Virus record (IMG/VR): IMGVR_UViG_3300042868_005134
Span: 248,001 to 312,000 of that record
Length of the DNA stretch: 64,000 bases
Strand: one strand, 5' to 3'
Shown: piece by piece, positions 1 through 64,000 of the stretch
Layout of the letters: each line of letters begins with the position of its first letter
Numbering within the stretch: the stretch's first letter is position 1
Made by a program: the position numbers and the translations under genes
Notes under the pieces: model-generated
The model's input: the letters and a program-made list of their open reading frames with translations, nothing else
Databases searched by the model: none
Told to the model about the DNA's origin: nothing

Positions 1-637
1 ATTCTTTAAATCTAGCAAGAGTGTTGATTAACATCAAATTTTTATAACTTTCAAAAGCGGCATAGCCCTCGTCCATAAATGTTGGATCTGCTTTAGTTAA
101 CTTTCTCTGTAGACTGTCAGAATATTCCGCATACTCCTGCCAATTTGGAACATAGTCTACTACTGCATCTTCTAATATAATCTCACGTCTGTACATACCA
201 GGAACTGAAAAAAATATTAATTTTGGATTAAGTTTGTGTATATGTTTTTCTAATAGCATTGCCTGTCTATCTATACTCGATCCAGCTGTTGCCAAGTTCC
301 AAAACGGAATTTTTTTACCTGTATAGTCTTTAATTTTGTTTAACAGTACGTTTGACCATACATCTTGAATTTCTAAACCAACTCCTGATGTATGACTACA
401 CCCTAAAAATACTATAGGTAGTTCACTGGTAGTTGTAAATTCGTCGCATCTAAATCTTTGACTATTGTACTTATAACTGTATGTTTTTGATCGTTCCAAT
501 GCCAAGTTGGGGTGTTCTTTTAAATCATGATTTGACCAAAATCGTGGTTCGTCAGTCGCACAAAAAATATGTTCTGAACCACCTTCGTAAAAGCAAACAG
601 TACTGGCGTGATCTAGAAGATGATTTATGCGACTCAT
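1..637 (-). CDS. SGNH/GDSL-like hydrolase-fold protein, 3'-truncated by window edge (absent from ORF track)
   Basis: Manual translation from ATG 637 (ATGA overlap with previous stop): MSRINHLL...VFLGCSHTSGVGL...WNLATAGSSIDRQ...; open to position 1. GCSxTxGxG and NLAxxGSS resemble SGNH blocks I and II. Confidence 0.55.
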   Translation of the reverse strand, partial: MSRINHLLDHASTVCFYEGGSEHIFCATDEPRFWSNHDLKEHPNLALERSKTYSYKYNSQRFRCDEFTTTSELPIVFLGCSHTSGVGLEIQDVWSNVLLNKIKDYTGKKIPFWNLATAGSSIDRQAMLLEKHIHKLNPKLIFFSVPGMYRREIILEDAVVDYVPNWQEYAEYSDSLQRKLTKADPTFMDEGYAAFESYKNLMLINTLARFKE

Positions 638-918
638 TTAACGATTTCTCCAGCAGTTAATCTAACCACCTGAAAATCACCACAATCGAACATCTGATTT
701 AATTTTTTTGCTAGATTGATAGCATGTCCAGGGTTGCTAAATGATACTTTCTTATATTTAGGACCTGGGTAGGATGTAAGGCTGTTAAAGCTCTTTAAAT
801 TGAAAGGTTCGTTTTTGTAAAATACTGCCCAAATAGCATCGGACTCTAAAACTTGTTCGGTTTTATAGTTCTTTTTATTGGTGTATTCTAAAAGTACCTT
901 AGGCTTGGGTCTACTCAT
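634..918 (-). CDS. hypothetical phage protein (94 aa)
   Basis: ORF with AAGGA SD and upstream ATAAATA motif. Confidence 0.8.
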   Translation of the reverse strand: MSRPKPKVLLEYTNKKNYKTEQVLESDAIWAVFYKNEPFNLKSFNSLTSYPGPKYKKVSFSNPGHAINLAKKLNQMFDCGDFQVVRLTAGEIVK

Positions 919-945
919 ATATGCGTCCTTAATATACGCATATAT
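917..945 (-). promoter_or_regulatory. 10-bp hairpin covering SD and start codon of the 634..918 gene
   Basis: + strand ATATATGCGT(917-926) ccttaatat ACGCATATAT(936-945). Confidence 0.6.
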
Positions 946-949
946 TTAT
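943..949 (-). promoter_or_regulatory. putative late promoter ATAAATA
   Basis: Motif 24 nt before ATG 918; recurs before structural genes; resembles T4 late TATAAATA. Confidence 0.55.
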
Positions 950-952
950 CAT

Positions 953-1195
953 CTAGGTAGTGGAAAATCCCCCACCATCCATTTTGATAGTAACTTCGCT
1001 GCCTTGCGCCTGTGCCAATTTGCTTAACAATTCGTCTTGATCTTCTAGCAATTTGGCAGTTATTTCACCTAGACTATAAGCCAGCATCTTTGCTGACTTA
1101 ATGTCTATTTTTACTTCTTTTTGCTGTGCCAATTCAGCACTTTTTACCTGCTGAATAAACTGCTGAATAGGCAGTGTGTTAATTGGATTTGACAT
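953..1195 (-). CDS. hypothetical protein (80 aa)
   Basis: ORF coupled to neighbours. Confidence 0.7.
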   Translation of the reverse strand: MSNPINTLPIQQFIQQVKSAELAQQKEVKIDIKSAKMLAYSLGEITAKLLEDQDELLSKLAQAQGSEVTIKMDGGGFSTT

Positions 1196-1658
1196 TACTT
1201 AGTACCTGTTTCATTTCAAATTCTGTTTTAAAAGGTCCACGGTTCTCGTAGCGTTCAATTGTAATTAGTTTAGGGCAGAAACTTTTAACCCAACCTTTGT
1301 CAAATCGAATAATATAATAACCTGCGCAATACAAACTTTTGCTAGCTTCACTTTTTGTAAACAGGGGCAATTTCTTTTGTACATTATACATGGGATTACA
1401 TGGAGTACAGCTTGTTGGATACCCGTGTACATCTTTGCTTTCATCTTGACTAATAGTAGTTGTAATTTTACCACTAAAAAAATCCTTCCCGAATGCTTTA
1501 ATAAGCTCTTCTTTTTTGCCAAAGAAACTACTGCCGTCTTTGCCACTTAACATATATTTGTTATTTTCTTTCTTGTGTAATGTACCAATCTTTTCTCCGT
1601 CTTGTTCTACAATCCAAAACTTGCCATCTACGATGGGCTTGGCGTGAATTTCTGTCAT
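1179..1658 (-). CDS. hypothetical phage protein (start MTEIHAKP at 1658; alternative 1721)
   Basis: GAGG SD before ATG 1658. Confidence 0.7.
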   Translation of the reverse strand: MTEIHAKPIVDGKFWIVEQDGEKIGTLHKKENNKYMLSGKDGSSFFGKKEELIKAFGKDFFSGKITTTISQDESKDVHGYPTSCTPCNPMYNVQKKLPLFTKSEASKSLYCAGYYIIRFDKGWVKSFCPKLITIERYENRGPFKTEFEMKQVLSNVKSN

Positions 1659-1717
1659 AATATTTTCCTCACAATCTTGTGTTTCATTTGGACATGTATT
1701 TTTATATAAACATATTG

Positions 1718-2680
1718 TCATTTGTATTTTGCCTGAAATGGTTCAGCATACTGCTGAATGCTGTCAATCATACGTTTCATATCGTATAGTTGACAAAATT
1801 TTAATAGTCTAATGCCCACTTGATCAACAGTCTTGGGTACAGCATTAGTTGTAATTGTTTCTTTAATAAAAGACTTAATGTCTTCAGGCTGTGCTTTAAG
1901 GTCGATCAGCTGACGATTACGGTGGTAGTCATCTAGCACCCTGTGTTCACCGCCATTGTGATCAACCCACCTCTGCAACATGAGATTGTTCCACGCGAAG
2001 CCTTTGTTACTGCGGTCCTTAAATGCGTCTTCTAATTTGTTCTTACGAACTTTAGGATAGGCACTAAAGACATTATCGCTACTATCGCCACGCATACACT
2101 TCTCGAACAAAATCCATTCAGGATTAGGAATATCTTTAGGCAAGCCAGTCTTAGTGTCTTTAACCATTTTACCTTTTTTATCAAAGATGCCTTCGATAGT
2201 GGTAAGTGTTTCAGCTACGCCGTTATACTGTTTGACATTGTCGGCAATCAGCTGATGAAAATCGCTGTCTGTTGAAATGATCACGTGGCTATCATCAGGA
2301 TGATCCGCAATGAACCCAGCAATTAAATCGTCTGCTTCTAGCTGACTATGTTGTAATACTGTACAGTTAGTTTTCTCTGTAATGAACTTTTTAAACTCGT
2401 CAAACGCTTCCCAGAACAACTTATCTTCTTCTGCTTCTTTGACAGTCATGGCCGCACGAGTTTCTGCCCTATTAGCCTTGTAGGGCTTGTAATAATCTTT
2501 GCGCCAGCTTCGACCTTCGAGGCAGAAGACCACGTGCTTCCCTTCAAAGTCATTCCATGCTTTTTTGATACTGTTAAATGTGATATGGAATGCCATACCT
2601 ACTTTAATATCGGCATCGCCGCGAATAACGTGTCTAGCACGAAAGAATGTGTTAGCAGTATCAACTAAAATATATGTCAT
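1718..2680 (-). CDS. rnh: RNase H / 5'-3' flap exonuclease (T4 Rnh-like, PIN fold)
   Basis: ILVDTAN, YKANR, LEADDLIA, ISTDSDF, GDSSDN acidic motifs. Confidence 0.9.
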   Translation of the reverse strand: MTYILVDTANTFFRARHVIRGDADIKVGMAFHITFNSIKKAWNDFEGKHVVFCLEGRSWRKDYYKPYKANRAETRAAMTVKEAEEDKLFWEAFDEFKKFITEKTNCTVLQHSQLEADDLIAGFIADHPDDSHVIISTDSDFHQLIADNVKQYNGVAETLTTIEGIFDKKGKMVKDTKTGLPKDIPNPEWILFEKCMRGDSSDNVFSAYPKVRKNKLEDAFKDRSNKGFAWNNLMLQRWVDHNGGEHRVLDDYHRNRQLIDLKAQPEDIKSFIKETITTNAVPKTVDQVGIRLLKFCQLYDMKRMIDSIQQYAEPFQAKYK

Positions 2681-3159
2681 GAAACCTCTGACTTGCCTTT
2701 GGCAATTGGAACTACGTTAATATAACCGGCACCTCTACTAGTGTCCAGACCTTCCTCGCCTAGCATGTTTCTAACAATGTCACGGAACCAACGATCTACA
2801 ATCTCTTCGTCCGGGTCACCATCGAAACCGTATCCAGCTTGTTTCAATTGTAACACAAAAAGTTCATTCCAGTCAAGCTCAAAGAAGCCATTACGGATAT
2901 TATCTTTGTTAACGTGCGTATCCAAAACACTTACCCACGGCTCGCCTTTGGCAGTAGCACGATCTTTTGGTGTCATCTTGGCAACGGCTTCTGCCTTCTG
3001 CGCTGCCTCGGCGGCATCGAGTGCGGTTTTAGCAATCTTGGCAGAATCTTCTGCGGCTTTTAATGACGCTTCTGCTTCCTCTTTAGCCTTGGCCTTTATC
3101 TTATCGATGCCGGTTAAGCGTTCAATTATGTCTGTTATTTTCCCCATCCGTTCCCCCAT
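2677..3159 (-). CDS. hypothetical phage protein
   Basis: ORF, ATGA-coupled to rnh. Confidence 0.7.
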   Translation of the reverse strand: MGERMGKITDIIERLTGIDKIKAKAKEEAEASLKAAEDSAKIAKTALDAAEAAQKAEAVAKMTPKDRATAKGEPWVSVLDTHVNKDNIRNGFFELDWNELFVLQLKQAGYGFDGDPDEEIVDRWFRDIVRNMLGEEGLDTSRGAGYINVVPIAKGKSEVS

Positions 3160-3995
3160 AAGTCTACGTGTAGTCTTGGGCTATAGTAATAGCCTCTTTT
3201 TAATGCTTCGTCGGCAATGTGTATACGATTACCATCATACACACTGACAACACCGCCCACAGGCATAACGTACACCGGTCCTACAAAACCTGCGTCACGA
3301 TATGCCATCACAGCTTGATCAACTTCGTCAAAGTGTTCTAACTGATCCACTACGAATTTCAAATATACAAAACCGTATTGTTGATAGTCTGCTACCACAT
3401 CGGGTTTAACAGCATCATTCCATTTTTCTCCGCTTGCGCTTAATTTAGGACTTACGCTAAATGTAATTTCTCTAAACGAGTGATACCAATTATCTAAAAA
3501 TGTTTTAAATTCTTCATGTAACGGCTGGGTACCGTTTGTTTCAAATGTTAGATTTTTTAAATCCTGCATTTTTGTATGATTCAGTAATGCGGGATATAAC
3601 TGTTGCCAGCCCAGCAAAGGCTCACCGCCTGTGATAACAAGATGTACATCGTTACCGTTGCTTTGTACCCAAGTATTTTTATTAGGTGTTAATCCCAGTA
3701 TCTTAGATACAATCTCGTCAATGGTATAATAAGGACTTAGTTCTTTGAATGCCGGATGCCAACTAGCATAGCTATCACAACCTGTGTTAACTAAGGGTAA
3801 TTGTTCAAATGTTTTGTAAAGGTGAACACTGTTAGCAATAGGTTCTACCTCGTTAGTTAGTTCGCCTTTAGGCATGCCAAATCCAGCACATTTAAAATTA
3901 CATCCGAATGTTCTTAAGAACACACTAGGTACACCAATAAATCTACCTTCGCCTTGTGCTGAATAAAATACCTCACTGATTTTTATCTTGTCCAT
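3135..3995 (-). CDS. queE: 7-carboxy-7-deazaguanine synthase (radical SAM)
   Basis: ISEVFYSAQGEG, VFLRTFGCNFKC...GCDS, VITGGEP, FETNG, VSPKL, PRLHVDLW; start trimmed to MDKIKI. Confidence 0.9.
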   Translation of the reverse strand: MDKIKISEVFYSAQGEGRFIGVPSVFLRTFGCNFKCAGFGMPKGELTNEVEPIANSVHLYKTFEQLPLVNTGCDSYASWHPAFKELSPYYTIDEIVSKILGLTPNKNTWVQSNGNDVHLVITGGEPLLGWQQLYPALLNHTKMQDLKNLTFETNGTQPLHEEFKTFLDNWYHSFREITFSVSPKLSASGEKWNDAVKPDVVADYQQYGFVYLKFVVDQLEHFDEVDQAVMAYRDAGFVGPVYVMPVGGVVSVYDGNRIHIADEALKRGYYYSPRLHVDLWGNGWGK

Positions 3996-4224
3996 CTTCT
4001 TTCTCTTTCTTAAATTCATTGTACGAAGTAGTAATACTATCCCATACTGCCCACTTAAACAACCAAGACAACAAGGATGTTAAACCTAATACTAGCAATA
4101 AAGCACCAATAATTCCAGGTAGTAGAAATCCTATAATAACAGAAGTCATAGCAATAACATAAACCTTTTGCCAAGGTTTCCATTTACTCCATTGCCATAC
4201 TACAAAATTGTAAACGTCTTTCAA
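3973..4224 (-). CDS. hypothetical membrane protein
   Basis: two hydrophobic segments. Confidence 0.7.
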   Translation of the reverse strand: MKDVYNFVVWQWSKWKPWQKVYVIAMTSVIIGFLLPGIIGALLLVLGLTSLLSWLFKWAVWDSITTSYNEFKKEKEDGQDKNQ

Positions 4225-4538
4225 TTTTTTAAACTTTCCAATGTTGCGATTTTGGCAATACGTTCTCCAAAATCTTGATCTTGTGTAATTATGTATGTTT
4301 GATGATCACTGCGATCCTGTCTGCGATCATATCGACTAAATTCTACTATTTTACCACCTATGGCATTATAGACTTTAAAGTGTAGCGTTGGTTCACTATC
4401 GATAGACTGTTTGCTAACAGCTATACCTATACCTATACTACCTTTAGATATTGTGTTATAATGTACTGGTTGTTCTTCCCGTGCGTTTTCCCAATCATCT
4501 CGCACCCATTTAATTACCATTCTTTTAAACCAGTTCAT
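4221..4538 (-). CDS. hypothetical protein
   Basis: coupled ORF. Confidence 0.7.
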   Translation of the reverse strand: MNWFKRMVIKWVRDDWENAREEQPVHYNTISKGSIGIGIAVSKQSIDSEPTLHFKVYNAIGGKIVEFSRYDRRQDRSDHQTYIITQDQDFGERIAKIATLESLKN

Positions 4539-4753
4539 TTACATATCTCCAACCAATTATCTAATTTTTTTGCTGCCTCGTCGAACTCTAAAGCCCACAC
4601 CGTAGCATATATTGTAGCATCTTCTATACGTAAGTCAAATGGTACTACGCCATTAATTCTAAAATCTTCCGGCACTCTAGTAGTAACTTCGAATTCTTGT
4701 AAATTCTTAGCACGACTAATAAAGTGATCCATTATATCTTTAGCTGTTTCCAT
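4535..4753 (-). CDS. hypothetical protein
   Basis: coupled ORF, AGGAG SD. Confidence 0.7.
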   Translation of the reverse strand: METAKDIMDHFISRAKNLQEFEVTTRVPEDFRINGVVPFDLRIEDATIYATVWALEFDEAAKKLDNWLEICK

Positions 4754-4754
4754 A

Positions 4755-5255
4755 TTACTCCTTTGGAAATTCTTGACTAAAAGGCCACGATGTATTTGGA
4801 TCGGGTCTCGGCTTTAGCTTAACATTCTCTTCAATAACTTCACCTGTTATTTCATCACAAAGGCTAACTTGATATGGAGCAATAATATGTACAGCACAAT
4901 CTTCCTCCTGCCAATCATGTTCTCCATCATAGAGCCAACCTGAGCCACCTTCGTAGTAGAGTTCTTTGAGTTCTTGTTGTTCTAATTCTGAAATGTCATC
5001 GCTGAATTCCCACTCGACACTAATGCTGTCATCGAACTCACAACCCCACCCTACATCGGTCTTAGCGTAGGCAACATCATCTCCTTCCCACGGAAGATTA
5101 CAGTCTAAGTCTTCTTCGATAAAGCCTTGACCCCAACGATATGTTTCGTCAATGTTAAACCAACTAATAGATCCATCTTCGTTTTCACGAAACATCTCTA
5201 CGTGATATACAATGCTTTTCTTTTCTAAAGGTTTTATAAGATAAACGTGGCTCAT
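4755..5255 (-). CDS. hypothetical acidic protein
   Basis: coupled ORF. Confidence 0.7.
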   Translation of the reverse strand: MSHVYLIKPLEKKSIVYHVEMFRENEDGSISWFNIDETYRWGQGFIEEDLDCNLPWEGDDVAYAKTDVGWGCEFDDSISVEWEFSDDISELEQQELKELYYEGGSGWLYDGEHDWQEEDCAVHIIAPYQVSLCDEITGEVIEENVKLKPRPDPNTSWPFSQEFPKE

Positions 5256-5425
5256 TTAAACATCCTTGCATCTAAGATAATTGCTGCACCCAAGATTAGC
5301 CATACTATTCCAGGCCAAACACTACCACCGGCGATTGCGGCAATACCAGAACCTAAGTTAACACCACCGACTAGGTAGCCGATCGTTTTACGGTTACGAC
5401 CAAACCATTCAAAAAACTTATTCAT
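5252..5425 (-). CDS. small membrane protein (57 aa, not in ORF track)
   Basis: Manual translation MNKFFEWFGRNRKTIGYLVGGVNLGSGIAAIAGGSVWPGIVWLILGAAIILDARMFK; TAATG and ATGA overlaps. Confidence 0.7.
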   Translation of the reverse strand: MNKFFEWFGRNRKTIGYLVGGVNLGSGIAAIAGGSVWPGIVWLILGAAIILDARMFK

Positions 5426-5538
5426 TATATTTCCTTAATGTAGTATTGTGAAGCAGGGTATGTTTGTTGTAGCCATTCTAACAAGCCTTCTTCGACTGGC
5501 AAGCGAATGCTTTCAAACTTGTTTGTAATATATTTCAT
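5425..5538 (-). CDS. small hypothetical protein (37 aa, not in ORF track)
   Basis: MKYITNKFESIRLPVEEGLLEWLQQTYPASQYYIKEI; ATGA overlap with folE stop. Confidence 0.6.
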   Translation of the reverse strand: MKYITNKFESIRLPVEEGLLEWLQQTYPASQYYIKEI

Positions 5539-6281
5539 CGCGGAGCAAACTCCTGTTGCATCTTAATGTTGTCAAAGAATTCTTTCTTAGTACCCATGTC
5601 TGTATTAAATGCGCCTTTGAGTACTGTAGTCTGTGTCAATGAGCTATGTGCCATAATGCCACGATTCTCACAGCATCCGTGTGTGGCTTGAATATACACT
5701 GCTACGTTTTCTGATTCAGTAGCTTTGCTAATCTCACGGGCAATGTCGTTACAAAGTTCCTCCTGGAGAGTACCGCGTCGAGCACACCACTGAGCGATCC
5801 GTGTGTATTTCGAGAGACCAATAAGTTTATTAGCGGCAATGATACCGATGTAGGCAACCCCAGATACAGGCTGGTGATGATGAGAACACATACTTCGAAG
5901 TTCACTACGTACCACAAGCATACCTTCGTAACGGTCCTCTGAATCATTGGGAAATGCTGTTGCGTCTGGTGCTCTTTCATATCTTCCTGCCATAATTTCA
6001 TTAAAATACATTTTAGCAAGACGTCTTGCGGTGCCTTTACTGTTGGGATCATTCTCGCGATCAATTAGTAACTTATCTAAGATTTGTTCGAATGCCGGTG
6101 TTGCTTCGTCAATTAGTTTTTCTACGTCGCCTTCGTGTAGATAATCACTGATGTTATCGCCAGCCCAAAACCGTTTGTTATCACGTTTCATCTTAAAGCG
6201 AAGATGATCTCCTAGATATGCTTCTTGATAACCGCCATCACCTGCCATTGCGTCAAGTGCTGTTTCTTTTTTATCTGTCAT
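5535..6281 (-). CDS. folE: GTP cyclohydrolase I
   Basis: SMCSHHHQP, IGLSKYTR, LQEEL, HGCCENRG motifs. Confidence 0.93.
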   Translation of the reverse strand: MTDKKETALDAMAGDGGYQEAYLGDHLRFKMKRDNKRFWAGDNISDYLHEGDVEKLIDEATPAFEQILDKLLIDRENDPNSKGTARRLAKMYFNEIMAGRYERAPDATAFPNDSEDRYEGMLVVRSELRSMCSHHHQPVSGVAYIGIIAANKLIGLSKYTRIAQWCARRGTLQEELCNDIAREISKATESENVAVYIQATHGCCENRGIMAHSSLTQTTVLKGAFNTDMGTKKEFFDNIKMQQEFAPR

Positions 6282-6324
6282 TTTATTTTCCTATGTTAAG
6301 GCAGAGGTCATTGCCATTTGTATT

Positions 6325-6354
6325 AGTATACACTATTATTTAGGTTTTTGTCAA
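6325..6354 (-). promoter_or_regulatory. sigma70-type promoter TTGACA-18-TATACT with CTAAATA in spacer, upstream of folE
   Basis: -35 at 6349-6354, -10 at 6325-6330, TAAATA at 6337-6342. Confidence 0.7.
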
Positions 6355-7137
6355 CCTTAGTAATGTATTTTTCTTAACTGCTTCTTTCAAAACATTTAAA
6401 TTTATATCTAGTGTTTCTGCGTACTTTAATAAGGCACTAGTATCTTTGGGAAAACACATACCGCCGAATCCGTTGTACCCATCTGGACCCGGTACTTGGG
6501 TATGGCTGATGTTAATGCGATTGTCTTTGGCAACCATGCCTCGAATTCTATTCCAGTCATGACCTTGCGCTTTTGCCAATTGACACATCTCGTTCATAAA
6601 AACTACCTTGGTTGCTAGAAACGAATTAATAATATATTTTACCATGGCAGCTTCGCCAATAGTACAGAACACTGAATCTACATTTGGTTTGGTATATTTT
6701 ATAACACGTTCTGCTTCTCTTTGATAGGCCAGTGTGCTACCGCCAATAATAGCCCAGTTTTCTTTGGCATAATCCTGAGCAGCATTAGCGGCAGTTAAAA
6801 ATTCAGGCACATGTACTAGATTGGAATATTGGGTTTGTAAATATTCGTATACATTGGGAGTAGCTGTCACTTTTGAAATGATGACCCCTTTAAAGTTTTT
6901 TAAATTAGTCAACGTAGATACTAGGGGCAGAGTATTACAACTTCCATCATCATTCATGGGACTAGGTACACAAACAAACACAGCTTCGGCATCTGTTAAA
7001 TCAGCGTATGTGCTGTTAAAACCTTTACTAGGATCTGTATCGATAATTACCAGGTTGGCAAATCCTTCATAGTTGGAGGCAATAGCACTACCAACAAAGC
7101 CGCATCCCACGATACCAATTTTTGGCAGATCAAACAT
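6340..7137 (-). CDS. ugd: UDP-glucose/GDP-mannose dehydrogenase family protein (short form lacking C-terminal domain)
   Basis: GIVGCGFVG Rossmann, PEFL, KYIINSFLATKVVFMNE, GFGGMCFPKD catalytic Cys; start trimmed to MFDLPK. Confidence 0.85.
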   Translation of the reverse strand: MFDLPKIGIVGCGFVGSAIASNYEGFANLVIIDTDPSKGFNSTYADLTDAEAVFVCVPSPMNDDGSCNTLPLVSTLTNLKNFKGVIISKVTATPNVYEYLQTQYSNLVHVPEFLTAANAAQDYAKENWAIIGGSTLAYQREAERVIKYTKPNVDSVFCTIGEAAMVKYIINSFLATKVVFMNEMCQLAKAQGHDWNRIRGMVAKDNRINISHTQVPGPDGYNGFGGMCFPKDTSALLKYAETLDINLNVLKEAVKKNTLLRLTKT

Positions 7138-7411
7138 TATTTTCTTTCTCCCATTCACCTCTACCATGATCCCAGTGTCGATTATCGTAAAAATTAAAAT
7201 GTACACAATAACCAAACAGGCCTGCTTCTAAGTCTAGTCCCGCATGACTTTGACGTACAGTCCAATTGAACATGAGAGACATTAATGTGAAATCTCGAGT
7301 AACTTCTAATTCAATATGTTTATTTTTAAATGGAGTATTGTATGCACGGCACCACAAATTCTTAAAGGTGTTACTCCAAGGGTTGCGGATGTTAAAGTTA
7401 AATGAAATCAT
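7130..7411 (-). CDS. hypothetical protein
   Basis: coupled ORF. Confidence 0.65.
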   Translation of the reverse strand: MISFNFNIRNPWSNTFKNLWCRAYNTPFKNKHIELEVTRDFTLMSLMFNWTVRQSHAGLDLEAGLFGYCVHFNFYDNRHWDHGRGEWEKENNV

Positions 7412-7590
7412 ATGTAATCTACTGATTTTTTAGTTCGCAGTTTTCTACACTCGGCTTTAACTTCGGCTGGATAGTCGGGATGAAATTCTGACAAACTACA
7501 ATCGTAGATTCTGCCTCCATCATCCGGCACTGTTACTAGTATTAAGAATGCCAATACTAGAAATATTAGTGCTACTACTGCTTGTTTCAT
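7408..7590 (-). CDS. small protein with N-terminal TM/signal segment
   Basis: hydrophobic N-terminus; ATGA overlaps. Confidence 0.65.
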   Translation of the reverse strand: MKQAVVALIFLVLAFLILVTVPDDGGRIYDCSLSEFHPDYPAEVKAECRKLRTKKSVDYI

Positions 7591-7907
7591 GAATTGATAT
7601 CTCCTTGATATCGTGGAATCATATGTATGTGGGGATATTTACCGTCTTGCCCGGCAATATCTCCCACACTTTGAACTAGGTTAAATCCCTGCCACTTTTC
7701 AGATTCGATTCCGTCGTAGCCCCACTTATAGGCTGCTCTGTAAGTTTCGAAGAGACAGTCCATTGATTTTTGGGTAGGCACAAAACACAAATACCCTTCA
7801 CAGGGTGCTGACGGGTCTTTAAAAATCCAAAACTTTGTTGTTCTGTATTCGATTTCTTTCCAAGGAGCGCTGCCATCATTTAGTGCCTTTTCGATATCTG
7901 TTGTCAT
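7587..7907 (-). CDS. HIT-family nucleotide hydrolase (degenerate)
   Basis: FNLVQSVGDIAGQ...YPHIHMIPR. Confidence 0.75.
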   Translation of the reverse strand: MTTDIEKALNDGSAPWKEIEYRTTKFWIFKDPSAPCEGYLCFVPTQKSMDCLFETYRAAYKWGYDGIESEKWQGFNLVQSVGDIAGQDGKYPHIHMIPRYQGDINS

Positions 7908-7913
7908 TACAAT

Positions 7914-8117
7914 TTACGATACTAGACTTTGTGCTAATATTTTAAGTTCGTCATCGGTCATAAAAAACTGATAAGTTGAGGTCATGTCAACTTCTCCGTT
8001 TATATTTTTACATTCTTGTATAAACTCAAGAGCATTTAGTGTAGCTGGGTTTACACATTTCCAGCTTTTAACCCTCAGTCTAAATCCTGCTGTATCTTTA
8101 ATTATGCTTTCTTTCAT
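7914..8117 (-). CDS. hypothetical protein
   Basis: coupled ORF. Confidence 0.65.
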   Translation of the reverse strand: MKESIIKDTAGFRLRVKSWKCVNPATLNALEFIQECKNINGEVDMTSTYQFFMTDDELKILAQSLVS

Positions 8118-8353
8118 TGTAGTGTCCTTTTGTCTTCTCCGGCTAGACTGTTAATAAGTTTTTCAGCCCATTCGGGTTCTTCTTCCAGTAATTCTTCTAA
8201 GTCTACTTGACGACTTTGTTCGAACAGCTCACCTGAATGTGCCATTTTGGTAATTTCAGCAATCATTTCTTCAAGCTCTTCTTGCGAGCCTTCAAAATCG
8301 TCAAAAGCGCCTGGCGCAAATTCGATAGTGAGTGGTTTCTTTTCATCAGTCAT
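8114..8353 (-). CDS. hypothetical acidic protein
   Basis: coupled ORF. Confidence 0.7.
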   Translation of the reverse strand: MTDEKKPLTIEFAPGAFDDFEGSQEELEEMIAEITKMAHSGELFEQSRQVDLEELLEEEPEWAEKLINSLAGEDKRTLQ

Positions 8354-8831
8354 AGTCGCCTTTTATACGTTCAAAAGTTTTATATTTTTCCAAAGCATTG
8401 ATATATTCATCAAACAGTTTCTTTAGCTTAGGATGCTTCTTCTCTAGTATAACATCTCTTTCAGGAATACACAAGACTTTTTCGATTGTGTTTAACCGTT
8501 CTTCTAAATCTCTATCATTTATAACAACTTTGCCTTTGACAGTTAAAGTTGCATCTTTTTCCAAAACAATTTCGTCTTTGCCAGATGGCACAGTCATAAT
8601 AGGTTTGCCATTGCTATTATTAAATTGAGTGCTTGAATTAGTCCAACTAGTACCATTCAATCCGCTTGTTAAAAACTGACCACTGCTGCCACCACCTAGA
8701 CTTGTATTATTAGTAGTATAAACTGTTCCAACTGTTAGTGGTGTTGTAGCAAGTGGTATTGTACCGTAGCCAACACTCACTGTACTGCCAACAAACCCAT
8801 TACTGACGACGTTGTTCAAGGTATTGCTCAT
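8346..8831 (-). CDS. hypothetical protein (S/T/G-rich N-terminus, helical C-terminus)
   Basis: coupled ORF. Confidence 0.7.
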   Translation of the reverse strand: MSNTLNNVVSNGFVGSTVSVGYGTIPLATTPLTVGTVYTTNNTSLGGGSSGQFLTSGLNGTSWTNSSTQFNNSNGKPIMTVPSGKDEIVLEKDATLTVKGKVVINDRDLEERLNTIEKVLCIPERDVILEKKHPKLKKLFDEYINALEKYKTFERIKGDYD

Positions 8832-9279
8832 TGTGTATCCATTTGTTCTTTACAAGAAAGCCCCATTCTCTTTTTTGTGGTCCTGGCATAAACAATGTCC
8901 ACGCCGTTATATTAGGATCAAGCTCAATGCGATGATATGATGTGGCTTTACAAATACGGAAATGTCCAGGCCCCCGCCACTTTGCTATCTCAGTTATCTT
9001 TCGACCGTCTGAATTAAATTGTGGAATCCATTCCCAATAGCCGCCTGACAGTATTAAAGTAAAATAAGGCCATGGATGATCATGTACGTCATCGGGATCC
9101 GATTTAAGAAACTTGTGTAGAAACACATTAAAGGGAAAACGGTTTCTGTCTTTAAGGAAGATATAATAACGTTCGAGATATGGCTCTTCACTAACTCTGT
9201 CCATAATAATTCTTTTTCTGTCATGCTGTTCTAACCAAGCAAAAAACTTATTCTTTATCTTTTGGATTATCATAATCAT
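8800..9279 (-). CDS. cupin-like metal-binding protein
   Basis: VHDHPW...GGYWE...HRIEL (HxH..E..H pattern). Confidence 0.6.
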   Translation of the reverse strand: MIMIIQKIKNKFFAWLEQHDRKRIIMDRVSEEPYLERYYIFLKDRNRFPFNVFLHKFLKSDPDDVHDHPWPYFTLILSGGYWEWIPQFNSDGRKITEIAKWRGPGHFRICKATSYHRIELDPNITAWTLFMPGPQKREWGFLVKNKWIHNEQYLEQRRQ

Positions 9280-9637
9280 CCTTTACAAGTGTATACACTG
9301 TTCGAAAATTTCTTAATGCGATTTCTAGTCCAGGATACTGTTTGCACATATTTTGAACACGTTGCCAGTCCGGAAACAAGTCTACAAATTCTACAGAGCT
9401 TCCCCAACTAATTTGATAATCGGTGTTAAGTGTAATAGTATCGCTAGATAACGTTGTATATGTAACCCCACTTCCACTGCCAGTTATTGATATAGTGTTC
9501 ATATTTGTATCAATATAATAACCAGACGATGCGTGTAAATCAGAAGGTAACTCTATAGTAAACGTGTCTCCCAATGCTATAAAAGACTCAGTTGGCAAGT
9601 CGCTTAATAAGTTCTGTTGCTGAGAAGAATTGCTCAT
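9248..9637 (-). CDS. hypothetical protein
   Basis: coupled ORF. Confidence 0.65.
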   Translation of the reverse strand: MSNSSQQQNLLSDLPTESFIALGDTFTIELPSDLHASSGYYIDTNMNTISITGSGSGVTYTTLSSDTITLNTDYQISWGSSVEFVDLFPDWQRVQNMCKQYPGLEIALRNFRTVYTLVKDDYDNPKDKE

Positions 9638-10688
9638 GTAATACCTCTGTTTGTTTTTTTAATTGTGGCAAAAACTGTTCGTAATGATTCATATACTGTA
9701 TGATTTTATTACACACTGAAGGTCTTGCGAAGTCGTATGCTTCAAAACTTTCAGTCCACTCACTAGGATACTTGAATGTGTCAAATGCCATCTCGCTGTA
9801 GCTTAATCTATCCGGCACCATAGGAATGGCACCTACCACAGCACCTTCGTACCAGCTAATGCCCAGCGTCTCTTGAAGATTTGCACTAAACACTATTTTA
9901 GCACGACCTAACAGTTTGTGATATTCATGTTTGTCTAGTTGCTGATCTTGACAAACGACAAATTCGTATTGAGGTAGGTGCGTAGCCAAGTCACGAAAAA
10001 TGTCAACTTGCTTCTCCGGAGCAATGCGATGAGGAAACAAAATTAGATCACGCTTGGGCGTAGTCCAGTAGTTGTCCAAAGTATCTTGCATATACTCCAT
10101 GGGCCAGCCTGTTCGCACAATCTTTCCATCGGTAATTAAATCAGACTTATCCTCTTCGTGCCACGGATTTTCTGTTTTATAACCATCTTCTAATAAGTTA
10201 TCTACAAACATATCAATATGGAACTTGGTAGCAAAATAGTTGTGATCAAATGCGTGGAAAAAACTCTTCTCAGCATGTCTTACCCATTTCCTCTTACCAA
10301 CAAGACGTCCTAAAAAATCTTGTGGATCATATGATCCAGCATGCCATAAACCATGTGTAACTACCGGAATGCCCAGCAGTTCACTCATGTATTTGAGATT
10401 GATGACGCCAGGGTGCCAAGCATCAGTAAATATAAAATGATCACCAGGGCTAACTGATCCGGAGCAAAATAAGCGACCCATCTGCTCCACTTGACTAGCC
10501 TTGTATATATTAGTGCCGCCAAAGTTGAGAAATGCGCCAGGAGTGGTAGCACTAGGAATGTCCGTAGGACCTGATATAATGTTGACATTGTGTCCTGCCT
10601 TTCGTAAGAGAGCAGGTACATGGCGCTTCCATTGCCCCGTGTACCTTGTCTCTACTGCTTCTAGATCAACGAGAAAAACTTTGCTCAT
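9588..10688 (-). CDS. GT-B glycosyltransferase (GT4-like)
   Basis: ILFPHRIAPEKQ and ETLGISWYE (ExxGxxxxE) motifs; real start MSKVFL at 10688. Confidence 0.75.
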   Translation of the reverse strand: MSKVFLVDLEAVETRYTGQWKRHVPALLRKAGHNVNIISGPTDIPSATTPGAFLNFGGTNIYKASQVEQMGRLFCSGSVSPGDHFIFTDAWHPGVINLKYMSELLGIPVVTHGLWHAGSYDPQDFLGRLVGKRKWVRHAEKSFFHAFDHNYFATKFHIDMFVDNLLEDGYKTENPWHEEDKSDLITDGKIVRTGWPMEYMQDTLDNYWTTPKRDLILFPHRIAPEKQVDIFRDLATHLPQYEFVVCQDQQLDKHEYHKLLGRAKIVFSANLQETLGISWYEGAVVGAIPMVPDRLSYSEMAFDTFKYPSEWTESFEAYDFARPSVCNKIIQYMNHYEQFLPQLKKQTEVLHEQFFSATELIKRLAN

Positions 10689-10953
10689 TGCGTGGACCGC
10701 GATAGTTGTTATTTCCACCGCTTCGATTAAATTCGCCACGCGGCTTGCGAGTACCATCCCATGGCTTCTTTGGACGAGTACTGTAATAGAAATTGTTCCA
10801 AATTTGACTATTACGATTGTAAAGATTTGCCTCGTTAAAGTCACACATCTCGAAACGACAAAAATCGTGAAACTTTTCCAAGTCGTCGAAAATTTTAACA
10901 ATATCAGGACGGTTTTCTAAGTAGTTAACGTCTTTGTAATTATTCTTAGCCAT
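10666..10953 (-). CDS. hypothetical protein with basic G/N/R-rich tail
   Basis: start trimmed to MAKNNY, GGAAAG SD-like. Confidence 0.65.
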   Translation of the reverse strand: MAKNNYKDVNYLENRPDIVKIFDDLEKFHDFCRFEMCDFNEANLYNRNSQIWNNFYYSTRPKKPWDGTRKPRGEFNRSGGNNNYRGPRNEQSFSR

Positions 10954-10966
10954 TATAGCTTTCCTT

Positions 10967-11362
10967 TTAATACTTAATAAATGAACCATTTTCTCCGTCT
11001 TCGGAGACTTCAATCCAAACCTCACGGTCGGGATACCTTTGTGAGACTTGAGCGTGTAAATCATCGCTCATCATTTCGCAACTTTTGTAATCTAGCGACA
11101 AAACACCTTGTGTGCTAGAATACAGTTTTTCAAGCCATCGCTTGAATTGTATAAATTCCACATCTCTGTCATTGTGGGTGACACTAAGCCATACCCTAAA
11201 ATGAAAAATATGGCGATGAGGATTAGCCAAAAACGAAACATCATATTCATCTCCTGTTGCTAAGTTTGGATCTGTTGCGGCTGCTGGATATTTGTGAATA
11301 CCTTCTTTACGAAAGGTTACCCAAATCATTTTGTTAGGTCTAATATCTTGTTTAATAATCAT
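10967..11362 (-). CDS. QueD-like T-fold protein with LxxxHRHxF motif (DpdL-like candidate)
   Basis: FLANPHRHIFHFRV, DRDVEF, SCEM, VSEDGENG; HRH in place of QueD CxxxHGH. Confidence 0.7.
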   Translation of the reverse strand: MIIKQDIRPNKMIWVTFRKEGIHKYPAAATDPNLATGDEYDVSFLANPHRHIFHFRVWLSVTHNDRDVEFIQFKRWLEKLYSSTQGVLSLDYKSCEMMSDDLHAQVSQRYPDREVWIEVSEDGENGSFIKY

Positions 11363-11583
11363 TCTTTTCTGAACCTTGGAGTTAAAATCTCTGCATCAAC
11401 TTTATTTAAAAATTGACAATTTTCTAATCTTACTAACAGTTCATCTAACGAACCAGTATGATCTTCAACTATAACTCTAATTGGTTTAGTAGTGTCTGTT
11501 CTGTCTTCTAGAATGTATGTTAGTTTTCCATTTGCAGCTAAAATTTGCTCGCTGAAATATTCTTGTAAATTAATTAAATTCAT
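11359..11583 (-). CDS. hypothetical protein
   Basis: start trimmed to MNLINL (ATGA overlap). Confidence 0.6.
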   Translation of the reverse strand: MNLINLQEYFSEQILAANGKLTYILEDRTDTTKPIRVIVEDHTGSLDELLVRLENCQFLNKVDAEILTPRFRKE

Positions 11584-12098
11584 GTTGGTGTATCCTGTGT
11601 ATATTGATCCCAATAGGTAAATTTGTCTTTACTCATTAGGCTTTGTAGGTGATGAGTCCATACGCCAGGGTTAGTAGCACCCCAAGTACGATCATCTAGT
11701 TTGAGTGTTGCGTTATAGTTAAGTTGACTAATGTAAGGCAACTTTACACTAATCATAGGAATAAACCTATCTTGTTCGCAGTAACCGCTTTCGATTACGC
11801 CTTCAATATGTTCTACACCGAAGTCTAAAGCGACCCAGTAATTTTCTTTAAGACATCCGAGTATAACTGTATCCCATACCGCATATTCTTCTTGTGTCAT
11901 TGCTTTTGGATTGAAGCTCTGACTAGTACCAAAATAAATTTGCTTAATGTCGATGTCTCTGTTTGCTTGTTGTAGTATTTCCTCTAAAGGAGGAGTGCCA
12001 ACAACAAACAAAGTTTTCATACCATAAGCAATAGTATGCTCGACCTCATACCCTGTAAAGTAAACAACATTCTGTCGTTCTTCAGTGTTTAGTCCCAT
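11580..12098 (-). CDS. hypothetical protein inside the modification cluster (172 aa)
   Basis: globular-looking ORF coupled to MDR gene; no motif recognised. Confidence 0.75.
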   Translation of the reverse strand: MGLNTEERQNVVYFTGYEVEHTIAYGMKTLFVVGTPPLEEILQQANRDIDIKQIYFGTSQSFNPKAMTQEEYAVWDTVILGCLKENYWVALDFGVEHIEGVIESGYCEQDRFIPMISVKLPYISQLNYNATLKLDDRTWGATNPGVWTHHLQSLMSKDKFTYWDQYTQDTPT

Positions 12099-12970
12099 TT
12101 AATATAACCTCTGCTGTAACCGCTTGGACGATCCATACCATCCGCAAACGCTTGCTGCCATTCAGTGTTACGATTGTAACACTTTGTCCAGAAACTATCA
12201 ACCTCAAGATAGCCGTTTTCAATCATGAACACTGCTTCTTTCATACATTGGAAAAATCCATCAGTGCGTGGACTTGGCCGAACTGTAGTACAGGCTTTCC
12301 AAAGTTGAGCTTGAGCTTCCTCACGACTAACTGCTTTGCCAACACCGTCAATAATAAGGGCATTGTTATTTAGGTTGATGTCTATACCTAACGCATATTT
12401 GCCACTCAAGTCGATAACTATATCATAACTTTCGCTAGTACCAATCAATAGTTTATCACCCCACAGTTCCGTATTGCTAGACCCTAGTACATTGATGTCT
12501 TGTTTGCGTAATATCAATCTGTGATAAGCAACCCACGCAAGGAATCCACTACCAATAATCAATATCTTGCCATTTCTTTTATTAATTTCGCCTGCGGCTT
12601 GTTCCACTACATTGATACCGCAAGCAACCGGTTCTAGTATATAGCGAGGATGTGCTTCGGGTACTAGGACATACTCTTTAGATCTTACATTATAAATATC
12701 TGCGTATGCGGGTTCGCCTCGGGTGGCAACAAAGTCTCCAAAGTTGACGTCTTTAATATTAGCACCAATTCCAATAACTTGTCCAAGTCCTTCGTGCCCT
12801 TGCATGTGTAAAGGTAACGGCCCAAAGTCTCCTACCATCATGTCGATATCACTACGACATACACCAGTCATAACACTTCGAACACAAATTTCATCTTCAG
12901 TTAACGGATCTACATGAAATTCGATTTCAGTAAAACTACCATTGCCTGTTGTTTGTAAAATTCTATTCAT
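12089..12970 (-). CDS. zinc-dependent MDR-family dehydrogenase
   Basis: GVCRSD, GHEGLG, LEPVAC, IIGSGFLA; structural-Zn 4-Cys lobe absent. Confidence 0.85.
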   Translation of the reverse strand: MNRILQTTGNGSFTEIEFHVDPLTEDEICVRSVMTGVCRSDIDMMVGDFGPLPLHMQGHEGLGQVIGIGANIKDVNFGDFVATRGEPAYADIYNVRSKEYVLVPEAHPRYILEPVACGINVVEQAAGEINKRNGKILIIGSGFLAWVAYHRLILRKQDINVLGSSNTELWGDKLLIGTSESYDIVIDLSGKYALGIDINLNNNALIIDGVGKAVSREEAQAQLWKACTTVRPSPRTDGFFQCMKEAVFMIENGYLEVDSFWTKCYNRNTEWQQAFADGMDRPSGYSRGYIKWD

Positions 12971-13842
12971 AGTTTTTCTATTTGTTCGTGAATCCACATA
13001 TCTTGCTGATATTGATTGTTCCAGAACTCATTATTATTTAGGTTTTTAACAGCAGTCTCTACCATAGTTTTGTAGGCAGATTCTGGACACAATCCTAGCT
13101 CATGTCTTATGGCACTATTTCTCATGCTAAACGCAATACTACTGTCGTCATGATCTAGATTAGTTTTCCAGTTGGCACTTAGTATCCACGTAATGTTCTT
13201 ATTCTCGAATTCTAAATGACAAAAGTCGTCTACGTCATACGTGCCGGTATGATTGACTACACCGTAATCTGTACTGTCAATATCTTCTAGTTTATAGTTT
13301 TGAAGTGATTGTGCTTTAAGTTTAACACCATGTTTATAGTCTGTTAACGCACAATAGTAACTAAGCATATGAGGAATTAAGTCTCTGCTAACTCCGCCAA
13401 ATGCTAATTCTTTTGTAGTAAACCAACTACCGGGTTGTGGAATACGATTAGCGTTATTCCAACGAACATATACTCGTTCGCTTTGATCAGCTTGACTTTT
13501 GAATAGTTTAATCTCGTCTCTGTACTGATTATTTTTAACCATCATGAAACGTGTGTCGGGAAAGTCTTCTACTAGACAGAACCAACACTTGGCATCTTGT
13601 ACACCTGGCTTTTCAATTAGAACAATTTTACACTTGTTAGCAATAGTTCTTGCTACCAGTTCATGTGTAAAATTTGGTGTACAAATAACGACAATATCAT
13701 ATTCGCCTGTGACAATATCAGCAGTTTTAAATGTTGCGTTCTTTTCCGGATTAGAATCCACAGTATCGATTTCATAGCCGAGGCCGGTGAATACGGAATG
13801 ATATAGTTGTCCTATACCCATTCCTACAATTAAGGCCTTCAT
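12967..13842 (-). CDS. Gfo/Idh/MocA-family oxidoreductase
   Basis: ALIVGMGIG, ICTPNFTH, LIEKPG, GGVSRDLIPH. Confidence 0.85.
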   Translation of the reverse strand: MKALIVGMGIGQLYHSVFTGLGYEIDTVDSNPEKNATFKTADIVTGEYDIVVICTPNFTHELVARTIANKCKIVLIEKPGVQDAKCWFCLVEDFPDTRFMMVKNNQYRDEIKLFKSQADQSERVYVRWNNANRIPQPGSWFTTKELAFGGVSRDLIPHMLSYYCALTDYKHGVKLKAQSLQNYKLEDIDSTDYGVVNHTGTYDVDDFCHLEFENKNITWILSANWKTNLDHDDSSIAFSMRNSAIRHELGLCPESAYKTMVETAVKNLNNNEFWNNQYQQDMWIHEQIEKL

Positions 13843-14090
13843 TCTTTTTTACTTTCTTCGTATTGTTTAAACAATCTAGTAACCGGTTCCATTCGTTCTT
13901 GGAACACATCCGGCGCACCTATGGCCGCACGTTCTAAATCCCATTCACTAGGGAAATGTCGCAAGATACTATATGCTTCTCCGCGAACTTTTTTAGGAAC
14001 TCTAGGATAGTCTTTGGTATTGTGGGCTATATCCTGTAAGAATCTCTTGGCCCACATTACGGAACGATATCTTTCATCTGGTAATGTCAT
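13839..14090 (-). CDS. hypothetical phage protein
   Basis: coupled ORF MTLPDERYRS...LRHFP. Confidence 0.75.
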   Translation of the reverse strand: MTLPDERYRSVMWAKRFLQDIAHNTKDYPRVPKKVRGEAYSILRHFPSEWDLERAAIGAPDVFQERMEPVTRLFKQYEESKKE

Positions 14091-15783
14091 GATGTATTTC
14101 GTTTTCTAGTTGATCTAGTTTGTCAATTTGGTCTTCGGCAAATTCGCCATCTTCACTTGATTGTACACTCTCTTCATCTTCTTCGTCAAATAGATTGGCA
14201 AAGTGTGTGCTAGCATTAACTGTTTTTTTACCAATAGCGCCCCGTGTTCCTGGAATAGCTTGCCAAAATTTATCAAAGCCGTCAATGATAGCATCAGCTG
14301 TTGCTCTATCAGGCGCACTAAAAATAGCATCCACTACGTCTTTAAAGTATACACGTTCGAATCTTTCATCTACTAGCATGGCAGGACATAGACCAGCATC
14401 ATACTGTCGATTAGCTTCTTGTACACTATTCAAATGTAGCCACACATTATGACCCATCATAATTGCGTATGTGAAACTATCCCACGATGTTTTACCTTCT
14501 TTACCTATCTTATTTAGGTCGCCTGGTCCGTAGATACAAATATCTTTAACTTGTACGCCATCCATCAAGGGGCTGGTAGTAAACGATTTAAAGTGTCCAT
14601 CTTGTACAACAACATCCTGAAACAATCTAGTATCTTTACTATACTTCTTATTGTCTAAACTAGGCAACATGCGATATAACCATTTTTGTCTATCTACAAT
14701 TTCAGTTTGTACATAAATCTGTCCGTTGGCAGTGGCAAGGAACGGACTGGCACAGTCAAAGCTGATTGTAAACTTGGGATTGTGGTACTTACGAACAGCA
14801 CGTTGAATGTCTGTCAGCAGTAATGCCCACTCTAATTTACTTGTACCCAAGAAGTGCATCCAGTCTTGATGACCTTCTTCTAGTAATCCATCAAACTTTA
14901 GAGCTACTAGTCTGCGTAGAACTAAATCTACGTCACACATATTCTGTCCACCCATAGCCCAGCCATTAAACGGTCTTTCATATTTTGTTGGATCGCAGAA
15001 GTCTTTCATTTGTTGATACCAATCTTCTGCCTGTGCGTGATTCTCACCTTGTAGAACGTTTAAGAACTTACAAGCACCTGTACGATGTTTGATAAAGTAT
15101 TCATTGTTGTATTTGGTAGCGGCAACAGCTTGTTCATAACTAGCAATGCCACTGTTCTTGGCACCCACTGGACTGCGTCCAACCCATGCTGGAATATCAA
15201 GTACCATGCCGTAATCCATTAAGGCATCCATCCAAGCTAATACTTGTTCACGTTTCTTTTGTGCCGCATCTAGTTTTGCTTGAAAAAGTTTAACATGGTC
15301 AATTTTAGTATACTTGACATTTCCGTTCTTGTCTGTTTTAGGATCACCAGTTGGGTGTAATTGTGGAACAAGTTCAACACCCTTGGCAACTGCTTCTGCC
15401 ATGCGTTGTGCTACTTCCTCACCTACTGGATCGTTCCATTCACCTTCCCACACGCCTTTACCAATTTGGAAACCTCCAGAGTCGCCTAATACCCAACTAG
15501 TTGAGCGATCTCTATTGCGAAACATATCTTCGCTTGGATCTGGCTTAGTCAAGTCTAAGTTAGCGTGTCCAGCTGAATACAAACAATGGTCAAAGTAAAA
15601 TGTCGCATTGGGATTCAAATAGTTCATGGCTTCAATGCCTAGTGGTCCAAAGCTGGCAGGTATGCGAGCAGGGTCTACATAGTTATTGTAGCGTTGCTTT
15701 CCGATATACGTACTATAAAAGCCAGATGTTGCCGGCAAAAAGTAGGCATAATCATTTTGATGTGCGGTTAAATTTTTATTCAT
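14074..15783 (-). CDS. dpdA: TGT-fold 7-deazaguanine DNA transglycosylase (DpdA-like)
   Basis: LGDSGGFQ, MVLDIP, LNVLQG, GWAMGG, MHFLG, SFDCASP motifs; no tRNA-TGT CxCxxC Zn site; linked to folE/queE. Confidence 0.8.
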   Translation of the reverse strand: MNKNLTAHQNDYAYFLPATSGFYSTYIGKQRYNNYVDPARIPASFGPLGIEAMNYLNPNATFYFDHCLYSAGHANLDLTKPDPSEDMFRNRDRSTSWVLGDSGGFQIGKGVWEGEWNDPVGEEVAQRMAEAVAKGVELVPQLHPTGDPKTDKNGNVKYTKIDHVKLFQAKLDAAQKKREQVLAWMDALMDYGMVLDIPAWVGRSPVGAKNSGIASYEQAVAATKYNNEYFIKHRTGACKFLNVLQGENHAQAEDWYQQMKDFCDPTKYERPFNGWAMGGQNMCDVDLVLRRLVALKFDGLLEEGHQDWMHFLGTSKLEWALLLTDIQRAVRKYHNPKFTISFDCASPFLATANGQIYVQTEIVDRQKWLYRMLPSLDNKKYSKDTRLFQDVVVQDGHFKSFTTSPLMDGVQVKDICIYGPGDLNKIGKEGKTSWDSFTYAIMMGHNVWLHLNSVQEANRQYDAGLCPAMLVDERFERVYFKDVVDAIFSAPDRATADAIIDGFDKFWQAIPGTRGAIGKKTVNASTHFANLFDEEDEESVQSSEDGEFAEDQIDKLDQLENEIHHDITR

Positions 15784-15970
15784 CTGTTAAGTAATCGTTA
15801 TGCTCTTCGATCCTCCAAATATGGATGTTTTGAGGTACGTTGCCTTTCTTCTCAACGTACCCAATCCTAACATCCACATTTAATGTTCCAAGATCGGACA
15901 TAAGCTCATTAACTTCTTTTACAAGGTCCTTGAGCTTAATGACTTTTGACTTTACATTGTCGTCTTTCAT
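15776..15970 (-). CDS. hypothetical protein
   Basis: coupled ORF. Confidence 0.65.
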   Translation of the reverse strand: MKDDNVKSKVIKLKDLVKEVNELMSDLGTLNVDVRIGYVEKKGNVPQNIHIWRIEEHNDYLTDE

Positions 15971-16698
15971 TTGCTCTGTGCTGGCAATATATAGTTGTAT
16001 TCAACCATGCCACTATCCACAGTAATCATCATGGCGCCAGCATCACTAATCTTCATGGTCTTGTCGCCTGCTAATCCTAGAATTTGCATAACCTGTTGTA
16101 CAGGCCAAGACCAGGTGCCCTTCAGTTTTCCACCTGCCGGAGATTGGAATGTGAATTTGCCTGCGTGTGTGCTAGCATCGCCAAAGCTAACAATTAAATC
16201 GCTGTTTTCTGTTTTAACTTGGAATACAGTTTCTTCTGAGTGTGCTTGACTTTGGAACTTTAAACGTTGGATGCTGGCAACTGCTGGCTGAAACTCAATA
16301 TCCCAAGCCGCACCTTTAAACTTTACAGTCTTGAGTTTTTCGTTAATAATCTCTGTACTCATGAAACGGTAGTCATTGTGAAAGTCGCCAGTGGCGTTTT
16401 CAAAATGCATAGTAGTTGGGATTTCTGCTCCGTTGCGTTGTTGTCGCACAACTTCAATCTTGGCATTGTCTTTGTACTCTGGACACTTCAAGTGAATGTT
16501 AAGTTTGTCCAAGTTGGGCATACCAAACGTGCCTTGAAATTCTTCAACTGGCATGTGAGTTTTTGCTGTTAAAATAACACTACGGTCTTCGGCCATAGAT
16601 TCAATGTTAGTTTCTTCAATTGTTCCTGAGATTTTAATGATAGGTAAAAATCCTAGAGCGTGTGTATGTGTTACGATGTCTTGTAAAATGTCTTTCAT
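15967..16698 (-). CDS. DNA polymerase sliding clamp (gp45/PCNA-like)
   Basis: 243 aa, adjacent to polymerase, C-terminal YNYILPA; clamp loader present at 37777. Confidence 0.65.
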   Translation of the reverse strand: MKDILQDIVTHTHALGFLPIIKISGTIEETNIESMAEDRSVILTAKTHMPVEEFQGTFGMPNLDKLNIHLKCPEYKDNAKIEVVRQQRNGAEIPTTMHFENATGDFHNDYRFMSTEIINEKLKTVKFKGAAWDIEFQPAVASIQRLKFQSQAHSEETVFQVKTENSDLIVSFGDASTHAGKFTFQSPAGGKLKGTWSWPVQQVMQILGLAGDKTMKISDAGAMMITVDSGMVEYNYILPAQSK

Positions 16699-16715
16699 AA
16701 TGATTCCTTTGTGTT

Positions 16716-16744
16716 AGTATATAGGTATTTAGGTCAGAAGTCAA
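16716..16744 (-). promoter_or_regulatory. sigma70-type promoter TTGACT-17-TATACT with CTAAATA in spacer
   Basis: -35 16739-16744, -10 16716-16721, TAAATA 16726-16731. Confidence 0.75.
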
Positions 16745-19400
16745 ATAATTTATTAAAAGTATTTGTCTGTTCGGTTGATCTGACGTCCCAATTAAGAACG
16801 CCAATTAAATTTGATAGTTTATTATCAATAATTGTATTTTCCATTTCTTCGTGATTAAAAGGTAAGTCTTTAAACCACTGTGGCAAACGCAATTCATCTA
16901 CGGGATAGGCTACACTGGTAAATCCTAGCGGATTATCTTTCAGTTTACAAACAATGACTTTGGCACCGTCTGTAATCCCCATTGAATATTTGTCTCCAAA
17001 CATTCGTTTTAGTGTATTCCAGTTAATACTTGCTCTGACATGCCCTGGCATATTTGCCTTGCCTGCTTTGGCTTCTTTGTTTTGATAGTCTGTAATGTTG
17101 TTGGCACGTTTGGGACTACCTTTCTCCCACCCTGGACGTACTTTAAAGTTGGTTCTAAAGTCAGTGATAAAATCTAATACATCACGTTCCGCTTCTCCAG
17201 TTAGAACTTTTTCCAATACATCGCTTAAGAAGTTTTGAATAAATTCAGGAGTATCACTGCGCTTGAGATCCAATCCCATGGCTTTGATTTTACCAGGCTT
17301 GTCATCTACGTCAAGGCGCTTGCCTTCTTTATCATAGTACAGCACAGCATAACGTTTCTTAGTAATGAACAAACCTTTACTAGCAACAAGCTCACGACCT
17401 GCTTTGATAACTTCCCCACGACTTTTAGGACAATGAAACGAGTCCTGCATAAACTTGGGAAATGTATTGTTAACCTCATTGCTCACTTGGTCATACAACT
17501 GTATTACAGTTTCTTTTGACCACGGGATTTGACCCGAGTCGATATCTTTCTTAAGCGTCTTATAAGCACTAAAATAACAACTATCAGTATCACCGTATAT
17601 AATAGCTTTTCCACGATAATCAAACTCCCCAGTAATAATCTCATTAACTTTGCCAGCCATGTGCTTAACAATCTGACGACCTGTCAATGTAGTGCTTTGT
17701 CCAATACGTTTGTCATAGAATCGACAATGCGGATTAAGAATAGCACCGTACAAACTGTTCAGGTTAATCTTCTTGACCAGCTGACGTTTATCCCAATATT
17801 CTTCTTCTACCTTATTAGCTGCCTTAATAGCATCTTTAAGTTTGGCCTGCATGTCTTTACGTTCACTATACCAACGCTTTAGCAAGCCTGGAATAATACC
17901 TTCTTTTTCATAAGTGAAGATTGTACCATTGGCACTGATCAACAAACTGGCATTGCTTTCAAAAATCATCTTGTACACTTCTGCCGCACTCAGTAACTCA
18001 CTGCGACCATCTTCCCAGTCCACAGTAATTTCTGTGCCAATTTCTTTATTCATAATGGCAGTATATTCTACACTACCAAACATACCTTCCCATGCTGCCG
18101 CAAAGCTCTTGCCTTTGTTTACAAGATTATCAATATACTCCTGTGTTTTTTCTTGCCGCAGTTGACCCACAATAGTTTCGGGCCCCATGTTCAATGCTCT
18201 AATAGCACTGGGATACAGACTGTTAATGTCCAAGGAGCCAATCCATTCGTGTATGCCTTCTTTGGGATAGGCAACATAGGCTCCAGCGGCACCTTCATTT
18301 TCTTCATTGTCATTTCTGCGTATCTTGTTGGGCACTTGAAAGCCACGACGATGTGCTTCGTTAATAATGGCCTGTTCAGTTACAGCCACAGCACCCATAG
18401 TTGTTTGGATCAACACAGTACATTCGTGTGCCAATGTATTAGCAAGATCCAAGAACTTTAACTTCTTATCTAGTTTATCCAACAAGGCAGTATCCTGTCT
18501 GTTGTAAACAACAAACTTACGGAAGTCATTATTGTATAGTTGATCCAGGGTGCCTTCGTAGACAGTTTTAGTTTCGCCAATTTCCATCTCACCAATAGCA
18601 TCTAGTCGATAAGTGTGGCGTTCTTCATATGTGTATTTGCGGTACAGTTCAAGACTGTCCAAGTGTACACGACCAATTAGGTCATATGTTGTGGCGGTTT
18701 TACCATACTTTTCAAATTCACGTTTCTTGGGATATTGATCCCATAGACACATTCTGCGTGTGTCATCTTTACTGAGCACTTTAGTAATACGATTGACAGT
18801 GTAGGGCATATCAAAGCCTTCGCTGTTCCAACCGCTGAGAACATCAGCATCTTGTATTAGATTTAAGAATGTGTCTAGTAAATCTGCTTCGTTGTCAAAG
18901 ATATGTGTGTTTGGTAAATCTTTAACAAGTTCTTCGCCTTGAGCTACAGTCATGCCTTTTGGAGGCATAGCAAGACATACCAGTGTATCTAACCACTGTA
19001 AGTGAACAGCAATCGCAGTAATTGGCATGAACGCATCGTCTGGACTTGCGTAGCCGCGTTCCGGATCAAAGTCCACTTCAATGTCCCAGAAAGCGACATT
19101 TAGCTTGGGTGCGTCTTGATTTATGTAATTTTCACTTAGACATGCCACGACGGGATTGATATCCGCTTCGTAGAGTTTCTTTCCATTGTTTATTTTTAAC
19201 TCTTTATGGAAATCTTTAGAGTTTCTACAGACAATGCGACTTAGTGGATCACCGTAAATTGATTGAAATTTACCACGGGAATCTTCGTAATAGAAAGTAT
19301 AACGTACAGGGAATTCTTTGAACTCTCTGTTACCGTCTTTGTTTCTTTCTACCACTCGCACAATGTCAGCATTTCTATCAAAGTATGCGTCAACGTACAA
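16734..19400 (-). CDS. family B DNA polymerase (gp43-like), TTG start
   Basis: Exo WDIE, WNSEGFD, YNRQD; Pol SLDINSLYPS, KINLNSLYG, YGDTDS; AGGAG-7nt-TTG at 19400. Confidence 0.95.
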   Translation of the reverse strand: MYVDAYFDRNADIVRVVERNKDGNREFKEFPVRYTFYYEDSRGKFQSIYGDPLSRIVCRNSKDFHKELKINNGKKLYEADINPVVACLSENYINQDAPKLNVAFWDIEVDFDPERGYASPDDAFMPITAIAVHLQWLDTLVCLAMPPKGMTVAQGEELVKDLPNTHIFDNEADLLDTFLNLIQDADVLSGWNSEGFDMPYTVNRITKVLSKDDTRRMCLWDQYPKKREFEKYGKTATTYDLIGRVHLDSLELYRKYTYEERHTYRLDAIGEMEIGETKTVYEGTLDQLYNNDFRKFVVYNRQDTALLDKLDKKLKFLDLANTLAHECTVLIQTTMGAVAVTEQAIINEAHRRGFQVPNKIRRNDNEENEGAAGAYVAYPKEGIHEWIGSLDINSLYPSAIRALNMGPETIVGQLRQEKTQEYIDNLVNKGKSFAAAWEGMFGSVEYTAIMNKEIGTEITVDWEDGRSELLSAAEVYKMIFESNASLLISANGTIFTYEKEGIIPGLLKRWYSERKDMQAKLKDAIKAANKVEEEYWDKRQLVKKINLNSLYGAILNPHCRFYDKRIGQSTTLTGRQIVKHMAGKVNEIITGEFDYRGKAIIYGDTDSCYFSAYKTLKKDIDSGQIPWSKETVIQLYDQVSNEVNNTFPKFMQDSFHCPKSRGEVIKAGRELVASKGLFITKKRYAVLYYDKEGKRLDVDDKPGKIKAMGLDLKRSDTPEFIQNFLSDVLEKVLTGEAERDVLDFITDFRTNFKVRPGWEKGSPKRANNITDYQNKEAKAGKANMPGHVRASINWNTLKRMFGDKYSMGITDGAKVIVCKLKDNPLGFTSVAYPVDELRLPQWFKDLPFNHEEMENTIIDNKLSNLIGVLNWDVRSTEQTNTFNKLFDF

Positions 19401-19413
19401 ATTTTTTCTCCTA

Positions 19414-19459
19414 TGCGATTTAAGGCTCGCAAATACCAACGGATCAGTTATGGCTGATC
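19414..19459 (-). promoter_or_regulatory. two hairpins in polymerase leader (candidate translational operator)
   Basis: UGCGA-GCCUUAAA-UCGCA (19414-19431) abutting SD; GAUCAG-6nt-CUGAUC (19442-19459). Confidence 0.5.
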
Positions 19460-19470
19460 AAACCCTTCTC

Positions 19471-19758
19471 TTACATATTTATAAGTCTAATATAGCCCAC
19501 TATGTCAATAGTGACTAACAGTATATAGTTGGCAACCATGCCTGTACTCTTGCGAGTCCAAGCGGCCCATCCAAAGATAGCACATTGTACAATGAATATT
19601 GGGTATAGATAAAAGAACAGTGGATCGGTTGCCCCGGCTGCTAGCGTTAGCGAACACCCGAGGCTCATAAACCATGCTGTGATTTCCAATGTAAATCGGG
19701 TGGGCCATTCTCTGTAGTCTCGCCTTGCCCAATTAAAAATGCCTTTTAAAAAATCCAT
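19471..19758 (-). CDS. small 3-TM membrane protein
   Basis: three hydrophobic segments in 95 aa. Confidence 0.7.
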   Translation of the reverse strand: MDFLKGIFNWARRDYREWPTRFTLEITAWFMSLGCSLTLAAGATDPLFFYLYPIFIVQCAIFGWAAWTRKSTGMVANYILLVTIDIVGYIRLINM

Positions 19759-20024
19759 TAATCTTTCGGCAAGCGTCCAGTTACACCAAGAATCATTTCA
19801 ATTTCGTTCCAATCATTTTCATGATCTCGCCAATTGTCTTTGTGAGCAATGGTTATGGCTTTGTTAATAATGCTGGGTTTTACATCAAGTTCTTCTGCTA
19901 CTGCTTTAACAGTTTCTTTTAAACCTTCTTTGAGATCTTCAATTTCTCTCAAAACAGTCGAACCTTCGTTAATCAAACGTTCTAATTTGGCTTTTTCCTC
20001 AGGTCCATACATGCGTGTTGACAT
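19758..20024 (-). CDS. DsbA/GapR-like small dsDNA-binding protein
   Basis: helical LERLINE...EIEDLKEGLKETVKAVAEELDVKPSIINKAI pattern; family call tentative. Confidence 0.5.
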   Translation of the reverse strand: MSTRMYGPEEKAKLERLINEGSTVLREIEDLKEGLKETVKAVAEELDVKPSIINKAITIAHKDNWRDHENDWNEIEMILGVTGRLPKD

Positions 20025-20044
20025 TTAACTCTCCTTAAAATGTA

Positions 20045-20073
20045 ATTATACAGTAGTTATCGTTGTAAGTCAA
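20045..20073 (-). promoter_or_regulatory. sigma70 promoter TTGACT-17-TATAAT driving the polymerase operon
   Basis: -35 20068-20073, -10 20045-20050. Confidence 0.85.
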
Positions 20074-20103
20074 CAACACCAAAATTAATATTGTTCAAAC
20101 ACA

Positions 20104-20132
20104 TTGACTGTCTAGCTCGAAAATAGTATAAT
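20104..20132 (+). promoter_or_regulatory. sigma70 promoter TTGACT-17-TATAAT (divergent), 6 nt before ATG
   Basis: -35 20104-20109, -10 20127-20132. Confidence 0.85.
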
Positions 20133-20138
20133 AACGCT

Positions 20139-20465
20139 ATGAAGAAACTTTTATTACTGTCAATGTTTGCCGCTCAATTGGCCAGTGCTCAGACTTTTCA
20201 CGATTGGGATAACCCCAGTAAAAAGTTTGACCTTGGTAATACTACTAAATCATTTAACATCACTGTTAAGTCGACAGATGATGTACAAAAGATATGCGAA
20301 GCAGAAAGTAAGAATAGAGGCCACGGCGGCTTTGGGTTTCAAGTAAACAGTTGTGCCTTTTGGAACACTGAACAAACTGAGTGTACTATCGTAACACCCA
20401 AACGATCCAGCATGCACTTGCTAGGACACGAATTGCTACATTGCCTAAAAGGTAACTGGCATTAA
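20139..20465 (+). CDS. secreted small HExxH protein (putative zinc peptidase)
   Basis: signal peptide MKKLLLLSMFAAQLASA; LGHELLHC. Confidence 0.75.
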   Translation: MKKLLLLSMFAAQLASAQTFHDWDNPSKKFDLGNTTKSFNITVKSTDDVQKICEAESKNRGHGGFGFQVNSCAFWNTEQTECTIVTPKRSSMHLLGHELLHCLKGNWH

Positions 20466-20466
20466 A

Positions 20467-20486
20467 AAAGCGCCTTGCGGCGCTTT
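20467..20486. terminator. intrinsic terminator between convergent genes
   Basis: AAAGCGCC-TTGC-GGCGCTTT; GCAA loop and U6 tail on minus strand. Confidence 0.85.
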
Positions 20487-20487
20487 A

Positions 20488-22908
20488 TTAGAATCGGAAA
20501 GCTGATCTAATTCGTTTAAGAATTTCGTCGTCTTCGGATTTAACATCTTCGAAAGTTGACCTATCAACATTGGGAGCACCTGCTGAAATTGGACCTGAAG
20601 ATGGCCTTGTTCTGCTCCTATCTCTGGCATCGCCTTGAGCTTTAATTAATGCCGCAGCCGCTTCTGGATATGCTGGATCCCCAGGGTTTACGACCTTACC
20701 ATTGAATGTGATAGGACCATCTGGTTTGCCCATTCGTAAAGTACCATCTACAGATTGTTTAGATTGAGTACTTGTACTTGTGTTTGTACTTGTTCCGCTT
20801 GTACTTGCGGGTACGCCAGCTGCCGGACTTGCTGCCTGATTGCTAGTACTAGCTGCAGCCACTTTATCTAATCCTTTTAACGCACTTTCTAATCGTGTTT
20901 TTAGTTCAGGAGGTAACTGAGCCATCATGTCAGTATTTTTCTGATATTGTAATATTACAGCCATGTGCTTCTTGATAAGTTCTTGATCAGCAGGATCCAT
21001 CGAAGGAAGTTCATCGTCCTTGAATGTATCATACAAAGCCTTGCCCACATCGTATGCGGTCCATGCTGCCATGCCTGCTCCTACTATCAGTGCCGCAGGC
21101 CCAGCCAACGCAGAGGCTCCAGCCCGCGCCGCAATTTTCCTGCCAATACCCGAGGCCCCGCCCAGCTTGCTGGTAAACTTAGCTAACTTACCTGGTGCAG
21201 TAGGCGACCCAGATCGGCCTCCTAGTCCAAAAGGATCATTGGCGCGACTAAGAGCAGGATTAGGGTTTCGAGCCATTGCCATTCTAGCTTGTGTGCCAGC
21301 ATCACGTACTCGACCGCCTGAATTGGGCGGCACATATATGTCTGCTTCAACTAGTAGACTCCAAATCTCCATTTGTTCTTGTAATGTAAAATTAGAAATA
21401 TTTTCTAGAACTAGCGCATCGTCAGGATGTATACTTTCTGATTTGATTTTATTTTTTGCGAGAATGGCTTCGATTGCCTTGATTGAATTTTCTAATTCTG
21501 TAGTATTAGTTGTGTTTACTTTAGATCCTGCGCTTTGACCTGCACCAGCTGTAGGTTTTGCTCCACCCACTGGATTACCAGTCTTAGGATCATACCCTAA
21601 CGCAGTCATTCTTTTAACAAACTCTGGGTTTCCTAAACTTACTGTACCGGGGCCTTGACCCGGCTTAACATTATAGGCATAAGCCAATCCTGCAATGTTT
21701 GCGTACTCGTCTGTACTAACCTTGCCGCTTAAACTTCTAATAGCCGCTGTAGTTAATGGACCGTCTTTTCCATCTAAATCTAACTTTTGTCCGTGTTTTG
21801 TATTTAGGTAGTGCTGTATAGCTTTAGTTCCAGGATTGGCCGGTCCTACTTTACCTGCTGCAGGACTTGCGGATTGTCCACCTGGTTTTGTAGTACTCCC
21901 TGCTGCGTTAGCAGACATGGCTTTACCTAGTTCAGCATCGGTACGATCTACATTATCACCGTATTCTTTTTCTCGAGCCGCCTGTGCGTTAGCAGACATG
22001 GCTTTACCTAGTTCAGCATCGGTACGATCTACATTATCACCGTATTCTTTTTCTCGAGCCGCCTGTGCGTTAGCAGACATGGCTTTACCCAGTTCAGCGT
22101 CATCTCTATCTGCTTGATTAGGATCAACTTTTTGACCAGTTGGCGCTGCCAGTTTATCCACGGCCTTTTGTGCGGCACCTAATGCTTGTATAACAGCTGG
22201 ATCATCTATATCTGCCAGTTCTGCCATTAACGATTTAATTTCAGCAACTTCACTTTGATACTTACCCGCTGTTACACCTGTTGCTGGATTTCTAACAGGT
22301 TCGCCTGTGCCCAGTGTCACTTTTTCGTACAACTCATAGCTAAAACTTTCAACTAGTGTACGGGATATAGATCCGTCGAATGAAATAGACTCCATAGTGC
22401 TGCCACTAATCTTGGCCACTAGGTCATTTAATCTTTTTAATCTAGGAGCAACAAACGCATCACTGCTTTGTTTACCCTGTACATTGGCACTTTGTTGTTT
22501 TACAGCACTTGATGCTTTGTCGTTGGCAGCTTGCGAATCTTTGTCTAGGCCAAATTTACCTGTACCTATTAAGCCACCTAGTGCTGAAGTCTTTGCTGTA
22601 CCTGGTACTAATCCTAGTTTTGCCAATGATTGTGTATCAGCTTCTCTTGCTGTTGCGGAAATGTCATAGTTACTCTGCCCACGATCGCCCGATGGCATAC
22701 TCTGTTTTCTAACAAAGTATCCGCTTACAGGATCATACAGACCGGGCAGGTTTTCCTTCCATGCTAGGTCGTTTAAAATACCAGCACGTTTTTGTTCGTC
22801 TTTTTCTTGGCCAACAGCAGCCTGTATGTCTTTCATAGTTATGGCTTCATTTAAAATCTGTCTAGATTCAATCTTGTCCATTCTAGCTATAAGTGCTTTC
22901 AAGTCCAT
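20488..22908 (-). CDS. large low-complexity probable virion/ejection protein with peptidoglycan-binding-like domain and 27-aa repeat
   Basis: AIQHYLN...LDGKDGPLTTAAI (PG-binding-like); hydrophobic GAxLAGPAALIVGAG stretch; many hydrophobic-x-E sites. Confidence 0.7.
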   Translation of the reverse strand: MDLKALIARMDKIESRQILNEAITMKDIQAAVGQEKDEQKRAGILNDLAWKENLPGLYDPVSGYFVRKQSMPSGDRGQSNYDISATAREADTQSLAKLGLVPGTAKTSALGGLIGTGKFGLDKDSQAANDKASSAVKQQSANVQGKQSSDAFVAPRLKRLNDLVAKISGSTMESISFDGSISRTLVESFSYELYEKVTLGTGEPVRNPATGVTAGKYQSEVAEIKSLMAELADIDDPAVIQALGAAQKAVDKLAAPTGQKVDPNQADRDDAELGKAMSANAQAAREKEYGDNVDRTDAELGKAMSANAQAAREKEYGDNVDRTDAELGKAMSANAAGSTTKPGGQSASPAAGKVGPANPGTKAIQHYLNTKHGQKLDLDGKDGPLTTAAIRSLSGKVSTDEYANIAGLAYAYNVKPGQGPGTVSLGNPEFVKRMTALGYDPKTGNPVGGAKPTAGAGQSAGSKVNTTNTTELENSIKAIEAILAKNKIKSESIHPDDALVLENISNFTLQEQMEIWSLLVEADIYVPPNSGGRVRDAGTQARMAMARNPNPALSRANDPFGLGGRSGSPTAPGKLAKFTSKLGGASGIGRKIAARAGASALAGPAALIVGAGMAAWTAYDVGKALYDTFKDDELPSMDPADQELIKKHMAVILQYQKNTDMMAQLPPELKTRLESALKGLDKVAAASTSNQAASPAAGVPASTSGTSTNTSTSTQSKQSVDGTLRMGKPDGPITFNGKVVNPGDPAYPEAAAALIKAQGDARDRSRTRPSSGPISAGAPNVDRSTFEDVKSEDDEILKRIRSAFRF
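21904..22098 (-). repeat. 81-bp in-frame tandem repeat, about 2.4 copies
   Basis: tgcgttagcagacatggc starts at 21904, 21985, 22066; encodes DRTDAELGKAMSANAQAAREKEYGDNV. Confidence 0.9.
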
Positions 22909-22930
22909 ATCAATTCCTAATAATATACAT

Positions 22931-23026
22931 GCTCACTTCTAGTGTGCCTTCCGGGGCACGACTCCCAAACACTCTAGGGCAGCAGCCGCCCCACACCAGT
23001 AACGCATAACGTCCTAAGGTAGTGTG
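22931..23026 (-). ncRNA. candidate structured RNA element (unassigned)
   Basis: 96-nt intergenic stretch, 56/96 GC, three consecutive stems, ends about 22 nt before ATG 22908. Confidence 0.45.
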
Positions 23027-23452
23027 TTACTTGGGCACACAGTTTGGAACTGTCTTGCCACCTTTTTTCTTTGTACCTACAGGCTTGTAGCCTTTCCAAC
23101 AAGGATTGTCCTTGGGATCTTTTAATCCTTCGATTACCTTGCTTGCTAATTTTGTTGCTTTCTGTTTAGTTCGATCCGCACTTTCGGCAAATTCTTGCTC
23201 AACAGTTTTAAAATACTTACCAATCATGCTGGGCTTTGCGCCCACTGCCACATTCAATACTGGACTAGTAACAGTTTCTCTTGCTACTGGTTTGCTATGA
23301 TACACAGCAATACTTTCTGCTTGCGTCAATCGATTTGAAGGGCCTTGCCCTTCTTTAATTACAGATACAAAACGTTTCATATCGTTAACGCCAACTACCG
23401 CAGGTTTTGAATCCACGCGGTCCAGCGTTTGTAGAATTTTCTTCATGTCCAT
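23027..23452 (-). CDS. probable head-internal protein
   Basis: C-terminal PCWKGYKPVGTKKKGGKTVPNCVPK module; IKE/G, FAE/S, VIE/G sites. Confidence 0.6.
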   Translation of the reverse strand: MDMKKILQTLDRVDSKPAVVGVNDMKRFVSVIKEGQGPSNRLTQAESIAVYHSKPVARETVTSPVLNVAVGAKPSMIGKYFKTVEQEFAESADRTKQKATKLASKVIEGLKDPKDNPCWKGYKPVGTKKKGGKTVPNCVPK

Positions 23453-23460
23453 GATACTAA

Positions 23461-24705
23461 TTAACGTTTAATGCCTGCGGCAGTAAGTGCATCGGCTCTA
23501 TCTTTATAACCTTTAACACCTGGCTTAATATCTTTAGCTGACTTGCCAATAGCAGCTTTTACTTTAGGGGAAGCATCGCTTGCGTTAACATGCTTCATCG
23601 TAGTTTTTTCTTGATGACTGGCTTCATACATACTGCCACATTCTTTCATACCATGTATTGGACAGCTTTTGCCTCTAGCAGTGTGATTACATTTGCCTTC
23701 GCCAAGTGCCGCACTTGCTCCTGCTTTCTTTAGATCTTGCGGTGTGGCTCTCATACCGGGAACAGTAGTTTTAGCAGTAGCAGCAATACCAGATCGCTGT
23801 GGCGCACCACTTATTGCGGTTTCTTTAACTTTAGCAAATGGATTTTTCTTTTTGTCAGCAATAGCCTTCTTCATTGGCTCTTTCTTGTTGCCGTCTTTAT
23901 CCATATCTAAGAAGTCTGGCTTCTTGCCTTCTTTAAATGTTGGATTGGTTGGCCCTGGAGTTTTAGCACTCCAACGCTTGCCTTTGTGTGGACCCGAAGT
24001 TACAACAGGATACTGACCGTCTTTGCCTTTTGGTGGAGGAGCACTAGCACCATCTGGATTCATAGGAGCCATCGATTCTTTTACTTCTTTATCTCTGTTG
24101 TCAAATTTCTCGCTGTCTTTCATGCCCCATGTTTTGGCACTCTTTGGACTTTGCTTTAGTTTTGGAGACTGTGATTTCTTCTCAGCGGCTGATTGTCCTT
24201 TAGCATGGCTTGCTTTGCCTTTGCCTGATTTCTGTTCAGATTCGCCGTCATCTTTGTAACTGGTATTAGTGTGCTTAACACCTGTTGATGTTTTTTCTAG
24301 TTCACCAGTGCGAGTCTTTTTCTTATCGCCTACTTTAGCTTTGTCATCGAAAGTTTCGTCTAAATCTTTTTGATTTTTTTCTTTTAACTTTTCTAACTTA
24401 ACTTTAGCTTCGGTTAGTTTCTTTTTGAATTCTTTGCGTACAGCTTCGGTGTACATGTCAGAATTTTCAATTTTGCTACCGTACTCACTAAACTTCATTT
24501 CGTATTCTAAATAGTGAAAAACGCTGGCAACATAATCAGCTGCTTTAGTAATTTTAGCTTGTACCCAACCTTCAAGTTGGTCACCATCTTGGATCATTTT
24601 AAATAGCTTGAAGCTATAGTTGGCTGTCTTGTAAAGATCGGCCCTGGCCATTGCGGCTTCTTGATCATCTGGATGAGGGTGATTCATCATATTCATTCCT
24701 GGCAT
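23461..24705 (-). CDS. K/E-rich probable prohead core/internal protein
   Basis: low complexity; KPDFLDMDKDGNKKEPMKKA and CNHTARGKSCPIHGMKEC modules separated by xxE sites; late promoter upstream. Confidence 0.6.
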   Translation of the reverse strand: MPGMNMMNHPHPDDQEAAMARADLYKTANYSFKLFKMIQDGDQLEGWVQAKITKAADYVASVFHYLEYEMKFSEYGSKIENSDMYTEAVRKEFKKKLTEAKVKLEKLKEKNQKDLDETFDDKAKVGDKKKTRTGELEKTSTGVKHTNTSYKDDGESEQKSGKGKASHAKGQSAAEKKSQSPKLKQSPKSAKTWGMKDSEKFDNRDKEVKESMAPMNPDGASAPPPKGKDGQYPVVTSGPHKGKRWSAKTPGPTNPTFKEGKKPDFLDMDKDGNKKEPMKKAIADKKKNPFAKVKETAISGAPQRSGIAATAKTTVPGMRATPQDLKKAGASAALGEGKCNHTARGKSCPIHGMKECGSMYEASHQEKTTMKHVNASDASPKVKAAIGKSAKDIKPGVKGYKDRADALTAAGIKR

Positions 24706-24728
24706 AGTAGTAAACTCCGTTGTTCTAA

Positions 24729-24735
24729 TATTTAT
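24729..24735 (-). promoter_or_regulatory. putative late promoter ATAAATA
   Basis: 23 nt before ATG 24705. Confidence 0.55.
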
Positions 24736-24971
24736 CGTTTTATTGCAGGTCCGCCGAACAAACTAACTCCTGTAGCCTTGTTGGGATCAACTGCTTTTAC
24801 CTTGGGTTGCGGCGGTGCTTTTGTGCCGCTTTTTCCAGGGCTTCCTATATAGCTTCTTTTACCCCGGGCTGGACCTGGACTAATGTGTGGATTTACCACT
24901 GTGCCTATGTTAGCAGTACTTGTAGCACCTGCTGTAGCACTTTCTTTCATGGTTATTTCACGTATTTTCAT
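24732..24971 (-). CDS. small basic probable internal protein
   Basis: MKIREITMKE/SA leader. Confidence 0.65.
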   Translation of the reverse strand: MKIREITMKESATAGATSTANIGTVVNPHISPGPARGKRSYIGSPGKSGTKAPPQPKVKAVDPNKATGVSLFGGPAIKR

Positions 24972-24972
24972 A

Positions 24973-25605
24973 TCAAGACTCGAATAAATCCAATGCTATA
25001 TTCCAATGCGCCACACGATCTTCTAGACCAATAGTTCCACCGTTAATACGTTTACTTAACAACACAATGTCACCCTTGTCACAAATAGCGTTAAGTCCAT
25101 TCTTGTGCCAAAACCAGCAGGCACTCAGTGTGGCATAAGCTGGTTGTCTTAGCAAATCTGGATTTTCTATTAGACAATCGTCGCCAAACAACTCTCTGCT
25201 ACAACGTGTATAGTTATCACGCCCTGTGATTTGTAGTATGCCACGTCCTCTAAACTTCCAACCATCACCACTTTGTTCGTTTCCGTTGGCCATACGACTA
25301 GCATATATACGATTGGCAATCATTTCAGGTTTGCGTTCATATTGTGCTGCCAGAGCATCTGTTGGAAAGTACTTGCCAAATAAACCACGTAGTCCCTTGG
25401 CACTGTAGTTTAAGTTTTCCTGTAGCACAGTGAAGTCTAAACTTTCGTGTTGACATTGTGCGATGAATCCTGCCACGCGAGCAGGTGTTGTAATTTCAAA
25501 TGCTGGAAAGTGTTCAGCAAATGCTTCATACCACATTTGTGGATTTTTATTTTTATGTATACACTCAGCTAATTTTTCTGGTGTAAATTCAAATTCAAAA
25601 CTCAT
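24973..25605 (-). CDS. glycoside hydrolase family 19 endolysin
   Basis: FIAQCQHES, ENLNYS, GRGILQITGRDNY, RINGGTIGLEDR; start trimmed to MSFEF. Confidence 0.9.
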   Translation of the reverse strand: MSFEFEFTPEKLAECIHKNKNPQMWYEAFAEHFPAFEITTPARVAGFIAQCQHESLDFTVLQENLNYSAKGLRGLFGKYFPTDALAAQYERKPEMIANRIYASRMANGNEQSGDGWKFRGRGILQITGRDNYTRCSRELFGDDCLIENPDLLRQPAYATLSACWFWHKNGLNAICDKGDIVLLSKRINGGTIGLEDRVAHWNIALDLFES

Positions 25606-26312
25606 TTTTCTCTCCCTGATTTCATATTGGCCATCCAATGGGCTAGTTGACCTTTTCTGCCACCTTGCTTGGCAACCTTGCGTAATGTACTTATGCTAGC
25701 CTTGGTTGGAACTCCGTGACGTTTGCTGTCACCTTTGTCTTGCGGATTTTTGCCATCCGCAAAGTTTTCTTCCAAGTCAACAGCATCATCTTTAAAAAAT
25801 TCTGGATACTTTTTATTAAAGTGTCTCATTATTATGGCAGCTTGAGCATTTGCTTCGTTTTCTATTTCGCTACCAGTACCGCCGCTATTGACATCTAGTC
25901 TGTGTTCTGTATTTTGTTTAAAGTGTATAAGTTCGTGTGCCAGTGTTCTTAATATATCCAATGCGTGTCTGTTTTCTATAGCTAGATAGATTATTTGTTC
26001 ACTGTCATCGTATTTTCCAAAAGTGGGTTGCTCGTGATCTATAATAATCTTTTCTAATTTGATTTTAGGCAACTTCTTTAATGCCAGTGCATGCATGGCC
26101 AAGGGTAAAAATTTTGTAAATGCAGTCATCAACTGCGGTTTGTTATCTGTATCTTCAGACACTCCACTGTATCCTGCGTCTGCGCCGTAACTGCCAGCAG
26201 GCCCAGGACCTGCTACAGGTTTCTTAGGAGTAATATAGGCCTTGGGTTTTTTATTATATTTCTTGGCTCTAACACCTTTTTTATGTTCGTCTACGATTTG
26301 GTGAGCTTTCAT
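25602..26312 (-). CDS. HExxH metallopeptidase-like protein (IrrE/ImmA-like) with low-complexity flanks
   Basis: LRTLAHELIHFKQ...EIENEANAQA. Confidence 0.7.
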   Translation of the reverse strand: MKAHQIVDEHKKGVRAKKYNKKPKAYITPKKPVAGPGPAGSYGADAGYSGVSEDTDNKPQLMTAFTKFLPLAMHALALKKLPKIKLEKIIIDHEQPTFGKYDDSEQIIYLAIENRHALDILRTLAHELIHFKQNTEHRLDVNSGGTGSEIENEANAQAAIIMRHFNKKYPEFFKDDAVDLEENFADGKNPQDKGDSKRHGVPTKASISTLRKVAKQGGRKGQLAHWMANMKSGREK

Positions 26313-26605
26313 CGGGGTTGCTCTCCAGTCATATAGGGCAAACTAAACCATAACTTGAACCATTCAGCATCACCGGGTCTAATATTGTTCTTACGCATTA
26401 TTTCAGCTTTCTCTGTGCCGCTTTGACCAAACGATTCGCCATAGCTGACCTGTTGCCCACGATATTCATGTAGTCTGGCTTGACCGCCAAGGCCGCCAAG
26501 GCCTGATAAAATTTTAAGTTCTTGTATGGGGTCAGCAGGATCAAGATAGCAGTCATCAGGACTGTCTCGATTCAAGTCATGGCTAGTGACCTTGTACTGC
26601 TTCAT
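26309..26605 (-). CDS. hypothetical phage protein
   Basis: coupled ORF ending EWFKLWFSLPYMTGE. Confidence 0.7.
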   Translation of the reverse strand: MKQYKVTSHDLNRDSPDDCYLDPADPIQELKILSGLGGLGGQARLHEYRGQQVSYGESFGQSGTEKAEIMRKNNIRPGDAEWFKLWFSLPYMTGEQPR

Positions 26606-27036
26606 TTTAGCGTGGCCTTTAACATCCAGCCGTGTTTGCGATGTGCGTCCATTCTTCCAGCAACAAAATCACTGAAGCCATGTTCGCCCATTTGTTCGCT
26701 TAGGTCGAACACCATCTTTAAAATTTTAACTATTTTTTCGTTATCAGTTAACAATTCAATAACCATTTGTTTGCTATCTAGGATTTCTGTTTCGTCTTCG
26801 ATTTGCGTCAGCATACTGAATCGTTGTAGACTAGATGGTGCGTAAGTGCCTAGTGCTCTTAGTTCTTCGGCAAACGTATCAATGCTGCCATAAACTTCTT
26901 GATAGATCCTTCCAAACAATGAATGAAACGATTCGAAAAACATTCCTTCAACGTTCCAATGAAAGTTTTGTGCTTTTAAGAAAAAGCTAAATTCAGTGGC
27001 AAATGCTATCTTAGCCGCCTTTTGTAATTCTTCCAT
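26602..27036 (-). CDS. dps: Dps / ferritin-like DNA protection protein
   Basis: KAQNFHWNVEG, FHSLF, IDTFAEELRALG, HRKHGWML. Confidence 0.92.
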   Translation of the reverse strand: MEELQKAAKIAFATEFSFFLKAQNFHWNVEGMFFESFHSLFGRIYQEVYGSIDTFAEELRALGTYAPSSLQRFSMLTQIEDETEILDSKQMVIELLTDNEKIVKILKMVFDLSEQMGEHGFSDFVAGRMDAHRKHGWMLKATLK

Positions 27037-27038
27037 TA

Positions 27039-27896
27039 TTATTTCCTTGTCTTTTTAAATCTTTTGAATATGTGAAACTTTTCGCTAACTGGCTGCGTCT
27101 TAGGTTCTTCTTTCTTAGGAGGATTTAACAATTCCTGTCCACGCTTGCGACTTGCCGCACTTTTAGCTTGTTGACGATCCCATGCTTTACTTAGTTTAGC
27201 GGCAGCACTCATGCGAGCAGTCTCCGACATGTCTCGCTCAGGTTCTTTTGTTTTCTTTACAGGTTTAGCTTTTTCTTTATCTGCTTTTAGTTTGGCCTTG
27301 CTGGCCTTGTCAGCTTCCTTGGCCGCCGCCTGATCCAAGTATGGAGTTAAGAAATGTTTAACAACGTCAAAGAAAGGACGACCAGCAACACGAGTATCAG
27401 CAGGAACTCCAGCAGCACGTTCAAATGCTGCTCGGTCATTGGCTGCTACTGCTGCACGTAAATCTGTTGCGCTGGATATACGTGCCGCTGGTTCCCACAC
27501 AATGTCTCTAAACTTGTAATAGCCGTGAGGACCTTCTTTACCATTAGACTTTTGTAATGCTGGCACAAATACTTTTGAATCGTTTTCATCAGTTACAACA
27601 TGTAGCGTCACAGCACCGTGATTTTTGTAAACCATTGATGCTAAAGTGAACCAACTTTGTTCCGCTACTAGATGCCCTTCGATTTCAGGCATGATAGTTT
27701 TCATTGCGTCAATCTTTACATTAAAAGGCAATGGGTCTTTTGGGCCTTGTGTGCTTTGATTAGTACCAATATACCATTCATCAAATTTAGATGCGGTGCT
27801 CCAGGCAGCTTTGTGGCCTTGATGTGGTGGATTAAATCGACCGAATATAATGCCCACGGACTTGTTTCTTGATTCGAATAGTTCTCTTAGTTTCAT
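27039..27896 (-). CDS. HIGH-superfamily nucleotidyltransferase (cytidylyltransferase-like)
   Basis: IIFGRFNPPHQGH, KDPLPF, ISSATDLR. Confidence 0.8.
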   Translation of the reverse strand: MKLRELFESRNKSVGIIFGRFNPPHQGHKAAWSTASKFDEWYIGTNQSTQGPKDPLPFNVKIDAMKTIMPEIEGHLVAEQSWFTLASMVYKNHGAVTLHVVTDENDSKVFVPALQKSNGKEGPHGYYKFRDIVWEPAARISSATDLRAAVAANDRAAFERAAGVPADTRVAGRPFFDVVKHFLTPYLDQAAAKEADKASKAKLKADKEKAKPVKKTKEPERDMSETARMSAAAKLSKAWDRQQAKSAASRKRGQELLNPPKKEEPKTQPVSEKFHIFKRFKKTRK

Positions 27897-27897
27897 C

Positions 27898-28239
27898 TTA
27901 ATTCTCGTCGTAGCGACCGTCTTCTACGTTTTTTGTTTCTTGCTCGTGTAACGCATTACAAATACCTTCGCACATGTCTTTTTCAAGATCCGGCTCTAGT
28001 CCTTCTACTTTAAAAGTGCTTTGATATGATTCGTAGGCTTTTTTAACCAGTCCTTCGAAAGCTCTTGGATGTACCGACTTTCCTGATTCTACATATTCTT
28101 TAAATTTGTTCATTACAGGAAAGTATTCCTTACGATAAAACTGAGGGTCGTTTTGCATAAAACAAACCAGATCATCTTTAAGATCGTAGCCTAATTGCTT
28201 CTTGTTAGAATCTGCGGGTAATAAATCGTTAATTTCCAT
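27898..28239 (-). CDS. hypothetical phage protein
   Basis: ORF; no clear SD. Confidence 0.7.
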   Translation of the reverse strand: MEINDLLPADSNKKQLGYDLKDDLVCFMQNDPQFYRKEYFPVMNKFKEYVESGKSVHPRAFEGLVKKAYESYQSTFKVEGLEPDLEKDMCEGICNALHEQETKNVEDGRYDEN

Positions 28240-28282
28240 AGCTGTGTACCAAATTTAGCAGGGACAGCTTGTACTCATGAGA

Positions 28283-28319
28283 AGTCCCCTATCTCGTGTA
28301 TTTATCGAAATAGGGGACT
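28283..28319 (-). promoter_or_regulatory. 10-bp hairpin with ATAAATA late motif in its loop
   Basis: AGTCCCCTAT(28283-28292)/ATAGGGGACT(28310-28319); ATAAATA 28299-28305. Confidence 0.55.
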
Positions 28320-28322
28320 GGC

Positions 28323-28964
28323 TTAGGCTTTAATTACAGACTCTATCTTTGCTATTGACTCACCCATAAACATCCTGACCATGGTCAGTGTTTGATCGCC
28401 TTTGACGTAAAAGTAGCTGCCGCCCCAACTTGTGTTACGGGACAAACTGCGTTTAGCTGTTGGCGTCAGCTTTATCTTCTTGTTATTTTTACACCACTCT
28501 ACAAAATTTGTATGATTTTGTTTAGTTTTACCCAGGAAAATTTTGTAATCAAAGTCTAGTTTTTTTACAATTACTGTATTGTTTGCTAATTCGGGATTAG
28601 CTTTGTTTGGTACACTGATGTATTTTACACGATCCGGATCAATTGATGCTAATTTTTCTAAGTTAACAGATACGTTTGTATAGACATTAATTAATGGGTG
28701 TTCTATTCGCAATTCGTAATCGGACAGCTTGAACATAACATTGTGTAATGTTTTACAATACTCTAAATCCTTGGGTGTTTTGATCTTGAGCCAGACTGGG
28801 TATTGTTCGGGGTCCGCTAGTTCGCCAAATTTACTTGACACAAATGTCAAATCATTGCCTCTAAACCAATTGGCCACTGGACAAACAAGTACAATTTTGT
28901 ACTTGTACTTGTTCATAAAGAGCTTGGTAGTATCTTTAATCTTGACTGATTTTGGCAGTTTCAC
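28323..28964 (-). CDS. hypothetical phage protein
   Basis: ORF overlapping clpA end. Confidence 0.7.
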   Translation of the reverse strand: MKLPKSVKIKDTTKLFMNKYKYKIVLVCPVANWFRGNDLTFVSSKFGELADPEQYPVWLKIKTPKDLEYCKTLHNVMFKLSDYELRIEHPLINVYTNVSVNLEKLASIDPDRVKYISVPNKANPELANNTVIVKKLDFDYKIFLGKTKQNHTNFVEWCKNNKKIKLTPTAKRSLSRNTSWGGSYFYVKGDQTLTMVRMFMGESIAKIESVIKA

Positions 28965-31200
28965 TTAGTGGAATCCTTGCTACCTTTGGCTTGGCAATCA
29001 ACAACAAGTTATCGTTTTCAACAACAATACTCAATGCCCCGCCGCCCTTTAGCTCTCCAAACAACATTAGTTTAGCAAGTGGCCGCTTGATTTCTTTATC
29101 GATTACTCGCTGTAATGGCCTTGCGCCCATCTTGGCATCAAAACCTTTTTCAATCAACCAATCAATTGCGTCATCACTAATCTTGATGCGAATAGCTTTT
29201 TCTTTGATTTGTCCTTTAAGCTCAACCATGAACTTACCAACAATTTTAATCATTGTTTCTTTAGTCAGCTTGCCAAACGTAACAACACCATCCAACCGAT
29301 TACGGAATTCTGGAGCAAAGAATTTCTTAAGATCTGTATCGCTGTAATCTTTATCTTGCTTACCAAAGCCAATGGCATTCTTCTCACTTGCTTGTGCGCC
29401 AGCATTTGTGGTAATAATAAGAATTAGATTACGACAATCTGCTTGTTTTCCATTTGAACCTGTGATAAAACCATTGTCCATCATCTGTAACAAGATTGTT
29501 GACACATCTGGGTGACTTTTTTCAATTTCGTCTAACAGTAATACACAGTTGGGACTTTCTTGAATTTTTGTAATCAGCAATCCAGCATTTTCTTCAAAGC
29601 CCACATACCCAGGTGGACTGCCAATCAACTTGGAAAGACTATGCTTTTCTTGATATTCACTCATGTCAAAGCGGACAAGTTTAGTACCCAAGTGCTTGGC
29701 CAGTGCCTTGGCTGTTTCAGTTTTACCTGTACCAGTTGGTCCCATGAACACAAAGCTACCCACCGGTTTGTTTTCACTCTTCAATCCCGCCCGGGCAACT
29801 AGAATCTTGTCTACAATTTCTGTAATAGCAGAATCTTGTCCGTACACTTCTTGTTTCAATTGACTTTCCAGGTTAGCAAGATTTCCAGCTTCCTGTTCTG
29901 CGATTTGCTCTTCAGGTATTTGAATCAGCTTTGCCATTTCAAACTGTATGCTTGCTTCGTTGACAACTCGTTCATCGGCCAGCTTCAAATTAAATCTTGA
30001 GCAAGCTAAATCAATCAAGTCAATGGCCTTGTCGGGCAACTTCTTATCTGTTTGATATTTAACACTCAATTTGATTGAGGCCTGTAGTGCATCATCTTTA
30101 ATTTTAACATTATGATGTTGCTCATAATATTTCTTAATACCCTTAAGGATTTGTAATGTTACTTCTGGTGTAGGCTCGTCGACAGTAATGCGTTGGAAAC
30201 GGCGCATTAACGCACGATCCTTTTCAAAGTACTTGCGATATTCTTCCCATGTGGTGCTGGCAATAACTTTGATGTTGCCCTTACTCAACGCAGGTTTCAT
30301 CATGTTGGCAAGATCATTTGATCCATTGCTGGCACTGCCAGCACCACTAATCATGTGTGCCTCGTCGATAAACAACACTGTCTTACCTTTCTTGCTTAAC
30401 CCTTTAAGCACAGCTTTAAATCGTTCTTCAAAGTCTCCACGATACTTACTACCTGCTAACATTGCGCTAATATCTAAGTTGTATACGCTGTAGTCTTTCA
30501 AGAAGTCAGGAACTGCTCCGTTTACAATGTTGTGAGCAAGACCTTCAGCAATGGCAGTCTTACCAACACCGGGATCACCCACAAGGATCACGTTGCTCTT
30601 ACTGCGCCTTCCTAATGCTAGGGCAATATTTTCTAATTCATCTATTCGACCAATAACAGGATCTACTTTGCCTTTTTTAACTTGTTCATTTAAATTTGTA
30701 GTAAATGCTTTTAGTGCTCGATCACTTTGTGTATCTTTAGGTTCGTTTTCTTCTTCCAACGGGGTTTCCACTTCATTATTAAGGTAATCTGCAAACTTGT
30801 CTTTGTCAATGTTTGCTTGCTGGATATAATAGTTACTCCAACTGCGCTTCTCACTCATCATGGCAAGAAATACATCGGTAGGTTCGATACGTTGTCTACC
30901 GTTGAATAACACCTGTGTAAACGCACGATTAAGTACACGTTCCACAGTTTGTGTTTTGCGAGGCTTGATGTCAGTGGTTACACCAATTATTTCGTCGCAT
31001 TTGGTCTTGAGATAATGTTCCAGATTCTTTTTAATATAATCCGGATCGGCTCCGTAACCTGTTACACAGTTGGTAAAACTTTCTTCACAGAGCATGGCAA
31101 ACAGCAAATGCTCAATGGTAAGATACTCGTGTTTTAATTTTTTGGCAACATCTATTGCTTTTTCAAACACTAGTTGTAATTCGGTGCTGGGTTCTACCAT
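28936..31200 (-). CDS. clpA: ATP-dependent Clp protease ATP-binding subunit ClpA
   Basis: HEYLTIEHLL N-domain, GDPGVGKT and GPTGTGKT Walker A, DEAH/DEIEK, IGF loop, GARPL; no ClpB M-domain. Confidence 0.93.
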   Translation of the reverse strand: MVEPSTELQLVFEKAIDVAKKLKHEYLTIEHLLFAMLCEESFTNCVTGYGADPDYIKKNLEHYLKTKCDEIIGVTTDIKPRKTQTVERVLNRAFTQVLFNGRQRIEPTDVFLAMMSEKRSWSNYYIQQANIDKDKFADYLNNEVETPLEEENEPKDTQSDRALKAFTTNLNEQVKKGKVDPVIGRIDELENIALALGRRSKSNVILVGDPGVGKTAIAEGLAHNIVNGAVPDFLKDYSVYNLDISAMLAGSKYRGDFEERFKAVLKGLSKKGKTVLFIDEAHMISGAGSASNGSNDLANMMKPALSKGNIKVIASTTWEEYRKYFEKDRALMRRFQRITVDEPTPEVTLQILKGIKKYYEQHHNVKIKDDALQASIKLSVKYQTDKKLPDKAIDLIDLACSRFNLKLADERVVNEASIQFEMAKLIQIPEEQIAEQEAGNLANLESQLKQEVYGQDSAITEIVDKILVARAGLKSENKPVGSFVFMGPTGTGKTETAKALAKHLGTKLVRFDMSEYQEKHSLSKLIGSPPGYVGFEENAGLLITKIQESPNCVLLLDEIEKSHPDVSTILLQMMDNGFITGSNGKQADCRNLILIITTNAGAQASEKNAIGFGKQDKDYSDTDLKKFFAPEFRNRLDGVVTFGKLTKETMIKIVGKFMVELKGQIKEKAIRIKISDDAIDWLIEKGFDAKMGARPLQRVIDKEIKRPLAKLMLFGELKGGGALSIVVENDNLLLIAKPKVARIPLSETAKISQD

Positions 31201-31696
31201 TACGTTTCCTCTGTTTTTTAATTGCTAAATCTAGCTTTAATTTACTTACTTTTGATGTAAAACATATACCATCTAGATGATCTAACTCGTGTAGGAAACA
31301 TCTGGCATCAATGCTATCAAGTCTTATTATACAGGTATTTTTATCCCTGTCAAGGAATTCGACTACAATATGGTATGGTCGTTTAACTGTAAAGAACAAT
31401 CCAGGATAGCTTAAACATCCTTCTTCGTCTTGTTCTAGCTCGTCACTCACGGCAATAATTTTGGGATTAAACACTGCAAATGGAGTAGTAACATTGGCCA
31501 AGTGTCTAGTCATTATCACAAACACTCTAGCTTCCACGCCTACTTGGCAGGCAGCAAGTCCTATGCCATTGTTTTCGTACATTATTCTAACCATTTCTTC
31601 TTCTAGAAGATGTGGATCCATTACTGGATTTTCAAAGTCGAAATTGGGTAATACTTTATCAAGTATTGGATTTGGATGTGTTATTAATTTCAGCAT
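31163..31696 (-). CDS. def: peptide deformylase
   Basis: GIGLAACQ, EGCLS, HELDH. Confidence 0.93.
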   Translation of the reverse strand: MLKLITHPNPILDKVLPNFDFENPVMDPHLLEEEMVRIMYENNGIGLAACQVGVEARVFVIMTRHLANVTTPFAVFNPKIIAVSDELEQDEEGCLSYPGLFFTVKRPYHIVVEFLDRDKNTCIIRLDSIDARCFLHELDHLDGICFTSKVSKLKLDLAIKKQRKRNGRTQHRITTSV

Positions 31697-32513
31697 GGAT
31701 TTTTTCTAATTTATCTTTTAGTATAGTGTCTGTTACAACGGGAACATTTAATCTTGTGTGAACAATCAAGTTTCCTTTATAACCACTATTTACGTTCCTA
31801 AACCCCATGCCTCTAGATAAAAACTCAGTGCCTGGCTGAACACCTGCTTGTATATTAATACGCACAATGTTGTCATCCAATGTAGTAATATTTTTTGTAC
31901 ATCCAATCATTGCTTCGATAGGGCTGATATCTAAGAACGCAACCAAGTCGTCACCGCGCCTATCGTAATCTTGACTGGCTTCTACCATTATAGTTACGTT
32001 GAGATCACCTTTTGGCAAGTTAGGTATGGAATCATCGCCCATACCTCCATACCTAATCACTTGACCGCTTTCTATGCCGGCAGGCACTTTGATCACGACG
32101 TTTTGATTTTTACCGGAAGGCAATGCGTAATTGGCCTCCATGTCGGCGCCGGTGTACGACTGTTTAAAAGAAACAGTACATCTAATATTTAGATCTCTGT
32201 TCTTTTGTCGAACACGTTGTTGTCTGCCAAACATATCTGCGAAAGGATGTTGTCCTCCAAACATTTGGGCAAATGGATCGAATGGGTTGCCTGTGTGGAA
32301 ATGGAACTGTGTTCCTCCACCTCTGCGCTCGGCATCGTACTGCGATCTCTTGTGGGGATCGCATAGTGTGTCATAGGCTTGACTGATAGATTGAAAAGTA
32401 GTAGTGTCACCGCCACGATCGGGATGATGTTTCATAGCCAATTTTTTGTAGGCTTTTTTTATTTCATCATCACTTGCCGTTTCGGTAACACCTAAAGTTG
32501 AATAATAGTCCAT
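31659..32513 (-). CDS. dnaJ: DnaJ class II co-chaperone
   Basis: J domain with HPD, G/F region, C-terminal domains, no Zn finger. Confidence 0.9.
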   Translation of the reverse strand: MDYYSTLGVTETASDDEIKKAYKKLAMKHHPDRGGDTTTFQSISQAYDTLCDPHKRSQYDAERRGGGTQFHFHTGNPFDPFAQMFGGQHPFADMFGRQQRVRQKNRDLNIRCTVSFKQSYTGADMEANYALPSGKNQNVVIKVPAGIESGQVIRYGGMGDDSIPNLPKGDLNVTIMVEASQDYDRRGDDLVAFLDISPIEAMIGCTKNITTLDDNIVRINIQAGVQPGTEFLSRGMGFRNVNSGYKGNLIVHTRLNVPVVTDTILKDKLEKIHAEINNTSKSNT

Positions 32514-32518
32514 AGTAC

Positions 32519-32547
32519 ATTATATAGCACACAGACTAAAAAGTCAA
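32519..32547 (-). promoter_or_regulatory. sigma70 promoter TTGACT-17-TATAAT, 5 nt before dnaJ ATG
   Basis: -35 32542-32547, -10 32519-32524. Confidence 0.8.
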
Positions 32548-33111
32548 CTATTCTCTTGGCGGCATGTAGTCGTCATCAACCGGACCAATATTAGCAGGCT
32601 TACCTACTGTGGGCATTGGCTTACCTACCGGTGTTGTCCCCCAACTCGGTGCTGGTGCGTAATTTGTGCCTGCTGTTGAAGGTGCGCTTCCAAACCCGCC
32701 TCCGCTAAAGCTACTTGGTGCTGTAGAACCAAAACCGCCGGAGTTGCTGGAGCCTCCTGATTGTGGTTGGCCAAATGTTGAAGGCCCGCCCTGAAATCCT
32801 GTTGTTGATGTTTGTATTCCGCCATTGTTGGCTCCGCCTAGTTTTTCTTGTGTACGACCAAAGGCCGCAATACCTAATACTGCACCCATGGCAATGTGGA
32901 ATAGTCCAGCACCTTGAAGTGTCAGTGGCATCCATTGAGTAATTGGAGATTTAGTTGCTGTTTGTAGCAACGACCATAGGATTGGAAATATAACCATGTC
33001 CATCATACAGACTAACATGTACATCCAACCCATAGCTGGCCGCCATTTTGAATTCATCCAATCTTCTTTTTTTGTCTCGCTTGCGCTTAAAACTTTAACT
33101 TCTTCTGACAT
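32548..33111 (-). CDS. holin-like protein (3TM holin type) with G/S/P-rich tail
   Basis: WRPAMGWMYMLVCMMDMVIFP, FHIAMGAVLGIAAFGR; start trimmed to MSEEV. Confidence 0.7.
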   Translation of the reverse strand: MSEEVKVLSASETKKEDWMNSKWRPAMGWMYMLVCMMDMVIFPILWSLLQTATKSPITQWMPLTLQGAGLFHIAMGAVLGIAAFGRTQEKLGGANNGGIQTSTTGFQGGPSTFGQPQSGGSSNSGGFGSTAPSSFSGGGFGSAPSTAGTNYAPAPSWGTTPVGKPMPTVGKPANIGPVDDDYMPPRE

Positions 33112-33133
33112 GGTTTTCGCTCCTATTTGTCTT

Positions 33134-33250
33134 TTATTTCTTAGCAATCATTGTTTGAATTTTTTCCTGAATTGCTTTAGCCCAGAAAGGCTGCGGAAAA
33201 TTCCATCCTACAAATGCTCCAACGGCTACCCATAATAAAATATCTAACAT
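33134..33250 (-). CDS. small membrane peptide (38 aa, not in ORF track)
   Basis: MLDILLWVAVGAFVGWNFPQPFWAKAIQEKIQTMIAKK; GGAG SD. Confidence 0.65.
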   Translation of the reverse strand: MLDILLWVAVGAFVGWNFPQPFWAKAIQEKIQTMIAKK

Positions 33251-33260
33251 AACCTTCTCC

Positions 33261-33824
33261 TTAGAAAAACAAATACAATCCATTAAGACTTAATAATATT
33301 CCGAATGCTGCCACAGCAAAACTTCCCCAGAACATGGCCACACTAACCGCAAGAATACTTGCTGATAGAACAACGATTGCTAACTGGTAGGCTGTACTTG
33401 CGTACCCAATCCAAGGCGATGACTTTTTAGCTTCTTCGCGAGCTGCTTCCATTTCTCTTGCTTTGACGGCAATTTCTTTCTTGTCAGCATCCATGCGTTC
33501 TTTCTCTGCCATGAACTCTGCTTTAATTTTTGGATCAGCTGTTGTCTTAGCGGCAATTTCGTAGCTGACGCCCCGACCTGCTTTGGCTTGATACTGTGCC
33601 CAGGTGTTGTTAGCACCCAGTGTATTGTTTAATACTGTGCTGGATAGTTTGCCACCGTACCATGCGTTAACTGCTAGTAACAAAGCAAATATGCTAATAA
33701 CCATACCTGCTTTGTCTTTTAATTTTGCTTCACGTTCGCTACGTGAACCTACTGGCGGCTTGGCCGCATCTGGATCTTTTGGTGTTTTGTTTACTAAATT
33801 TAATACTGAATCTATTAATGCCAT
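33261..33824 (-). CDS. DUF4337-like membrane protein
   Basis: TM, WAQYQAK coiled coil, two TM; family call from memory. Confidence 0.6.
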   Translation of the reverse strand: MALIDSVLNLVNKTPKDPDAAKPPVGSRSEREAKLKDKAGMVISIFALLLAVNAWYGGKLSSTVLNNTLGANNTWAQYQAKAGRGVSYEIAAKTTADPKIKAEFMAEKERMDADKKEIAVKAREMEAAREEAKKSSPWIGYASTAYQLAIVVLSASILAVSVAMFWGSFAVAAFGILLSLNGLYLFF

Positions 33825-33852
33825 TTTATCCTTCTCCTGATTAATATACTAC

Positions 33853-33859
33853 TATTTAA
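33853..33859 (-). promoter_or_regulatory. putative late promoter TTAAATA
   Basis: 28 nt before ATG 33824. Confidence 0.5.
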
Positions 33860-34081
33860 TCAAAATCCGAATAAGTTCTTCTTTGGCTCTGTTAAGAACT
33901 TCTCTGCGATTGAAGCACCTTTAGCCCTGACGTGCGGATCTGGACTATGTAACATTTCGTTAATTAACGCAGTCTTGGCCATTTTATCCATAGTTTGATC
34001 TCTGGAAACAGACTTTTGAACTTCTAGATTAGTGGCGCATCCTGTTAATAATACTAGGGAGATAATTAATGCAATTTTCAT
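33860..34081 (-). CDS. small lipoprotein
   Basis: MKIALIISLVLLTGC lipobox. Confidence 0.7.
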   Translation of the reverse strand: MKIALIISLVLLTGCATNLEVQKSVSRDQTMDKMAKTALINEMLHSPDPHVRAKGASIAEKFLTEPKKNLFGF

Positions 34082-34365
34082 TTTATGCTCTCGTATATTT
34101 TCTTTTGTGTATCGTACCACTCTTGCCACCCTTCCACTTTAGTTGAGCATTCGTAATACAACGAATAATTGTGTATTACAACTTTTAACATTTCTGTAAT
34201 AGCCACTTTGTCACCGTCAATCTTTCTTAACTGTTCACACTTGTCTTTTAATACTTGAGGTGCTTCGGGAAACTTGGGTTTAACTGGAACAGTAGTAGTA
34301 CACCCTGTTGCCAGAAATGCCAACGTTATAAAAAGAGCAAGAAAAAATAATTTTATCAATTTCAT
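34078..34365 (-). CDS. o-spanin (Rz1-like lipoprotein)
   Basis: lipobox LATGC, Pro-rich linker, follows i-spanin. Confidence 0.75.
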   Translation of the reverse strand: MKLIKLFFLALFITLAFLATGCTTTVPVKPKFPEAPQVLKDKCEQLRKIDGDKVAITEMLKVVIHNYSLYYECSTKVEGWQEWYDTQKKIYESIK

Positions 34366-34838
34366 TTCTTACCCTCTGCTGCCTTGTTCAATTCAGTTGC
34401 TTGGTTATGTAGATCAATTATTTCTTTAGGTACAGGGCACTGCTCTATGTACTTGATAATTTCTTCTTTTTTAACAACTTCTCTATCTAGATACTGGGTA
34501 ATGTATTCTGTCTTACCTTTAATAACTTTAGTTTTTTCAACTACTTTTGATTCAACTATTGTGTTAGTTTCTTGAGATTTTTGTTCAGCAGCTTTGACTT
34601 GTGCTTCTAGTTCTCTAATTTTTACTTGCCATTTTTCTTCGTTGCTGGCAGCACCTAAACACCATACACTTAACACTACAGCTAGTATACCGCTTATTTG
34701 AACAGGCAACTTATAATTTTTAATAAAAGGTACAGATCCTAGCACGAAACTTGCTAGTATTGCCAAACTACCAGCTATCAATAATGTGGACCAAAACCAG
34801 TCGGGTAGCAATCCTAACATCCAAGTTATTTGCATCAT
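34362..34838 (-). CDS. i-spanin (Rz-like)
   Basis: N-terminal TM segments then coiled coil; 4-nt overlap with o-spanin. Confidence 0.7.
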   Translation of the reverse strand: MMQITWMLGLLPDWFWSTLLIAGSLAILASFVLGSVPFIKNYKLPVQISGILAVVLSVWCLGAASNEEKWQVKIRELEAQVKAAEQKSQETNTIVESKVVEKTKVIKGKTEYITQYLDREVVKKEEIIKYIEQCPVPKEIIDLHNQATELNKAAEGKK

Positions 34839-35575
34839 TAGATTTTCTCCAGGGCCACCGCGTTGCCTTCATTTTCAAAAATAAATGTATTACCGATTTT
34901 AGTAATATTATAATTTCCTATTACTTTTGTTAGATAGAGTATTTCGGCAATATCTGAATTTTCTATCATCATACGTCCTTGTACACTTTCGTAAACATCC
35001 TTACGTGGTCCCCAATTCTTAATTCGCATGGTCAATGGTGCAGTATATTTTTTAGAAAACGTAATACCGTCTGTATCTACATCTATACTTTCTAGATAAC
35101 TTTTGTTAAAGAAGTTGGTAAAATTATTGACGCGACTTTCATGAATACGCATATCATATTCGTCAGGCGTGTTGGGAATAGTTTCTATCAAACTTTGCTC
35201 ATCTACTGGTAGAGAGTGAAAACTTTTGTGATACCTAAACTTAAATTTGTCGATGCCTGTTAGCTTACCTACCCCGTCAAGGATTTCCATAATCTGTTCG
35301 CCTATACGTCGACCACGTTCGATCTCCACGAACACTTTGTATTTGCCATCGCTTAATTCGCCCGGTGTTGCGTCAGCATCCAATACGAAATCGTAGCCAC
35401 GCTCTACAAAATTTACTAGGTCTTTAGCAGGCTCATGATCCTCCACGGTAAAGCTAACAACCACAATGTCTTTGTCGCTGCCCATTTTGCTAGCATAGCT
35501 ATCAATTTCAAATATGTTGTCAACAAGATTTCGTAAATCTTCTTGACGTAGGTCTTCGTTAAACTGCTGGGACAC
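34838..35575 (-). CDS. hypothetical phage protein
   Basis: 245-aa ORF. Confidence 0.75.
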   Translation of the reverse strand: MSQQFNEDLRQEDLRNLVDNIFEIDSYASKMGSDKDIVVVSFTVEDHEPAKDLVNFVERGYDFVLDADATPGELSDGKYKVFVEIERGRRIGEQIMEILDGVGKLTGIDKFKFRYHKSFHSLPVDEQSLIETIPNTPDEYDMRIHESRVNNFTNFFNKSYLESIDVDTDGITFSKKYTAPLTMRIKNWGPRKDVYESVQGRMMIENSDIAEILYLTKVIGNYNITKIGNTFIFENEGNAVALEKI

Positions 35576-36116
35576 TTGGAGCTCCTCCTGCTACTGGCGC
35601 TGCTGGTGCGGCGGGTTCTACTTGTGCGTTATCTGCCGGTTCTGATGGAGCAGGCAGTTGACCTTCTGTTTTGCCTATGCCCATGTGTTCTCTCATCTTG
35701 GTCATATAACCGTTGAAGGTATCTTCGACTAGTTTTCGTGGCATAACAATTTCTACCAACCATACTGGCTTACGGTCCAATTTACCCTTCTGGGTATTAG
35801 GTCGCAAGTCATCTGGCGTTTTAACTTGCCTAGGCTCTAGTAACATTGATTTTTTGTATCGAACTTTACAACCGTAGTCCAGCAATCGTTTGCCTGCCAT
35901 AGGGTCGGGCATTTTGTCCATGGGCCACATAAAGCTGGCACTGATCCAGTGCCTCTCTAAAATAGGGCCTTCCGCAAGTTCGCCGTCTTGCCAATTTTTA
36001 TATACGTACATATCCATTTCGTCAAGCACTCTTTCGAAATCCTTGAGTTGGCCTAAACTGGTATTAGCAGAATAGATGGACTCTACGTTTTTAATAACGT
36101 CTAAAATATCAAGCAT
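35559..36116 (-). CDS. hypothetical phage protein with P/A-rich tail
   Basis: ORF preceded by ATAAATA. Confidence 0.75.
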   Translation of the reverse strand: MLDILDVIKNVESIYSANTSLGQLKDFERVLDEMDMYVYKNWQDGELAEGPILERHWISASFMWPMDKMPDPMAGKRLLDYGCKVRYKKSMLLEPRQVKTPDDLRPNTQKGKLDRKPVWLVEIVMPRKLVEDTFNGYMTKMREHMGIGKTEGQLPAPSEPADNAQVEPAAPAAPVAGGAPSVPAV

Positions 36117-36141
36117 ATTTCTTCCTAGAAACTTCTACACT

Positions 36142-36148
36142 TATTTAT
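36142..36148 (-). promoter_or_regulatory. putative late promoter ATAAATA
   Basis: 25 nt before ATG 36116. Confidence 0.5.
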
Positions 36149-36193
36149 CGAAGCGTAAATCATATCTTATCATATTACTTTTTGCCAAAAGTC

Positions 36194-36238
36194 TTAAATA
36201 CTATGCGGGACTGTAGGAAATGGTCCCTACAGTCCTGC
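36194..36238 (+). promoter_or_regulatory. TTAAATA motif followed by 13-bp leader hairpin upstream of phoH
   Basis: TTAAATA 36194-36200; GCGGGACTGTAGG-8nt-CCTACAGTCCTGC 36205-36238. Confidence 0.55.
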
Positions 36239-36261
36239 TTTACTAAAGTGGGAGAAACTTA

Positions 36262-36981
36262 ATGAGTAAAAACCGAGTGAAGAAACGTTTTACCTCGAAT
36301 GTTAACGTGATTGATTTCCATACACATGCGCCTCAAAAGAAGCATAGAGTAACGCTGTTGCCACGCAACAGAAACCAAGAGAATTATCTACACCAGCTAC
36401 AAGACGACAGCAAAAGCATTGTTTTTGCCATCGGCCCAGCCGGCACGGGTAAAACTCTACTTGCTGTACAAAATGGTATTAAAATGTACCAGGAAGGCCT
36501 AGTGGATAAAATCATAGTGACCAGACCCGCAGTTTCCGTCGATGAAGATTTAGGATTCTTGCCAGGCACGCTAAATGAAAAAATGGCACCTTGGACTAGA
36601 CCTATATTCGATGTGTTAGGTGAATATTATCAACAAAAGGATATAGAAAATATGCTTTATGAAGGCATAATTGAAATAAGCCCACTCGCATACATGCGCG
36701 GCCGCACGTTTAAGAATGCTTACGTTATAGCGGACGAGATGCAGAATGCAACTCAAAATCAAATGAAAATGCTATTAACTCGACTCGGTGAAAATAGCAG
36801 AATGGTTGTGACAGGCGATTTAGCACAGGCAGATCGTGTCAAAGATAACGGTCTTGTAGACTTCTGTAACTTGCTTAAAGCACACCCACGGTTAACTCAT
36901 ATAGAAGTAGTGAGGTTTGATCACAAAGACATCGAACGTCATGATGCTGTAAGAGAAGTACTTTCAGTATACGGAGATTAA
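36262..36981 (+). CDS. phoH: PhoH-like ATPase
   Basis: GPAGTGKT, TRPAV, GFLPG, YMRGRTF, DEMQN, LLTRLG, GDLAQ. Confidence 0.95.
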   Translation: MSKNRVKKRFTSNVNVIDFHTHAPQKKHRVTLLPRNRNQENYLHQLQDDSKSIVFAIGPAGTGKTLLAVQNGIKMYQEGLVDKIIVTRPAVSVDEDLGFLPGTLNEKMAPWTRPIFDVLGEYYQQKDIENMLYEGIIEISPLAYMRGRTFKNAYVIADEMQNATQNQMKMLLTRLGENSRMVVTGDLAQADRVKDNGLVDFCNLLKAHPRLTHIEVVRFDHKDIERHDAVREVLSVYGD

Positions 36982-37006
36982 AAAAAGGACCTTCGGGTCC
37001 TTTTTT
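36981..37006. terminator. bidirectional intrinsic terminator with cUUCGg loop
   Basis: AAAAAAGGACC-TTCG-GGTCCTTTTTT between convergent genes. Confidence 0.9.
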
Positions 37007-37007
37007 G

Positions 37008-37460
37008 TTATTCTACTTGTGTGATCTCTACGCCTGATTTTTCGAGAAACGCGATGCCACCAGTATCCCGATAAGAGTTACGATATAGAACGTGCCCAAT
37101 ACCGCTTTGGTATATAAGTTTGGCACACTCCATACATGGAGCATGGGTAATAAACATAGTAGCGCCCAGACCACTGTTTGTACTTTTAGCCAATTTGGCA
37201 ATCGCATTAGATTCCGCATGTAATACCTCTGGTTTAGTTTTTAATCGGTGAGAGATGATAGCGCCTGGAAATCCCGCATAACTATCTACAATCTCAACCT
37301 CGCAGTTGTTGTCCCAACCTGCGGGCATGCCATTATAGCCGTAACTGATCACGCTGTCATCCTTTACAATGACTGCACCTACTTTGAGTCTTTCTGCGTG
37401 ACTAAGTTGGGCTGTGCGTTCTGCCCAATCCATATACAAGTCTATGAACTTTTGTTTCAT
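37008..37460 (-). CDS. dCMP deaminase
   Basis: GYNG, HAESNA, PCMEC. Confidence 0.92.
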
Positions 37461-37780
37461 TCTTCTAGCAGGTCAAGTTTGTTAGGCTTATCTTTCCACT
37501 CGGCAGCATCGGGCAGTGCCTCTTTCTTTTTAGTAATGTTAGGCCACTTTTTACTCAAACGCCTATTCAAGTCAGTCCATACTATGACATTTATAGTAGT
37601 GTCGTTGTCAGGCACAATAGCGTCAACAGGACACTCTGGTACACATACCGCACAATCAATACACTCATCGGGGTTAATTGCTAGAAAATTAGGGCCTTCG
37701 TAAAAACAGTCAACAGGGCATACTTCTACACAATCGGTATGTTTACATTTAATACAATTTTCAGTTACTAAGTAAGTCAT
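37457..37780 (-). CDS. fdxA: 7Fe ferredoxin (FdxA-type)
   Basis: [18 protein letters not shown] and [12 protein letters not shown]. Confidence 0.9.
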
Positions 37781-38703
37781 TCGTTAATCCTTGCCAATCT
37801 AATAAGTGTTGCTGATAGGTTAATTTCGGCATCGCTTACCAAAGCATGATCCACTAGCCCTTGCTTGATAATCAACACGGCGCTGTCTCTCGTATGGTCG
37901 TCTTTGCCAAACAATTCAATGTTGTCATACATCCAGCGATAAATTTCTTCCATCTCTTCGGGACGAGCTTGGCTACACAAGATTTTACGTGCTTCATTAA
38001 TCTTACCTTTCTTGAAAAGTGTGACCATTTCAATTCTGTAATCAAGTGTGCTTTCATCTGCCTCAGCACTTTGTAATTTTCCGTCTAAACTATTCATTTG
38101 TATATTGTTAATACATTTACGAAGGTCTGGATATGTTGCCTTAACAAACGTATCCAGTGTGTCTAAATCAAACTCGACGTTTTCTTCTACAAGAATAGTG
38201 GCTGCTCTGGCTGTAAATTCTGTAATATCAGTTTTTTCAATATGTAATTTTTGGCATCTGCTGTGTAGAGGTGTAATGATACGATTCGGATAGTTACAAG
38301 TTAGAATAAATCTAACGCTGTGACTGTAATCTTCCATCAAGTTACGTAACGCAGGCTGTACGCTAGTTGGATTAAGATAGTCTGCTTCGTCCAGTATGAC
38401 CACTTTGAAATCGCCAAAGGGCATTGTTTGACAGAAACCTTCTAGCTTATCTCGCAACCAATCAATCTTTCTACCGTCTTTACTGGCGTTCACTGACATC
38501 ACATCAGTATCTTGTACATCCAGCATGTTAACAAGAATTTTTGCCAAGGTAGTTTTGCCCACACCGGCATTTCCGCTAAACAGCAAATGCGGTATACTGC
38601 CTTCCTTAATCCAGTTTTCTATCTGTGCTTTTTGATGTTCATCTTTAAACACGTATCCGTCTAGCGTATTAGGACGGTATTTTTCAACCCATAGTTCTTT
38701 CAT
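37777..38703 (-). CDS. clamp loader AAA+ subunit (gp44/RFC-like)
   Basis: [23 protein letters not shown]. Confidence 0.92.
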
Positions 38704-38837
38704 TCTTCGACCTTTGTAAATTCATAAACATCACAGGAGCGTATTTTATACACCACAAACTGTGTAGCATCGCGTAGCGTGGGAAACAACTTCGTCGTTC
38801 TCGTTCCGCCAATCATATAATACTTCACTCTCCACAT
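38700..38837 (-). CDS. small hypothetical protein (45 aa, not in ORF track)
   Basis: [45 protein letters not shown]; overlaps at both ends. Confidence 0.6.
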   Translation of the reverse strand: MWRVKYYMIGGTRTTKLFPTLRDATQFVVYKIRSCDVYEFTKVEE

Positions 38838-39004
38838 TAAACCAACTCTTCAACAATGCCAAGTATCTCTGCCATAATAAGACAAACACCTGCCATTAGT
38901 AAATTGCCTGTAATCAAACAGCCGCCTGCTACAATACGAATGGCACTCTTTACAAGACTAACATAAAAATGTCCCTTGCTTGTATCTTTGGGTTGTATTT
39001 CCAT
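38837..39004 (-). CDS. small membrane protein (55 aa, not in ORF track)
   Basis: MEIQPKDTSKGHFYVSLVKSAIRIVAGGCLITGNLLMAGVCLIMAEILGIVEELV; AGGA SD. Confidence 0.65.
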   Translation of the reverse strand: MEIQPKDTSKGHFYVSLVKSAIRIVAGGCLITGNLLMAGVCLIMAEILGIVEELV

Positions 39005-39006
39005 TT

Positions 39007-39249
39007 TTAATCCTTTAAAATTTCATCTACAATTATATCACTGCCCGGGAACGTAGTTACATGATATTCAGTTTCTCCTATTAAGAAATAACTAGTCCAA
39101 CTGCGTTGATTGTTTGTTTCTTTGAAAGGCTCCATTACCGATAACAGTAATAGAATTTGTTCCTTTTCTTTGCCCTCTAATGTTTTAGTAGGTGGGCCCA
39201 AAACTTTGCGTAAAAACGCTTGGGCTTGTTCTTGAGACATTTCTTTCAT
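39007..39249 (-). CDS. hypothetical protein
   Basis: ORF directly behind a sigma70 promoter. Confidence 0.7.
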   Translation of the reverse strand: MKEMSQEQAQAFLRKVLGPPTKTLEGKEKEQILLLLSVMEPFKETNNQRSWTSYFLIGETEYHVTTFPGSDIIVDEILKD

Positions 39250-39255
39250 TCTCTT

Positions 39256-39284
39256 ATTATACAGAAAAAGAAAGGGTCTGTCTA
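39256..39284 (-). promoter_or_regulatory. sigma70 promoter TAGACA-17-TATAAT, 6 nt before ATG
   Basis: -35 39279-39284 lies in terminator loop; -10 39256-39261. Confidence 0.65.
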
Positions 39285-39292
39285 GACCCTTT
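39271..39292 (-). terminator. intrinsic terminator
   Basis: AAAGGGTCT-4nt-AGACCCTTT then CTTTTT on minus strand. Confidence 0.7.
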
Positions 39293-39295
39293 GAG

Positions 39296-39652
39296 TTATT
39301 TGCTCACAAAAGGAGCCAACTCCGGCGGCACCCACCCTATGGGTTTCAATACCTTACCGTCTTCTCGTTTACGCACTTTACCAGTGTCTCGATCAATTTT
39401 GGCAAAGTTAGTAGTCATAACTTCTTTCCATGCGCCTTCAGCATCCCACCCAGCACTGTGGATAGCACCAATGGTAACAACTAAAATATCAATAAGTGCA
39501 TCTAGTGTTTCAACATCGTTAGGCGCATCTTTGAGTTCTTTGTATTCCTCATCGATCAAATCCATATACATGTCAAACTGTGCTTGATCTCCGGTGACAC
39601 TTTGATCGCAAGCCCGCATAAACTTTTCTTGATCTCTAAAAGGATTTGTCAT
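39296..39652 (-). CDS. all-alpha NTP pyrophosphohydrolase (MazG/PRA-PH-like)
   Basis: IDEEYKEL, DALIDILVV, NFAKI, REDGKVLKP. Confidence 0.85.
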   Translation of the reverse strand: MTNPFRDQEKFMRACDQSVTGDQAQFDMYMDLIDEEYKELKDAPNDVETLDALIDILVVTIGAIHSAGWDAEGAWKEVMTTNFAKIDRDTGKVRKREDGKVLKPIGWVPPELAPFVSK

Positions 39653-40038
39653 CTTGTTATAAAGTCTTCTGGTTTGATATTGCTAGTTGGACTAGAATCA
39701 AATTCTTCACCAATGTATAAATCGTTAGGTTTTTCATCTGTTTGAAGCATAATTGAAACAGGCTCTACACGTCTGATAACAATCTCTACTCCGCTATCGT
39801 CTACTTTAACACCGCGAGTCCACCGCCCATGTTCCACAAGAATCCATTCGCCTACTTGTACATCTAGTTGTGCTGGACCAACAGCCCACACTTTAGCCCA
39901 TCTAGGTTTGATGCCGTGTGCTTTACCGTCATCACTTTGAATAACAATACCACTGGCTGTGGTCTGTTCTTCAAAACTCATGTCTGTTACCAATACATTA
40001 TCGTGTAGTGGTCTCAGTTTTCCTTTTACAACATTCAT
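39649..40038 (-). CDS. groES: co-chaperonin GroES (gp31-like)
   Basis: LRPLHDNVLV, TTASGIVI, VWAVGP, VQVGEWIL. Confidence 0.85.
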   Translation of the reverse strand: MNVVKGKLRPLHDNVLVTDMSFEEQTTASGIVIQSDDGKAHGIKPRWAKVWAVGPAQLDVQVGEWILVEHGRWTRGVKVDDSGVEIVIRRVEPVSIMLQTDEKPNDLYIGEEFDSSPTSNIKPEDFITR

Positions 40039-40047
40039 GTAAGCCTC

Positions 40048-40257
40048 TTATTCGTCTTTGGGTTGTGGACGGCCAGTATAATATTCTGCCATAACATCTT
40101 CACGTTTGCGAACAATTTTACCGCCAGGCCCAATTTCATCACCGCGGGCATTTACACGGGCATTGCCCACAGCAAGAACAGTTTCGTTTCTATTGCGTAG
40201 TTTATCAAGGTCAATTTCTCTGCCCTGCATAGTTCTATAAGTTTGTCTTTGTGCCAT
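40048..40257 (-). CDS. hypothetical phage protein
   Basis: GGAGAG SD; ATAAGTA variant motif upstream. Confidence 0.7.
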   Translation of the reverse strand: MAQRQTYRTMQGREIDLDKLRNRNETVLAVGNARVNARGDEIGPGGKIVRKREDVMAEYYTGRPQPKDE

Positions 40258-40282
40258 AATAGCTCTCCTGTTATATATGTAC

Positions 40283-40783
40283 TTATCTCAAAAATTCTCG
40301 CCAGTCCAAATCGTATTTGACACTGTCGATTTTGTGTACGCCTATCAAAAATAGCGCATAACTGGCCACGCTACTTCCTCTACCCACACCCCATAATACA
40401 TTTTTACCATGTAATGTATCTACTACATATTTAAGTACACGCAGAATATCTATCATGTTTCTTGATTGAAATTCTTGTAATTCTTCAATAAGGCGCGGGT
40501 AGTTTTGTTTAGGGCACAGATTTACTAGGAACCCTTCTATATCCATGTTTCGATATTCGCTGGGCATAAACCAATCAGTTTGGCACATTGCGTCAAATTG
40601 TGCTTGATCAACATCTAGTTGTTCAAACAATTTTAAGTTTAGTTCAGAATGTGTTTTCAGCTGTTGTGTACTGGCTGTTTTTTCTATCAGGATTTCTGAA
40701 AGGTAATCTACCTTATTAGAGTATATTAAATCAAATATATCTTTTTCTTGATAGATTACGTTGCCTAGTTGGTCATATTGCAT
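40283..40783 (-). CDS. mini protein homologous to a DNA polymerase III alpha (DnaE) fragment
   Basis: RLIEELQEF...WGVGRGSSVASYALFLIGVHKIDSVKYDLDWREFLR matches DnaE GxGRGS...GITxIDPxxYxLxFERFL. Confidence 0.75.
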   Translation of the reverse strand: MQYDQLGNVIYQEKDIFDLIYSNKVDYLSEILIEKTASTQQLKTHSELNLKLFEQLDVDQAQFDAMCQTDWFMPSEYRNMDIEGFLVNLCPKQNYPRLIEELQEFQSRNMIDILRVLKYVVDTLHGKNVLWGVGRGSSVASYALFLIGVHKIDSVKYDLDWREFLR

Positions 40784-40789
40784 GCCACT

Positions 40790-40818
40790 AGTTTAGCTGA
40801 CTTTGATCAAATTGTCAA
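40790..40818 (-). promoter_or_regulatory. sigma70 promoter TTGACA-17-TAAACT, 6 nt before ATG
   Basis: -35 40813-40818, -10 40790-40795. Confidence 0.7.
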
Positions 40819-41026
40819 GATCTTTATCTCTCTTTTGATAAGTTTGTTCCCATTGTCTTGCTCTGCGCATGGCAAGTTCTGTTTTATACAAATCGATAAA
40901 AATGGCAATTTGCTGTTTTACCGAAGGGTTTTGAGCCTGCCAATATTTTCTACTTAGCTCTTGAAGTTTTTCTTCAACTTCGGTATCTTTCAGTGTGCTA
41001 AAATCTTCTGCTAATGGATGTATCAT
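40793..41026 (-). CDS. hypothetical helical protein
   Basis: coupled ORF. Confidence 0.7.
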   Translation of the reverse strand: MIHPLAEDFSTLKDTEVEEKLQELSRKYWQAQNPSVKQQIAIFIDLYKTELAMRRARQWEQTYQKRDKDLDNLIKVS

Positions 41027-43023
41027 GCAAAAATTACTCCATTATTACCAACACATACCCATTTATTACTAATGTATGTCATAGTACACCCTTGCCCAGC
41101 AGCACTAAATGTCATTGTACCTGCACCTCCCCACACGGGATTTGTAACAGTGATAACCATATTCCCGCCGGCCGCTATCATGGCAAATTGTATAGTTCTT
41201 CCATTGCCACTTGCTAGTAGTGTAGCAGTCTCTGCTCCAACTGTGGAGAAATAAATAATTTCAGCTCTTGGATCAACAACTCCGCCTCCCTCCAGATCCT
41301 GGGCGTCGAGTACATCTAATATATTTTGTATGATCCAATTCGTGCCGTCGCTTACCAATGTTATTGTAGAGAAGCTGGATGCACACGTTAAATTAGTTGC
41401 AACTCCGTCTATTAGTTTTCCATTCCTGTTTATAGTAATAAAATTAGTAGATGCGTTTCCGTTGTCAGCAAATGATACAAAATCTCCAGCAACAGTAGTA
41501 GACGGTAATGTGATAGTAAACGGACCACCACTACTATCACCAATTATACGTTGATTAGGCATCGCAGTGTAATTTTTTCTCACTAATACCTTTGTTTCTG
41601 AGCTGCCAATCGGAATCTGTGTTTCTCCGCCTAGCTTACTAGTATCAATCATTGTGCCAGTTTCATCGCCATATACATATAAGTTTGGTGTTTCAGTACT
41701 AACAACAATTTGAATATACGAACCTGGTAGACCGGCTGTGCCTACAACAGTAACACCTGTACTATATAAATTAACAGTTGCTGGTACTGCAGTATCCGGA
41801 GTTGTGGAAAATCTTAAAGGTCCTCCTGAATTACTACCGTCGCTCAAGTTAAATTTATATGTAAAACCTGGTACTAATTTTAATCCAGCACTAGTAATTT
41901 TATCGCCGTCTATAAAAAATATTTCTTGAATACCAGAACCATCGTCATCGATAGTAACAGCATATTCTTTAAAATTATTGCTGTCAATGGTTATAGTATT
42001 TGTGTCTGATCTAGTTATTGTTGTTCCATATCCACTAGCAAATTTAATACTGTCAGTACCACTGCCAGAGCCGCCAGCATCTAAATCTAAATTGGCGCCA
42101 CCAGTTATTGTGCTAGCTTTAATGCTGTATGTGGTGTCAGTGTTGACAGTTTGATTAATCCAAGTTGTGTCGAAGTCTGTGTTTGATATTTTAGACAATA
42201 CTTGTCCGGTTGTGCCTCCTGTGGCTACACCTGTGCCCGCGCCGCTAGTAATACTAGCAGTAAGGTCGCTACTGTTTACCCACTGACCTCCTATGTATTT
42301 TAACACTTGTCCTGAAGAAGGTGTAATAATAGATACATTACTTAAATTATTTAAACTTAAATTTATATTGCTGTTAACCCAAGATGTTCCGTTAAATGAT
42401 AATATTTGCCCTAATGTACTTCCAGATAACGTAACATCTAATAAATCATTAATAGTAGTAGGAGATACGCCATCGGCCGCTAATTCGACAACATAAACAT
42501 CAACGCCCGCATTTATAGTCCATACTTCAAATACTCTCGAAGCGGATAGGTCTGTCCCAGTGGCAATTGGATTAGTTAAACTTCCCATGAATCGTACAGC
42601 ACCGCCGCCGCTTGTGGCAAAGTTGAAGTAATAATTAGTGCCATTACTTCTAATAGAAACTTTTATTCTTCCATATAGTCCGTTACTCGGCCAATCTTGA
42701 AAAGTTAGTAAATGTGATCCTACTATTGTTATTTCGTGATACTCCCCGTCTGCTAAACTTACATTAGTAGACGACGTACTGGTAGTTGTGTACACACTGC
42801 CATATAATTGATTGGTTACTGCGTTAGAAATAACGTTTCCGTTAAAATCGTTATCGTCGTTGAGTTTGGCAGTGTTGGTCTGTAATTCAGTAATCTCGGC
42901 ATTGGCAGTGGCCAAGCCATCTCTAATAATACTAAAGTTATCTCTGAATCCCTGACTGTCGTTGTCTACTCCGGCTACAGGAAAATCTGCGTCGATGGTA
43001 GCTGATACTATTGCGCTGGTCAT
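41023..43023 (-). CDS. virion structural protein (baseplate/fibre-associated)
   Basis: FPVAGVDNDSQGFRDNF N-terminus; fibre-type LNDLLDV and GGTTGQVLSK modules. Confidence 0.7.
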   Translation of the reverse strand: MTSAIVSATIDADFPVAGVDNDSQGFRDNFSIIRDGLATANAEITELQTNTAKLNDDNDFNGNVISNAVTNQLYGSVYTTTSTSSTNVSLADGEYHEITIVGSHLLTFQDWPSNGLYGRIKVSIRSNGTNYYFNFATSGGGAVRFMGSLTNPIATGTDLSASRVFEVWTINAGVDVYVVELAADGVSPTTINDLLDVTLSGSTLGQILSFNGTSWVNSNINLSLNNLSNVSIITPSSGQVLKYIGGQWVNSSDLTASITSGAGTGVATGGTTGQVLSKISNTDFDTTWINQTVNTDTTYSIKASTITGGANLDLDAGGSGSGTDSIKFASGYGTTITRSDTNTITIDSNNFKEYAVTIDDDGSGIQEIFFIDGDKITSAGLKLVPGFTYKFNLSDGSNSGGPLRFSTTPDTAVPATVNLYSTGVTVVGTAGLPGSYIQIVVSTETPNLYVYGDETGTMIDTSKLGGETQIPIGSSETKVLVRKNYTAMPNQRIIGDSSGGPFTITLPSTTVAGDFVSFADNGNASTNFITINRNGKLIDGVATNLTCASSFSTITLVSDGTNWIIQNILDVLDAQDLEGGGVVDPRAEIIYFSTVGAETATLLASGNGRTIQFAMIAAGGNMVITVTNPVWGGAGTMTFSAAGQGCTMTYISNKWVCVGNNGVIFA

Positions 43024-46000
43024 GTTATTGTGGTCCTATCGTTTCTAAATACTAGATATTTATCTGTATATTCACCAGTAACAGAATCTATTGTGTATCT
43101 GTCTATGGTGTAATCTAAATTCTTAAAATCAAATGTTGTAGTTTTTATGTAATTTTCAATGTTTAGCAAAACAGTATCTGCGCCGCCCGGCTTACAATAG
43201 CACAAAGGAACGGCCGCTACGTAGTTGATTTCTGTAGTTTTGCCCAGTTGAATACTGCGCATCCATAATGGCAAATAGTTACGCTCGGTGGCAGTATTCT
43301 CCATATTTTGAATCCTGTAACGCCATAAGCTAATACTGCTAGGGAATCTAATGCCAGTACCCGGATCTCCGGCAAATACATCGTTCCTATCCAATGTTAC
43401 ATTGAATGGAATTGGACGATGCCAAAACGCAGTATCTTTATTAAAATCTGGACCAATATAAAATTCATTGTTTTGATCCACTGTGATGTCTATGTTACTT
43501 CTACTATATTTGATAGTTGAAGGCAAATGATCTTTTCCTTTTTCCAACGGATCTAACATTTCTACATAGATAATCTCATACACTATGGTATTTGTGCCTG
43601 GTATTTTTGCCACTGCCTTTTTAAGTTCGCCAAAGGTAAATCGTTTTGTCTTATGGTTTCGTCCCATGGCACTGATATATTCAACTGCCTGCTTGGTTTC
43701 AATTCCTGCGTACACTAACATTTTTAAATCAGTTTGTATGCCAAAATATGGATCGCTTGGTCGATATATTACCGACTGATCAAACACTTCGCCGTCAGTT
43801 ATAAAATCTCTAAATATTGATCTTTGATTCAATTTCAAGAATGGTTTTGCTGTTAAATTGCTGTAGTAGGTATTGTTAGGTGTGTTAACTGTCAACGTAA
43901 ATGTTCTAGTTATAGCACTGTAACCCAGTTGGTCTCTAGCCCTTATAGTAAATGTATAACTTCTATCTAGTGTAGTATCGTCTGAATCTAAACTTAGGTT
44001 AAGACTGCCAACACGGTCAAATGTGGTAAGTGTTTTGTCTCTTTCAGGAAATTTATACACACTCCATTTTGTGAGATCTGTACTGAACAATGCGCTGCTA
44101 GTGTGAGCCGTAATACATTTGTAAAATGTAGGTAAATTATACGTTGTTCCTGACGCTGGCTTCATTCCTATACTAGTACCCTTATTTGGATAGTTAAAAT
44201 AATTTAACGGAATGATCAATGTCTGTCCTGCGTAAACACCTGGTGAAGTTTCAATACTAATTAACCCACTACCAAATGTTCCAGGTGTAGCATAATAATT
44301 TAAGGTAATTGTACTTGAGTTAGAGATAGTGGCAAAATATCTGCCGTTATAATTGCTATTACTATTGCCGTTGATTCTATACCAAAATTCTAAACCTGTA
44401 GATGTGGTAAATGTTAAATCGTTGACAACATCAAGACCACCAAGGTGCGCACCGCTGACAGTTATCCGATCTCCTGGAAGATAGCCAAAACCTGGATCAA
44501 CTAAAATCACTGTGACTAGTCCAGTATAATTTGTACTGCCATTAGAGCCTTTTTCTATTTTGAATCGTGCACCAGTACCACTACCAGTTGTAGAAGCAGC
44601 AGGAACATCGTTATAAACAAACGGAACAATACTACTACTAGTTCCTTTTATTAAAGTAAAAACCGGAGCAAGTGGAGTTAATTTTTGTGTAGGAATTGTA
44701 AATGCTACTTTAACAGATTCACTCATGATAAATGTCAAATCGTTTGTGGGACTTGTGCCACCTAACAAATTACCTACTATTTTAATTTGATCGCCGGTAC
44801 TATATCCTGACCCAGGACTTATCATTTTGATGGTTGTTACACTATTATAACCTGTTAAACTACTACGTTTAATTACGGTAAATGTTGCACCTGCGCCACC
44901 ACCCGTAACTGCTACACTGGCAACACCTGTGTATGTTCCATCAATCGCTACACTCACTCCTGAAATATTAGTATATACATCGTCGGATGTTGTTAAAGTA
45001 GATCCAGTTAATTCAATAGCGGCAATAGTGACACTAACAGCATCATAATAGTTAAAGTTTAAATCGTCACTGACAATTTCCACTAAATCGCCAGTGACAA
45101 AATTGTGATCTAAACTGGTAACTACTGTTGCGGTATTACGACGTCTTGTTAATGATTTAATTCCGCGGATGTTATTTTGTTTAACAACAGTGTTTATTTG
45201 ATAGCTACTGCTTGGCTTCCATAAACTTCTATAGCGTATTTGATTGGTAAGTTGATTTACCTTACCTACCACTTCTCCGTCTAGATTTAAAGTTAAGCCA
45301 GGCGGCAGTTTGCCATCTTCTAGTGTATATAGAATGGCAGATCCACTAAAGGTACTACTGGCAACTATGCTAAGTGTGCTAACATACCCGCTGTCAATGT
45401 TTCCTAGATTTTCAGGACTGGTCCAGTTCATGACACTTTCCACTTCGCCCAAGATGTCCACAGTAAATACTCGACGACTTACTGCTTGTTCTGATCCTTG
45501 TCCAAATCTAATAGCCTTGATGGTAAATTGATATGTTAAAGTGATAGCAGGTTGGTATGGAACAGTGCCAAATACTTCACCGGTAGTTTGGTCAAATATC
45601 ATACCTGTTGGTAGAACGCTATCAGTACCTATGAACACAGAACTACCATTAGTTACCGTTACTTCTAGAGCAGGACTAACAGTCAAGCGATAGATATCCC
45701 CACCCAGCACATCAACATCTGTTATAGTATAAATTTCTTCTGTGGCACCTGTAAATTCCCCGTTGAATGAAAATTTATATCCCACTTGCGGTACTCCGTC
45801 AGCTCGTTCTATTCTAACAGCAGTCTGTCCTAGTCTATTGTCATTGGCTGTTTCTCTTATACAGATTGCGCTTATTAACGCATTGATGTCTGAGTAATCG
45901 TACGTTACAGGTCCTAGATCACTAAAGCCTTCGTATATATCTATTTTAAATGTTTGATAGTTATTGGCTCTTCGCAAACCGAGATACTGGGGTGTTGTGA

Positions 46001-46829
46001 ATATAGGAGCACGTACATAGGACACATCGGCAGTGTACGCACCGGTACCCGCAGCTTCAATGACATTGTCGCTTCTAAAGAAATCATCGCCTACTACAAA
46101 AATTCTAAATTTTCGTTTGGCCACACTGTCGCCATCTGTAACTGTTGCTATAAATTCGTAATTTCGATTTAGCTTGCGTGGTCTTCCGGTAGGTACACTA
46201 AAGTCAAACACAGTTAAATCAAATACGTAAGTGTCGTATCCGTTAGTACTTCTATAGCCAAAGTCGTAGGCTACATTGTCATACAAGTCTGTGTCGAAAG
46301 GACCGTTGCCAGCAGCTAACGGAATAGACAATAACGGTTGAACAAAGCCTGTAATTCTTCCGCTTTCTGTTAAAATTAAACCTGGTGGCAACTCTCCCTC
46401 GTCGCTGGCAATAAAGAATTTAAGTTGCTGGCCAGCGGCCGTATCGGTATCTGTGACAACTAATTGAAAATCGATATAACTACTATCTAAAATATAATAT
46501 GCATCGTTGGCACCGATGGGCAATGCACCAGCAGGAGTTAACCAATTGGGTTCATCGGACCCAACTACTGTAATTGTAAAAGTTCTATCCGCAAATTCAC
46601 TACTGCTACTTGCTCTAATAACAAATTTAAATTCTGTTGTTCTAGGTATTTCGTAAGGTGTTCCTACCAAGTTGCTGCCTTGAATACGCATACCCGGCGG
46701 AATCTTTCCTGTTATTTTTTGAAAAGTTATGCCAACACTAGAGCTTATAGGCAGTGCTATACTTACTGTTTGTCTTTCATTGATTGTCCCTAAACTGTAT
46801 CCAGAAGGTTGAGTCCACGTTAATGCCAT
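43020..46829 (-). CDS. large baseplate wedge-like protein with Ig-like repeats
   Basis: repeated LPPGLxLxxxGxIxG Ig-type motifs; late promoter; structural context. Confidence 0.65.
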   Translation of the reverse strand: MALTWTQPSGYSLGTINERQTVSIALPISSSVGITFQKITGKIPPGMRIQGSNLVGTPYEIPRTTEFKFVIRASSSSEFADRTFTITVVGSDEPNWLTPAGALPIGANDAYYILDSSYIDFQLVVTDTDTAAGQQLKFFIASDEGELPPGLILTESGRITGFVQPLLSIPLAAGNGPFDTDLYDNVAYDFGYRSTNGYDTYVFDLTVFDFSVPTGRPRKLNRNYEFIATVTDGDSVAKRKFRIFVVGDDFFRSDNVIEAAGTGAYTADVSYVRAPIFTTPQYLGLRRANNYQTFKIDIYEGFSDLGPVTYDYSDINALISAICIRETANDNRLGQTAVRIERADGVPQVGYKFSFNGEFTGATEEIYTITDVDVLGGDIYRLTVSPALEVTVTNGSSVFIGTDSVLPTGMIFDQTTGEVFGTVPYQPAITLTYQFTIKAIRFGQGSEQAVSRRVFTVDILGEVESVMNWTSPENLGNIDSGYVSTLSIVASSTFSGSAILYTLEDGKLPPGLTLNLDGEVVGKVNQLTNQIRYRSLWKPSSSYQINTVVKQNNIRGIKSLTRRRNTATVVTSLDHNFVTGDLVEIVSDDLNFNYYDAVSVTIAAIELTGSTLTTSDDVYTNISGVSVAIDGTYTGVASVAVTGGGAGATFTVIKRSSLTGYNSVTTIKMISPGSGYSTGDQIKIVGNLLGGTSPTNDLTFIMSESVKVAFTIPTQKLTPLAPVFTLIKGTSSSIVPFVYNDVPAASTTGSGTGARFKIEKGSNGSTNYTGLVTVILVDPGFGYLPGDRITVSGAHLGGLDVVNDLTFTTSTGLEFWYRINGNSNSNYNGRYFATISNSSTITLNYYATPGTFGSGLISIETSPGVYAGQTLIIPLNYFNYPNKGTSIGMKPASGTTYNLPTFYKCITAHTSSALFSTDLTKWSVYKFPERDKTLTTFDRVGSLNLSLDSDDTTLDRSYTFTIRARDQLGYSAITRTFTLTVNTPNNTYYSNLTAKPFLKLNQRSIFRDFITDGEVFDQSVIYRPSDPYFGIQTDLKMLVYAGIETKQAVEYISAMGRNHKTKRFTFGELKKAVAKIPGTNTIVYEIIYVEMLDPLEKGKDHLPSTIKYSRSNIDITVDQNNEFYIGPDFNKDTAFWHRPIPFNVTLDRNDVFAGDPGTGIRFPSSISLWRYRIQNMENTATERNYLPLWMRSIQLGKTTEINYVAAVPLCYCKPGGADTVLLNIENYIKTTTFDFKNLDYTIDRYTIDSVTGEYTDKYLVFRNDRTTIT

Positions 46830-46846
46830 TTCAGCTCCGTTTTATG

Positions 46847-46853
46847 TATTTAA
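46847..46853 (-). promoter_or_regulatory. putative late promoter TTAAATA
   Basis: 17 nt before ATG 46829. Confidence 0.55.
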
Positions 46854-46873
46854 CCAAAAAACAGAACTTATGT

Positions 46874-49498
46874 TTAACCAAATCTAAAAATTCTAGGTCT
46901 GGGCCAGGCCATACCGGAGGATGGTCGTACACCTTGCGATAGTTTAGGCACTGTTTGCCCTTCTGTAGGACGTTCTTTTTTATAATATAAGTATAGATTA
47001 GGTGCTCCTTGAAGATCCCTAATATCAGTTGGGCCGCCAGTGGTTGCGCTTACCTGTCCTTGTTTTGCGACGCCTGTAATATAGGCCTTTGCTTGAACTT
47101 GATTCCAATGCGGGTTTTGTTCTAAAACACAAGCCAGCACCCCACACACATTAGGGCTTGCCATACTGGTTCCACTAATTTTACCCAGTAGGTATGAGCC
47201 ATTTCTGCTATCGCCTATACCACTTAGATACGCACTGATAATATTAGTACCTGGTGCCCAAATGTCCACACCAGGGCCACAATCACTATAATAACTCTTT
47301 TGGTCACTGCTGTTTACATCTATTGCTCCCACACATATATTTGGGATAGCAGTATCGTTGGCAGTGGGGCTGGTGCCGCGCATATAGTAATAGGGATTAG
47401 CAACACTGGCTGGATATCTACTGGCCATTTCAAATGTGTTGTCCCAATCTAAACCACCTGGTACATCATGTTTCCATAATCCGTTGCCAGCTGCCCCTAC
47501 CATGATAACACCTTCTGCTATAGCATCTACTATGTCGGCATCACATCCTGGTACACGAGAAGGAATACGTTGCCCCGATATAAATCCCCAACCGTTCAAT
47601 TGTTCTGTGGTAAATCCACCACCCACAGTTTTTCTAGCATTGGCACCCAACTGAAGATCAATTTGACTGGGTGTTGCTTCGTAAAAAACAAATTCGTTAA
47701 CCATGTTTGGACTACCAACAGTGCCACCAGTTGAAGCTGTACCTTCAAGTCTTACTCTGTATGTTCTATTGGGCGAAGTACCTTCGACACCGTAATAAAT
47801 TCTTTGTACACTATTGTCGGCACACGACCACATAATCTTTGGAAGATTTGGACTTGCTGGACCAAGGCCAGCATATAAAGTTGAGCCACTGCCGAATGTA
47901 ACATAATGATTAGTGCTAACATAGATAGTGCTATATGTGTTACCTAAAAATGTAATACTGAACGGCAACACCAACGTCCAGTAGCCATCATCATTATTTC
48001 CGCTAGTTGGTGTAGTACTGCTGGCTAAAGAAGCTGCATCTAATAAGCTATTAGTTATTTCTGTAACAGTTGCCGCAGAACCAGTTGACGTAGTGTTTAC
48101 CAACAAACTCATGGCAACGGCAATAGTGGGAGTTTCTGCGTTAGCTAGATCTAGTGTTGTATCAAATATAATGGTATATACGTCAGTTTCCGCTAAACTA
48201 AAATCTTCTCTAATATCAGTTTCTACTGCTATGTCAGTGAACGGACCTTGGGTGAAGGTATCAACTACACTGTTATCAGATTTTTTAATAGTAATGCTGC
48301 TTGTTAAACTAACTGTGCCACTAAAACATTCAGAAGCAACATTGTTTATTAAACTGATATCTGCAGGTCCTTGAACTGTAACAGAATAGCTGGAATCGGG
48401 CTCACTAAACGTAGTTAAGTAAGTTTGCTGTCCTTCTTGCGACCAACTAACAGGTTTAGTTAAAATGCTGCCTCCAGGGGGCGTATACGGGCCTGTAGTT
48501 GTAATTCTATTTCCAAAATTTTCAAATCCCAATAACACAGCCAATCTTTCATTAGAGTTACAAACGCCGCTATATCCAGTATAGGTAGTAGCACCACTTG
48601 GCGTATATCTTGATCCCCTGTAGGTAACTGCTGTAATATCAGTCATACTCCATTCGCTGGGGAAAATACTTTCTCCCCAACTGTTGTTACATATAGTTGG
48701 ATTACGTCTTCCAGTTGCTGGATTTACGCTTTTAGCTTTGTGAAATTCTTTTATGTAACCGAATACGTAACTAAAGTCTCCGCTATCACCTGCATCATAA
48801 TAAATGTTATAGATGTTGGAGTCTCTTGCCCATCCTTGAGTATTACCAGCAACTGTGCCGCTTACGTGTACACTATGACTGTGCGTGGCATTACTGTATG
48901 TTCCAGGAGCTGTTCCTCTCACAGCAAGATTGTGTTGAAACCAATTGTAGTTCAACATTCGTGAGCCGCCAGTACCGTTGGCGTTAACAGCATATTCTGG
49001 ATGTGCGCTATCTGGATTACCAGCGTCTACAATAACTACATCTACATTTTTTCCTGTTGATGTTATTTGTACTGTGGCTGTTTGGTTGGCAGTCCCGTCA
49101 CTGCCCCAGCCTGATCTATTAGCGCCTTCTGTACAGCGTAACAGTGCCCAATTCAACATGTTACTAGATGTAGTTCCTGATTTATTCCAAAAACTACTAG
49201 TCTGTGTTGTGGTGGCAAATGTGCCAGGCTTCATGCCTAGATATCTAGAATGTATTGACACACTTTCAACTCTAAAATCTTGTTTTAGGTCTAATGCTTC
49301 CCATTCGGTTAGCATATAGTGTGTGCTTCTGCTAAACGGTTTTTGATCTACGCAAGAAACTGCACGCTCAGGCGCTGCACTTCCTTCGAATCTACCATAG
49401 TCTGCCATCTCGGCATAAAATGAATCAAGATCATCGCTACTTTTCAAAGTAACAATATACTCTTTTGTTTCTGTATATTTTTTAATAGAGTCTGTCAT
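46874..49498 (-). CDS. subtilisin-like S8 serine protease with large internal insert
   Basis: VDVVIVD (Asp), HSVHVSGT (His), NNSWG, AAGN, GTSMASP (Ser); I9-like prodomain. Confidence 0.88.
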   Translation of the reverse strand: MTDSIKKYTETKEYIVTLKSSDDLDSFYAEMADYGRFEGSAAPERAVSCVDQKPFSRSTHYMLTEWEALDLKQDFRVESVSIHSRYLGMKPGTFATTTQTSSFWNKSGTTSSNMLNWALLRCTEGANRSGWGSDGTANQTATVQITSTGKNVDVVIVDAGNPDSAHPEYAVNANGTGGSRMLNYNWFQHNLAVRGTAPGTYSNATHSHSVHVSGTVAGNTQGWARDSNIYNIYYDAGDSGDFSYVFGYIKEFHKAKSVNPATGRRNPTICNNSWGESIFPSEWSMTDITAVTYRGSRYTPSGATTYTGYSGVCNSNERLAVLLGFENFGNRITTTGPYTPPGGSILTKPVSWSQEGQQTYLTTFSEPDSSYSVTVQGPADISLINNVASECFSGTVSLTSSITIKKSDNSVVDTFTQGPFTDIAVETDIREDFSLAETDVYTIIFDTTLDLANAETPTIAVAMSLLVNTTSTGSAATVTEITNSLLDAASLASSTTPTSGNNDDGYWTLVLPFSITFLGNTYSTIYVSTNHYVTFGSGSTLYAGLGPASPNLPKIMWSCADNSVQRIYYGVEGTSPNRTYRVRLEGTASTGGTVGSPNMVNEFVFYEATPSQIDLQLGANARKTVGGGFTTEQLNGWGFISGQRIPSRVPGCDADIVDAIAEGVIMVGAAGNGLWKHDVPGGLDWDNTFEMASRYPASVANPYYYMRGTSPTANDTAIPNICVGAIDVNSSDQKSYYSDCGPGVDIWAPGTNIISAYLSGIGDSRNGSYLLGKISGTSMASPNVCGVLACVLEQNPHWNQVQAKAYITGVAKQGQVSATTGGPTDIRDLQGAPNLYLYYKKERPTEGQTVPKLSQGVRPSSGMAWPRPRIFRFG

Positions 49499-49503
49499 GG
49501 CGT

Positions 49504-51798
49504 TTAAGATTTGTAAATTTTAATTCTCGGAAACACCATGCCACTAGCAGGTCTGGGTTTACAATTAATTTTAGGAAATGTATTACCTGATGTAGCACGT
49601 TCCACCTTATGAAAAAGTATTCGATTGTTTCCGCCTTGTAAACTATTAGAATCTGTGAACCCGCCACCACTGTCTGCCATCTTTCCACTTTGAGCATAAC
49701 CTGTAATATAATTTTTAGCATCTGCTTGGTTCATTCGAGGATATGTTTCTAATGCCACCGCTAGCACTCCAGCAACTTGCGCCGCGGCCATGCTAGTACC
49801 ATTATACTTTTGATAATTGTCTCCACCCTCAACTACAATTCCTGCAGTATTTCCGCCGCTTCCTCCGGTGCCATCGTATACACTACTGATAACATTTTTT
49901 CCGGCAGCATATAAATCTACTCGAGGTCCAGTATTACTTGCTTGTGTTTTATTTTCGTTGCTGGTACTATCCAATGCTCCCACTATAATTATATCAGTAC
50001 TGGCCGCGTTAGGACTAGAACCTCTATGATAGTAAATGGCTTCTCCGTTGTCTAAATAATAATTATTGTAATCTAGACCAGACGGTGTATCTAATTTAAA
50101 ACTGCCATTACCTGCCGAACCTACAAAAACTATACCATCGTTTATACAGTCAACCACATCAGCATCCATGCTGGCATCTCTATAAGGTGCAGCATCGCCA
50201 CCTTGCATAATACCATATTGTTCTAATTGCGCCGGTGAAAACTCTCCACGGAACGCAGCATTTTGATCCACGTGTACATCAATTTGATTAGGTGTTGCTT
50301 CGTAAAATGTCATTTCCCACAACATGGTAGGACTGCCTAATACTCCTCCATTTGCTCCATCGTGTCCTTCGAATCTGATTACGAATGTTCTGCTTCCACT
50401 GGTACCCTTGGTGCCGTACCATAGTCGTTGGCAGCTTCTATCTCCACCACTAATGATTATTTTTCTTGTAGTGGGCCTATTTGCACCTGGGTCAACTTTG
50501 TAGCAATCAGACGCTGGGTTGCCGCCAAAAGTAACAAAACTATTAGAACTCACATGAACATTTTGACTACTGCCAGTTTGGCTTGGCCCATAGTTATTAG
50601 TACCACTATTACTAAAATATGTAATATCGAAAGGCAACGGCAATGCCCAATAGGCATCGTCATAGATATCCACACCATTCGCATCACTGCCAGTGGGCAC
50701 ACCTGCGTTGGTTAGTCCACTAGTTCCTTGCATATTTTTAGTTATGCTGACAACACTAGCGGCAGTAGCGCTAGTGTTAGTTATTCTGTTGCCGCCATTG
50801 GATAAATTAGCCAGTGTTGATGCTCTGGCAGAGGCAGTACATACTCCGCTGTAACCTGTATCTAAAGGGGTATTTCCTAAACCGTCAGGTGTTACAAACG
50901 AACCCCTGTAATAAATTTTACTAATAATTGAATCATTACCGCCGGTGAACGTATTACGCACAGTTGGACTAATGCCAAGGCCCCAGCTGTTGTTAACTAT
51001 GGTTGGGTTACGTCTTCCAGTTGTTGTATTTACACTTTTAGCATTATGGAATGCTCTTATATAATCAAATATATAATCTGAAGGCGTGTACAATCCTGGA
51101 TCTAAATTTCCTTGATCGTGCCTAAAATTGTATATGTCAGCATCTCTAGCCCAACCTTGTGTATCACCACCTATAATACCTGCAACGTGTGTTGCGTGAT
51201 TGTTTGTTCCTGCGTATCCGTCACCGGGTACAGTTTCGTAATAGTTGTAGGTAGCATCAGGATTTGCACTCCATACACTTAAATTATGATTGGCAAACCA
51301 ATCATACTGTTGTGCTCGGCCGACAAACTCGCCGTGACTGGGATCGATAATCTGATCCACTACAACAACATCTACGTTTTTTCCTGTACCTGATGTCACA
51401 GCGGTAGCAGTTTCGTCGCCTTGTGATCCTTCTGAACCCCAGCCAACAATATTGTTGGCAATAGTGGATCTGTACAATCCCCAATTTCGATTGCCTATAG
51501 CGATAGTTTCACTTCTACTCCAAGTGGCAGTTTGACTTGAATGTAGTACAGCCTTGGCGCCCATTAACTTCGACTTTAAGGTCACTGCTTCAACTCTTGG
51601 ATCATTGCGTAGTTGATCAGCTTCGTCTACTGACAAACGATAATGTGTATTTCTACTAATGGGTCGTCGATTCACACACTCCGCTATTCTTGAAGGGACA
51701 TTGTTGGTAGTCCCTTCAGTTTCCATCTCAGAATAAAATTGTTCTAGGTCATCTTTATTTCTGAGCGTTACAATAAACTCTCTGAAAATTGCTGGCAT
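49504..51798 (-). CDS. subtilisin-like S8 serine protease (paralogue) with internal insert
   Basis: VDVVVVD, HATHVAGI, NNSWG, SAGN, GTSMAAA. Confidence 0.88.
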   Translation of the reverse strand: MPAIFREFIVTLRNKDDLEQFYSEMETEGTTNNVPSRIAECVNRRPISRNTHYRLSVDEADQLRNDPRVEAVTLKSKLMGAKAVLHSSQTATWSRSETIAIGNRNWGLYRSTIANNIVGWGSEGSQGDETATAVTSGTGKNVDVVVVDQIIDPSHGEFVGRAQQYDWFANHNLSVWSANPDATYNYYETVPGDGYAGTNNHATHVAGIIGGDTQGWARDADIYNFRHDQGNLDPGLYTPSDYIFDYIRAFHNAKSVNTTTGRRNPTIVNNSWGLGISPTVRNTFTGGNDSIISKIYYRGSFVTPDGLGNTPLDTGYSGVCTASARASTLANLSNGGNRITNTSATAASVVSITKNMQGTSGLTNAGVPTGSDANGVDIYDDAYWALPLPFDITYFSNSGTNNYGPSQTGSSQNVHVSSNSFVTFGGNPASDCYKVDPGANRPTTRKIIISGGDRSCQRLWYGTKGTSGSRTFVIRFEGHDGANGGVLGSPTMLWEMTFYEATPNQIDVHVDQNAAFRGEFSPAQLEQYGIMQGGDAAPYRDASMDADVVDCINDGIVFVGSAGNGSFKLDTPSGLDYNNYYLDNGEAIYYHRGSSPNAASTDIIIVGALDSTSNENKTQASNTGPRVDLYAAGKNVISSVYDGTGGSGGNTAGIVVEGGDNYQKYNGTSMAAAQVAGVLAVALETYPRMNQADAKNYITGYAQSGKMADSGGGFTDSNSLQGGNNRILFHKVERATSGNTFPKINCKPRPASGMVFPRIKIYKS

Positions 51799-51799
51799 A

Positions 51800-54700
51800 T
51801 CATGCTTCTAGTTGTAGTACAGTTAATGTAACTGTGATAGTTCTAGTAGTTCCACTCTTATTTGTTACAGCAATTGGAATACTAGCTAGTGGAGTTCCTT
51901 CGTTGTTAAAGCCTATTGTTCCAGGGCTAATTAACACTGTTTGGGCTGCACTAGTAGTAATAACTTCGGCAATAACTCCACTACCTGGTGTTGGATCAAC
52001 ACCTTCAGCTCTACTAGAATCAGCACTTCTACTGGCTGTATCGGTATAAATTCTCACCCATGCTGGTTGATCTACTAATATTTTAAGTAGAGCATAAGAT
52101 TTATGTCCTGTGACGGCAACGTTGCCAGTGGCTGCATCAGCTAGAGAAGCAGTTGTTCCAATTACATCGGCGCGAGTGGCCATGCTGCCACCTCCGCCAC
52201 TGCTGGCAATGGTAATAGTGTTAGCGTCTGTGCGTGTTACTGTGACATTGGTACCTGCAGCTATGGTTAAGTTGTCTGTACTGGTATCTGAACCTGTGAG
52301 TCTTATGTTTGCACCACCTGATACTGTTTCAGCGCTGATGCCATAAGTCACGCCACCGCCTGATACTGTGCCTGGTTCCCAATTGCTGCGCACACTGTTC
52401 CATACCAATGCCTGACCGTTAGACGGAGCGGCCGTAGAAGTGTCAACATCACTCAGTGCGTTGATACTAGTGGCTGAATATGCTGCTGGCACATCGCTGG
52501 CATTGGCTAATGCGTTCCATGTGGTGCTATGTGCAAAATACATTTTGCCATCTGCGTGACTGTGCGCAATAGCACCGTGATAGGTAGTAGCATTAGGGAA
52601 GGCTGTTTGATCAGCATAGTAAAATGGTATCACTGATCCTACACCTGGTGCTGTGATTGCTCCAGTATCACTCACTGTGACCAAACTGGTCTGACTTAAT
52701 TTTCCAGTTGTTCCATCAAATCTCACTAGAGCATTGTCTGTGGCACTGGCTGGACCCACCATGTCACCGGCCGATGCTGTGCCTGGCAACCATTTGCTAC
52801 CAGCAGAATTCCAAACAAGTGTCTGACCATTTGTGGGCGCACTGGTAGTTGTGTCAACGTCGCTTAGAGCATCGATACTGGTCGAAGCGTAGGCTGCAGG
52901 TATACTAGGAGTTCCGCTAAGGTCGCTGTATGCTCCTGTAGTTGCCACTGTTGACAATGTAGGAGTTCCGCTAAGATCAGCGTATGCGCCACTAGTAGCC
53001 ACAGTTGACACTGTAGTCCACTCTGTATTATAATCGGTGCCATCTATTTTCGATAATACTTGACCAACTGTTCCGCCTGTAGGTACACCTTGGCCGTTAG
53101 TACCTGCCGGTCCTTGGAACACTCCAAGATCAACCCATGCAGAACCACTATAGCTCCATAAGTGAGTTGGGCTTGGACTTAATACAACATACGCATCACC
53201 TAACGTCATTCCTGTTAACGCTAGTAGTGCAGTATTATCTGCAACTGTTCCTTTAATTACAATACTGCCAATTGGTGCGCCGTTCACTGTAGAACCGCCA
53301 GGCAAGTTAATTGTTGTTCCCACCGCAGTAATTAATCCGCCGCCACTACCACCACTACTACCAATTCTTAAACCATTACTAGTTCCATCAATTGCGACTG
53401 TATTAAAAAATCGAGCTGTACGATCTGAATTTAATCGTAATACTTCTTGCATTGTACCAGATGAACTAGCTACTTGTAATTTTAATACACCGGGGATTAT
53501 TCCTGTAGAAATGGTTCCTGTAGCTTCCGCTTTAATTTGCGCAATTCTTACATCGAAATTATATGCGGTAACAGTGCCGGCTCCTGCTTCGGAAGTAATA
53601 TCAGGGCCAGGTGAAGTAACAGTAAAGCTAGTAGAACTAGGTACAGTTAATGTTGTAATGTTAATTAAGTTAACACTTGAGTTAGTTGTGCATACAATAG
53701 TAACAGCCCAACTAGTTGGTCCTAGACTACTAGTCGTCATGCCATGTGACCCGCTAGTGGTAACAGTTAGTATACCAGCTGTTCTGGAAATATTAGTGAT
53801 AGTTGATGTTGGAGCATATCCGTCAAATCCTGACCATCTGATAGAATATATATTATCTCCAGTTAACATAGGAGTTGGTGTTCCATCAACTGAACTAATT
53901 CTTTGTAATACTAATCCTGGAAGAGTAGATGCACTTGGACTATACGATCTAAGAGTTAAAACTGGTGTGCCGCCTGCGACTGGAGCACCGTTATCTGTAA
54001 CAATTAACGAACTTCTACCTTGCCCAGGCGCACCACCAATACTAATACTTGATCCTGACAATCTAATGCTTGGCCCAACTAAATCGAGTTGCGAAGAAGC
54101 TGATACAGTAATACCGTTAGTATTTGGGGTAACACTACCTTTACCCACACCTAACACTTTATAATTGACACGACCTTCTACATATAGTGAGCTACCAGCA
54201 GCATCGTATGTTAAGAATCCGTTAGAACCCTTAACCGTAGTTCCTGGAATTTCGTAAAATGCTAAATCTAGCCCAAGACCTGATTGAACACGGCCGCTGG
54301 TGGAATTTATAGTAATAGTCCCGGCATCAGTTCTTTCAACAGAAATATCAGTGCCACTAGCCAACTTAACATCGTCTGTGCTAGAATTACTTCCTGTTAA
54401 GCGTAAGTTGGCGCCGCCAGTTGCTGTTTCTGAACTTATAGCATAAGTTGTATCAACAACATCATTTGTAATTAAGATAGTACTAGCGTCTGTTCGAGAT
54501 ACGGTAATACCAGTTCCGCTGTCAATTTTAACATCGTCTGTCACCATGTCACTGCCAGTTAAACGTAAGTTGGCGCCGCCAGTTGCTGTTTCTGCACCTA
54601 CACTATATGTTGTGCCTCCACCACCTGCATCAGCTGCCGGCGCCCATGCTGAACCGTTCCATTTTAGAACTTGTCCTGAGCTTGGAGTGTCGCTTGTTAC

Positions 54701-54895
54701 ATCCGCTAGATCTGCTAGGTTAACGGGAATAGTTCCCACAGCATAGCTTAAACTAGTCCACGGAGTAGTGCCGTTACCAATTTTAAATCTACCGGTATTT
54801 GTTTCAAATCCTGGTTCGCCTGCTGCTAAGACAACAGTACCTGATGCTGTCCACTCTAAAGCAGTTCCTTTTCTCAATATAATTTGTTGGGGCAT
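51800..54895 (-). CDS. tail fibre protein with Mtd_N-like N-terminal domain
   Basis: IILRKGTALEW...GEPGFETNTGRFKIGNGTTPWTSL; internal repeats; short GPAG collagen-like stretch. Confidence 0.75.
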   Translation of the reverse strand: MPQQIILRKGTALEWTASGTVVLAAGEPGFETNTGRFKIGNGTTPWTSLSYAVGTIPVNLADLADVTSDTPSSGQVLKWNGSAWAPAADAGGGGTTYSVGAETATGGANLRLTGSDMVTDDVKIDSGTGITVSRTDASTILITNDVVDTTYAISSETATGGANLRLTGSNSSTDDVKLASGTDISVERTDAGTITINSTSGRVQSGLGLDLAFYEIPGTTVKGSNGFLTYDAAGSSLYVEGRVNYKVLGVGKGSVTPNTNGITVSASSQLDLVGPSIRLSGSSISIGGAPGQGRSSLIVTDNGAPVAGGTPVLTLRSYSPSASTLPGLVLQRISSVDGTPTPMLTGDNIYSIRWSGFDGYAPTSTITNISRTAGILTVTTSGSHGMTTSSLGPTSWAVTIVCTTNSSVNLINITTLTVPSSTSFTVTSPGPDITSEAGAGTVTAYNFDVRIAQIKAEATGTISTGIIPGVLKLQVASSSGTMQEVLRLNSDRTARFFNTVAIDGTSNGLRIGSSGGSGGGLITAVGTTINLPGGSTVNGAPIGSIVIKGTVADNTALLALTGMTLGDAYVVLSPSPTHLWSYSGSAWVDLGVFQGPAGTNGQGVPTGGTVGQVLSKIDGTDYNTEWTTVSTVATSGAYADLSGTPTLSTVATTGAYSDLSGTPSIPAAYASTSIDALSDVDTTTSAPTNGQTLVWNSAGSKWLPGTASAGDMVGPASATDNALVRFDGTTGKLSQTSLVTVSDTGAITAPGVGSVIPFYYADQTAFPNATTYHGAIAHSHADGKMYFAHSTTWNALANASDVPAAYSATSINALSDVDTSTAAPSNGQALVWNSVRSNWEPGTVSGGGVTYGISAETVSGGANIRLTGSDTSTDNLTIAAGTNVTVTRTDANTITIASSGGGGSMATRADVIGTTASLADAATGNVAVTGHKSYALLKILVDQPAWVRIYTDTASRSADSSRAEGVDPTPGSGVIAEVITTSAAQTVLISPGTIGFNNEGTPLASIPIAVTNKSGTTRTITVTLTVLQLEA

Positions 54896-54917
54896 GTTAA
54901 AAATCCTCTATCGTTGT

Positions 54918-54924
54918 TATTTAT
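54918..54924 (-). promoter_or_regulatory. putative late promoter ATAAATA
   Basis: 22 nt before ATG 54895. Confidence 0.55.
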
Positions 54925-54935
54925 GCGTTTTTGAG

Positions 54936-55511
54936 TTATGGCGTGCCGCCATCGATAACCACAGTGAAAGTGGAACCTGGACCACCACCATCCAATACTA
55001 CATCAAATACTGTGGAACTTGGGCCGCCACCATCAATTATGCTGGTTGAGCTGTCTGTAATGCCGACGCTTACCGTGACAGCTGGAGTAATGCTGTTTAA
55101 GGTTACTGTGAATGTTTCCGCGCCTTCTGTGGTAAAATCATTGGCTACAGCAATCACCAGCGAGGCAGTATTAGAGTTAACAGTAAATGACCCTGTTAAA
55201 ATAGCCAATCCTAAATCTGCTGCAGTAATCCCTGTTCCTGTAATGGTATATGGCACACTGGTACCATTATTTACATTAGTTGTAGTCAGTGTAATAGTTA
55301 CACTCGCGCCTTCGCTCACTGTGGCGCTACTTCTAGTTAGAGCATATGTAGGGGTAGTAGGAGCAGTGCCTCCAGATAATAAATTGCCGCCAGCTGTTAC
55401 ACCGTCGCCTACATAGATTAACTTTGTATCGGTAACATAGATAAGCTCACCTTCTTCTGGTGTAAAACTTAATCTATCTGTTTCAAGACCTCGTCTTAAT
55501 AATAATGACAT
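54936..55511 (-). CDS. fibre-associated protein (Mtd_N-like plus Calx-beta/Ig-like)
   Basis: LLLRRG...GELIYVTDTKLIYVGDG; EGAETFTVTL. Confidence 0.7.
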   Translation of the reverse strand: MSLLLRRGLETDRLSFTPEEGELIYVTDTKLIYVGDGVTAGGNLLSGGTAPTTPTYALTRSSATVSEGASVTITLTTTNVNNGTSVPYTITGTGITAADLGLAILTGSFTVNSNTASLVIAVANDFTTEGAETFTVTLNSITPAVTVSVGITDSSTSIIDGGGPSSTVFDVVLDGGGPGSTFTVVIDGGTP

Positions 55512-55527
55512 TGTTTTCCCCTAATCC

Positions 55528-56517
55528 TTAAAATGAACCTAAGTCCAATGTAAACCCACTAGGGTTTGTAAATGATCCAAAATCTAAATCTCCGCTAGAG
55601 CCACCGCCGGTAGAATTAATAGTTACATCACCCAATCCACTAATTGGACTAATAGTTACATTTGAGCCCGCTATAATTCTACTTACGCCTGACGTAATGG
55701 TATTTGGTGTCCACGCACTACCGTTCCACACCAGAGACTGTCCAATTGTGGGTGTTGCGCTGGAAACGTCAGCAAGATCTTCTAAATTGTGATTGCCAAT
55801 TGAGCTTACTGTTCCAGTCACATTGCCAATTAGCGACGAACCTGCCGTAGCAGTTACCACTCCAGTTACATTACCAGTTAAGTTTCCTTGAATGCCGTTG
55901 GACACAGTTAAATCTGTATCAACTAGCACACCGTTTGCGCTTGTTAGTATTAACTGCAAATCAGAATCAATAACAAGTCCGTCGCCTACGGCTGTGGAAA
56001 TATTATTAATGCCAGATGATATTTTGTTGTTACCACTGAACGTTAGGCCGTTGACACTTACACTATTGTAATTGGAAGTAACAGTGTTGTAGGCTTCTAT
56101 AACTAAACTATTATTTCGTACAACAATGTTGCCAGTGAATTCATCAGCAATTACCACACCGTCGATATCAATACTGCCAGTTCCTATAACATTAAAGTTG
56201 TTTAGGTCTAGATTGCCGCCTAGTTGTGGACTTGTATCTTCGACTAAGTTGTTTATGCTGTCTGGAGTGGCAATGCTAATATCATTGGCATTTTGTGTAA
56301 CTGTGATGTTGATGCCAGCATTGATTTTACGCAGTTGAAGATTTTTAGCTACTTTATCTTTAAATATTTCAGCGCCTAAACCTAGGTTAACAGCACTGAC
56401 AACACGGGTAAGATCTAGCTCTTCGGTATTGCTATTTACTTTGATAAATGCCGTGCGTAAATCATCGCCGGTGCCGTCGTTAGCATATGAACCTAGATTA
56501 ACTGTTTGAATTGTCAT
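55528..56517 (-). CDS. baseplate/tail-fibre connector with T4 gp9/gp10-like N-terminus
   Basis: VNLGSYANDGTGDDLRTAFIKVNSN; DTSPQLGGNLD. Confidence 0.75.
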   Translation of the reverse strand: MTIQTVNLGSYANDGTGDDLRTAFIKVNSNTEELDLTRVVSAVNLGLGAEIFKDKVAKNLQLRKINAGINITVTQNANDISIATPDSINNLVEDTSPQLGGNLDLNNFNVIGTGSIDIDGVVIADEFTGNIVVRNNSLVIEAYNTVTSNYNSVSVNGLTFSGNNKISSGINNISTAVGDGLVIDSDLQLILTSANGVLVDTDLTVSNGIQGNLTGNVTGVVTATAGSSLIGNVTGTVSSIGNHNLEDLADVSSATPTIGQSLVWNGSAWTPNTITSGVSRIIAGSNVTISPISGLGDVTINSTGGGSSGDLDFGSFTNPSGFTLDLGSF

Positions 56518-56535
56518 AATTCGTTCTCTTTAGTA

Positions 56536-56542
56536 TATTTAG
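56536..56542 (-). promoter_or_regulatory. putative late promoter CTAAATA overlapping desaturase stop
   Basis: 18 nt before ATG 56517. Confidence 0.55.
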
Positions 56543-57246
56543 CTGGTTCGCACTTTTGCTAAACCTAGACAACTTAATATACGTATATAAAACCATCCTA
56601 TGTCAAATTCATACCATTTCTGACTAAATTTGGGATTTGCTATATCTGCATGGTGATTGTTATGTAGTTCTTCGCCGCCAATCCATATGCCCCATGGCAT
56701 TAAATTTGTACTTTTATCGTTAGTGTTAGTATTGCGATAACCCCACCAGTGCGCCATTCCGTTGATAAATCCAGCAGCCCAAAATGGAATCCACAACATT
56801 TGTACACCCCACACTAGAAATCCCCATGGCCCAAATAATACGAGATCTACGATCAACATTAAGAGAATGCCAAGGCGATGGTGGGGTGTATAAAGTTTAC
56901 GTTCGATCCAGTCTTTGGGTGTGCCCATTCCGTATTTCATAACCATGGCCGCATCACTGCCTGCACGATTGTAATACTTGACTCCGCCAAATACTAGATT
57001 CCAAATGCCGTATACGTGTGGGCTATGCGGATCACCTTCAACGTCAGTGTTCTGATGATGCTTGCGATGTACTGCTACCCACTGCTTGGTAGTCATGCCT
57101 GTAGTCAGCCACAACCAAAAACGCATGGCATGTGCCAACACAGGATGGAACTCAACACCTCTATGACTTTGACTACGATGTAGGTACAACGTGACACTCA
57201 CTATAGTCAAGTGCGTCATTAAAAGTGTGATTAAGATTATCTCCAT
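56539..57246 (-). CDS. membrane fatty-acid desaturase (delta-9 type)
   Basis: His boxes HRSQSH, HRKHH, HNNHH; TM segments; start trimmed to MEIIL. Confidence 0.92.
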   Translation of the reverse strand: MEIILITLLMTHLTIVSVTLYLHRSQSHRGVEFHPVLAHAMRFWLWLTTGMTTKQWVAVHRKHHQNTDVEGDPHSPHVYGIWNLVFGGVKYYNRAGSDAAMVMKYGMGTPKDWIERKLYTPHHRLGILLMLIVDLVLFGPWGFLVWGVQMLWIPFWAAGFINGMAHWWGYRNTNTNDKSTNLMPWGIWIGGEELHNNHHADIANPKFSQKWYEFDIGWFYIRILSCLGLAKVRTS

Positions 57247-57248
57247 TA

Positions 57249-60200
57249 TTAATCCCACGCTCCGCCACTTTGTTGCCAAGCACCGTCTGTAAAGATTAAA
57301 GTACAGATGCCACCGATATTACTATAATAACCCTCACCGGAATTTTCGTATATTCTGAATGGCAATAATGTGCCAACGCCTATATTACGACTATTGGCAA
57401 CTAATACACTTACGTTGGCCTCAACAACACCATTTTGTGCCACTAGGTACATGATTTGTCCTTCAACACCATCAGCTAGAGTATAAACACCTTCTGACAG
57501 TTTGTTAATAGTCTTAGTTAGGTCTATGGCAGTGGCTGCGATAACGTTGGTCAATGTGGCCACAGTAAATGTAGTGTCATCAACTCCCATTGTTCCACCT
57601 AGTGATCCACCACCTAATACTGTTCCATAATCGCCAACGCTGAGATTAACAGCACTATCAGTAACCACAGCACTAATGTCGCCGTTAGCTGCCACTGTGA
57701 TGTCAAGTGTAAATCCTGTACCAAATACTACACCAAGTACTGTGCCTACGTTTAGGTTAATATTGTTGCTAGGTGATATGGTGACTGTTGCGGCTTCACC
57801 TTTGCCTACATCTTCAGCTACTGGACCATTCTTGGCCACAGTGGTAACACCAGGGTAGGCAGTAGTCTGAACTGTATCATCTGGGAATGTTAATCCACCA
57901 TCACCTTTTAAAGTCCAACTTTCAAGTCCTGCTGTCAATACAACATCACTGGCAATGTCAGCCACATACCAAGTCCAGTTGCCACCGCCCGATATTCCCA
58001 TGTCAGCATAAGGAACAGTTAGTACATCACCGCCACCAGATTCGCCACCGCCTGTGTGACCAGAGCCACCGTTGACCACTACAAATGCTGGAGCATGATA
58101 GTCTTCGCCATTTGTATTCCAAGTGACATTGACTACAATATCAGTTCCAGGAACAGCATAGTTGGATATGGGTGCTGGCGGTAATGAGGCAAAAGATGTA
58201 TTCAAAATACTGGAAGCACTTTGTATTACTATTACATTCGCCGCGGCACCTGTAGCAGGAGTAACTTCTCCTACACTGCTATTTTTTGGTAATGTCAGTG
58301 TACCATCTGTGCCAAAGGTCCAAGTCTTGTACGATTCCGCAAATGAAACTGTTTTTGGTCCATCATCAAATCCTGCGGTAATATCTTGGGCAACAAGAAT
58401 TATCCACCTGTCGGTGTTGGTATCTTCTTGGATATCTGTGATTGTAGCAGTTATTGGCGTTCCCCATGCTGTGGTCACAGTACCGCCTATATGAACAGTT
58501 GTACCCAAGGCAGGGTATATATTGGAGTCAATAAACAAACGCCAAACGCCACCCGGTGGTACAAGCTCATCTACAGTGGCTACAACGACACCACTTACTA
58601 GTGGATTTCCTATTTTTATAGATGTATCGTCTACGTTTTTAATGGTGTTTTGGGGGAATGTTGTAGTACCATCTGTGCCAAATCTCCATACATGCTGAGC
58701 ACCACCATCATTGTCGTTAGCACCAATCTCAACACCGTATGCGGCACTTCCTTGATATGACTCAGAGCGTTGAAGAACATAGTTGAAGTCATCACCAAAG
58801 TACAAGTCCATGCTATTTTGACCAGTGCCTTTCATAACGTGGAAGTGAGTCGTGCCGCCCGGTTCTGGTAGTGCGCCGAACTCTAATGTGCCACGGCTAG
58901 TACTCATAGTGACAACACCGTTGTTGTCTATACCAACTGAGTATTGGCCGTTGTCTATACTGTTGATAGTGCCAATGCTACCTTGTGTGTACAGTGTACC
59001 GACTAGGTCACTGGTAAGATCAAAGTCTGGATCAAAATCAGTTATGGTAAACGCACTGGCATAGTTGATGTCTGTTTTGGCAGCGTTAACCACTGCGATA
59101 TTGCTGGCAGACTCATCCAATAGTCCGCTAAATGTAGCAGCCTTAAAGTCATAGTCTCCGGCCGCAAATACCGTTCCGTCACTAGTAAACTGTGCCACAA
59201 TGGCGTGGCTAACTGTGCCACCTGGATCACCGTAGCCTCCGCCTACTGCTACATAACCTGATTTAACTGCCAGATTACTGCCACCTCCTTGTGGACCGAA
59301 CCAAACGCCACCACTAAATGTCCAAGTGGTTGTGTTGTCCAACAATCTCTGCCATACCACAGTACCGTCTAGATTATACTTGGCAATGACCATGCTGTAG
59401 TCGCTAGTATTGTTATTGCCAGTTATTGCCGATAGGTATAGACAATCGTCAGGACCAACTACAATACTGTTAGCAAAATCATCACAATCGCCTACTACCT
59501 TACGTGTCCATTGTTTAACACCTAGGCTGTTAAACTTGATGATGATCATGGCGTTGTCATCATCAAACAGTTGAGGTCCTTCATAGACATAGTTTCCGCA
59601 AACATAGATGTTGCCTTCACTGTCTATATCAGCATCTGCTCCCTTACAGTTAAATCCTGCGTCAACTTGTATGGCTCGCTGCCATTGTATTGCACCATCG
59701 CTATCGTACTTAACAACTAACATACGATCGTCATACTCGTTAGCAGCCAGTGAGCCAACTTTAACAACCATGTCGTCTACACCTGTTACTCCACCAAATG
59801 CAGAGCCGTTGAGGGTAACGAGAGTTCCGTCTACTGTACGACCACCCACAAGGTCAACAATGTTGGTAAATGTTGGAACGCCATCAGTAAAATCAACGCT
59901 GAAGGTAAACTCACCACCAGTTGCGCTAGCACCCAGTGTCCAGTTGGGATTGCTTGCTGGCACAGTATACAGGGTGGCCGCCGCATCGATGAGACCCAGT
60001 TGATCCATGTAGCCTACAGTGACTACTTCATTGGTTGGACCAACAGCCATGCCATAGGCTTGTTCACCACCTTGTCCATTCAGTGCTCTTGACCAAGTGA
60101 TTGCTCCAGTACTAGCGTTGATTTTACTAGTGACTATTTGACTGTCTGTGCCGTTATCGGCATAACCAACTACAATAGGACTACCATCCGATGCCACATC

Positions 60201-61139
60201 AACTACTGAGTTGGTGTTATCGTCACCAACATTGTACTTCTTGCTCCATACTACATTGCCATCTAGTTGACTAAGTTTAGTTAAAATAGCAGTTTCAGAT
60301 TCTGTATCATCGGCAACACCTGCAACATAGATAAACCCATTAACATTGTCCACTGCCATGCCCCAGCCGTCAGTTGTTGTGGCACCTTGAAAGGCCATAC
60401 TCCAAATCTTTGTGCCAAGAGAATCAAATCTTGCCACACTATTGAATCGACCGCTAGCGATAGTATCATGATTGATTAAGGCAACAATGTCACCGTTGGC
60501 CAAATATTCAACACTTGCGGCCATCTCTGGTACATCAGCAGGTGCTCCTGCTGCGGTTTCAAAATCCTGTACCCACACATTAAGGTTGTTGCCAGGGTAG
60601 GCAGTGGTCTGTACTGTGCTGTCAGGGAATGTAATGTGACCAGCTTGATCAAACATCCAAGTTTTTGATCCCAGAGTATTCTCAGCGGTAATGGTCACTG
60701 ACTTATCATCATCACTTACGCTGACATTATTCTGCTCACCGCCTAAGATTAGATTAGCACTACTTTGATCTATTGTACCACCAGCACGAATGTGTATGTG
60801 ATTGGGGCCAGTGGGATCTATGACGAGATATCGATGGTCGCCGTAGTCACCTTCAAATTCATCGTTACCGCGGTATAGAACAGCGTCTGGGATCAGTTTG
60901 ATAGTGTCTAAACCTTCGCCATCACCGCTGTCGGCATTTCCGCCGTAGAATATACCTTTGCTTAATACTTTACTTCTTATGTTTTGTCTAACACCGTCAA
61001 ACATCAAAAGTTCTAAGTTGCCATTATCGGTATTTTCATAAACCCCAAGTTCACCGCGAGGGCGAATTTCACTACTACTGTTGTTGTTGGCGTTGTCGCC
61101 TTCAATCTTGCTTGTTACTATTTTGCGTACTGTTGTCAT
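57249..61139 (-). CDS. large tail fibre/adhesin with beta-propeller-like repeats
   Basis: repeated AKY/KFxxxGxxxWxR blades; WxFxxxGxxTFP junction motifs. Confidence 0.7.
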   Translation of the reverse strand: MTTVRKIVTSKIEGDNANNNSSSEIRPRGELGVYENTDNGNLELLMFDGVRQNIRSKVLSKGIFYGGNADSGDGEGLDTIKLIPDAVLYRGNDEFEGDYGDHRYLVIDPTGPNHIHIRAGGTIDQSSANLILGGEQNNVSVSDDDKSVTITAENTLGSKTWMFDQAGHITFPDSTVQTTAYPGNNLNVWVQDFETAAGAPADVPEMAASVEYLANGDIVALINHDTIASGRFNSVARFDSLGTKIWSMAFQGATTTDGWGMAVDNVNGFIYVAGVADDTESETAILTKLSQLDGNVVWSKKYNVGDDNTNSVVDVASDGSPIVVGYADNGTDSQIVTSKINASTGAITWSRALNGQGGEQAYGMAVGPTNEVVTVGYMDQLGLIDAAATLYTVPASNPNWTLGASATGGEFTFSVDFTDGVPTFTNIVDLVGGRTVDGTLVTLNGSAFGGVTGVDDMVVKVGSLAANEYDDRMLVVKYDSDGAIQWQRAIQVDAGFNCKGADADIDSEGNIYVCGNYVYEGPQLFDDDNAMIIIKFNSLGVKQWTRKVVGDCDDFANSIVVGPDDCLYLSAITGNNNTSDYSMVIAKYNLDGTVVWQRLLDNTTTWTFSGGVWFGPQGGGSNLAVKSGYVAVGGGYGDPGGTVSHAIVAQFTSDGTVFAAGDYDFKAATFSGLLDESASNIAVVNAAKTDINYASAFTITDFDPDFDLTSDLVGTLYTQGSIGTINSIDNGQYSVGIDNNGVVTMSTSRGTLEFGALPEPGGTTHFHVMKGTGQNSMDLYFGDDFNYVLQRSESYQGSAAYGVEIGANDNDGGAQHVWRFGTDGTTTFPQNTIKNVDDTSIKIGNPLVSGVVVATVDELVPPGGVWRLFIDSNIYPALGTTVHIGGTVTTAWGTPITATITDIQEDTNTDRWIILVAQDITAGFDDGPKTVSFAESYKTWTFGTDGTLTLPKNSSVGEVTPATGAAANVIVIQSASSILNTSFASLPPAPISNYAVPGTDIVVNVTWNTNGEDYHAPAFVVVNGGSGHTGGGESGGGDVLTVPYADMGISGGGNWTWYVADIASDVVLTAGLESWTLKGDGGLTFPDDTVQTTAYPGVTTVAKNGPVAEDVGKGEAATVTISPSNNINLNVGTVLGVVFGTGFTLDITVAANGDISAVVTDSAVNLSVGDYGTVLGGGSLGGTMGVDDTTFTVATLTNVIAATAIDLTKTINKLSEGVYTLADGVEGQIMYLVAQNGVVEANVSVLVANSRNIGVGTLLPFRIYENSGEGYYSNIGGICTLIFTDGAWQQSGGAWD

Positions 61140-61154
61140 TTTATTCGCCCTTGA

Positions 61155-64000
61155 TTAATCGTAATATTCTGAACCGTAGAACACTGTAGCGGTCCACTGT
61201 ATTTTTAATGTATGATTGTCACCATCTAATCGACGATACTGAATTTCGCCTTCGTTGGGCACAAACCACAGGTCATCATTTTCACCATCCTCGCCGCCAC
61301 TTTGTACTTCGGTGTGAGTAATATGTTCTTCACCATCGTCATCTACTATGTGTATGGTTCCTATCCAAGTAGCATCACCGGTGTAAGCGTGATATTTGAT
61401 AACGGCACCTCGGAAGTTGCTACCGCCACTAGGTAAGTCGTCTTTATCCCACCAAGTCACCGGAGCACCGCCTGTAAGTATTCTATAGTAAACTGTGTCA
61501 CCTTGGGCAACTGGTAATCTAACGCCGTTGTCAAAGTAAATGGTTACATTATCGTTGTCCCAGCTGGTGGCTGTTCCAGTAGCCCAATCGTCTTCGTTTA
61601 ACGAAACTTGTACACGATAATAAACATTGCCGTTCGCCAATGCTATAAGAGCATCACGTGCTGCACCTACAGCACTGAGACCAACATAACCAGTATTATT
61701 TGAATTATTACTGAATACTGTAGTTGTAACTGTGTCGTCTGTTGTTCTCGAAGTCACACTAACTTGCTTGTAGCCATATACTTCTTCAATTCTGCGTTCG
61801 CCTGGCGAACGAAGTTTAACACGGCCTATACCTTCTGCAGAAGTTAGTCGTGTACCGTCTCGGAATCTAATACCTGTCTCTAAGCTATCTAAGTCCAACT
61901 CTTGACGAGTATAACTGGCGCCGCCACCTTGATTGTTATTAGTCCAACTTAAAAACTCTATGGCCCAATATTTGTCAGTGGTGGTATCAAGCATAATCAT
62001 CTTGGCGCCTGGTATGTTGGCAAAGTTTCCGCCCCAGATGCTTTCTAATGGTCTGTATGTTCTTGACTCAACATTGCTGAAATCATCCCAGCCGTCGTTG
62101 TTCCATAAACTGCCTGTGGGAGTATTAGTACCGTGCTCTTCATCTTCTAATGCGTTATACAGCCAACCTTGATCGTCTTTAGTGATGTGTAGTCCTTCAC
62201 TGATCTCGTCAATTTCGTCACCGTAGTCGGTTCTAGTAAATGTTATCAACGGACCTGCGTATGGATCACCTATGATGTTGATATGTGACACCGCATTGTC
62301 AAAAGTCTGAGCGGCTATGTTTGGTCCATAGATATTACCGCTGATTATTGCGCTGCCAGAGTCTGGACCGCTACCACTAGTACCAATAGTAGTACTTGAG
62401 TTGCCGGTAACAAACAATCCAAATATACTGTCTCGGTAAACAAAACTATATGATGATCCTGTGCCAAATGCTGCTGCACCGTCGACTACAGTATTTCCAC
62501 CGTTATAGGCAATCTCATTTAGGTATGAACTGTTAATATAGTTGCCGCTGTCGTACTCATCTTCGCCACCATCACTGATATTGTTGTTTCTCCATACTAC
62601 TGGAGCAGTTCCTGAACTGGTACTGCCATATGCTTCGCCGAGGCCGCTAATGCTGTTAACTGTTATAGTAATGTTGTTGGCAGGTGTTGTACCACCAGTA
62701 ATGTTGGCTCCCAGCAAGGTTATCACATCACCTACTACATAGTTAGTTCCGTAACTGCTTATGCCGACATAAGTTTCATATTTGTACACAACGGCCACGC
62801 TAAATCCGCTACCTACATTATAGTTGGTGCCTGTGACTGGTCCGTAAGTAAAAAATTCAGTACCTGCGGCTACGCCTTCCACACTCCAGTTCAATATCCC
62901 TTCTGAATCAACGCTGTTTACAGTTATGATACAGTCGTTAACACCGTCAACGCCACCTAATGCACTACCTAAAATCTTGATCTTGTGTCCTGGTAGATAG
63001 TTAATGCCACCACTTATCACACCAGAACCGTTGTAAGTGCCATCGCCTAAGTCTTGAATCTCAAATATCGCACCACTACCTTCTCTAACTGTAGTTGGGC
63101 CGCCATCGATTACGTTTATATTATTTTCAAAGAATTCAAAGTTAGTGGCTACGCCGCCCACTGCTGTGACTAGGTCTGCGTAGGCAGCGTCAAATGCTGC
63201 CTTCATTTGATCCACTGTGCGGAATTCGCCTTCTGTCCCTTCAAACAAGATCACAGTATCTATAACTTCTTCGGCAAATGCTGTAATGTCGCTAAGTGGT
63301 TTAGCCCCGTTGACATCGCCTATGATGACAAACATTGCCAGTATATCACTAGAGCCTACACCTGACACTTGGAAGAAATCATCGTTGCTGTCATCTGTGA
63401 TAGTGGTAGTTGTGGCCGCTGGTTTGTGTATGACTACTTTGGTAACATTTCGTGTGCTACTTTGACCGGTGTTAGTATGGAAACCACCGTAGGAAACTTG
63501 TAGTCCCTTGTAATCTGTGCCAGTCTCTGCTGGTACTGTGACTGTGGGCAATCCTTCGCCGCCACCCAATACCGAGTTACCTGCGCTGTCTTTAATATCG
63601 CCGCCTACCGGTAATGTTAAATCACCATCTGCGCCAAACGTCCAACCGTGAGCAGTAGGAGTAGGACCACTGTAGGTATATATTTGAATATCTTTGTCAA
63701 CAGCACCGTCTATGATAAATGCATCTGTTCCGTCAGCGGTGGCAATTGTGGTGCCTTGTGGGAATGTTAATGCACCACTGTTGTTAAATGTCCAAGTATG
63801 AGCATCTGTACTGTAGTTTGTGGCAATAGTAGCGCCATTGTTGTCAACCCACACCCACGAATCTTCATCCTTGCCTGCTGGGCTTGCTGGGCCTGCTGTG
63901 ATACCAGCATAGTTGCCTGCTATGGTTTTTAGTGTAGCACCGTTGATGATACTCTGATCTGGCAATACAACAACACCTGTGGTAGTTAGTTCTAGTCTAT
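61155..64000 (-). CDS. tail fibre/adhesin-like protein, 5'-truncated by window edge
   Basis: frame stays open beyond 63965 to the edge (RLELTTTGVVVLP...); G/T/N-rich, WTFxxxGxLTFP motifs. Confidence 0.7.
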   Translation of the reverse strand, partial: RLELTTTGVVVLPDQSIINGATLKTIAGNYAGITAGPASPAGKDEDSWVWVDNNGATIATNYSTDAHTWTFNNSGALTFPQGTTIATADGTDAFIIDGAVDKDIQIYTYSGPTPTAHGWTFGADGDLTLPVGGDIKDSAGNSVLGGGEGLPTVTVPAETGTDYKGLQVSYGGFHTNTGQSSTRNVTKVVIHKPAATTTTITDDSNDDFFQVSGVGSSDILAMFVIIGDVNGAKPLSDITAFAEEVIDTVILFEGTEGEFRTVDQMKAAFDAAYADLVTAVGGVATNFEFFENNINVIDGGPTTVREGSGAIFEIQDLGDGTYNGSGVISGGINYLPGHKIKILGSALGGVDGVNDCIITVNSVDSEGILNWSVEGVAAGTEFFTYGPVTGTNYNVGSGFSVAVVYKYETYVGISSYGTNYVVGDVITLLGANITGGTTPANNITITVNSISGLGEAYGSTSSGTAPVVWRNNNISDGGEDEYDSGNYINSSYLNEIAYNGGNTVVDGAAAFGTGSSYSFVYRDSIFGLFVTGNSSTTIGTSGSGPDSGSAIISGNIYGPNIAAQTFDNAVSHINIIGDPYAGPLITFTRTDYGDEIDEISEGLHITKDDQGWLYNALEDEEHGTNTPTGSLWNNDGWDDFSNVESRTYRPLESIWGGNFANIPGAKMIMLDTTTDKYWAIEFLSWTNNNQGGGASYTRQELDLDSLETGIRFRDGTRLTSAEGIGRVKLRSPGERRIEEVYGYKQVSVTSRTTDDTVTTTVFSNNSNNTGYVGLSAVGAARDALIALANGNVYYRVQVSLNEDDWATGTATSWDNDNVTIYFDNGVRLPVAQGDTVYYRILTGGAPVTWWDKDDLPSGGSNFRGAVIKYHAYTGDATWIGTIHIVDDDGEEHITHTEVQSGGEDGENDDLWFVPNEGEIQYRRLDGDNHTLKIQWTATVFYGSEYYD

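Follow-up and report, generated by a model that had tools for sequence, protein, structure and literature searches.

A jumbo-phage gene block that pairs 7-deazaguanine DNA-modification genes with a predicted glycosyltransferase, and its inferred role in making a sugar-linked guanine replacement

The window analysed here is a 64,000-nucleotide stretch (positions 248,001 to 312,000) of the IMG/VR virus record IMGVR_UViG_3300042868_005134, and the block of interest occupies window positions 3135-15783 on the minus strand, its genes overlapping or separated by gaps that are mostly under 60 nt. The initial annotation had described this block as encoding a DpdA-like transglycosylase, two oxidoreductases, a 172-aa unknown, a QueD-like protein, a GT-B glycosyltransferase, a cupin, a HIT protein, a UDP-sugar dehydrogenase, FolE and QueE, and we confirmed that all of the named genes are present, with one correction of identity (QueD-like to DpdL) that matters. 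It had not mentioned at least 12 small ORFs interspersed in the block. The features are as follows.

14074..15783 (minus): DpdA-like DNA/7-deazaguanine transglycosylase (TGT superfamily, long 500-570 aa subfamily, acidic C-terminal tail)
13839..14090 (minus): conserved 83-aa ORF of unknown function, directly after the DpdA-like gene
12967..13842 (minus): Gfo/Idh/MocA NAD(P) oxidoreductase (accessory, lineage-specific)
12089..12997 (minus): MDR zinc alcohol-dehydrogenase-like oxidoreductase (accessory, travels with Gfo)
11580..12098 (minus): 172-aa protein with a predicted orphan fold (u172), a near-universal phage partner of DpdL plus the glycosyltransferase
10967..11362 (minus): DpdL (QueD-like T-fold; proposed 7-carboxy-7-deazaguanine decarboxylase)
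10666..10953 (minus): conserved 95-aa ORF of unknown function between DpdL and the glycosyltransferase, with a basic Arg/Gly-rich tail
9588..10694 (minus): predicted GT-B (GT4-like, retaining-type) glycosyltransferase
9248..9637 (minus): 129-aa ORF of unknown function, conserved in the close clade
8800..9279 (minus): metal-binding cupin (accessory, frequent)
8346..8831 (minus): 161-aa ORF of unknown function with a low-complexity N-terminus, conserved in the close clade
7587..7907 (minus): HIT-like small protein (weak assignment; optional)
6340..7215 (minus): NDP-sugar-dehydrogenase-like protein lacking the C-terminal UDP-binding domain (likely start near 7137)
5535..6281 (minus): GTP cyclohydrolase I (FolE)
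3135..4019 (minus): QueE-like radical SAM enzyme (7-carboxy-7-deazaguanine synthase)

The DpdA-like protein gave no Pfam, PHROG or PDB sequence hit, yet the TGT motifs DSGGFQ, LDxP, VLQG, GWAMGG, HFLG and SFDCASPF are invariant across 33 diverse homologues, and profile alignment with hhalign gave 94 % against the DpdA of Acidovorax phage ACP17 and 91.6 % against the validated DpdA2 of VH7D plus ACP17 DpdA. It is 32.6 % identical to EST35_0316 of Pseudomonas jumbo phage PA5oct (Wroclawvirus). Because the enzyme belongs to the TGT superfamily, whose founding members act on tRNA, and because glycosylated queuosine exists in eukaryotic tRNA, the target could in principle be tRNA or another RNA, giving a phage-specific glycosylated queuosine-like modification. 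The motif register of Escherichia coli Tgt does align, but the hhalign value with Tgt was only 22 %, the closest detectable relatives being DNA-acting DpdA2-type proteins; together with the conserved replication-gene context and the G-linked restriction resistance of PA5oct DNA described below, this makes an RNA target very unlikely.

The gene initially annotated as QueD-like is DpdL, with the exact LxxxHRHxF signature, a conserved His/Glu set, and 54.5 % and 32 % identity to the DpdL proteins of ACP17 and Cellulophaga phage phiST, respectively. Canonical QueD, QueC, QueF and Gat were not found anywhere in the window, and canonical QueD was also not found in most related loci. The window does not encode the complete FolE/QueD/QueE route that had been proposed, and, the T-fold gene being DpdL rather than QueD, CDG is probably not the end point. 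FolE was identified by Pfam (8.8e-40) and NCBIfam (1.9e-40) profiles and has an 11/12 promoter-like site just upstream, so that it may have its own promoter; QueE matched phrog_2076 (1.5e-52) and, below cut-offs, the NCBIfam QueE models (1e-12 to 5e-8).

The glycosyltransferase gene encodes 368 aa and does not correspond to the 437-aa ORF starting with TTG. Its AF2 model has a pLDDT of 91.5, and the top Foldseek hits are the GT4/GT5 enzymes glycogen synthase, BshA, MshA and PglA, with E values down to 1e-10; the EX7E motif (E275/E283) and R223/K228 are conserved. The 172-aa protein is also modelled with confidence (pLDDT 91) but has no significant PDB fold match; its only BFVD match is gp122 of ACP17 (hhalign 99 %), it is also found in PA5oct, and the family comprises 806 clusters in the representative library. 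The Gfo/Idh/MocA protein was recognized by Pfam PF01408 (8e-6) and PF22725 (2.6e-4), and the MDR protein by ADH_N (1e-8) and phrog_2640, with catalytic Cys/His-Glu and GxGxxA motifs readable in its translation. The cupin matched phrog_4786 (9e-37) and has invariant H66-D67-H68, E83 and H116, whereas the HIT assignment rests on a Pfam E value of 0.17 and an HIHMIP motif. The NDP-sugar-dehydrogenase-like protein has the N-terminal and central domains (PF03721, 5e-9; PF00984, 1.3e-20; TIGR03026, 1.9e-35 but below cut-off) and the catalytic Cys motif GFGGMCFPKD; in most relatives a 34–39 % identical copy lies between the polymerase and clamp genes. Of the small ORFs, the 83-aa and 95-aa proteins gave no family hit and no Pfam hit, respectively, the 129-aa protein gave only chance-level Pfam matches (E 0.03–0.06) and the 161-aa protein shows weak similarity to PA5oct. 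The gene initially annotated as a sliding clamp is plausible as such by position, its match being to phrog_12062, a family of unknown function.

Conservation of the neighbourhood across related contigs had been named in advance as a check, and we examined it in close and diverse IMG/VR loci. In the close clade, 27 of 27 loci keep the DpdA-like, Gfo, MDR, u172, DpdL, glycosyltransferase and cupin genes, in the same order in the nine loci where order was examined; the 161-aa ORF is likewise present in 27 of 27, the 83-aa ORF in 27 of 27 with enough flank (but rarely outside the clade) and the HIT-like gene in 9 of 27. Among 40 diverse loci, DpdL was found in 39 and the glycosyltransferase in 31 by tblastn, u172 in 35, the HIT-like gene in 19, the cupin in 16, and Gfo and MDR in only 4 each. 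By tblastn the 95-aa ORF was detected at the same position in 88 related loci, and the 129-aa ORF in 31 close and 4 diverse loci. Of the eight glycosyltransferase-negative loci that keep DpdL, four were examined: in one, a divergent member of the same glycosyltransferase family (hhalign 100 %, E=1e-49) was identified with confidence, and its tblastn relatives occur in the others, two of which also give sub-threshold Pfam glycosyltransferase hits. All four carry an SDR NDP-sugar enzyme (epimerase/dehydratase). Overall, the glycosyltransferase family lies beside DpdA-like and DpdL genes in all 27 close loci and in essentially all diverse ones.

The same pairing is found in phages already in culture, where every full-length hit to the glycosyltransferase family lies 10 nt to 2.8 kb from a DpdL (Phosso, the PA5oct group, ACP17, X1, BUDD, BCSR5 and BUCT-ZZ01). 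PA5oct and ACP17 share the core genes at 33–54 % identity (DpdA-like or DpdA2-like, glycosyltransferase, DpdL, QueE, u172 and FolE), and PA5oct also shares the synteny running from polymerase and clamp to RNase H; within the stretches fetched around their loci, both lack the Gfo, MDR, cupin and UGDH-like genes, PA5oct having instead a short SDR-like gene and a phosphoribosyltransferase-domain gene. In bacterial genomes, including those of alphaproteobacteria, all 29 glycosyltransferase-family loci with adequate flank also carry a DpdA-like gene, and 24 of the 35 loci carry DpdL. Eight bacterial loci have the glycosyltransferase and DpdA-like genes without DpdL within 6 kb, so the acceptor may not always be the DpdL product. 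In some alphaproteobacterial loci the related DpdA-like/glycosyltransferase/DpdL trio lies next to a CoiA-like nuclease-domain protein or a RecD2-like helicase. A TGT-like DpdA also inserts a 7-deazaguanine into DNA in the bacterial Dpd restriction-modification system (DpdA/B/C plus DpdD-K), but here there is no DpdB or DpdC and the partners are DpdL and a glycosyltransferase.

The known phage systems combine DpdA1-4 and FolE/QueD/QueE with QueC, QueF, ArcS, DpdL, DpdM or DpdN (Hutinet 2019; Cui 2023). The present block resembles them in its FolE, QueE, DpdL, DpdA2-homologous transglycosylase and location among replication genes, but its transglycosylase belongs to a long, divergent subfamily that Pfam TGT does not detect, and the glycosyltransferase, the 172-aa and 95-aa proteins and the lineage-variable enzymes, which we infer to tailor a sugar, are additional. 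None of the eight described derivatives carries a sugar, and we found no report of a glycosylated 7-deazaguanine in the searchable literature. The DNA of phiST has been shown to contain plain 2'-deoxy-7-deazaguanosine (dDG) (PMC10516641). Like the present block, phiST has FolE, QueE and a DpdL of the same signature and lacks QueC, but it uses the short DpdA3 (hhalign only 17 % to this family) and has neither a glycosyltransferase-family gene nor a u172 homologue (CGPG_00066 is unrelated). PA5oct DNA, whose modified base is unidentified, resists several restriction enzymes in a pattern suggesting modified G and is targeted by nucleases that sense hypermodified DNA (PMC12191111). Co-expression of dpdA and dpdL from ACP17 or phiST in E. 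coli gave no dDG, and the authors suggested that further enzymes may be needed.

One possible explanation is that the end product in DNA is plain dDG, as in phiST, and that the glycosyltransferase and redox enzymes act on a virion or host-envelope component or another metabolite, sitting in the block only as neighbouring early or middle genes. dDG is the only product experimentally linked to a DpdL-encoding phage, 7-deazaguanine offers no classical glycosylation handle, GT4 relatives act on small molecules, lipids and polymers, and unrelated small ORFs interrupt the block. However, the glycosyltransferase family was found only next to DpdA-like and/or DpdL genes, in unrelated phage lineages, with two different DpdA subtypes and in bacterial chromosomes; in Phosso it stays 21 nt from DpdL although the DpdA-like gene is about 170 kb away; and phiST lacks it. 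We consider this explanation unlikely. Alternatively, the module may make a soluble glycosylated pterin or 7-deazapurine metabolite that is not a DNA base, comparable to cyanobacterial pterin glycosides or the deazapurine nucleoside antibiotics, which would act on host physiology or as a nucleotide-pool intermediate. FolE with a T-fold enzyme, NAD(P) reductases and a glycosyltransferase resembles pterin-glycoside logic, the glycosyltransferase family is acidic (median pI 5.7), the phosphoribosyltransferase-domain gene of PA5oct lies next to DpdL and hints at nucleotide-level chemistry, and a Methylobacterium locus has a gene with a sub-threshold match to Vut_1 (vitamin-uptake transporter) beside DpdL. 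Against this, a DpdA-like transglycosylase homologous to DNA-modifying DpdA2 is always present, the block lies between the polymerase/clamp genes and the RNase H-like exonuclease gene, DpdL lacks the catalytic Cys needed for PTPS or QueD chemistry, and PA5oct DNA itself is restriction-resistant; we regard this possibility as still less likely.

Our current working hypothesis, to which we would give a probability of about 0.5, is that the block is a DNA hypermodification module that replaces guanine with a sugar-bearing 7-deazaguanine. Homology shows that FolE and QueE supply 7-carboxy-7-deazaguanine (QueD must come from elsewhere in the ~380-kb genome or from the host), that a member of the DpdL family is present, whose proposed but undemonstrated role is to remove the carboxylate and give 7-deazaguanine, that the long DpdA-like transglycosylase among the replication genes is the base-exchange enzyme, and that the GT4-like enzyme keeps its NDP-sugar-binding residues. 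That a sugar is placed on the deazaguanine, and ends up on DNA, is inferred from sequence and gene context without chemical data for any glycosyltransferase-containing member. The failure to find canonical QueD in the window or in most related loci, the many unrelated small ORFs that interrupt the block and the possible separate promoter of FolE also count against this reading. The most likely site is the C7 side, either as a direct C-glycoside on the electron-rich pyrrole carbon or through an oxygen added by the cupin or the 172-aa protein, although 7-deazaguanine has no obvious O or N handle at C7 and GT4 enzymes are not known C-glycosyltransferases. Transfer may occur on the free base before insertion by the DpdA-like enzyme or on DNA afterwards, the evidence favouring neither; the acidity of the glycosyltransferase family, and the absence of T4 alpha- or beta-glucosyltransferase among the 50 listed Foldseek matches, mean that DNA as the acceptor is not indicated. 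The concept is shared with the glucosyl-hydroxymethylcytosine of T-even phages and with arabinosyl-hmC phages, in which a non-canonical base is further glycosylated by a phage GT-B enzyme using an NDP-sugar and sugar identity varies between related phages, but here the base would be a purine analogue installed by base exchange rather than a pyrimidine made at the nucleotide level, the glycosyltransferase is not detectably related to T4 AGT or BGT, and the acceptor may be the free base.

The initial interpretation, of a glycosylated 7-deazaguanine, is thus supported only in part. The functional tie between the glycosyltransferase and the 7-deazaguanine module is supported, and the replacement of the oxidoreductases by SDR epimerase/dehydratases in relatives fits the reading that they build or tailor a sugar. 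The suggestion that the MDR or Gfo enzymes reduce the C7 carboxylate to a hydroxymethyl handle is not supported, since no carboxylate-activating enzyme is present and Gfo and MDR are missing from most relatives that keep the glycosyltransferase. In our view the Gfo/Idh/MocA, MDR and truncated NDP-sugar-dehydrogenase-like enzymes would tailor the sugar in this clade, the missing UDP-binding domain hinting at tailoring after transfer, and the sugar would differ between lineages. The recurrence of the pairing in hundreds of phages and some bacteria points to an undescribed sugar-bearing guanine replacement in DNA, the likely benefit of which would be evasion of restriction and other DNA-sensing defences.

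All genes within positions 1-20000 of the window run on the minus strand, and a tightly packed run of about 27 ORFs lies between a family-B DNA polymerase, accompanied by a 243-aa clamp-position protein, and a T4-RNase-H-like exonuclease. The features of this region whose positions are needed here are as follows.

16734-19439, minus strand, family-B DNA polymerase (phrog_262, 5e-198)
15967-16698, minus strand, 243-aa clamp-position protein (phrog_12062, a family of unknown function)
14074-14200, minus strand, C-terminus of the DpdA-like protein
~11230, minus strand, LxxxHRHxF signature of the DpdL
10666-10953, minus strand, conserved 95-aa ORF between DpdL and the glycosyltransferase (GT)
9588-10694, minus strand, GT, 368 aa
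6340-7215, minus strand, truncated NDP-sugar-dehydrogenase-like (UGDH-like) protein
3135-4019, minus strand, QueE-like radical SAM enzyme
1718-2680, minus strand, T4-RNase-H-like exonuclease (phrog_107, 8e-40)

First-pass Pfam and PHROG scans identified FolE, the QueE-like radical SAM enzyme, the NDP-sugar-dehydrogenase-like protein, a Gfo/Idh/MocA protein, an MDR ADH_N protein and a cupin (phrog_4786), but gave no assignment for the proteins of 569, 172, 131 and 368 aa. A megablast search of the block against phage genomes found no match. The remainder of the window encodes typical jumbo-phage functions, including a clamp loader and tail fibres, and host-like proteostasis and metabolism genes cluster at 26602-40038, namely ferritin/Dps (26602-27036), a Lon-like protease (28936-31200), peptide deformylase (31163-31696), DnaJ (31659-32513), PhoH (36262-36981, the only plus-strand gene seen), dCMP deaminase (37008-37460) and GroES (39649-40038). 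No QueC, QueF, Gat or canonical QueD was found in the window by motif or Pfam. Terminator-like sites were not enriched over shuffled sequence (10 found against a mean of 9.0), whereas promoter-like sites were (63 found against a mean of 42.7, sd 6.2), although such consensus matches do not define an operon structure. The initial annotation, which had described a same-strand, tightly coupled block combining 7-deazaguanine insertion with sugar transfer and redox enzymes, is confirmed as an observation, with the refinements set out below.

The 569-aa protein has no Pfam, PHROG, NCBIfam or PDB sequence match, even at relaxed thresholds, and single-sequence and profile HMM searches of this protein, the GT and the cupin against PDB sequences yielded only chance hits. 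However, when aligned with 32 homologs of 30-91% identity, it retains a set of invariant or nearly invariant TGT-core motifs (DSGGFQ, LDxP, VLQG, GWAMGG, HFLG and SFDCASPF), including D101-S-G-G-F-Q106 and, containing the downstream nucleophile aspartate, S341-F-D343-C-A-S-P-F, in a register that matches both Escherichia coli Tgt and DpdA2 in hhalign. Profile comparison gave a probability of 94% against the DpdA of Acidovorax phage ACP17 and of 91.6% (E=8e-7) against ACP17 DpdA together with the DpdA2 of Vibrio phage VH7D, an enzyme shown to insert preQ0 and preQ1 into DNA (PMC10516641), but only 22% against E. coli Tgt and 17% against phiST DpdA3, although the motif register is right. The subfamily of the ACP17 enzyme was itself inferred from its similarity to the DpdA2 proteins of nt-1 and VH7D. 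The 569-aa protein therefore belongs to a long, divergent DpdA-like subfamily, the cultured members of which are hypothetical proteins of PA5oct-like Pseudomonas jumbo phages (32.6% identity), Vibrio phage 2.275.O and Sinorhizobium phage Phosso. A search for related loci with the PA5oct DpdA-like protein alone returned no pattern match. PA5oct shares the gene order polymerase, clamp-position gene, DpdA-like, ..., QueE, ..., RNase H. In Vibrio phage 2.275.O (locus L082, 14905-29416) the DpdA-like gene sits with QueF, a YhhQ-type transporter, QueC, an amidotransferase-like gene, FolE, QueE and QueD, with no detectable DpdL or GT-family homolog; the subfamily is therefore not restricted to the DpdL/GT route and probably inserts preQ1-type bases in that phage. 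The family ends in a conserved, strongly acidic tail with a KLDxLE element, which resembles the replisome-interaction tails of phage replication proteins and may tether the enzyme to the fork.

The 131-aa protein, which had been described initially as QueD-like, reads L-A-N-P-H-R-H-I-F, and this is exactly the LxxxHRHxF signature used to separate DpdL, the proposed 7-carboxy-7-deazaguanine (CDG) decarboxylase, from QueD, which has CxxxHGH (Cui et al., 2023; PMC10516641). The protein is 54.5% identical to ACP17 DpdL and 32% identical to phiST DpdL (CGPG_00067) and shares their conserved His/Glu set, and the motif is present in 116 related loci. The window therefore encodes FolE, QueE and DpdL, alongside the DpdA-like protein and without QueC, but not QueD. 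In PA5oct, FolE and QueD sit about 55 kb from the DpdA-like block; a search with a QueD profile did not locate a QueD for the present phage, its 383-kb contig not being among the 80 loci retained. The QueE-like protein has cysteines spaced C40-x3-C44-x36-C81 instead of the usual CX3CX2C or CX14CX2C cluster motif, and the long insert would lie within the radical-SAM cluster loop.

The GT gene is the 368-aa frame; a 437-aa ORF opening with TTG is an artefact of ORF calling, because homologs align from residue 3-6 onward. An AF2 model built on 25 homologs, all from IMG/VR loci, is confident (pLDDT 91.5, pTM 0.89) and predicts a two-Rossmann-domain GT-B fold. Of 171 PDB matches at E<=1e-3, the 50 best listed are all glycosyltransferases, mostly retaining enzymes of the GT4/GT5 type, led by archaeal glycogen synthase (E=1e-10), BshA, MshA and PglA. 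The EX7E motif and the basic residues that bind the NDP-sugar phosphates in this type of enzyme are conserved among 25 sequences, E275 being nearly invariant and E283 invariant with EX7E spacing, and R223 and K228 invariant. The window protein nevertheless falls below the gathering score of Pfam Glycos_transf_1 (E=0.091, 12.7 bits against 26.4), and a word-indexed homolog search returned only near-identical relatives (at least 78% identity) without informative annotation. Neither T4 alpha- nor beta-glucosyltransferase appears among the 50 listed Foldseek matches, and no sequence hit to them was found.

The 172-aa protein (u172) also gives a confident model (pLDDT 91.1) but has no significant PDB fold match, the best hit (E=0.05, TM 0.36) being to fragments of TIM-barrel aldolases, and its only match among viral models is ACP17 gp122. 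The family comprises 806 clusters at 50% identity, almost all of them stand-alone. The possibility that u172 is the equivalent of phiST CGPG_00066 was rejected on the basis of an hhalign probability of 0.4%.

The initial annotation had named conservation of the gene neighbourhood as a test of its proposal, and we found that the DpdA-like protein has more than 590 relatives in IMG/VR. Among the 80 closest loci (81-100% identity), every one of the 27 with at least 8 kb downstream keeps the genes for a conserved 83-aa ORF, Gfo, MDR, u172, DpdL, GT, cupin and a conserved 161-aa ORF, in the same order in the nine loci where order was examined. The UGDH-like gene is present in 26/27; it sits between HIT and FolE in the window and in its closest relative, but in most of the clade it sits between the DNA polymerase and the clamp-position gene at 34-39% identity (for example L007:8451-9221), which means either relocation or replacement by a paralog. 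In 80 more diverse loci (30-64% identity), the counts by tblastn are DpdL 39/40, u172 35/40, GT 31/40, cupin 16/40 and Gfo+MDR 4/40. Four of the eight GT-negative loci that keep DpdL were examined (L087, L090, L102 and L130). In L102 a gene of ~400 aa just passes Pfam Glycos_transf_1 (27.0 bits) and is a divergent member of the same GT family (hhalign 100%, E=1e-49), and its tblastn relatives (51-73% identical) occur in the other three, of which the L087 and L090 genes give only sub-threshold Pfam GT hits and the L130 gene none. All four loci carry a full-length SDR NDP-sugar epimerase/dehydratase, which about 20 loci have in all, and L130 alone among the fetched loci carries a radical SAM/SPASM protein (17106-18131) inside its DpdA-like/DpdL/GT block. 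The GT is therefore close to universal, while the sugar-tailoring set is lineage-specific. The 95-aa ORF at 10666-10953, which was missed initially, fills the ~270-nt 'gap' between DpdL and the GT; it has a basic Arg/Gly-rich tail and no family assignment, is conserved at that position in 88 related loci and may be a further component of the module. One 356-kb relative (L062) has a GT fragment and a full GT copy about 2 kb apart (15507-15770 and 17897-18997), and its DpdA-like reading frame as extracted (10001-11767) contains one stop codon, which could reflect a rearrangement, an insertion or an assembly error.

In the collection of cultured phages, every full-length GT-family hit lies 10 nt to 2.8 kb from a DpdL. 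These are Phosso (gap 21 nt, although its DpdA-like gene is about 170 kb away), the eleven PA5oct-like genome records, ACP17, Xanthomonas X1 and BUDD, Burkholderia BCSR5 and Synechococcus BUCT-ZZ01. ACP17, X1 and BUCT-ZZ01 pair the GT and DpdL with a DpdA2-like enzyme instead of the long subfamily. In PA5oct (locus L001, 15419-16383), DpdL is followed directly by a 172-aa protein with a partial NAD-epimerase/dehydratase domain (6e-7) and a 144-aa phosphoribosyltransferase-domain protein (2e-11), which hints at nucleotide-level handling of the deazapurine in that phage. Conversely, phiST and its relatives, RHph_I1_18, Ahp1 and D479 have DpdL and no GT-family gene, and phiST is the phage whose DNA was shown to carry plain dDG. 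A GT-profile scan of one genome per prokaryotic species found 35 loci, including isolates of Magnetospirillum, Methylobacterium, Pelagibacterium, Devosia and others; all 29 with adequate flank also encode a DpdA-like protein, and 24 of the 35 encode DpdL. In Magnetospirillum aberrantis (L271, 250-10826) the order is CoiA-like nuclease-domain protein, GT, DpdL, DpdA-like, small ORF and PTPS/QueD, with a HEPN protein also adjacent, whereas in Methylobacterium sp. EM32 (L265) the GT/DpdL/DpdA-like trio sits near a RecD2-like helicase and a gene with a sub-threshold Vut_1 (vitamin-uptake transporter) match. These could be restriction-modification-like islands or prophage remnants. Eight bacterial loci have GT plus DpdA-like without a nearby DpdL, and the possibility that the 175-aa ORF between DpdA-like and GT in Pelagibacterium is a cryptic DpdL was examined and rejected.

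Of the accessory enzymes, the cupin keeps an invariant H-x-H...E...H metal site, the MDR protein keeps the catalytic-zinc Cys/His-Glu and the dinucleotide motif, and the Gfo protein keeps its Rossmann and EKP motifs. The UGDH-like protein has the NAD-binding (PF03721, 5e-9) and central (PF00984, 1.3e-20) domains with the catalytic Cys motif GFGGMCFPKD, but it ends at residue 291, right after the central domain, without a UDP-binding domain, and scores 122 bits against TIGR03026 where the cut-off is 190; copies in relatives, of about 257 aa, likewise lack this domain. This is at least compatible with action on a sugar that is no longer nucleotide-bound. The HIT assignment rests on a partial motif only.

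The nested distribution looks like a hypermodification pathway elaborated in steps, DpdA-like + GT (+ DpdL), then u172, then cupin, then Gfo/MDR/UGDH-like or SDR enzymes, and the interchangeable DpdA subtypes and the absence of the GT from the one dDG-verified phage fit the same picture. We therefore favour a glycosylated 7-deazaguanine in DNA, with a probability of about 0.5. What the analysis establishes is homology and linkage, whereas the exchange of guanine in DNA by the DpdA-like protein, the decarboxylation of CDG by DpdL (a proposal even for the founding members), the nature of the GT acceptor, and the placing of the sugar on the base are inferred. So too is the attachment site, since C7 is the logical major-groove position but 7-deazaguanine has no heteroatom handle there, such that a C-glycoside or a prior oxygenation would be needed. 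The order of events is likewise inferred; the tight DpdL-GT adjacency and the acidic GT (median pI 5.7) lean at most weakly towards glycosylation of the free base before insertion, and pI proved uninformative in separating a DNA from a small-molecule acceptor because the DpdA-like protein is acidic too. Independent biology is consistent but not specific. PA5oct DNA resists several restriction enzymes in a way that suggests modified G, as judged without mass spectrometry, and it is attacked by nucleases that sense hypermodified DNA, while DpdA+DpdL of ACP17 or phiST expressed in E. coli made no dDG. The resistance of PA5oct DNA at G-containing restriction sites is only indirect evidence for guanine exchange by the DpdA-like protein. 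The interpretation offered by the initial annotation is partly supported, in that the link of the GT to the 7-deazaguanine module is strong but the chemistry is unproven. Its suggestion that the C7 carboxylate is reduced to a hydroxymethyl handle was rejected as unsupported, because no activating enzyme is present, DpdL is present, and Gfo and MDR are dispensable in most GT-bearing relatives.

A literature search turned up no glycosylated 7-deazaguanine and no link between a glycosyltransferase and DpdL or DpdA, although paywalled or unpublished work cannot be excluded, and Cui et al. (2023) do not mention a glycosyltransferase. The modification of DNA with 7-deazaguanines is already established, and the module described here would differ in an added glycosylation layer, inferred from homology and gene linkage. 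More tentatively, one could envisage that guanine in the DNA of a very abundant clade of uncultured jumbo phages, and likewise in cultured PA5oct-like phages, ACP17, Phosso, Xanthomonas X1/BUDD and Synechococcus BUCT-ZZ01 and in islands in Alphaproteobacteria, is replaced by a 7-deazaguanine carrying a sugar at C7. In this view the sugar may be attached through an unprecedented C-glycosidic bond formed on the DpdL product, the whole being assembled on the free base and then inserted by a specialized large DpdA, and lineage-specific sugar-tailoring enzymes would produce a family of different glyco-deazaguanines. This would be the first glycosylated purine analogue in any natural DNA.

The module is widespread, with more than 590 IMG/VR stretches matched in each of two scans and more than 8000 GT homologs at 90% clustering, and it has cultured representatives in which it is directly testable. 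Its enzymes could become tools for site-specific glyco-labelling of nucleic acids, as a transglycosylase that tolerates bulky bases, a GT acting on deazapurines and an orphan-fold partner. To our knowledge, all natural DNA glycosylations are on pyrimidines (glucosyl- and arabinosyl-hmC, base J), and all eight known DNA 7-deazaguanines carry small C7 groups or none, so that a sugar-bearing 7-deazaguanine would be a new class of DNA base. It would also address what the modified G of the therapy-candidate phage PA5oct is, why DpdA+DpdL reconstitution failed in E. coli, if further enzymes are needed, and what END-type and other modification-sensing defences recognize in these phages.

Follow-up and report, generated by a model that had tools for sequence, protein, structure and literature searches.

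A pair of coupled dehydrogenase genes in a lake-water jumbo phage belongs to a small family, seen only on phage-like contigs, whose members were found together with a glycosyltransferase and 7-deazaguanine DNA-modification genes. This association suggests that these phages place a remodelled sugar on a modified guanine, a DNA modification for which our literature searches found no report. The locus lies in a 64,000-nucleotide stretch of IMG/VR record IMGVR_UViG_3300042868_005134 (here the window). On the minus strand, a Gfo/Idh/MocA-family gene (12967-13842, 291 amino acids [aa]) is followed by a short zinc-type medium-chain dehydrogenase/reductase (MDR) gene (12089-12970, 293 aa from the ATG that relatives also use; the longest open reading frame [ORF] extends to a GTG at 12997). 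The plus strand reads tcat at 12967-12970, which is ATGA on the coding strand, so that the Gfo stop overlaps the MDR start.

The original prediction described an ATGA-coupled MDR and Gfo/Idh/MocA pair directly downstream of dpdA, and this observation was confirmed. The same ATGA overlap joins Gfo to the preceding small ORF, o83, at 13839-13842, while the MDR gene and the following ORF, o172, overlap by 10 nt and o83 overlaps the ORF upstream of it, o569, by 17 nt, so the whole block is one tight operon, in which the T-fold gene and a GT4 glycosyltransferase gene also lie. The placement downstream of dpdA is right in substance, since o569 is a TGT/DpdA-like gene. The T-fold gene that was said to bound the pair on the other side is not immediately next to it, because o172 and another small ORF, o84, lie between. 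These are real genes and not chance ORFs: 2640 database proteins match the MDR, and its AlphaFold model has a pLDDT of 96.7.

We next asked whether the two proteins carry the hallmarks of their families. Pfam assigns ADH_N, the GroES-like N-terminal catalytic domain, to the MDR at 35.8 bits (cut-off 23.5), it matches phrog_2640, and PDB profile hits cover residues 5-100. The zinc ligands named in the original prediction are present: C38 in GVCRSD, H59-E60 in GHE, and E113-P114 with C117 in EPVAC. Of these, C38, H59, E60, P114 and C117 are each conserved in at least 90% of 57 family members. The coenzyme domain carries the glycine loop IIGSGFLA, in which G140 and G142 are invariant; the Rossmann domain is trimmed and Pfam ADH_zinc_N is not hit, yet the model aligns over its full length with MDR structures. 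As also predicted, the structural-zinc lobe is absent. Only 15 residues, with no Cys, separate GDFVAT from EYVLVPE, there is no CxxCxxC cluster, and the protein is about 55 residues shorter than its structural neighbours. Some MDR branches also lack this lobe, so superfamily membership stands. The family has its own signatures, PSPR and a YxRGYIxW C terminus. In a Foldseek search, the model was closest to polyol and sugar dehydrogenases (threonine, sorbitol, galactitol-1-P, glucose, including archaeal glucose dehydrogenase, and arabinitol dehydrogenases, and the ribulose-5-P reductase TarJ), with TM scores of 0.72 to 0.82, and it shares with this branch zinc ligands of the Cys-His-Glu plus EP type.

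The Gfo protein matches PF01408, the N-terminal Rossmann domain, at 27 bits (cut-off 24) and has GxGxG, Asp29 at the end of beta-2, TPNxxH, EKP and Asp154-x3-His158, motifs that are conserved in 10 of 11 lineages. G7, G9 and G11 are nearly invariant, as are K78, the catalytic Lys, and P79 of IEKPG, which are lost only in the PA5oct type, and D154 and H158 are invariant. The C-terminal domain model PF22725 scores 21.4 bits, below its cut-off of 27. The best solved relatives of the Gfo profile are DgpA (7xr9, E value of 1.4e-9 over residues 40-234), DgpA2 (9m37) and levoglucosan dehydrogenase (6a3f). DgpA and DgpA2 are C-glycoside 3''-oxidoreductases of gut bacteria, and these enzymes oxidise a sugar hydroxyl on a glycoside and not on a nucleotide sugar. 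The phage protein is only distantly related to them and shorter (257-297 aa against 360-410). DgpA works with a C-C lyase to remove the sugar, while here the partner is a zinc MDR in the context of a glycosyltransferase and deazaguanine genes.

The neighbouring genes, all on the minus strand, point to a 7-deazaguanine pathway. o569 (14074-15783, 569 aa) is a TGT/DpdA-like protein and the presumed DNA guanine transglycosylase. It has no hit to the family models PF01702 and PF23859 at E values up to 10 for any of 11 members, none in the genome scan, and no PDB sequence hit. It nevertheless carries the motifs GDSGGFQ, LNVLQG, GWAMGG and HFLGTS, which match the catalytic-Asp motif DSGG[FY]Q and the downstream QG, GG and LG barrel motifs of the TGT/DpdA family, are invariant in 11 sequences and which hhalign lines up with the TGT-like protein of phage ACP17 (E value of 0.0033, but a probability of only 9.7%). 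In addition, 21 of 30 named Atlas feature neighbours are TGT clusters, with TGT clusters at 0.93 and a DpdA cluster at 0.88. The T-fold gene (10967-11362; phrog_17812) encodes a DpdL-family protein, the proposed 7-carboxy-7-deazaguanine (CDG) decarboxylase. Its LANPHRHIF matches the LxxxHRHxF signature that replaces the QueD motif CxxxHGH (Cui et al. 2023), and tblastn hits the DpdL proteins of ACP17 and of Cellulophaga phage phiST (E value of 4e-9 for phiST). The window also encodes FolE, GTP cyclohydrolase I (5535-6281; PF01227 at 136.5 bits), and a QueE-like protein (3135-4019, 294 aa) with 30% identity to the annotated PA5oct QueE (E value of 4e-26) but no Pfam hit at E values up to 0.01. 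QueD is encoded elsewhere in the genome, and QueC is absent.

Immediately after the MDR gene, o172 (11580-12098) is a conserved partner with homologues in PA5oct and ACP17. Sequence searches of the PDB and of Atlas features gave no usable hit for it. Its AlphaFold model (pLDDT 83) has a predicted QueE-like partial-barrel fold with no Fe-S cysteine motif. This resemblance is weak: it rests on VIA-align hits to QueE structures 5tgs, 6nhl and 4njg at Z scores of 6.1 to 6.8 and on a QueE cluster as the best named Atlas shape neighbour (TM 0.59), whereas Foldseek gave nothing at E values up to 0.001.

Two further genes are consistent with sugar chemistry. The first (9588-10700; GT370) encodes a GT4-type glycosyltransferase (GT) with the EX7E motif of the GT-B C-terminal domain of retaining GT4 enzymes, in which E277 is nearly invariant and E285 is invariant. 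The window protein reaches only 12.7 bits on PF00534 (Glycos_transf_1) and has weak GT4 hits in the PDB, but the family member in L128, one of the distant loci described below, reaches 37 bits (cut-off 26.4). The second (6340-7137) encodes a truncated UDP-glucose/GDP-mannose-dehydrogenase-like (Ugd-like) protein of about 265 aa (PF00984 at 73.8 bits and PF03721 at 36.4 bits). It has the N-terminal and central domains and the GGxCxxKD motif but no C-terminal UDP-binding domain.

To explore how the pair is distributed, we searched for relatives at several depths. Megablast of the locus against cultured phages found nothing, and a word-based protein search with the MDR returned only near-identical lake-phage proteins (the best 120 were all at least 76% identical), which said nothing about distant kin. 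An exhaustive search of representative sequences showed that the MDR family is small, with 402 representatives at an E value of 1e-3 or below and 57 at 1e-30. In every distant relative with readable flanks, at only 27 to 31% MDR identity, Gfo precedes MDR directly beside the same GT family, usually beside DpdL. The gene orders were DpdL, NTP_transferase (a sugar-1-phosphate nucleotidyltransferase), Gfo, MDR, GT; QueD, QueE, FolE, an unknown ORF, DpdL, GT, Gfo, MDR and, after three unassigned ORFs, an SDR epimerase/dehydratase and an RGP-family mutase; DpdL, GT, Gfo, MDR, o569-like; DpdL, Gfo, MDR, GT; and Gfo, MDR, GT. One contig has an MDR with lost ligands and no called gene with a Gfo family hit.

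Scans seeded with o172 gave a complementary view. The scan of viral contigs was flooded by close relatives, and a scan of genome contigs added five more distant loci, all on phage-like contigs in MAGs. Among the o172-seeded loci, 72 have both genes of the pair, 10 have neither, and none has only one. A copy or paralogue of the Ugd-like gene is present in 40 of the 72 loci with the pair and in 0 of the 10 without. Gene order in phage replication modules is partly inherited, so synteny within the close clade carries little weight. The pair is an accessory cassette: it is absent from some relatives, and in two it lies about 100 kb from the cluster, beside a cupin, radical-SAM and 2OG-oxygenase genes. 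Where the pair has moved, the two genes move together, and these relocated copies led us to reject the idea that the pair is strictly tied to dpdA.

Among cultured phages the distribution is nested, with DpdL in 29 records, the full-length GT in 17, all of which also carry DpdL, and Gfo plus MDR in 11. The GT lies in or next to the deazaguanine gene cluster, usually within 3 kb of DpdL, in ACP17, PA5oct, Phosso, X1, BUDD and BCSR5. One possibility raised beforehand was that homologues would prove to be scattered among phages without dpdA or the GT. This was not the case, as they were found only in genomes or contigs that also carry the GT and 7-deazaguanine genes.

The interpretation offered with the original prediction, that the pair makes an unusual NDP-sugar or tailors the inserted base, is partly supported. 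Comparative genomics favours the sugar option, but base tailoring is not excluded, and no activity, substrate or DNA product has been shown. The view that such metabolic enzymes are unexpected at this position is softened by the recurrence of the arrangement in many phages. Our preferred explanation, held with about even confidence, is that the pair is a two-enzyme sugar-tailoring module that serves the neighbouring GT inside a 7-deazaguanine DNA-hypermodification pathway. What sequence and context show is that the phage encodes FolE, QueD, a QueE-like protein, DpdL and a TGT/DpdA-like protein and lacks QueC, the gene set proposed to give 7-deazaguanine in DNA. The remainder is inferred, including zinc binding and catalysis by the pair and base exchange on DNA by o569. 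The GT would add a sugar to this base, either as a free base before insertion or once it is in DNA. The Gfo enzyme, probably NAD+ dependent because it has Asp at the end of beta-2, would oxidise one sugar hydroxyl to a ketone. The zinc MDR, probably NADPH dependent because it has Gly-Ser-Ser-Asn where NAD enzymes have Asp, would then reduce that ketone to give an epimer or otherwise altered sugar. These cofactor preferences are inferred from motifs only, and the structural and sequence matches cannot resolve the substrate, which may be the NDP-sugar donor or the sugar already attached to the base. The function would be to diversify the DNA decoration so that it escapes host nucleases that recognise modified DNA.

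Two further observations support this view. PA5oct resists several restriction enzymes in a pattern that suggests modified G. In addition, the genome has no ThyA-type hydroxymethylase that could supply a pyrimidine acceptor, and for this reason we rejected a role for the GT on a hydroxymethyl-pyrimidine. On the other hand, there is no biochemical or mass-spectrometric evidence for any sugar on a 7-deazaguanine, a base that has no hydroxyl group and thus no identified acceptor atom. PA5oct-type copies have also lost GxGxG and EKP in Gfo and Cys38 and His59 in the MDR, yet they are retained next to o172. A more far-reaching version, which is not excluded but which we consider unlikely, is that these phages insert or build a glycosylated 7-deazaguanine whose sugar might be attached through the nucleophilic C7 or the exocyclic N2, and that the pair then epimerises or otherwise remodels it through a keto intermediate. 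This would be a third layer of guanine hypermodification (deaza base, sugar, tailored sugar) with lineage-specific sugar chemistry, which would parallel the sugar diversity on hydroxymethylcytosine in T-even phages but use entirely different enzymes.

Other explanations appear less likely. The pair could act on the pterin or deazapurine skeleton, for example by reducing a carbonyl on a CPH4- or CDG-derived intermediate together with o172 and DpdL, so that DpdA inserts a new 7-substituted deazaguanine and the GT is unrelated to the pair. In line with this, the pair lies between the DpdA-like gene and o172/DpdL and is translationally coupled to both sides, and in PA5oct-type phages it stays with o172 while the GT and DpdL sit 25 kb away. 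Cui et al. could not reconstitute 2'-deoxy-7-deazaguanine (dDG) with DpdL and DpdA alone and suggested that enzymes are missing. However, in distant lineages the invariant neighbour of the pair is the GT and not o172, of which no homologue was found in the distant loci L127-L134, and the nearest solved relatives act on sugars, polyols and glycosides. MDR and Gfo enzymes reduce ketones and aldehydes, not the carboxylate of CDG, and no activating enzyme of the QueC type is present. We regard this reading as unlikely.

Also unlikely, though slightly less so, is a glycan module unrelated to DNA, in which the GT, Gfo, MDR and Ugd-like enzymes make and transfer a sugar to a protein or envelope target, such as in virion glycosylation or host surface remodelling, and their position among deazaguanine genes is inherited gene order. 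GT4 and NDP-sugar enzymes in phages often serve capsid or cell-surface glycosylation, and both the relocated pairs and the lack of an obvious acceptor hydroxyl on 7-deazaguanine fit such a role. Against it, the GT keeps its place in or next to the deazaguanine cluster in at least six otherwise rearranged phage lineages (those named above, and several metagenomic lineages), and no MDR family member was seen outside such a context. It is very unlikely that the proteins are merely non-catalytic or scaffolding partners of o172 or of the modification machinery. The degenerate PA5oct-type copies and two further MDR clusters that lack the ligands (P0178 and P0179) are compatible with this idea, but every catalytic and cofactor motif is conserved in the window, in 10 of 11 Gfo lineages and in at least 90% of 57 MDR sequences, which is not expected without catalysis.

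The inferred relay resembles that of IolG (NAD+) and IolW (NADPH), which convert myo- to scyllo-inositol by passing a keto intermediate between two dehydrogenases with opposite cofactor preference to invert one carbinol centre. Both Iol enzymes are Gfo family members and act on free cyclitols, while the phage pair mixes the Gfo and MDR folds. The deazaguanine gene set is shared with phiST, but phiST has no GT, Gfo, MDR or o172 homologue by tblastn, and the TGT-like protein of the window is a much larger, very divergent form. The concept of a base modification followed by a phage glycosyltransferase, with lineage-specific variation of the sugar as counter-defence, is shared with T-even hydroxymethylcytosine glucosylation (alpha- and beta-glucosyltransferases, arabinosyl variants). 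The modified base and the GT family are different, however, and dedicated sugar-tailoring dehydrogenases are not part of the T4 system.

7-Deazaguanine DNA modifications are a major phage counter-defence; eight derivatives are known, and none carries a sugar. Our literature searches found no mention of the enzymes described here. A GT nested within DpdL-bearing phages, together with a dedicated Gfo-MDR pair nested within the GT-bearing ones, leads to the testable prediction that this chemistry is extended by a sugar, and the cultured phages ACP17, X1 and Phosso carry parts of the set or, in PA5oct, the whole of it. The analysis also nominates o172 and the GT as candidates for the missing enzymes that blocked reconstitution of the DpdL pathway. 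New DNA sugars would matter for restriction evasion, for recognition by type IV and END-type nucleases, for sequencing artefacts and for enzymatic DNA labelling tools.

Metatranscriptome contigs from lake water cover parts of o569, o83, Gfo and o172, but none covers the middle of the MDR gene (12206-12809) at 90% likeness or more; because an RNA library can also contain DNA, we do not count this as proof of expression. Of the small genes in the block, o83 (13839-14090) belongs to the BPSL0761 family (NF041728 at 65.6 bits) and is present in 40 of the 72 loci that have the pair. o84 (11359-11613) has no family hit and is found only in the closest relatives. At the end of the block, o159 (8800-9279) is conserved, and its only match is a PHROG annotated as cysteine dioxygenase (phrog_4786, E value of 9e-37).

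The window occupies bases 248001-312000 of a single 383,411-bp virus contig, and near-identical DNA is present in at least 20 lake-water metagenome runs. All window genes discussed here are on the minus strand. We first asked whether the two dehydrogenase ORFs are genuine, and found that they are real and lie where the original prediction had placed them. The Gfo/Idh/MocA gene spans 12967-13842 and the MDR gene spans 12089-12970, and the plus strand reads tcat at 12967-12970, so that stop and start overlap as ATGA. The same overlap joins a small upstream gene, o83 (13839-14090), to Gfo at 13839-13842. The MDR gene overlaps the downstream gene, o172, by 10 nt, and o83 is overlapped by 17 nt by o569, which encodes a 569-amino-acid protein, making the block from o569 to the T-fold gene dpdL one tight operon. 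The product of o83 is a BPSL0761-family protein (NF041728, 65.6 bits), which is present in 40 of 72 loci that have the pair. Lake-water metatranscriptome assemblies contain contigs that are 90-99% like parts of o569, o83, Gfo, and o172 (window 11300-15800), mostly from related strains, although none covers the middle of the MDR gene (12206-12809).

Pfam places the MDR in ADH_N (35.8 bits) and its partner in GFO_IDH_MocA (27 bits), with both scores above the curated cutoffs. The MDR has the predicted catalytic zinc ligands C38 (GVCRSD), H59-E60 (GHE), and E113-P114 with C117 (EPVAC), and it has no four-cysteine lobe after GDFVAT. These features, like the coupling of the two genes, are as originally described, and the observation is confirmed. 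An AlphaFold model of the MDR, built with a 57-sequence alignment, has a pLDDT of 96.7. Foldseek aligned this model over its whole length with MDR structures at TM 0.72-0.82, and the top of the list is dominated by polyol and sugar enzymes (YdjJ, butanediol, threonine, galactitol-1-phosphate, sorbitol, glucose, and arabinitol dehydrogenases and TarJ). A profile search with the Gfo protein identified DgpA (7xr9) as its best solved relative (E 1.4e-9, residues 40-234), followed by other Gfo enzymes including DgpA2 and levoglucosan dehydrogenase.

We next examined the genes that surround the pair. The o569 protein has no match in Pfam, NCBIfam, or PDB sequence searches, yet it carries the motifs GDSGGFQ, LNVLQG, GWAMGG, and HFLGTS, which are invariant in 11 relatives. 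Using hhalign, these motifs line up with the TGT-like protein of Acidovorax phage ACP17. Among its named Atlas feature neighbors, 21 of 30 are TGT clusters (0.93), and a DpdA cluster scores 0.88. The 131-amino-acid T-fold protein carries LANPHRHIF, which is the LxxxHRHxF signature that Cui et al. give for DpdL, the proposed 7-carboxy-7-deazaguanine decarboxylase, and it hits the DpdL of phiST and ACP17. The genome also has FolE (window 5535-6281), QueD (outside the window), and a QueE-like gene (window 3135-4019, 30% identical to the PA5oct QueE), while searches of the genome found no QueC and no ThyA. This is the gene set that Cui et al. link to 2'-deoxy-7-deazaguanine. The block additionally holds a GT4-type glycosyltransferase (GT) with a conserved EX7E motif, as well as a truncated UDP-glucose/GDP-mannose-dehydrogenase-like protein (6340-7137) that keeps the catalytic GGxCxxKD motif but ends before the UDP-binding domain. 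A copy of this last gene, or a 34-39% identical paralog, is in 40 of 72 loci that have the Gfo-MDR pair and in none of the 10 that lack it.

The o172 protein (11580-12098) folds in silico with a pLDDT of 83 into a QueE-like partial barrel. Its best named structural neighbors in two independent libraries are QueE proteins (Z 6.1-6.8 and TM 0.59), but these scores are weak and the protein has no Fe-S cysteine motif. Its N-terminal YFTGYEVEH...TLFVVG recalls the QueE QGEG...FxR motif. It travels with the DpdA-like gene and DpdL, including in ACP17, where its homolog lies between FolE and the TGT-like gene, making it a candidate for the "missing enzyme" of the DpdL pathway.

To determine how consistently the pair is maintained among close relatives, we examined 85 loci seeded with o172 and not with the pair itself. 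Of these, 72 have both genes between o569 and o172, 10 have neither, none has only one, and 3 are cut at the contig edge. Two of the records without the pair at this position carry both genes together about 100 kb away, still in the order Gfo then MDR, beside a cupin, radical-SAM genes, and a 2OG oxygenase. In one of these records (G001; locus L118, 7906-8364 on the minus strand and neighboring genes), the relocated pair is followed by a cupin, a radical-SAM protein, and a 2OG-Fe(II) oxygenase. One MAG, whose phage-like locus lies on a 335-kb contig, has no MDR at all. In six close-relative loci (L066, L070, L071, L074, L106, and L113), o172, DpdL, and the GT are 68-95% identical to those of the window, yet the o569 form (at about 8400-9950) is only 39-40% identical. 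The transglycosylase gene seems to have been swapped as a cassette in exactly the loci that lack the pair at this position.

Among cultured phages, only the Pseudomonas PA5oct group (Wroclawvirus) has the pair, which lies there as Gfo-MDR-o172 at 30, 35, and 42% identity. An o569 homolog, the GT, DpdL, and QueE cluster 25 kb upstream. PA5oct resists several restriction enzymes, and the authors of published work on PA5oct infer a modified G. The GT family itself lies in or next to the deazaguanine gene cluster, usually within 3 kb of DpdL, in ACP17, PA5oct, Phosso, X1, BUDD, and BCSR5, and in X1 it lies directly upstream of an annotated queuine tRNA-ribosyltransferase. The distribution in cultured phages is nested, with 29 records carrying DpdL, 17 carrying the full-length GT (all of them also with DpdL), and 11 carrying the pair.

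To extend this comparison to distant relatives, we performed an exhaustive search of representative proteins, which shows that the MDR family is small (402 representatives at E<=1e-3 and 57 at 1e-30) and has its own PSPR and YxRGYIxW signatures. Distant members (27-31% identity) with readable flanks show five gene orders. In one lineage (locus L128), the order is DpdL, a sugar-1-phosphate nucleotidyltransferase (1442-2140), Gfo, MDR, and GT, with FolE on the same contig. In another (locus L130), it is QueD, radical-SAM QueE, FolE, an unknown ORF, DpdL, GT, Gfo, MDR, a 503-amino-acid protein, an MJ0330_N-domain protein and a small ORF, and then an SDR NDP-sugar epimerase/dehydratase and an RGP-family protein (12280-14246). 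The RGP family is that of UDP-arabinopyranose mutase, which hints at a pentofuranose donor in that lineage. The remaining orders are DpdL, GT, Gfo, MDR, and an o569-like protein; DpdL, Gfo, MDR, and GT; and Gfo, MDR, and GT. A scattering of homologs among phages without dpdA or the GT, which had been set beforehand as an outcome that would count against the proposed role, is therefore not what we observed.

The conserved neighbor of the pair is the GT. In the genomes and contigs examined, the GT occurs without the pair, but the pair never occurs without the GT. The simplest reading is that the pair tailors the sugar that the GT handles. The Gfo protein keeps GxGxG, an Asp at the end of beta-2, TPNxxH, EKP, and Asp-x3-His in 10 of 11 lineages, while the MDR has Gly-Ser-Ser-Asn where NAD-dependent MDRs have Asp. 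From established specificity rules, we infer NAD+ for Gfo and NADPH for the MDR, which fits an oxidize-then-reduce relay through a keto sugar. Whereas the motifs, gene orders, and distributions are directly observed, the cofactor preferences, the relay, and any activity on a sugar are inferred from sequence and context alone. The substrate could be either the NDP-sugar or the sugar already on the base, attached through an acceptor atom of the deazapurine that these data do not resolve. The nucleotidyltransferase and SDR/RGP neighbors point to the NDP-sugar level, while the kinship with DgpA and levoglucosan dehydrogenase, and a Ugd-like enzyme without a UDP domain, point to a glycoside.

Some findings weigh against this reading. 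The PA5oct-type copies (locus L001, 8108-10385; MK797984.1, 250869-253146; EST35_0362-0364) have lost the Gfo glycine loop and EKP, as well as MDR C38 and H59. They nevertheless stay conserved and adjacent to the o172 homolog, so they may be pseudoenzymes. Two further MDR clusters lack the ligands, and one of these sits after a 508-amino-acid gene with no called gene carrying a Gfo family hit. The pair can also sit far from the deazaguanine cluster. Our literature searches found no report of a glycosylated deazaguanine, and Cui et al. do not mention a glycosyltransferase, sugar, or dehydrogenase. The original prediction had proposed that the pair either makes an unusual NDP-sugar or tailors the inserted base, and this interpretation is partly supported, with the sugar branch favored but only about as likely as not to be correct. 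In this view, an uncharacterized tailoring pair, seen only on phage-like contigs, lies inside a system of a kind already known and predicts a kind of DNA modification that has not been described.

Other features of these genomes also emerged from the comparison. On the contig of one of the MDR clusters (P0178), a TnpB-like gene (Cas12f1-like_TNB) sits upstream of the presumed transglycosylase (the 508-amino-acid gene), about 120 bp downstream of a 243-amino-acid unannotated gene, and the DNA polymerase on the same contig carries an intein. Outside the window, the phage genome under study holds 14 radical-SAM ORFs of 321-477 amino acids (contig positions 220,000-237,000 and 359,000-367,000; loci L021-L028), 12 of which are packed into about 17 kb just upstream of the window.

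What the first reader, a model, noticed from the sequence alone, without database searches (positions are those of the whole stretch)
20488..28239. Capsid-cargo locus: enzymes flanked by prohead-protease-type Glu sites
Seen: neighbouring genes start with similar short leaders (MKIREITMKE/S, MKLRELFE/S, MKAHQIVDE/H, MDLKALI...ILNE/A). Two enzyme domains are bracketed by such sites: the nucleotidyltransferase (LFE/S ... MSE/T) and the HExxH peptidase (VSE/D ... LEE/N). Established: T4 internal proteins carry an MKTYQEFIAE capsid-targeting leader removed by gp21 after Glu. Inference: these enzymes, and perhaps Dps, are packaged, trimmed and injected with the DNA as pre-made anti-defence tools.
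Basis: partly seen in the sequence, partly recalled or inferred. Interest (0 to 1): 0.62.

Follow-up and report, generated by a model that had tools for sequence, protein, structure and literature searches.

The report
Leader-tagged capsid cargo genes, jumbo phage
A giant T4-related phage tags many unrelated small enzymes and basic proteins with one short N-terminal leader like the T4 signal that loads proteins into the capsid; their domains are joined at sites fitting the capsid protease, so they are probably packaged cargo, though no virion data prove it.

Summary
The window lies in a 383-kb uncultivated jumbo myovirus of the RaK2/PA5oct group. It encodes a T4-type prohead protease (Peptidase_S77) and a gp23-type capsid protein.

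Sixteen of 439 genes, three of them in this locus, start with M-[KR]-x-x-[EQD]-[FLIV] (1.4–2.5 expected). Eleven of the 16 also carry a hydrophobic-x-Glu site at residues 7–14 (p=5e-6). These proteins are not paralogues, and the conservation is at peptide level.

An HMM built from these leaders ranks all six T4 capsid-targeting N-termini within the top 32 of 274 T4 ORFs.

In related metagenomic phages, 254 of 1052 neighbouring ORFs carry the leader. Module junctions are hydrophobic-x-Glu: 43 of 50 contexts before one nearly invariant C-terminal module (p=4e-18).

The zincin peptidase has only three such sites: the leader end and both borders of its folded core. Overall site density equals background, so position carries the signal, not number.

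A late-type promoter motif (GATAAATA) precedes the locus.

Best reading: late-expressed, T4-IP/Alt-like head cargo trimmed by the prohead protease. This is unproven. A PA5oct virion-proteome proxy was inconclusive. Dps and the GH19 lysin lack leaders. The anti-defence role is speculative.

The parts
28299..28306 (-). GATAAATA late-promoter-like motif, 60 nt upstream of the first gene of the locus. It lies in the loop of a 10-bp hairpin (arms 28310-28319 and 28284-28293).
   Evidence: NATAAATA occurs 72 times in the genome, and 55 of these lie within 80 nt upstream of a start codon in the right orientation, including tail-fibre, baseplate and head-operon genes. Sequence read.
27898..28239 (-). 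113-aa acidic ORF (MEINDLLPAD...), function unknown. Its start is leader-like (M-E-I-N-D-L-L) but there is no second Glu site nearby.
   Evidence: ORF; no Pfam, PHROG or NCBIfam hit; pI 4.7.
27039..27896 (-). 285-aa HxGH-type nucleotidyltransferase. Layout: leader MKLRELFE|S (27873-27896), catalytic domain (GRFNPPHQGH ... ISSATDLR), Lys-rich helix, junction DMSE|T, then a 60-aa basic C-terminal module (27042-27221).
   Evidence: Family hits: PHROG cytidyltransferase 7.5e-15; Pfam CTP_transf_like 0.0018, below cut-off; TIGR00125 2.4e-5; weak NadR/NMNAT hits. Leader residues M1, L6 and E8 are invariant in 20-25%-identical homologues. Orthologues carry 61-aa and 226-aa inserts exactly between M-A-E| and V-[SA]-E|TARMS.
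26602..27036 (-). 144-aa Dps/ferritin-like protein with no leader.
   Evidence: Pfam Ferritin 7e-18; PHROG 3636 1.5e-23; NCBIfam Dps models below cut-off; N-terminus MEELQKAAKIAF.
26309..26605 (-). 98-aa ORF, function unknown, no leader.
   Evidence: no family hits.
25602..26312 (-). 236-aa minimal zincin (gluzincin-type) metallopeptidase. Layout: leader MKAHQIVDE|H (26286-26312); Lys-rich then Gly/Tyr-rich spacer ending GVSE|D; folded core residues 59-181 (25770-26138) with invariant H126-E127-x-x-H130 and E151; junction DLEE|N; C-terminal module NFADGKNPQDKGDSKRHG...AHWMANMKSG (25605-25766).
   Evidence: Alignment A1. AF2 gives pLDDT >90 for the core and <50 for both flanks. Foldseek finds abylysin/selecase minigluzincins, IrrE/PprI, Wss1/SPRTN and CapP (E about 0.01, TMt 0.5-0.58). 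The protein has only three [LIVFM]xE sites, at 9, 53 and 182. The C-module is 82-98% identical on many unrelated proteins.
24973..25605 (-). GH19 chitinase-type endolysin-like protein (210 aa from the ATG start, 221 aa from the TTG start at 25638), no leader.
   Evidence: PHROG 181 endolysin 3.3e-77; Pfam Glyco_hydro_19 1.1e-6.
24732..24971 (-). 79-aa basic protein. Leader MKIREITMKE| (24942-24971) is followed by SATAGATSTANIGTV, a copy of the sequence that follows the predicted maturation site of the major capsid protein (LAE|SASAGATSAGNVATL).
   Evidence: The same module follows hydrophobic-x-Glu in eight further relatives, twice inside larger proteins.
24729..24736 (-). Second GATAAATA late-promoter-like motif, 24 nt upstream of the 414-aa gene and overlapping the stop codon of the 79-aa ORF.
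23461..24705 (-). 414-aa very basic (pI 9.6, 20% K+R) low-complexity protein with no leader. It contains a DxDxDG-type motif (PDFLDMDKDGNKKEPMKKA) shared with cyanophages.
   Evidence: 83-87% nucleotide identity over about 65 nt to Synechococcus and Prochlorococcus myoviruses; weak PHROG hits to families of unknown function.
23027..23452 (-). 141-aa basic protein. N-terminus MDMKKILQTLDRVDS resembles that of the 806-aa protein. It has sites at 34, 90 and 108, and a C-terminal mini-module GLKDPKDNPCWKGYKPVGTKKKGGKTVPNCVPK (23030-23128) preceded by VIE|G.
   Evidence: PHROG 9737/4359 (unknown function) 4e-10/2e-8. In relatives the CWKGY module is flanked by hydrophobic-x-Glu on both sides.
20488..22908 (-). 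806-aa protein. Long leader-like N-terminus MDLKALIARMDKIESRQILNE|A (22846-22908), three 27-aa repeats, and a hydrophobic segment. It is a paralogue of a leader-tagged 700-aa protein elsewhere in the genome; the aligned region covers that protein's PG_binding_1 domain.
   Evidence: blastp to g28927 (43% identity over 160 aa). PG_binding_1 is found in the paralogue. No family hit of its own.
21899..22098 (.). 81-bp tandem repeat, 2.5 copies, 98% identical, encoding the 27-aa repeats of the 806-aa protein.

Best explanation
The locus is a late-expressed cassette in a RaK2/PA5oct-related jumbo myovirus. Most of its products are probably head-internal cargo.

Proposed mechanism:
1. A short N-terminal propeptide (consensus M-[RK]-x-x-E-[FL]-Φ-x-E) acts like the T4 capsid-targeting sequence. 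It brings otherwise unrelated proteins into the scaffolding core of the prohead.
2. The T4-type prohead protease (Peptidase_S77) removes the leader after the Glu.
3. The same protease also cuts at hydrophobic-x-Glu sites placed at every junction between modules. This releases folded enzyme cores and small, very basic peptides. The enzyme cores here are an HxGH nucleotidyltransferase and a minimal zincin peptidase.
4. The cargo stays with the DNA and may leave with it at infection.

Shown here: the leader family, its peptide-level conservation, its resemblance to T4 leaders, the junction rule, the presence of the protease, and the late-promoter motif.

Inferred: targeting, cleavage, packaging, ejection and any host-directed role.

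The Dps-like protein, the GH19 lysin and the 98-aa ORF have no leader and need not be cargo.
For: 1. Protease and substrates. Peptidase_S77 (7e-27) and Gp23 (1e-82) are present in the same genome. The capsid protein's predicted propeptide ends YLAE|S, and the scaffold homologue starts MLEALKSLFE|N.

2. Leader family. 16/439 genes versus 1.4-2.5 expected. A second Φ-x-E lies at residues 7-14 in 11/16 versus 65/423 (p=4.6e-6). Only one paralogous pair exists among carriers and locus proteins, g28927 (carrier) and the window's 806-aa protein. Arg4 uses four different codons and the upstream DNA is unrelated, so selection acts on the peptide.

3. Link to T4. An HMM of these leaders ranks Alt 7th, gp24 8th, alt.-1 12th, IPI 15th, and IPII/IPIII 31st/32nd of 274 T4 ORFs (hypergeometric 8e-5 for the top 15, 3e-5 for the top 50). 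The bipartite pattern also hits T4 gp22 and gp21.

4. Relatives.
- Homologues of the zincin start with the leader whatever their architecture.
- 254/1052 neighbouring ORFs carry it, with the Glu at residue 8-9 and S/A/N/D/Q/G after it.
- All five complete relatives (338-400 kb) encode S77.

5. Junction rule.
- Before the NFADG[KR] module, P1 is E in 50/50 contexts and P3 is V/L/M/I/F in 43/50, while P2 and P4 vary (p=4e-18).
- Inserts in nucleotidyltransferase orthologues are bracketed M-A-E| ... V-[SA]-E|.
- The CWKGY module is flanked likewise.
- The 79-aa family repeats the capsid protein's P1'-P15' context after its leader Glu.

6. Accessibility. The zincin's three sites are the leader end and both borders of the AF2 core; both flanks are predicted disordered.

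7. Timing. GATAAATA is found upstream of the locus and inside it. Leader genes are modestly enriched for the motif (5/16 vs 50/423, p=0.04).

8. Context in a characterised relative.
- In PA5oct most genes between ClpA and DNA polymerase (9 of 12, gp299-gp310) are flagged ESI-MS/MS.
- The gp67-position protein gp150 (MKINDIITE|G) is a virion protein and is the homologue of the leader-bearing g168671.

9. Precedent. T4 internal proteins share only a capsid-targeting sequence (PMC3012670). T4 Alt is processed by gp21 at both ends (PMC5694885).
Against: - There are no proteomic or N-terminal data for this phage or any close relative.
- In PA5oct the bipartite leader is not significantly enriched among MS-detected virion proteins (5/89 vs 8/353, p=0.098). 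A rigid PSSM gave no enrichment there.
- The same rigid PSSM did not rank T4 capsid-targeting proteins highly; only the indel-tolerant HMM did, and each individual E-value was insignificant.
- The PA5oct orthologue of the nucleotidyltransferase lacks a leader and an MS flag.
- Overall Φ-x-E density is at background.
- P1 Glu and P3 hydrophobic before the C-terminal modules could be structural parts of the modules rather than cleavage sites.
- The leader patterns were defined after inspection.
- The IMG/VR relatives are phylogenetically related, so their counts are not independent events.
Confidence: 0.6

Rival explanations
1. The proteins are packaged, but as structural or DNA-organising head contents, not as injected effectors. 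They would be core, 'inner body' or internal-peptide-like material that helps build or fill a very large capsid. The enzyme domains would act inside the prohead or be incidental.
For: Most leader-tagged products and released modules are small, very basic and low-complexity (pI 9.5-10.8, 16-20% K+R). Leader-like N-termini also occur on the scaffold homologue and on the gp67-position core protein. The C-terminal modules are nearly invariant across divergent phages, which fits a conserved phage-internal partner such as DNA or the shell better than a variable host target. The 79-aa protein mimics the capsid protein's N-arm.
Against: The zincin keeps an intact HExxH...E site and the nucleotidyltransferase keeps HxGH/ISSxT..R. 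Other leader proteins carry PG-binding, GDSL or cell-wall-hydrolase domains, or ligase-like KxDG motifs, which suggest targets outside the capsid. In T4, proteins tagged this way are mostly ejected.
Confidence: 0.17
2. The leader is only a favoured N-terminal helix or translation start, and the locus is an ordinary set of late or auxiliary cytoplasmic genes (nucleotide metabolism, Dps, lysin). The hydrophobic-x-Glu sites are helix-capping or module-boundary features that are never cleaved.
For: Lys or Arg at position 2 and A-rich second codons are common at bacterial and phage starts (general knowledge). Site density is at background. The PA5oct proxy test was not significant. Dps, the lysin and the PA5oct NTase orthologue lack leaders.
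Against: The two-part motif is sharply positioned (Glu at residue 8-9 in 125/254 vs 29/798). It is conserved as strongly as catalytic residues in 20%-identical homologues. It is replaced by another variant of the same class in an 84%-identical orthologue (MNLRELLE vs MKAHQIVDE). It is found on a quarter of the genes in homologous neighbourhoods but on only about 1-2% of T4 or PA5oct genes. It ranks T4 capsid-targeting proteins. The P3 rule before modules holds while P2 and P4 vary.
Confidence: 0.12
3. The proteins are modular 'polyvalent-type' polyproteins processed by the leader-tagged zincin peptidase itself, not by the prohead protease. Packaging, if it happens, would use another determinant, for instance the conserved C-terminal modules.
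For: Zincin-like metallopeptidases are the hub domain of predicted virion-delivered polyvalent proteins and are proposed to process them (PMC5512222). In relatives the zincin is fused to the nucleotidyltransferase or to HAD-like domains in 328-903-aa proteins. The C-modules co-occur almost perfectly with the leader.
Against: The capsid protein's predicted maturation site has the same Φ-x-E motif and the same downstream context as the 79-aa family, and capsid-protein maturation is the job of the S77 enzyme in T4-type phages. Many leader proteins occur in the genome at a distance from any zincin gene. Cleavage after Glu is the documented specificity of gp21-type proteases (PMC5694885), whereas the specificity of this zincin is unknown.
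Confidence: 0.08

Closest known systems
T4 internal proteins IPI/IPII/IPIII and Alt, with the capsid-targeting sequence (CTS) and gp21 processing
   Same: Unrelated proteins share only a roughly 10-residue N-terminal leader ending hydrophobic-x-Glu (T4: MKTYQEFIAE|, MELITELFDE|, MAKINELLRE|). The phage encodes a gp21-family S77 protease. Expression is late. A packaged enzyme (Alt) is reported as processed at both termini. The leader HMM from this phage ranks the T4 CTS proteins highly.
   Different: The leader is one residue shorter and favours Arg at positions 2 and 4 (M-R-x-x-E-F-Φ-x-E). There are about 16 carriers per genome instead of about 5. The cargo is built from swappable mini-modules separated by further sites, and it includes two nearly invariant basic C-terminal modules that have no T4 counterpart. 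Nothing here is experimentally verified.
phiKZ / SPN3US ejection and inner-body proteins processed by the S80 prohead protease
   Same: These are jumbo phages with many head-internal proteins cut after Glu at a three-residue motif, with multiple sites per protein. The N-terminal propeptides are proposed to act as targeting signals (PMC5694885).
   Different: Those phages use A/S/G-x-E motifs and mostly propeptides longer than 100 residues, and they belong to a different lineage. Here the motif is V/L/I/M-x-E and the leader is 8-10 residues, as in T4.
Polyvalent proteins of phages and conjugative elements (Iyer et al. 2017, PMC5512222)
   Same: There is a zincin-like metallopeptidase hub, nucleotidyltransferase and peptidoglycan-directed domains, and predicted delivery with the DNA. 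In relatives the zincin and the nucleotidyltransferase are fused in 794-903-aa proteins.
   Different: In this window the domains are separate single-domain genes. A shared short N-terminal leader, and protease sites at the junctions, do not appear in the passages of that paper I read ('leader' occurs 0 times).
Minigluzincins (abylysin, selecase) and IrrE/ImmA/Wss1-type minimal zincins
   Same: The fold is a roughly 120-residue core with HExxH plus a downstream Glu.
   Different: There is no significant sequence similarity (PDB phmmer E=0.38 to an unrelated chain), the Foldseek E-value is only about 0.01, and the substrate is unknown.

Membership tests
T4-type CTS-tagged head cargo (IP/Alt-like) | The phage encodes a gp21-family (Peptidase_S77) prohead protease and a gp23-type capsid protein. 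| tested here: met
   PF03420 91.8 bits and PF07068 275 bits in the same genome.
T4-type CTS-tagged head cargo (IP/Alt-like) | Otherwise unrelated proteins share a short N-terminal leader. | tested here: met
   16/439 genes versus 1.4-2.5 expected. All-vs-all blastp of carriers and locus proteins found one paralogous pair (carrier g28927 and the window's 806-aa protein). Conservation is at peptide level.
T4-type CTS-tagged head cargo (IP/Alt-like) | The leader ends in the protease motif (hydrophobic-x-Glu) about 8-20 residues from the start. | tested here: met
   11/16 here (p=4.6e-6). In relatives the Glu lies at residue 8-9 in 125/254.
T4-type CTS-tagged head cargo (IP/Alt-like) | Sequence resemblance to the experimentally defined T4 CTS. 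| tested here: inconclusive
   The rank test is significant (all 6 T4 CTS N-termini in the top 32 of 274). However, individual E-values are 0.36-1.2 (Alt, gp24, alt.-1, IPI) and a rigid PSSM fails because the register is shifted by one residue.
T4-type CTS-tagged head cargo (IP/Alt-like) | Late expression together with head genes. | tested here: inconclusive
   A NATAAATA motif with promoter-like placement is present upstream. There are no transcript data, and enrichment at leader genes is modest (p=0.04).
T4-type CTS-tagged head cargo (IP/Alt-like) | The protein is present in purified virions with the leader removed. | not testable with these tools
   No isolate or proteome exists. The PA5oct proxy gave 5/89 vs 8/353, p=0.098.
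T4-type CTS-tagged head cargo (IP/Alt-like) | Ejection into the host with the DNA. | not testable with these tools
   Requires an experiment.
Polyvalent proteins (Iyer et al. 2017) | Several unrelated effector domains in one polypeptide with a zincin-like peptidase hub. | tested here: not met
   The window's proteins are single-domain. The feature is met only in relatives (794-903-aa NTase+zincin fusions, and HAD-like+zincin fusions).
Zincin (gluzincin) metallopeptidase | An HExxH helix plus a third Glu ligand, on a mixed beta-sheet and helix core. | tested here: met
   H126, E127, H130 and E151 are invariant in 20 sequences. The AF2 core has pLDDT >90. Foldseek finds minigluzincins, IrrE and Wss1. 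The Pfam DUF6782 hit is below cut-off.
HxGH nucleotidyltransferase superfamily (NMNAT/PPAT/cytidylyltransferase-like) | An N-terminal (T/H)xGH motif and a C-terminal ISxT..R motif on a Rossmann-like fold. | tested here: inconclusive
   Both motifs are visible in the sequence (PHQGH, ISSATDLR). PHROG cytidyltransferase scores 7.5e-15. Pfam and NCBIfam hits are below cut-off. The AF2 model is unusable (pLDDT 51). The substrate is unknown.
Dps / ferritin-like | A four-helix ferritin-like domain. | tested here: met
   PF00210 65 bits, above cut-off. Equivalog-level Dps models fall below cut-off. There is no leader.

The most novel reading that the evidence does not exclude
A clade of uncultivated 340-400-kb T4-related phages may run a combinatorial capsid-cargo system with four elements:
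- a universal 8-9-residue leader;
- interchangeable enzyme cores (zincin, HxGH and Pol-beta-type nucleotidyltransferases, ligase-like, HAD-like, and cell-wall hydrolases);
- spacer modules;
- nearly invariant, highly basic C-terminal modules of about 55-60 residues.

All of these would be concatenated through prohead-protease sites. A single protease would then turn a few polyproteins into a cocktail of enzymes plus small DNA-associated peptides.

The invariant C-modules, and the capsid-protein N-arm mimic, would be adaptor elements that hold cargo on the DNA or shell until ejection.
Probability: 0.35. Interest if true: 0.8.

Novelty: new variant of a known kind. Interest (0 to 1): 0.68.

Why it matters
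If the leader is a capsid-targeting propeptide, head cargo of a large and unstudied group of environmental jumbo phages can be read directly from sequence. That would be about 16 proteins in this genome and a quarter of the genes in homologous neighbourhoods.

It would extend the T4 internal-protein principle in three ways:
- to the RaK2/PA5oct lineage;
- to enzymes not previously considered packaged (HxGH nucleotidyltransferase, minimal zincin, ligase-like and Pol-beta-type transferases);
- to a modular polyprotein grammar in which every junction is a protease site.

It also yields short, testable parts: an 8-9-residue tag for loading proteins into large capsids, and two invariant basic modules of unknown role. 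It names candidates for pre-made host-takeover or counter-defence factors.

Tried and rejected
- **Rigid PSSM on PA5oct.** A position-specific matrix of the leaders gave no enrichment among ESI-MS/MS virion proteins (3/11 at score ≥4, p=0.39).
- **Rigid PSSM on T4.** CTS proteins ranked 41-272 because the register is shifted by one residue. I replaced it with an indel-tolerant HMM.
- **T4 late promoter.** TATAAATA is rare here (12 copies, none at leader genes). The working motif is NATAAATA.
- **Site density.** The density of hydrophobic-x-Glu in the locus proteins equals background, so counting sites says nothing either way.
- **Complex prediction.** S77 protease plus the first 36 residues of the 79-aa protein gave no verdict (score 0.00). 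I do not use it as evidence either way.
- **Nucleotidyltransferase structure.** AF2 on a six-sequence alignment gave mean pLDDT 51, so I ran no fold search on it.
- **PDB sequence searches.** Both enzymes gave only marginal or irrelevant hits.
- **Isolated phages.** tblastn of the C-terminal module found nothing. The zincin found only three freshwater Synechococcus jumbo phages.
- **Atlas look-alikes of the C-module.** Only unnamed viral clusters.
- **Rfam.** Nothing in 19000-29500.
- **Literature.** I found no paper describing this leader or mapping cleavage sites in the RaK2 group.
- **Not used.** Read-mapping tools and both large protein searches (the domain scans and locus searches sufficed). 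Only genetic code 11 was used.

Full report
**What the window is.** The 64-kb window is bases 248001-312000 of a single 383,411-bp IMG/VR virus record that CheckV rates as complete. The genome encodes:
- a T4-type prohead protease (Pfam Peptidase_S77, 91.8 bits);
- a gp23-family major capsid protein (275 bits), about 70% identical to those of Sinorhizobium phage Phosso, Vibrio phage 2.275.O, Pseudomonas phage PA5oct and the RaK2/GAP32/CBB group.

The head module has the T4 order: portal, a 79-aa gp67-position gene, an acidic gp68-like gene, protease, scaffold, capsid protein. By alignment with T4 gp23, the capsid protein's propeptide should end at YLAE|SASAGATSAGNVATL. The scaffold homologue begins MLEALKSLFE|N. 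These cleavage points are inferred, not measured. The RaK2 paper reports only that its capsid protein runs slightly below its predicted mass (PMC3622015).

**The locus.** Ten ORFs lie head to tail on the minus strand between 28239 and 20488. In transcription order they are:
1. a 113-aa acidic ORF;
2. a 285-aa HxGH nucleotidyltransferase;
3. a 144-aa Dps/ferritin-like protein;
4. a 98-aa ORF;
5. a 236-aa HExxH protein;
6. a GH19 endolysin-like protein;
7. a 79-aa basic protein;
8. a 414-aa basic low-complexity protein;
9. a 141-aa basic protein;
10. an 806-aa repeat protein.

**Transcription signals.**
- A GATAAATA motif lies 60 nt upstream of the first gene, and another lies 24 nt upstream of the 414-aa gene.
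- NATAAATA occurs 72 times in the genome. Fifty-five copies sit within 80 nt upstream of a start codon in the right orientation, many before tail, baseplate and head genes.
- I therefore read it as this phage's late promoter, a variant of T4's TATAAATA, which is itself rare here. This is inference from placement, not from transcripts.
- The locus ends at a pair of strong divergent sigma-70-like promoters at 20045-20132.

**The leader is a genome-wide family.**
- The pattern M[KRQYI]x[RNHTSQ][EQD][FLIV] is found at 16 of 439 N-termini. Expectation is 1.4 from internal Met contexts or 2.5 from position-wise composition.
- I wrote the pattern after looking at the data, so I tested a feature it does not contain. 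A [LIVFM]-x-E ending at residues 7-14 accompanies it in 11/16 genes versus 65/423 others (p=4.6e-6).
- All-vs-all blastp of carriers and locus proteins found one homologous pair: the carrier g28927 (700 aa) and the window's 806-aa protein.
- The DNA upstream of the carriers is unrelated, and Arg4 uses four different codons. So the shared element is a peptide, not a mobile DNA cassette.
- Carriers include the gp67-position core gene, proteins with PG_binding_1, GDSL and cell-wall-hydrolase domains, a ligase-like KxDG protein (DUF6267), a Pol-beta-type transferase-like protein and DUF6321.
- They cluster. One group lies at genome 27360-35773. The group in this window holds three of the nine strictest two-part leaders in the genome.

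**Resemblance to T4 leaders.**
- T4's internal proteins, Alt and gp24 start MKTFKEF...ITE|, MKTYQEFIAE|, MELITELFDE| and MAKINELLRE| (read from NC_000866).
- A rigid matrix from my leaders did not rank them, because the T4 leaders are one residue longer.
- An HMM that allows insertions ranked Alt 7th, gp24 8th, alt.-1 12th, IPI 15th and IPII/IPIII 31st/32nd of 274 T4 ORFs. The hypergeometric p is 8e-5 for four in the top 15 and 3e-5 for six in the top 50. Individual E-values are not significant, so this is a rank result only.
- The two-part pattern also picks T4 gp22 (MLKEQLIAE|A) and gp21 (MNEPQLLIE|T), both prohead-core proteins.
- Reviews state that T-even internal proteins share only the capsid-targeting sequence that brings them into the scaffolding core (PMC3012670).
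- gp21-type enzymes cut after Glu, and Alt is processed by gp21 at both its N- and C-terminus (PMC5694885).

**Relatives.**
- A scan of IMG/VR with the HExxH protein returned 216 relatives, of which 80 loci were kept.
- Almost every homologue, whether a 130-aa minimal protein or a 900-aa fusion, begins with the same kind of leader: MRAKQFITE, MRIIDLLE, MKITELLVE, MFAHELYE and so on.
- In an 84%-identical orthologue the leader is replaced by another variant of the class (MNLRELLE) while the following residues stay the same.
- Across the ±8-kb neighbourhoods, 254 of 1052 non-redundant ORFs carry the leader. The hydrophobic-x-Glu ends exactly at residue 8 or 9 in 125 of them versus 29 of 798 others (p=3e-39). 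The next residue is mostly S, A, N, D, Q or G.
- By the same definition T4 has 4 of 248 such ORFs and PA5oct 5 of 408.
- All five complete relatives (338-400 kb) encode Peptidase_S77.
- In three relatives the nucleotidyltransferase and the zincin are fused in one 794-903-aa protein. In that alignment leader residues M1, L6 and E8 are as invariant as the HxGH motif.
- The methylophage Melnitz (Kyanoviridae) has an NTase homologue starting MKKFSEIIE|A, among neighbours starting MKKFSELTSE and MQGFKTFLSE.

**The junction rule.** Its density in the locus proteins is indeed at background. But the positions are not random.
- *HExxH protein.* It has only three such sites, at 9, 53 and 182. AF2 predicts a confident core at residues 59-181 and disorder on both sides. 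Homology to other proteins starts at about 53-61 and the C-terminal module starts at about 180-183.
- *C-terminal module of the HExxH protein* (NFADG[KR]NPQDKGDSKRHG...AHWMANMK). It is 82-98% identical on dozens of otherwise unrelated, leader-bearing proteins. In 50 distinct upstream contexts P1 is always Glu and P3 is V/L/M/I/F in 43, while P2 and P4 vary freely (binomial p=4e-18 against 27%).
- *Nucleotidyltransferase.* Orthologues contain inserts of 61 and 226 residues. These lie exactly between M-A-E| and V-[SA]-E|, followed by a 60-aa basic module (TARMSAAAKLSKAW...KFHIFKRFKKTRK) that is 100% conserved even at 71% overall identity. In the window the two sites are merged into DMSE|T.
- *CWKGY...NCV mini-module* of the 141-aa protein. 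It is flanked in the same way in most contexts.
- *The 79-aa family.* After its leader Glu it repeats the sequence that follows the capsid protein's predicted maturation site. The same module follows L-Q-E| and I-A-E| inside larger proteins of relatives.

The economical reading is that all of these are sites for one enzyme, the S77 protease. The alternative, that Glu and the P3 hydrophobe are simply the first residues of each module, cannot be excluded from sequence alone.

**What the enzymes are.**
- *HExxH core.* It is a minimal gluzincin. H126, E127, H130 and E151 are invariant. The model matches abylysin/selecase minigluzincins, IrrE/PprI, Wss1/SPRTN and CapP, at Foldseek E about 0.01 and target TM 0.5-0.58. 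This fits the zincin hub of predicted virion-delivered polyvalent proteins (PMC5512222), but the window's version is a separate small gene.
- *Nucleotidyltransferase.* It has PHQGH and ISSATDLR motifs, with weak NadR/NMNAT and cytidylyltransferase hits. Its substrate is open and its AF2 model was unusable.

**Tests that did not support the idea.**
- PA5oct is the closest phage with virion mass spectrometry recorded in its GenBank notes.
- In its favour: most genes between ClpA and DNA polymerase, the syntenic position of this locus, are MS-positive (9 of 12, gp299-gp310). MS-positive gp150, gp237, gp238, gp380 and gp381 have two-part leaders. gp150 is the homologue of the leader-bearing gp67-position gene here.
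- Against: enrichment is not significant (5/89 vs 8/353, p=0.098; rigid matrix p=0.39). The PA5oct orthologue of the nucleotidyltransferase (gp307) has no leader, no basic tail and no MS flag.
- The complex prediction gave no verdict.

**Verdict.**
- I rate the reading as T4-like capsid targeting plus protease trimming as the best explanation, at about 0.6.
- The main uncertainty is the absence of any virion data. A secondary question is whether the cargo is structural or DNA-organising rather than injected effectors.
- The 'anti-defence' label is speculation.
- In my literature searches I found no description of this leader, of mapped prohead-protease sites in the RaK2 group, or of the two invariant C-terminal modules. 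I therefore class it as a new variant of a known kind.

**Procedural notes.** No read-mapping, no alternative genetic code and neither large protein search was used. 

Noticed in passing
window 24732-24971 (-): After its leader, the 79-aa protein copies the sequence that follows the predicted maturation site of the major capsid protein (SATAGATSTANIGTV vs SASAGATSAGNVATL). It is conserved in relatives, always after hydrophobic-x-Glu. It may be an N-arm mimic or a protease decoy.
   Followed up: partly
window 25605-25766 (-) and 27042-27221 (-): Two very basic C-terminal modules of 54-60 aa (NFADGK...AHWMANMKSG and TARMSAAAKLSKAW...KFHIFKRFKKTRK) are 82-100% identical across otherwise divergent proteins and phages. 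They have no Pfam family, no PDB match and no match in isolated phages.
   Followed up: partly
window 23037-23101 and 23855-23922: Two short stretches match T4-like cyanophages (S-CAM1, S-H34, P-TIM68 and others) at 81-87% nucleotide identity, although the genes are otherwise unrelated. They encode CWKGYKPVGTKKKGGKTVPNCVPK and PDFLDMDKDGNKKEPMKKA.
   Followed up: partly
window 21899-22098: An 81-bp tandem repeat (2.5 copies, 98% identical) inside the 806-aa gene encodes 27-aa repeats. It is probably recent and length-variable.
   Followed up: no
window 28284-28319 (-): The GATAAATA promoter-like motif sits in the loop of a perfect 10-bp hairpin (AGTCCCCTAT / ATAGGGGACT) between the upstream 213-aa gene and the locus.
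   Followed up: no
window 20045-20132: Two divergent sigma-70-like promoters (11 of 12 consensus matches each) lie back to back. They drive a plus-strand 108-aa signal-peptide protein (20139-20465) and the minus-strand 88-aa gene, and they mark the downstream end of the locus.
   Followed up: no
genome 27360-35773 (outside the window; L006): A second cluster holds six leader-tagged genes (plus leader-like MILRES g34979). They include a Pol-beta-type nucleotidyltransferase-like protein (GSNAAYSYTAQSDIDLH), a ligase-like KxDG protein (DUF6267), a PG_binding_1 protein paralogous to the window's 806-aa protein, and a match to a PHROG 'virion structural protein'.
   Followed up: partly
window 28936-31200 (-), 31659-32513 (-); genome 7015-9750, 334593-335183: By their N-terminal sequences the phage appears to carry its own chaperone and protease set: ClpA directly upstream of the locus, a DnaJ-like gene, and elsewhere ClpS-, DnaK- and ClpP-like genes. 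Only the PA5oct counterparts were checked against annotation.
   Followed up: no
T4 NC_000866 18966-19130 and 76061-76885 (L019, L020): In the T4 control, gp61.1 (MKTFKEFIKE...) has an N-terminus almost identical to the internal-protein targeting sequence. gp2 (MAIFQIINE...) scored 4th with the rigid matrix.
   Followed up: no
genome 74-3026 and 380712-383354 (outside the window): Both ends of the record carry similar 390-aa and 262-aa signal-peptide proteins (MKIAILAVGLL... / MRVASLIIGLL...). This suggests a diverged terminal duplication or an assembly of a terminal repeat.
   Followed up: no
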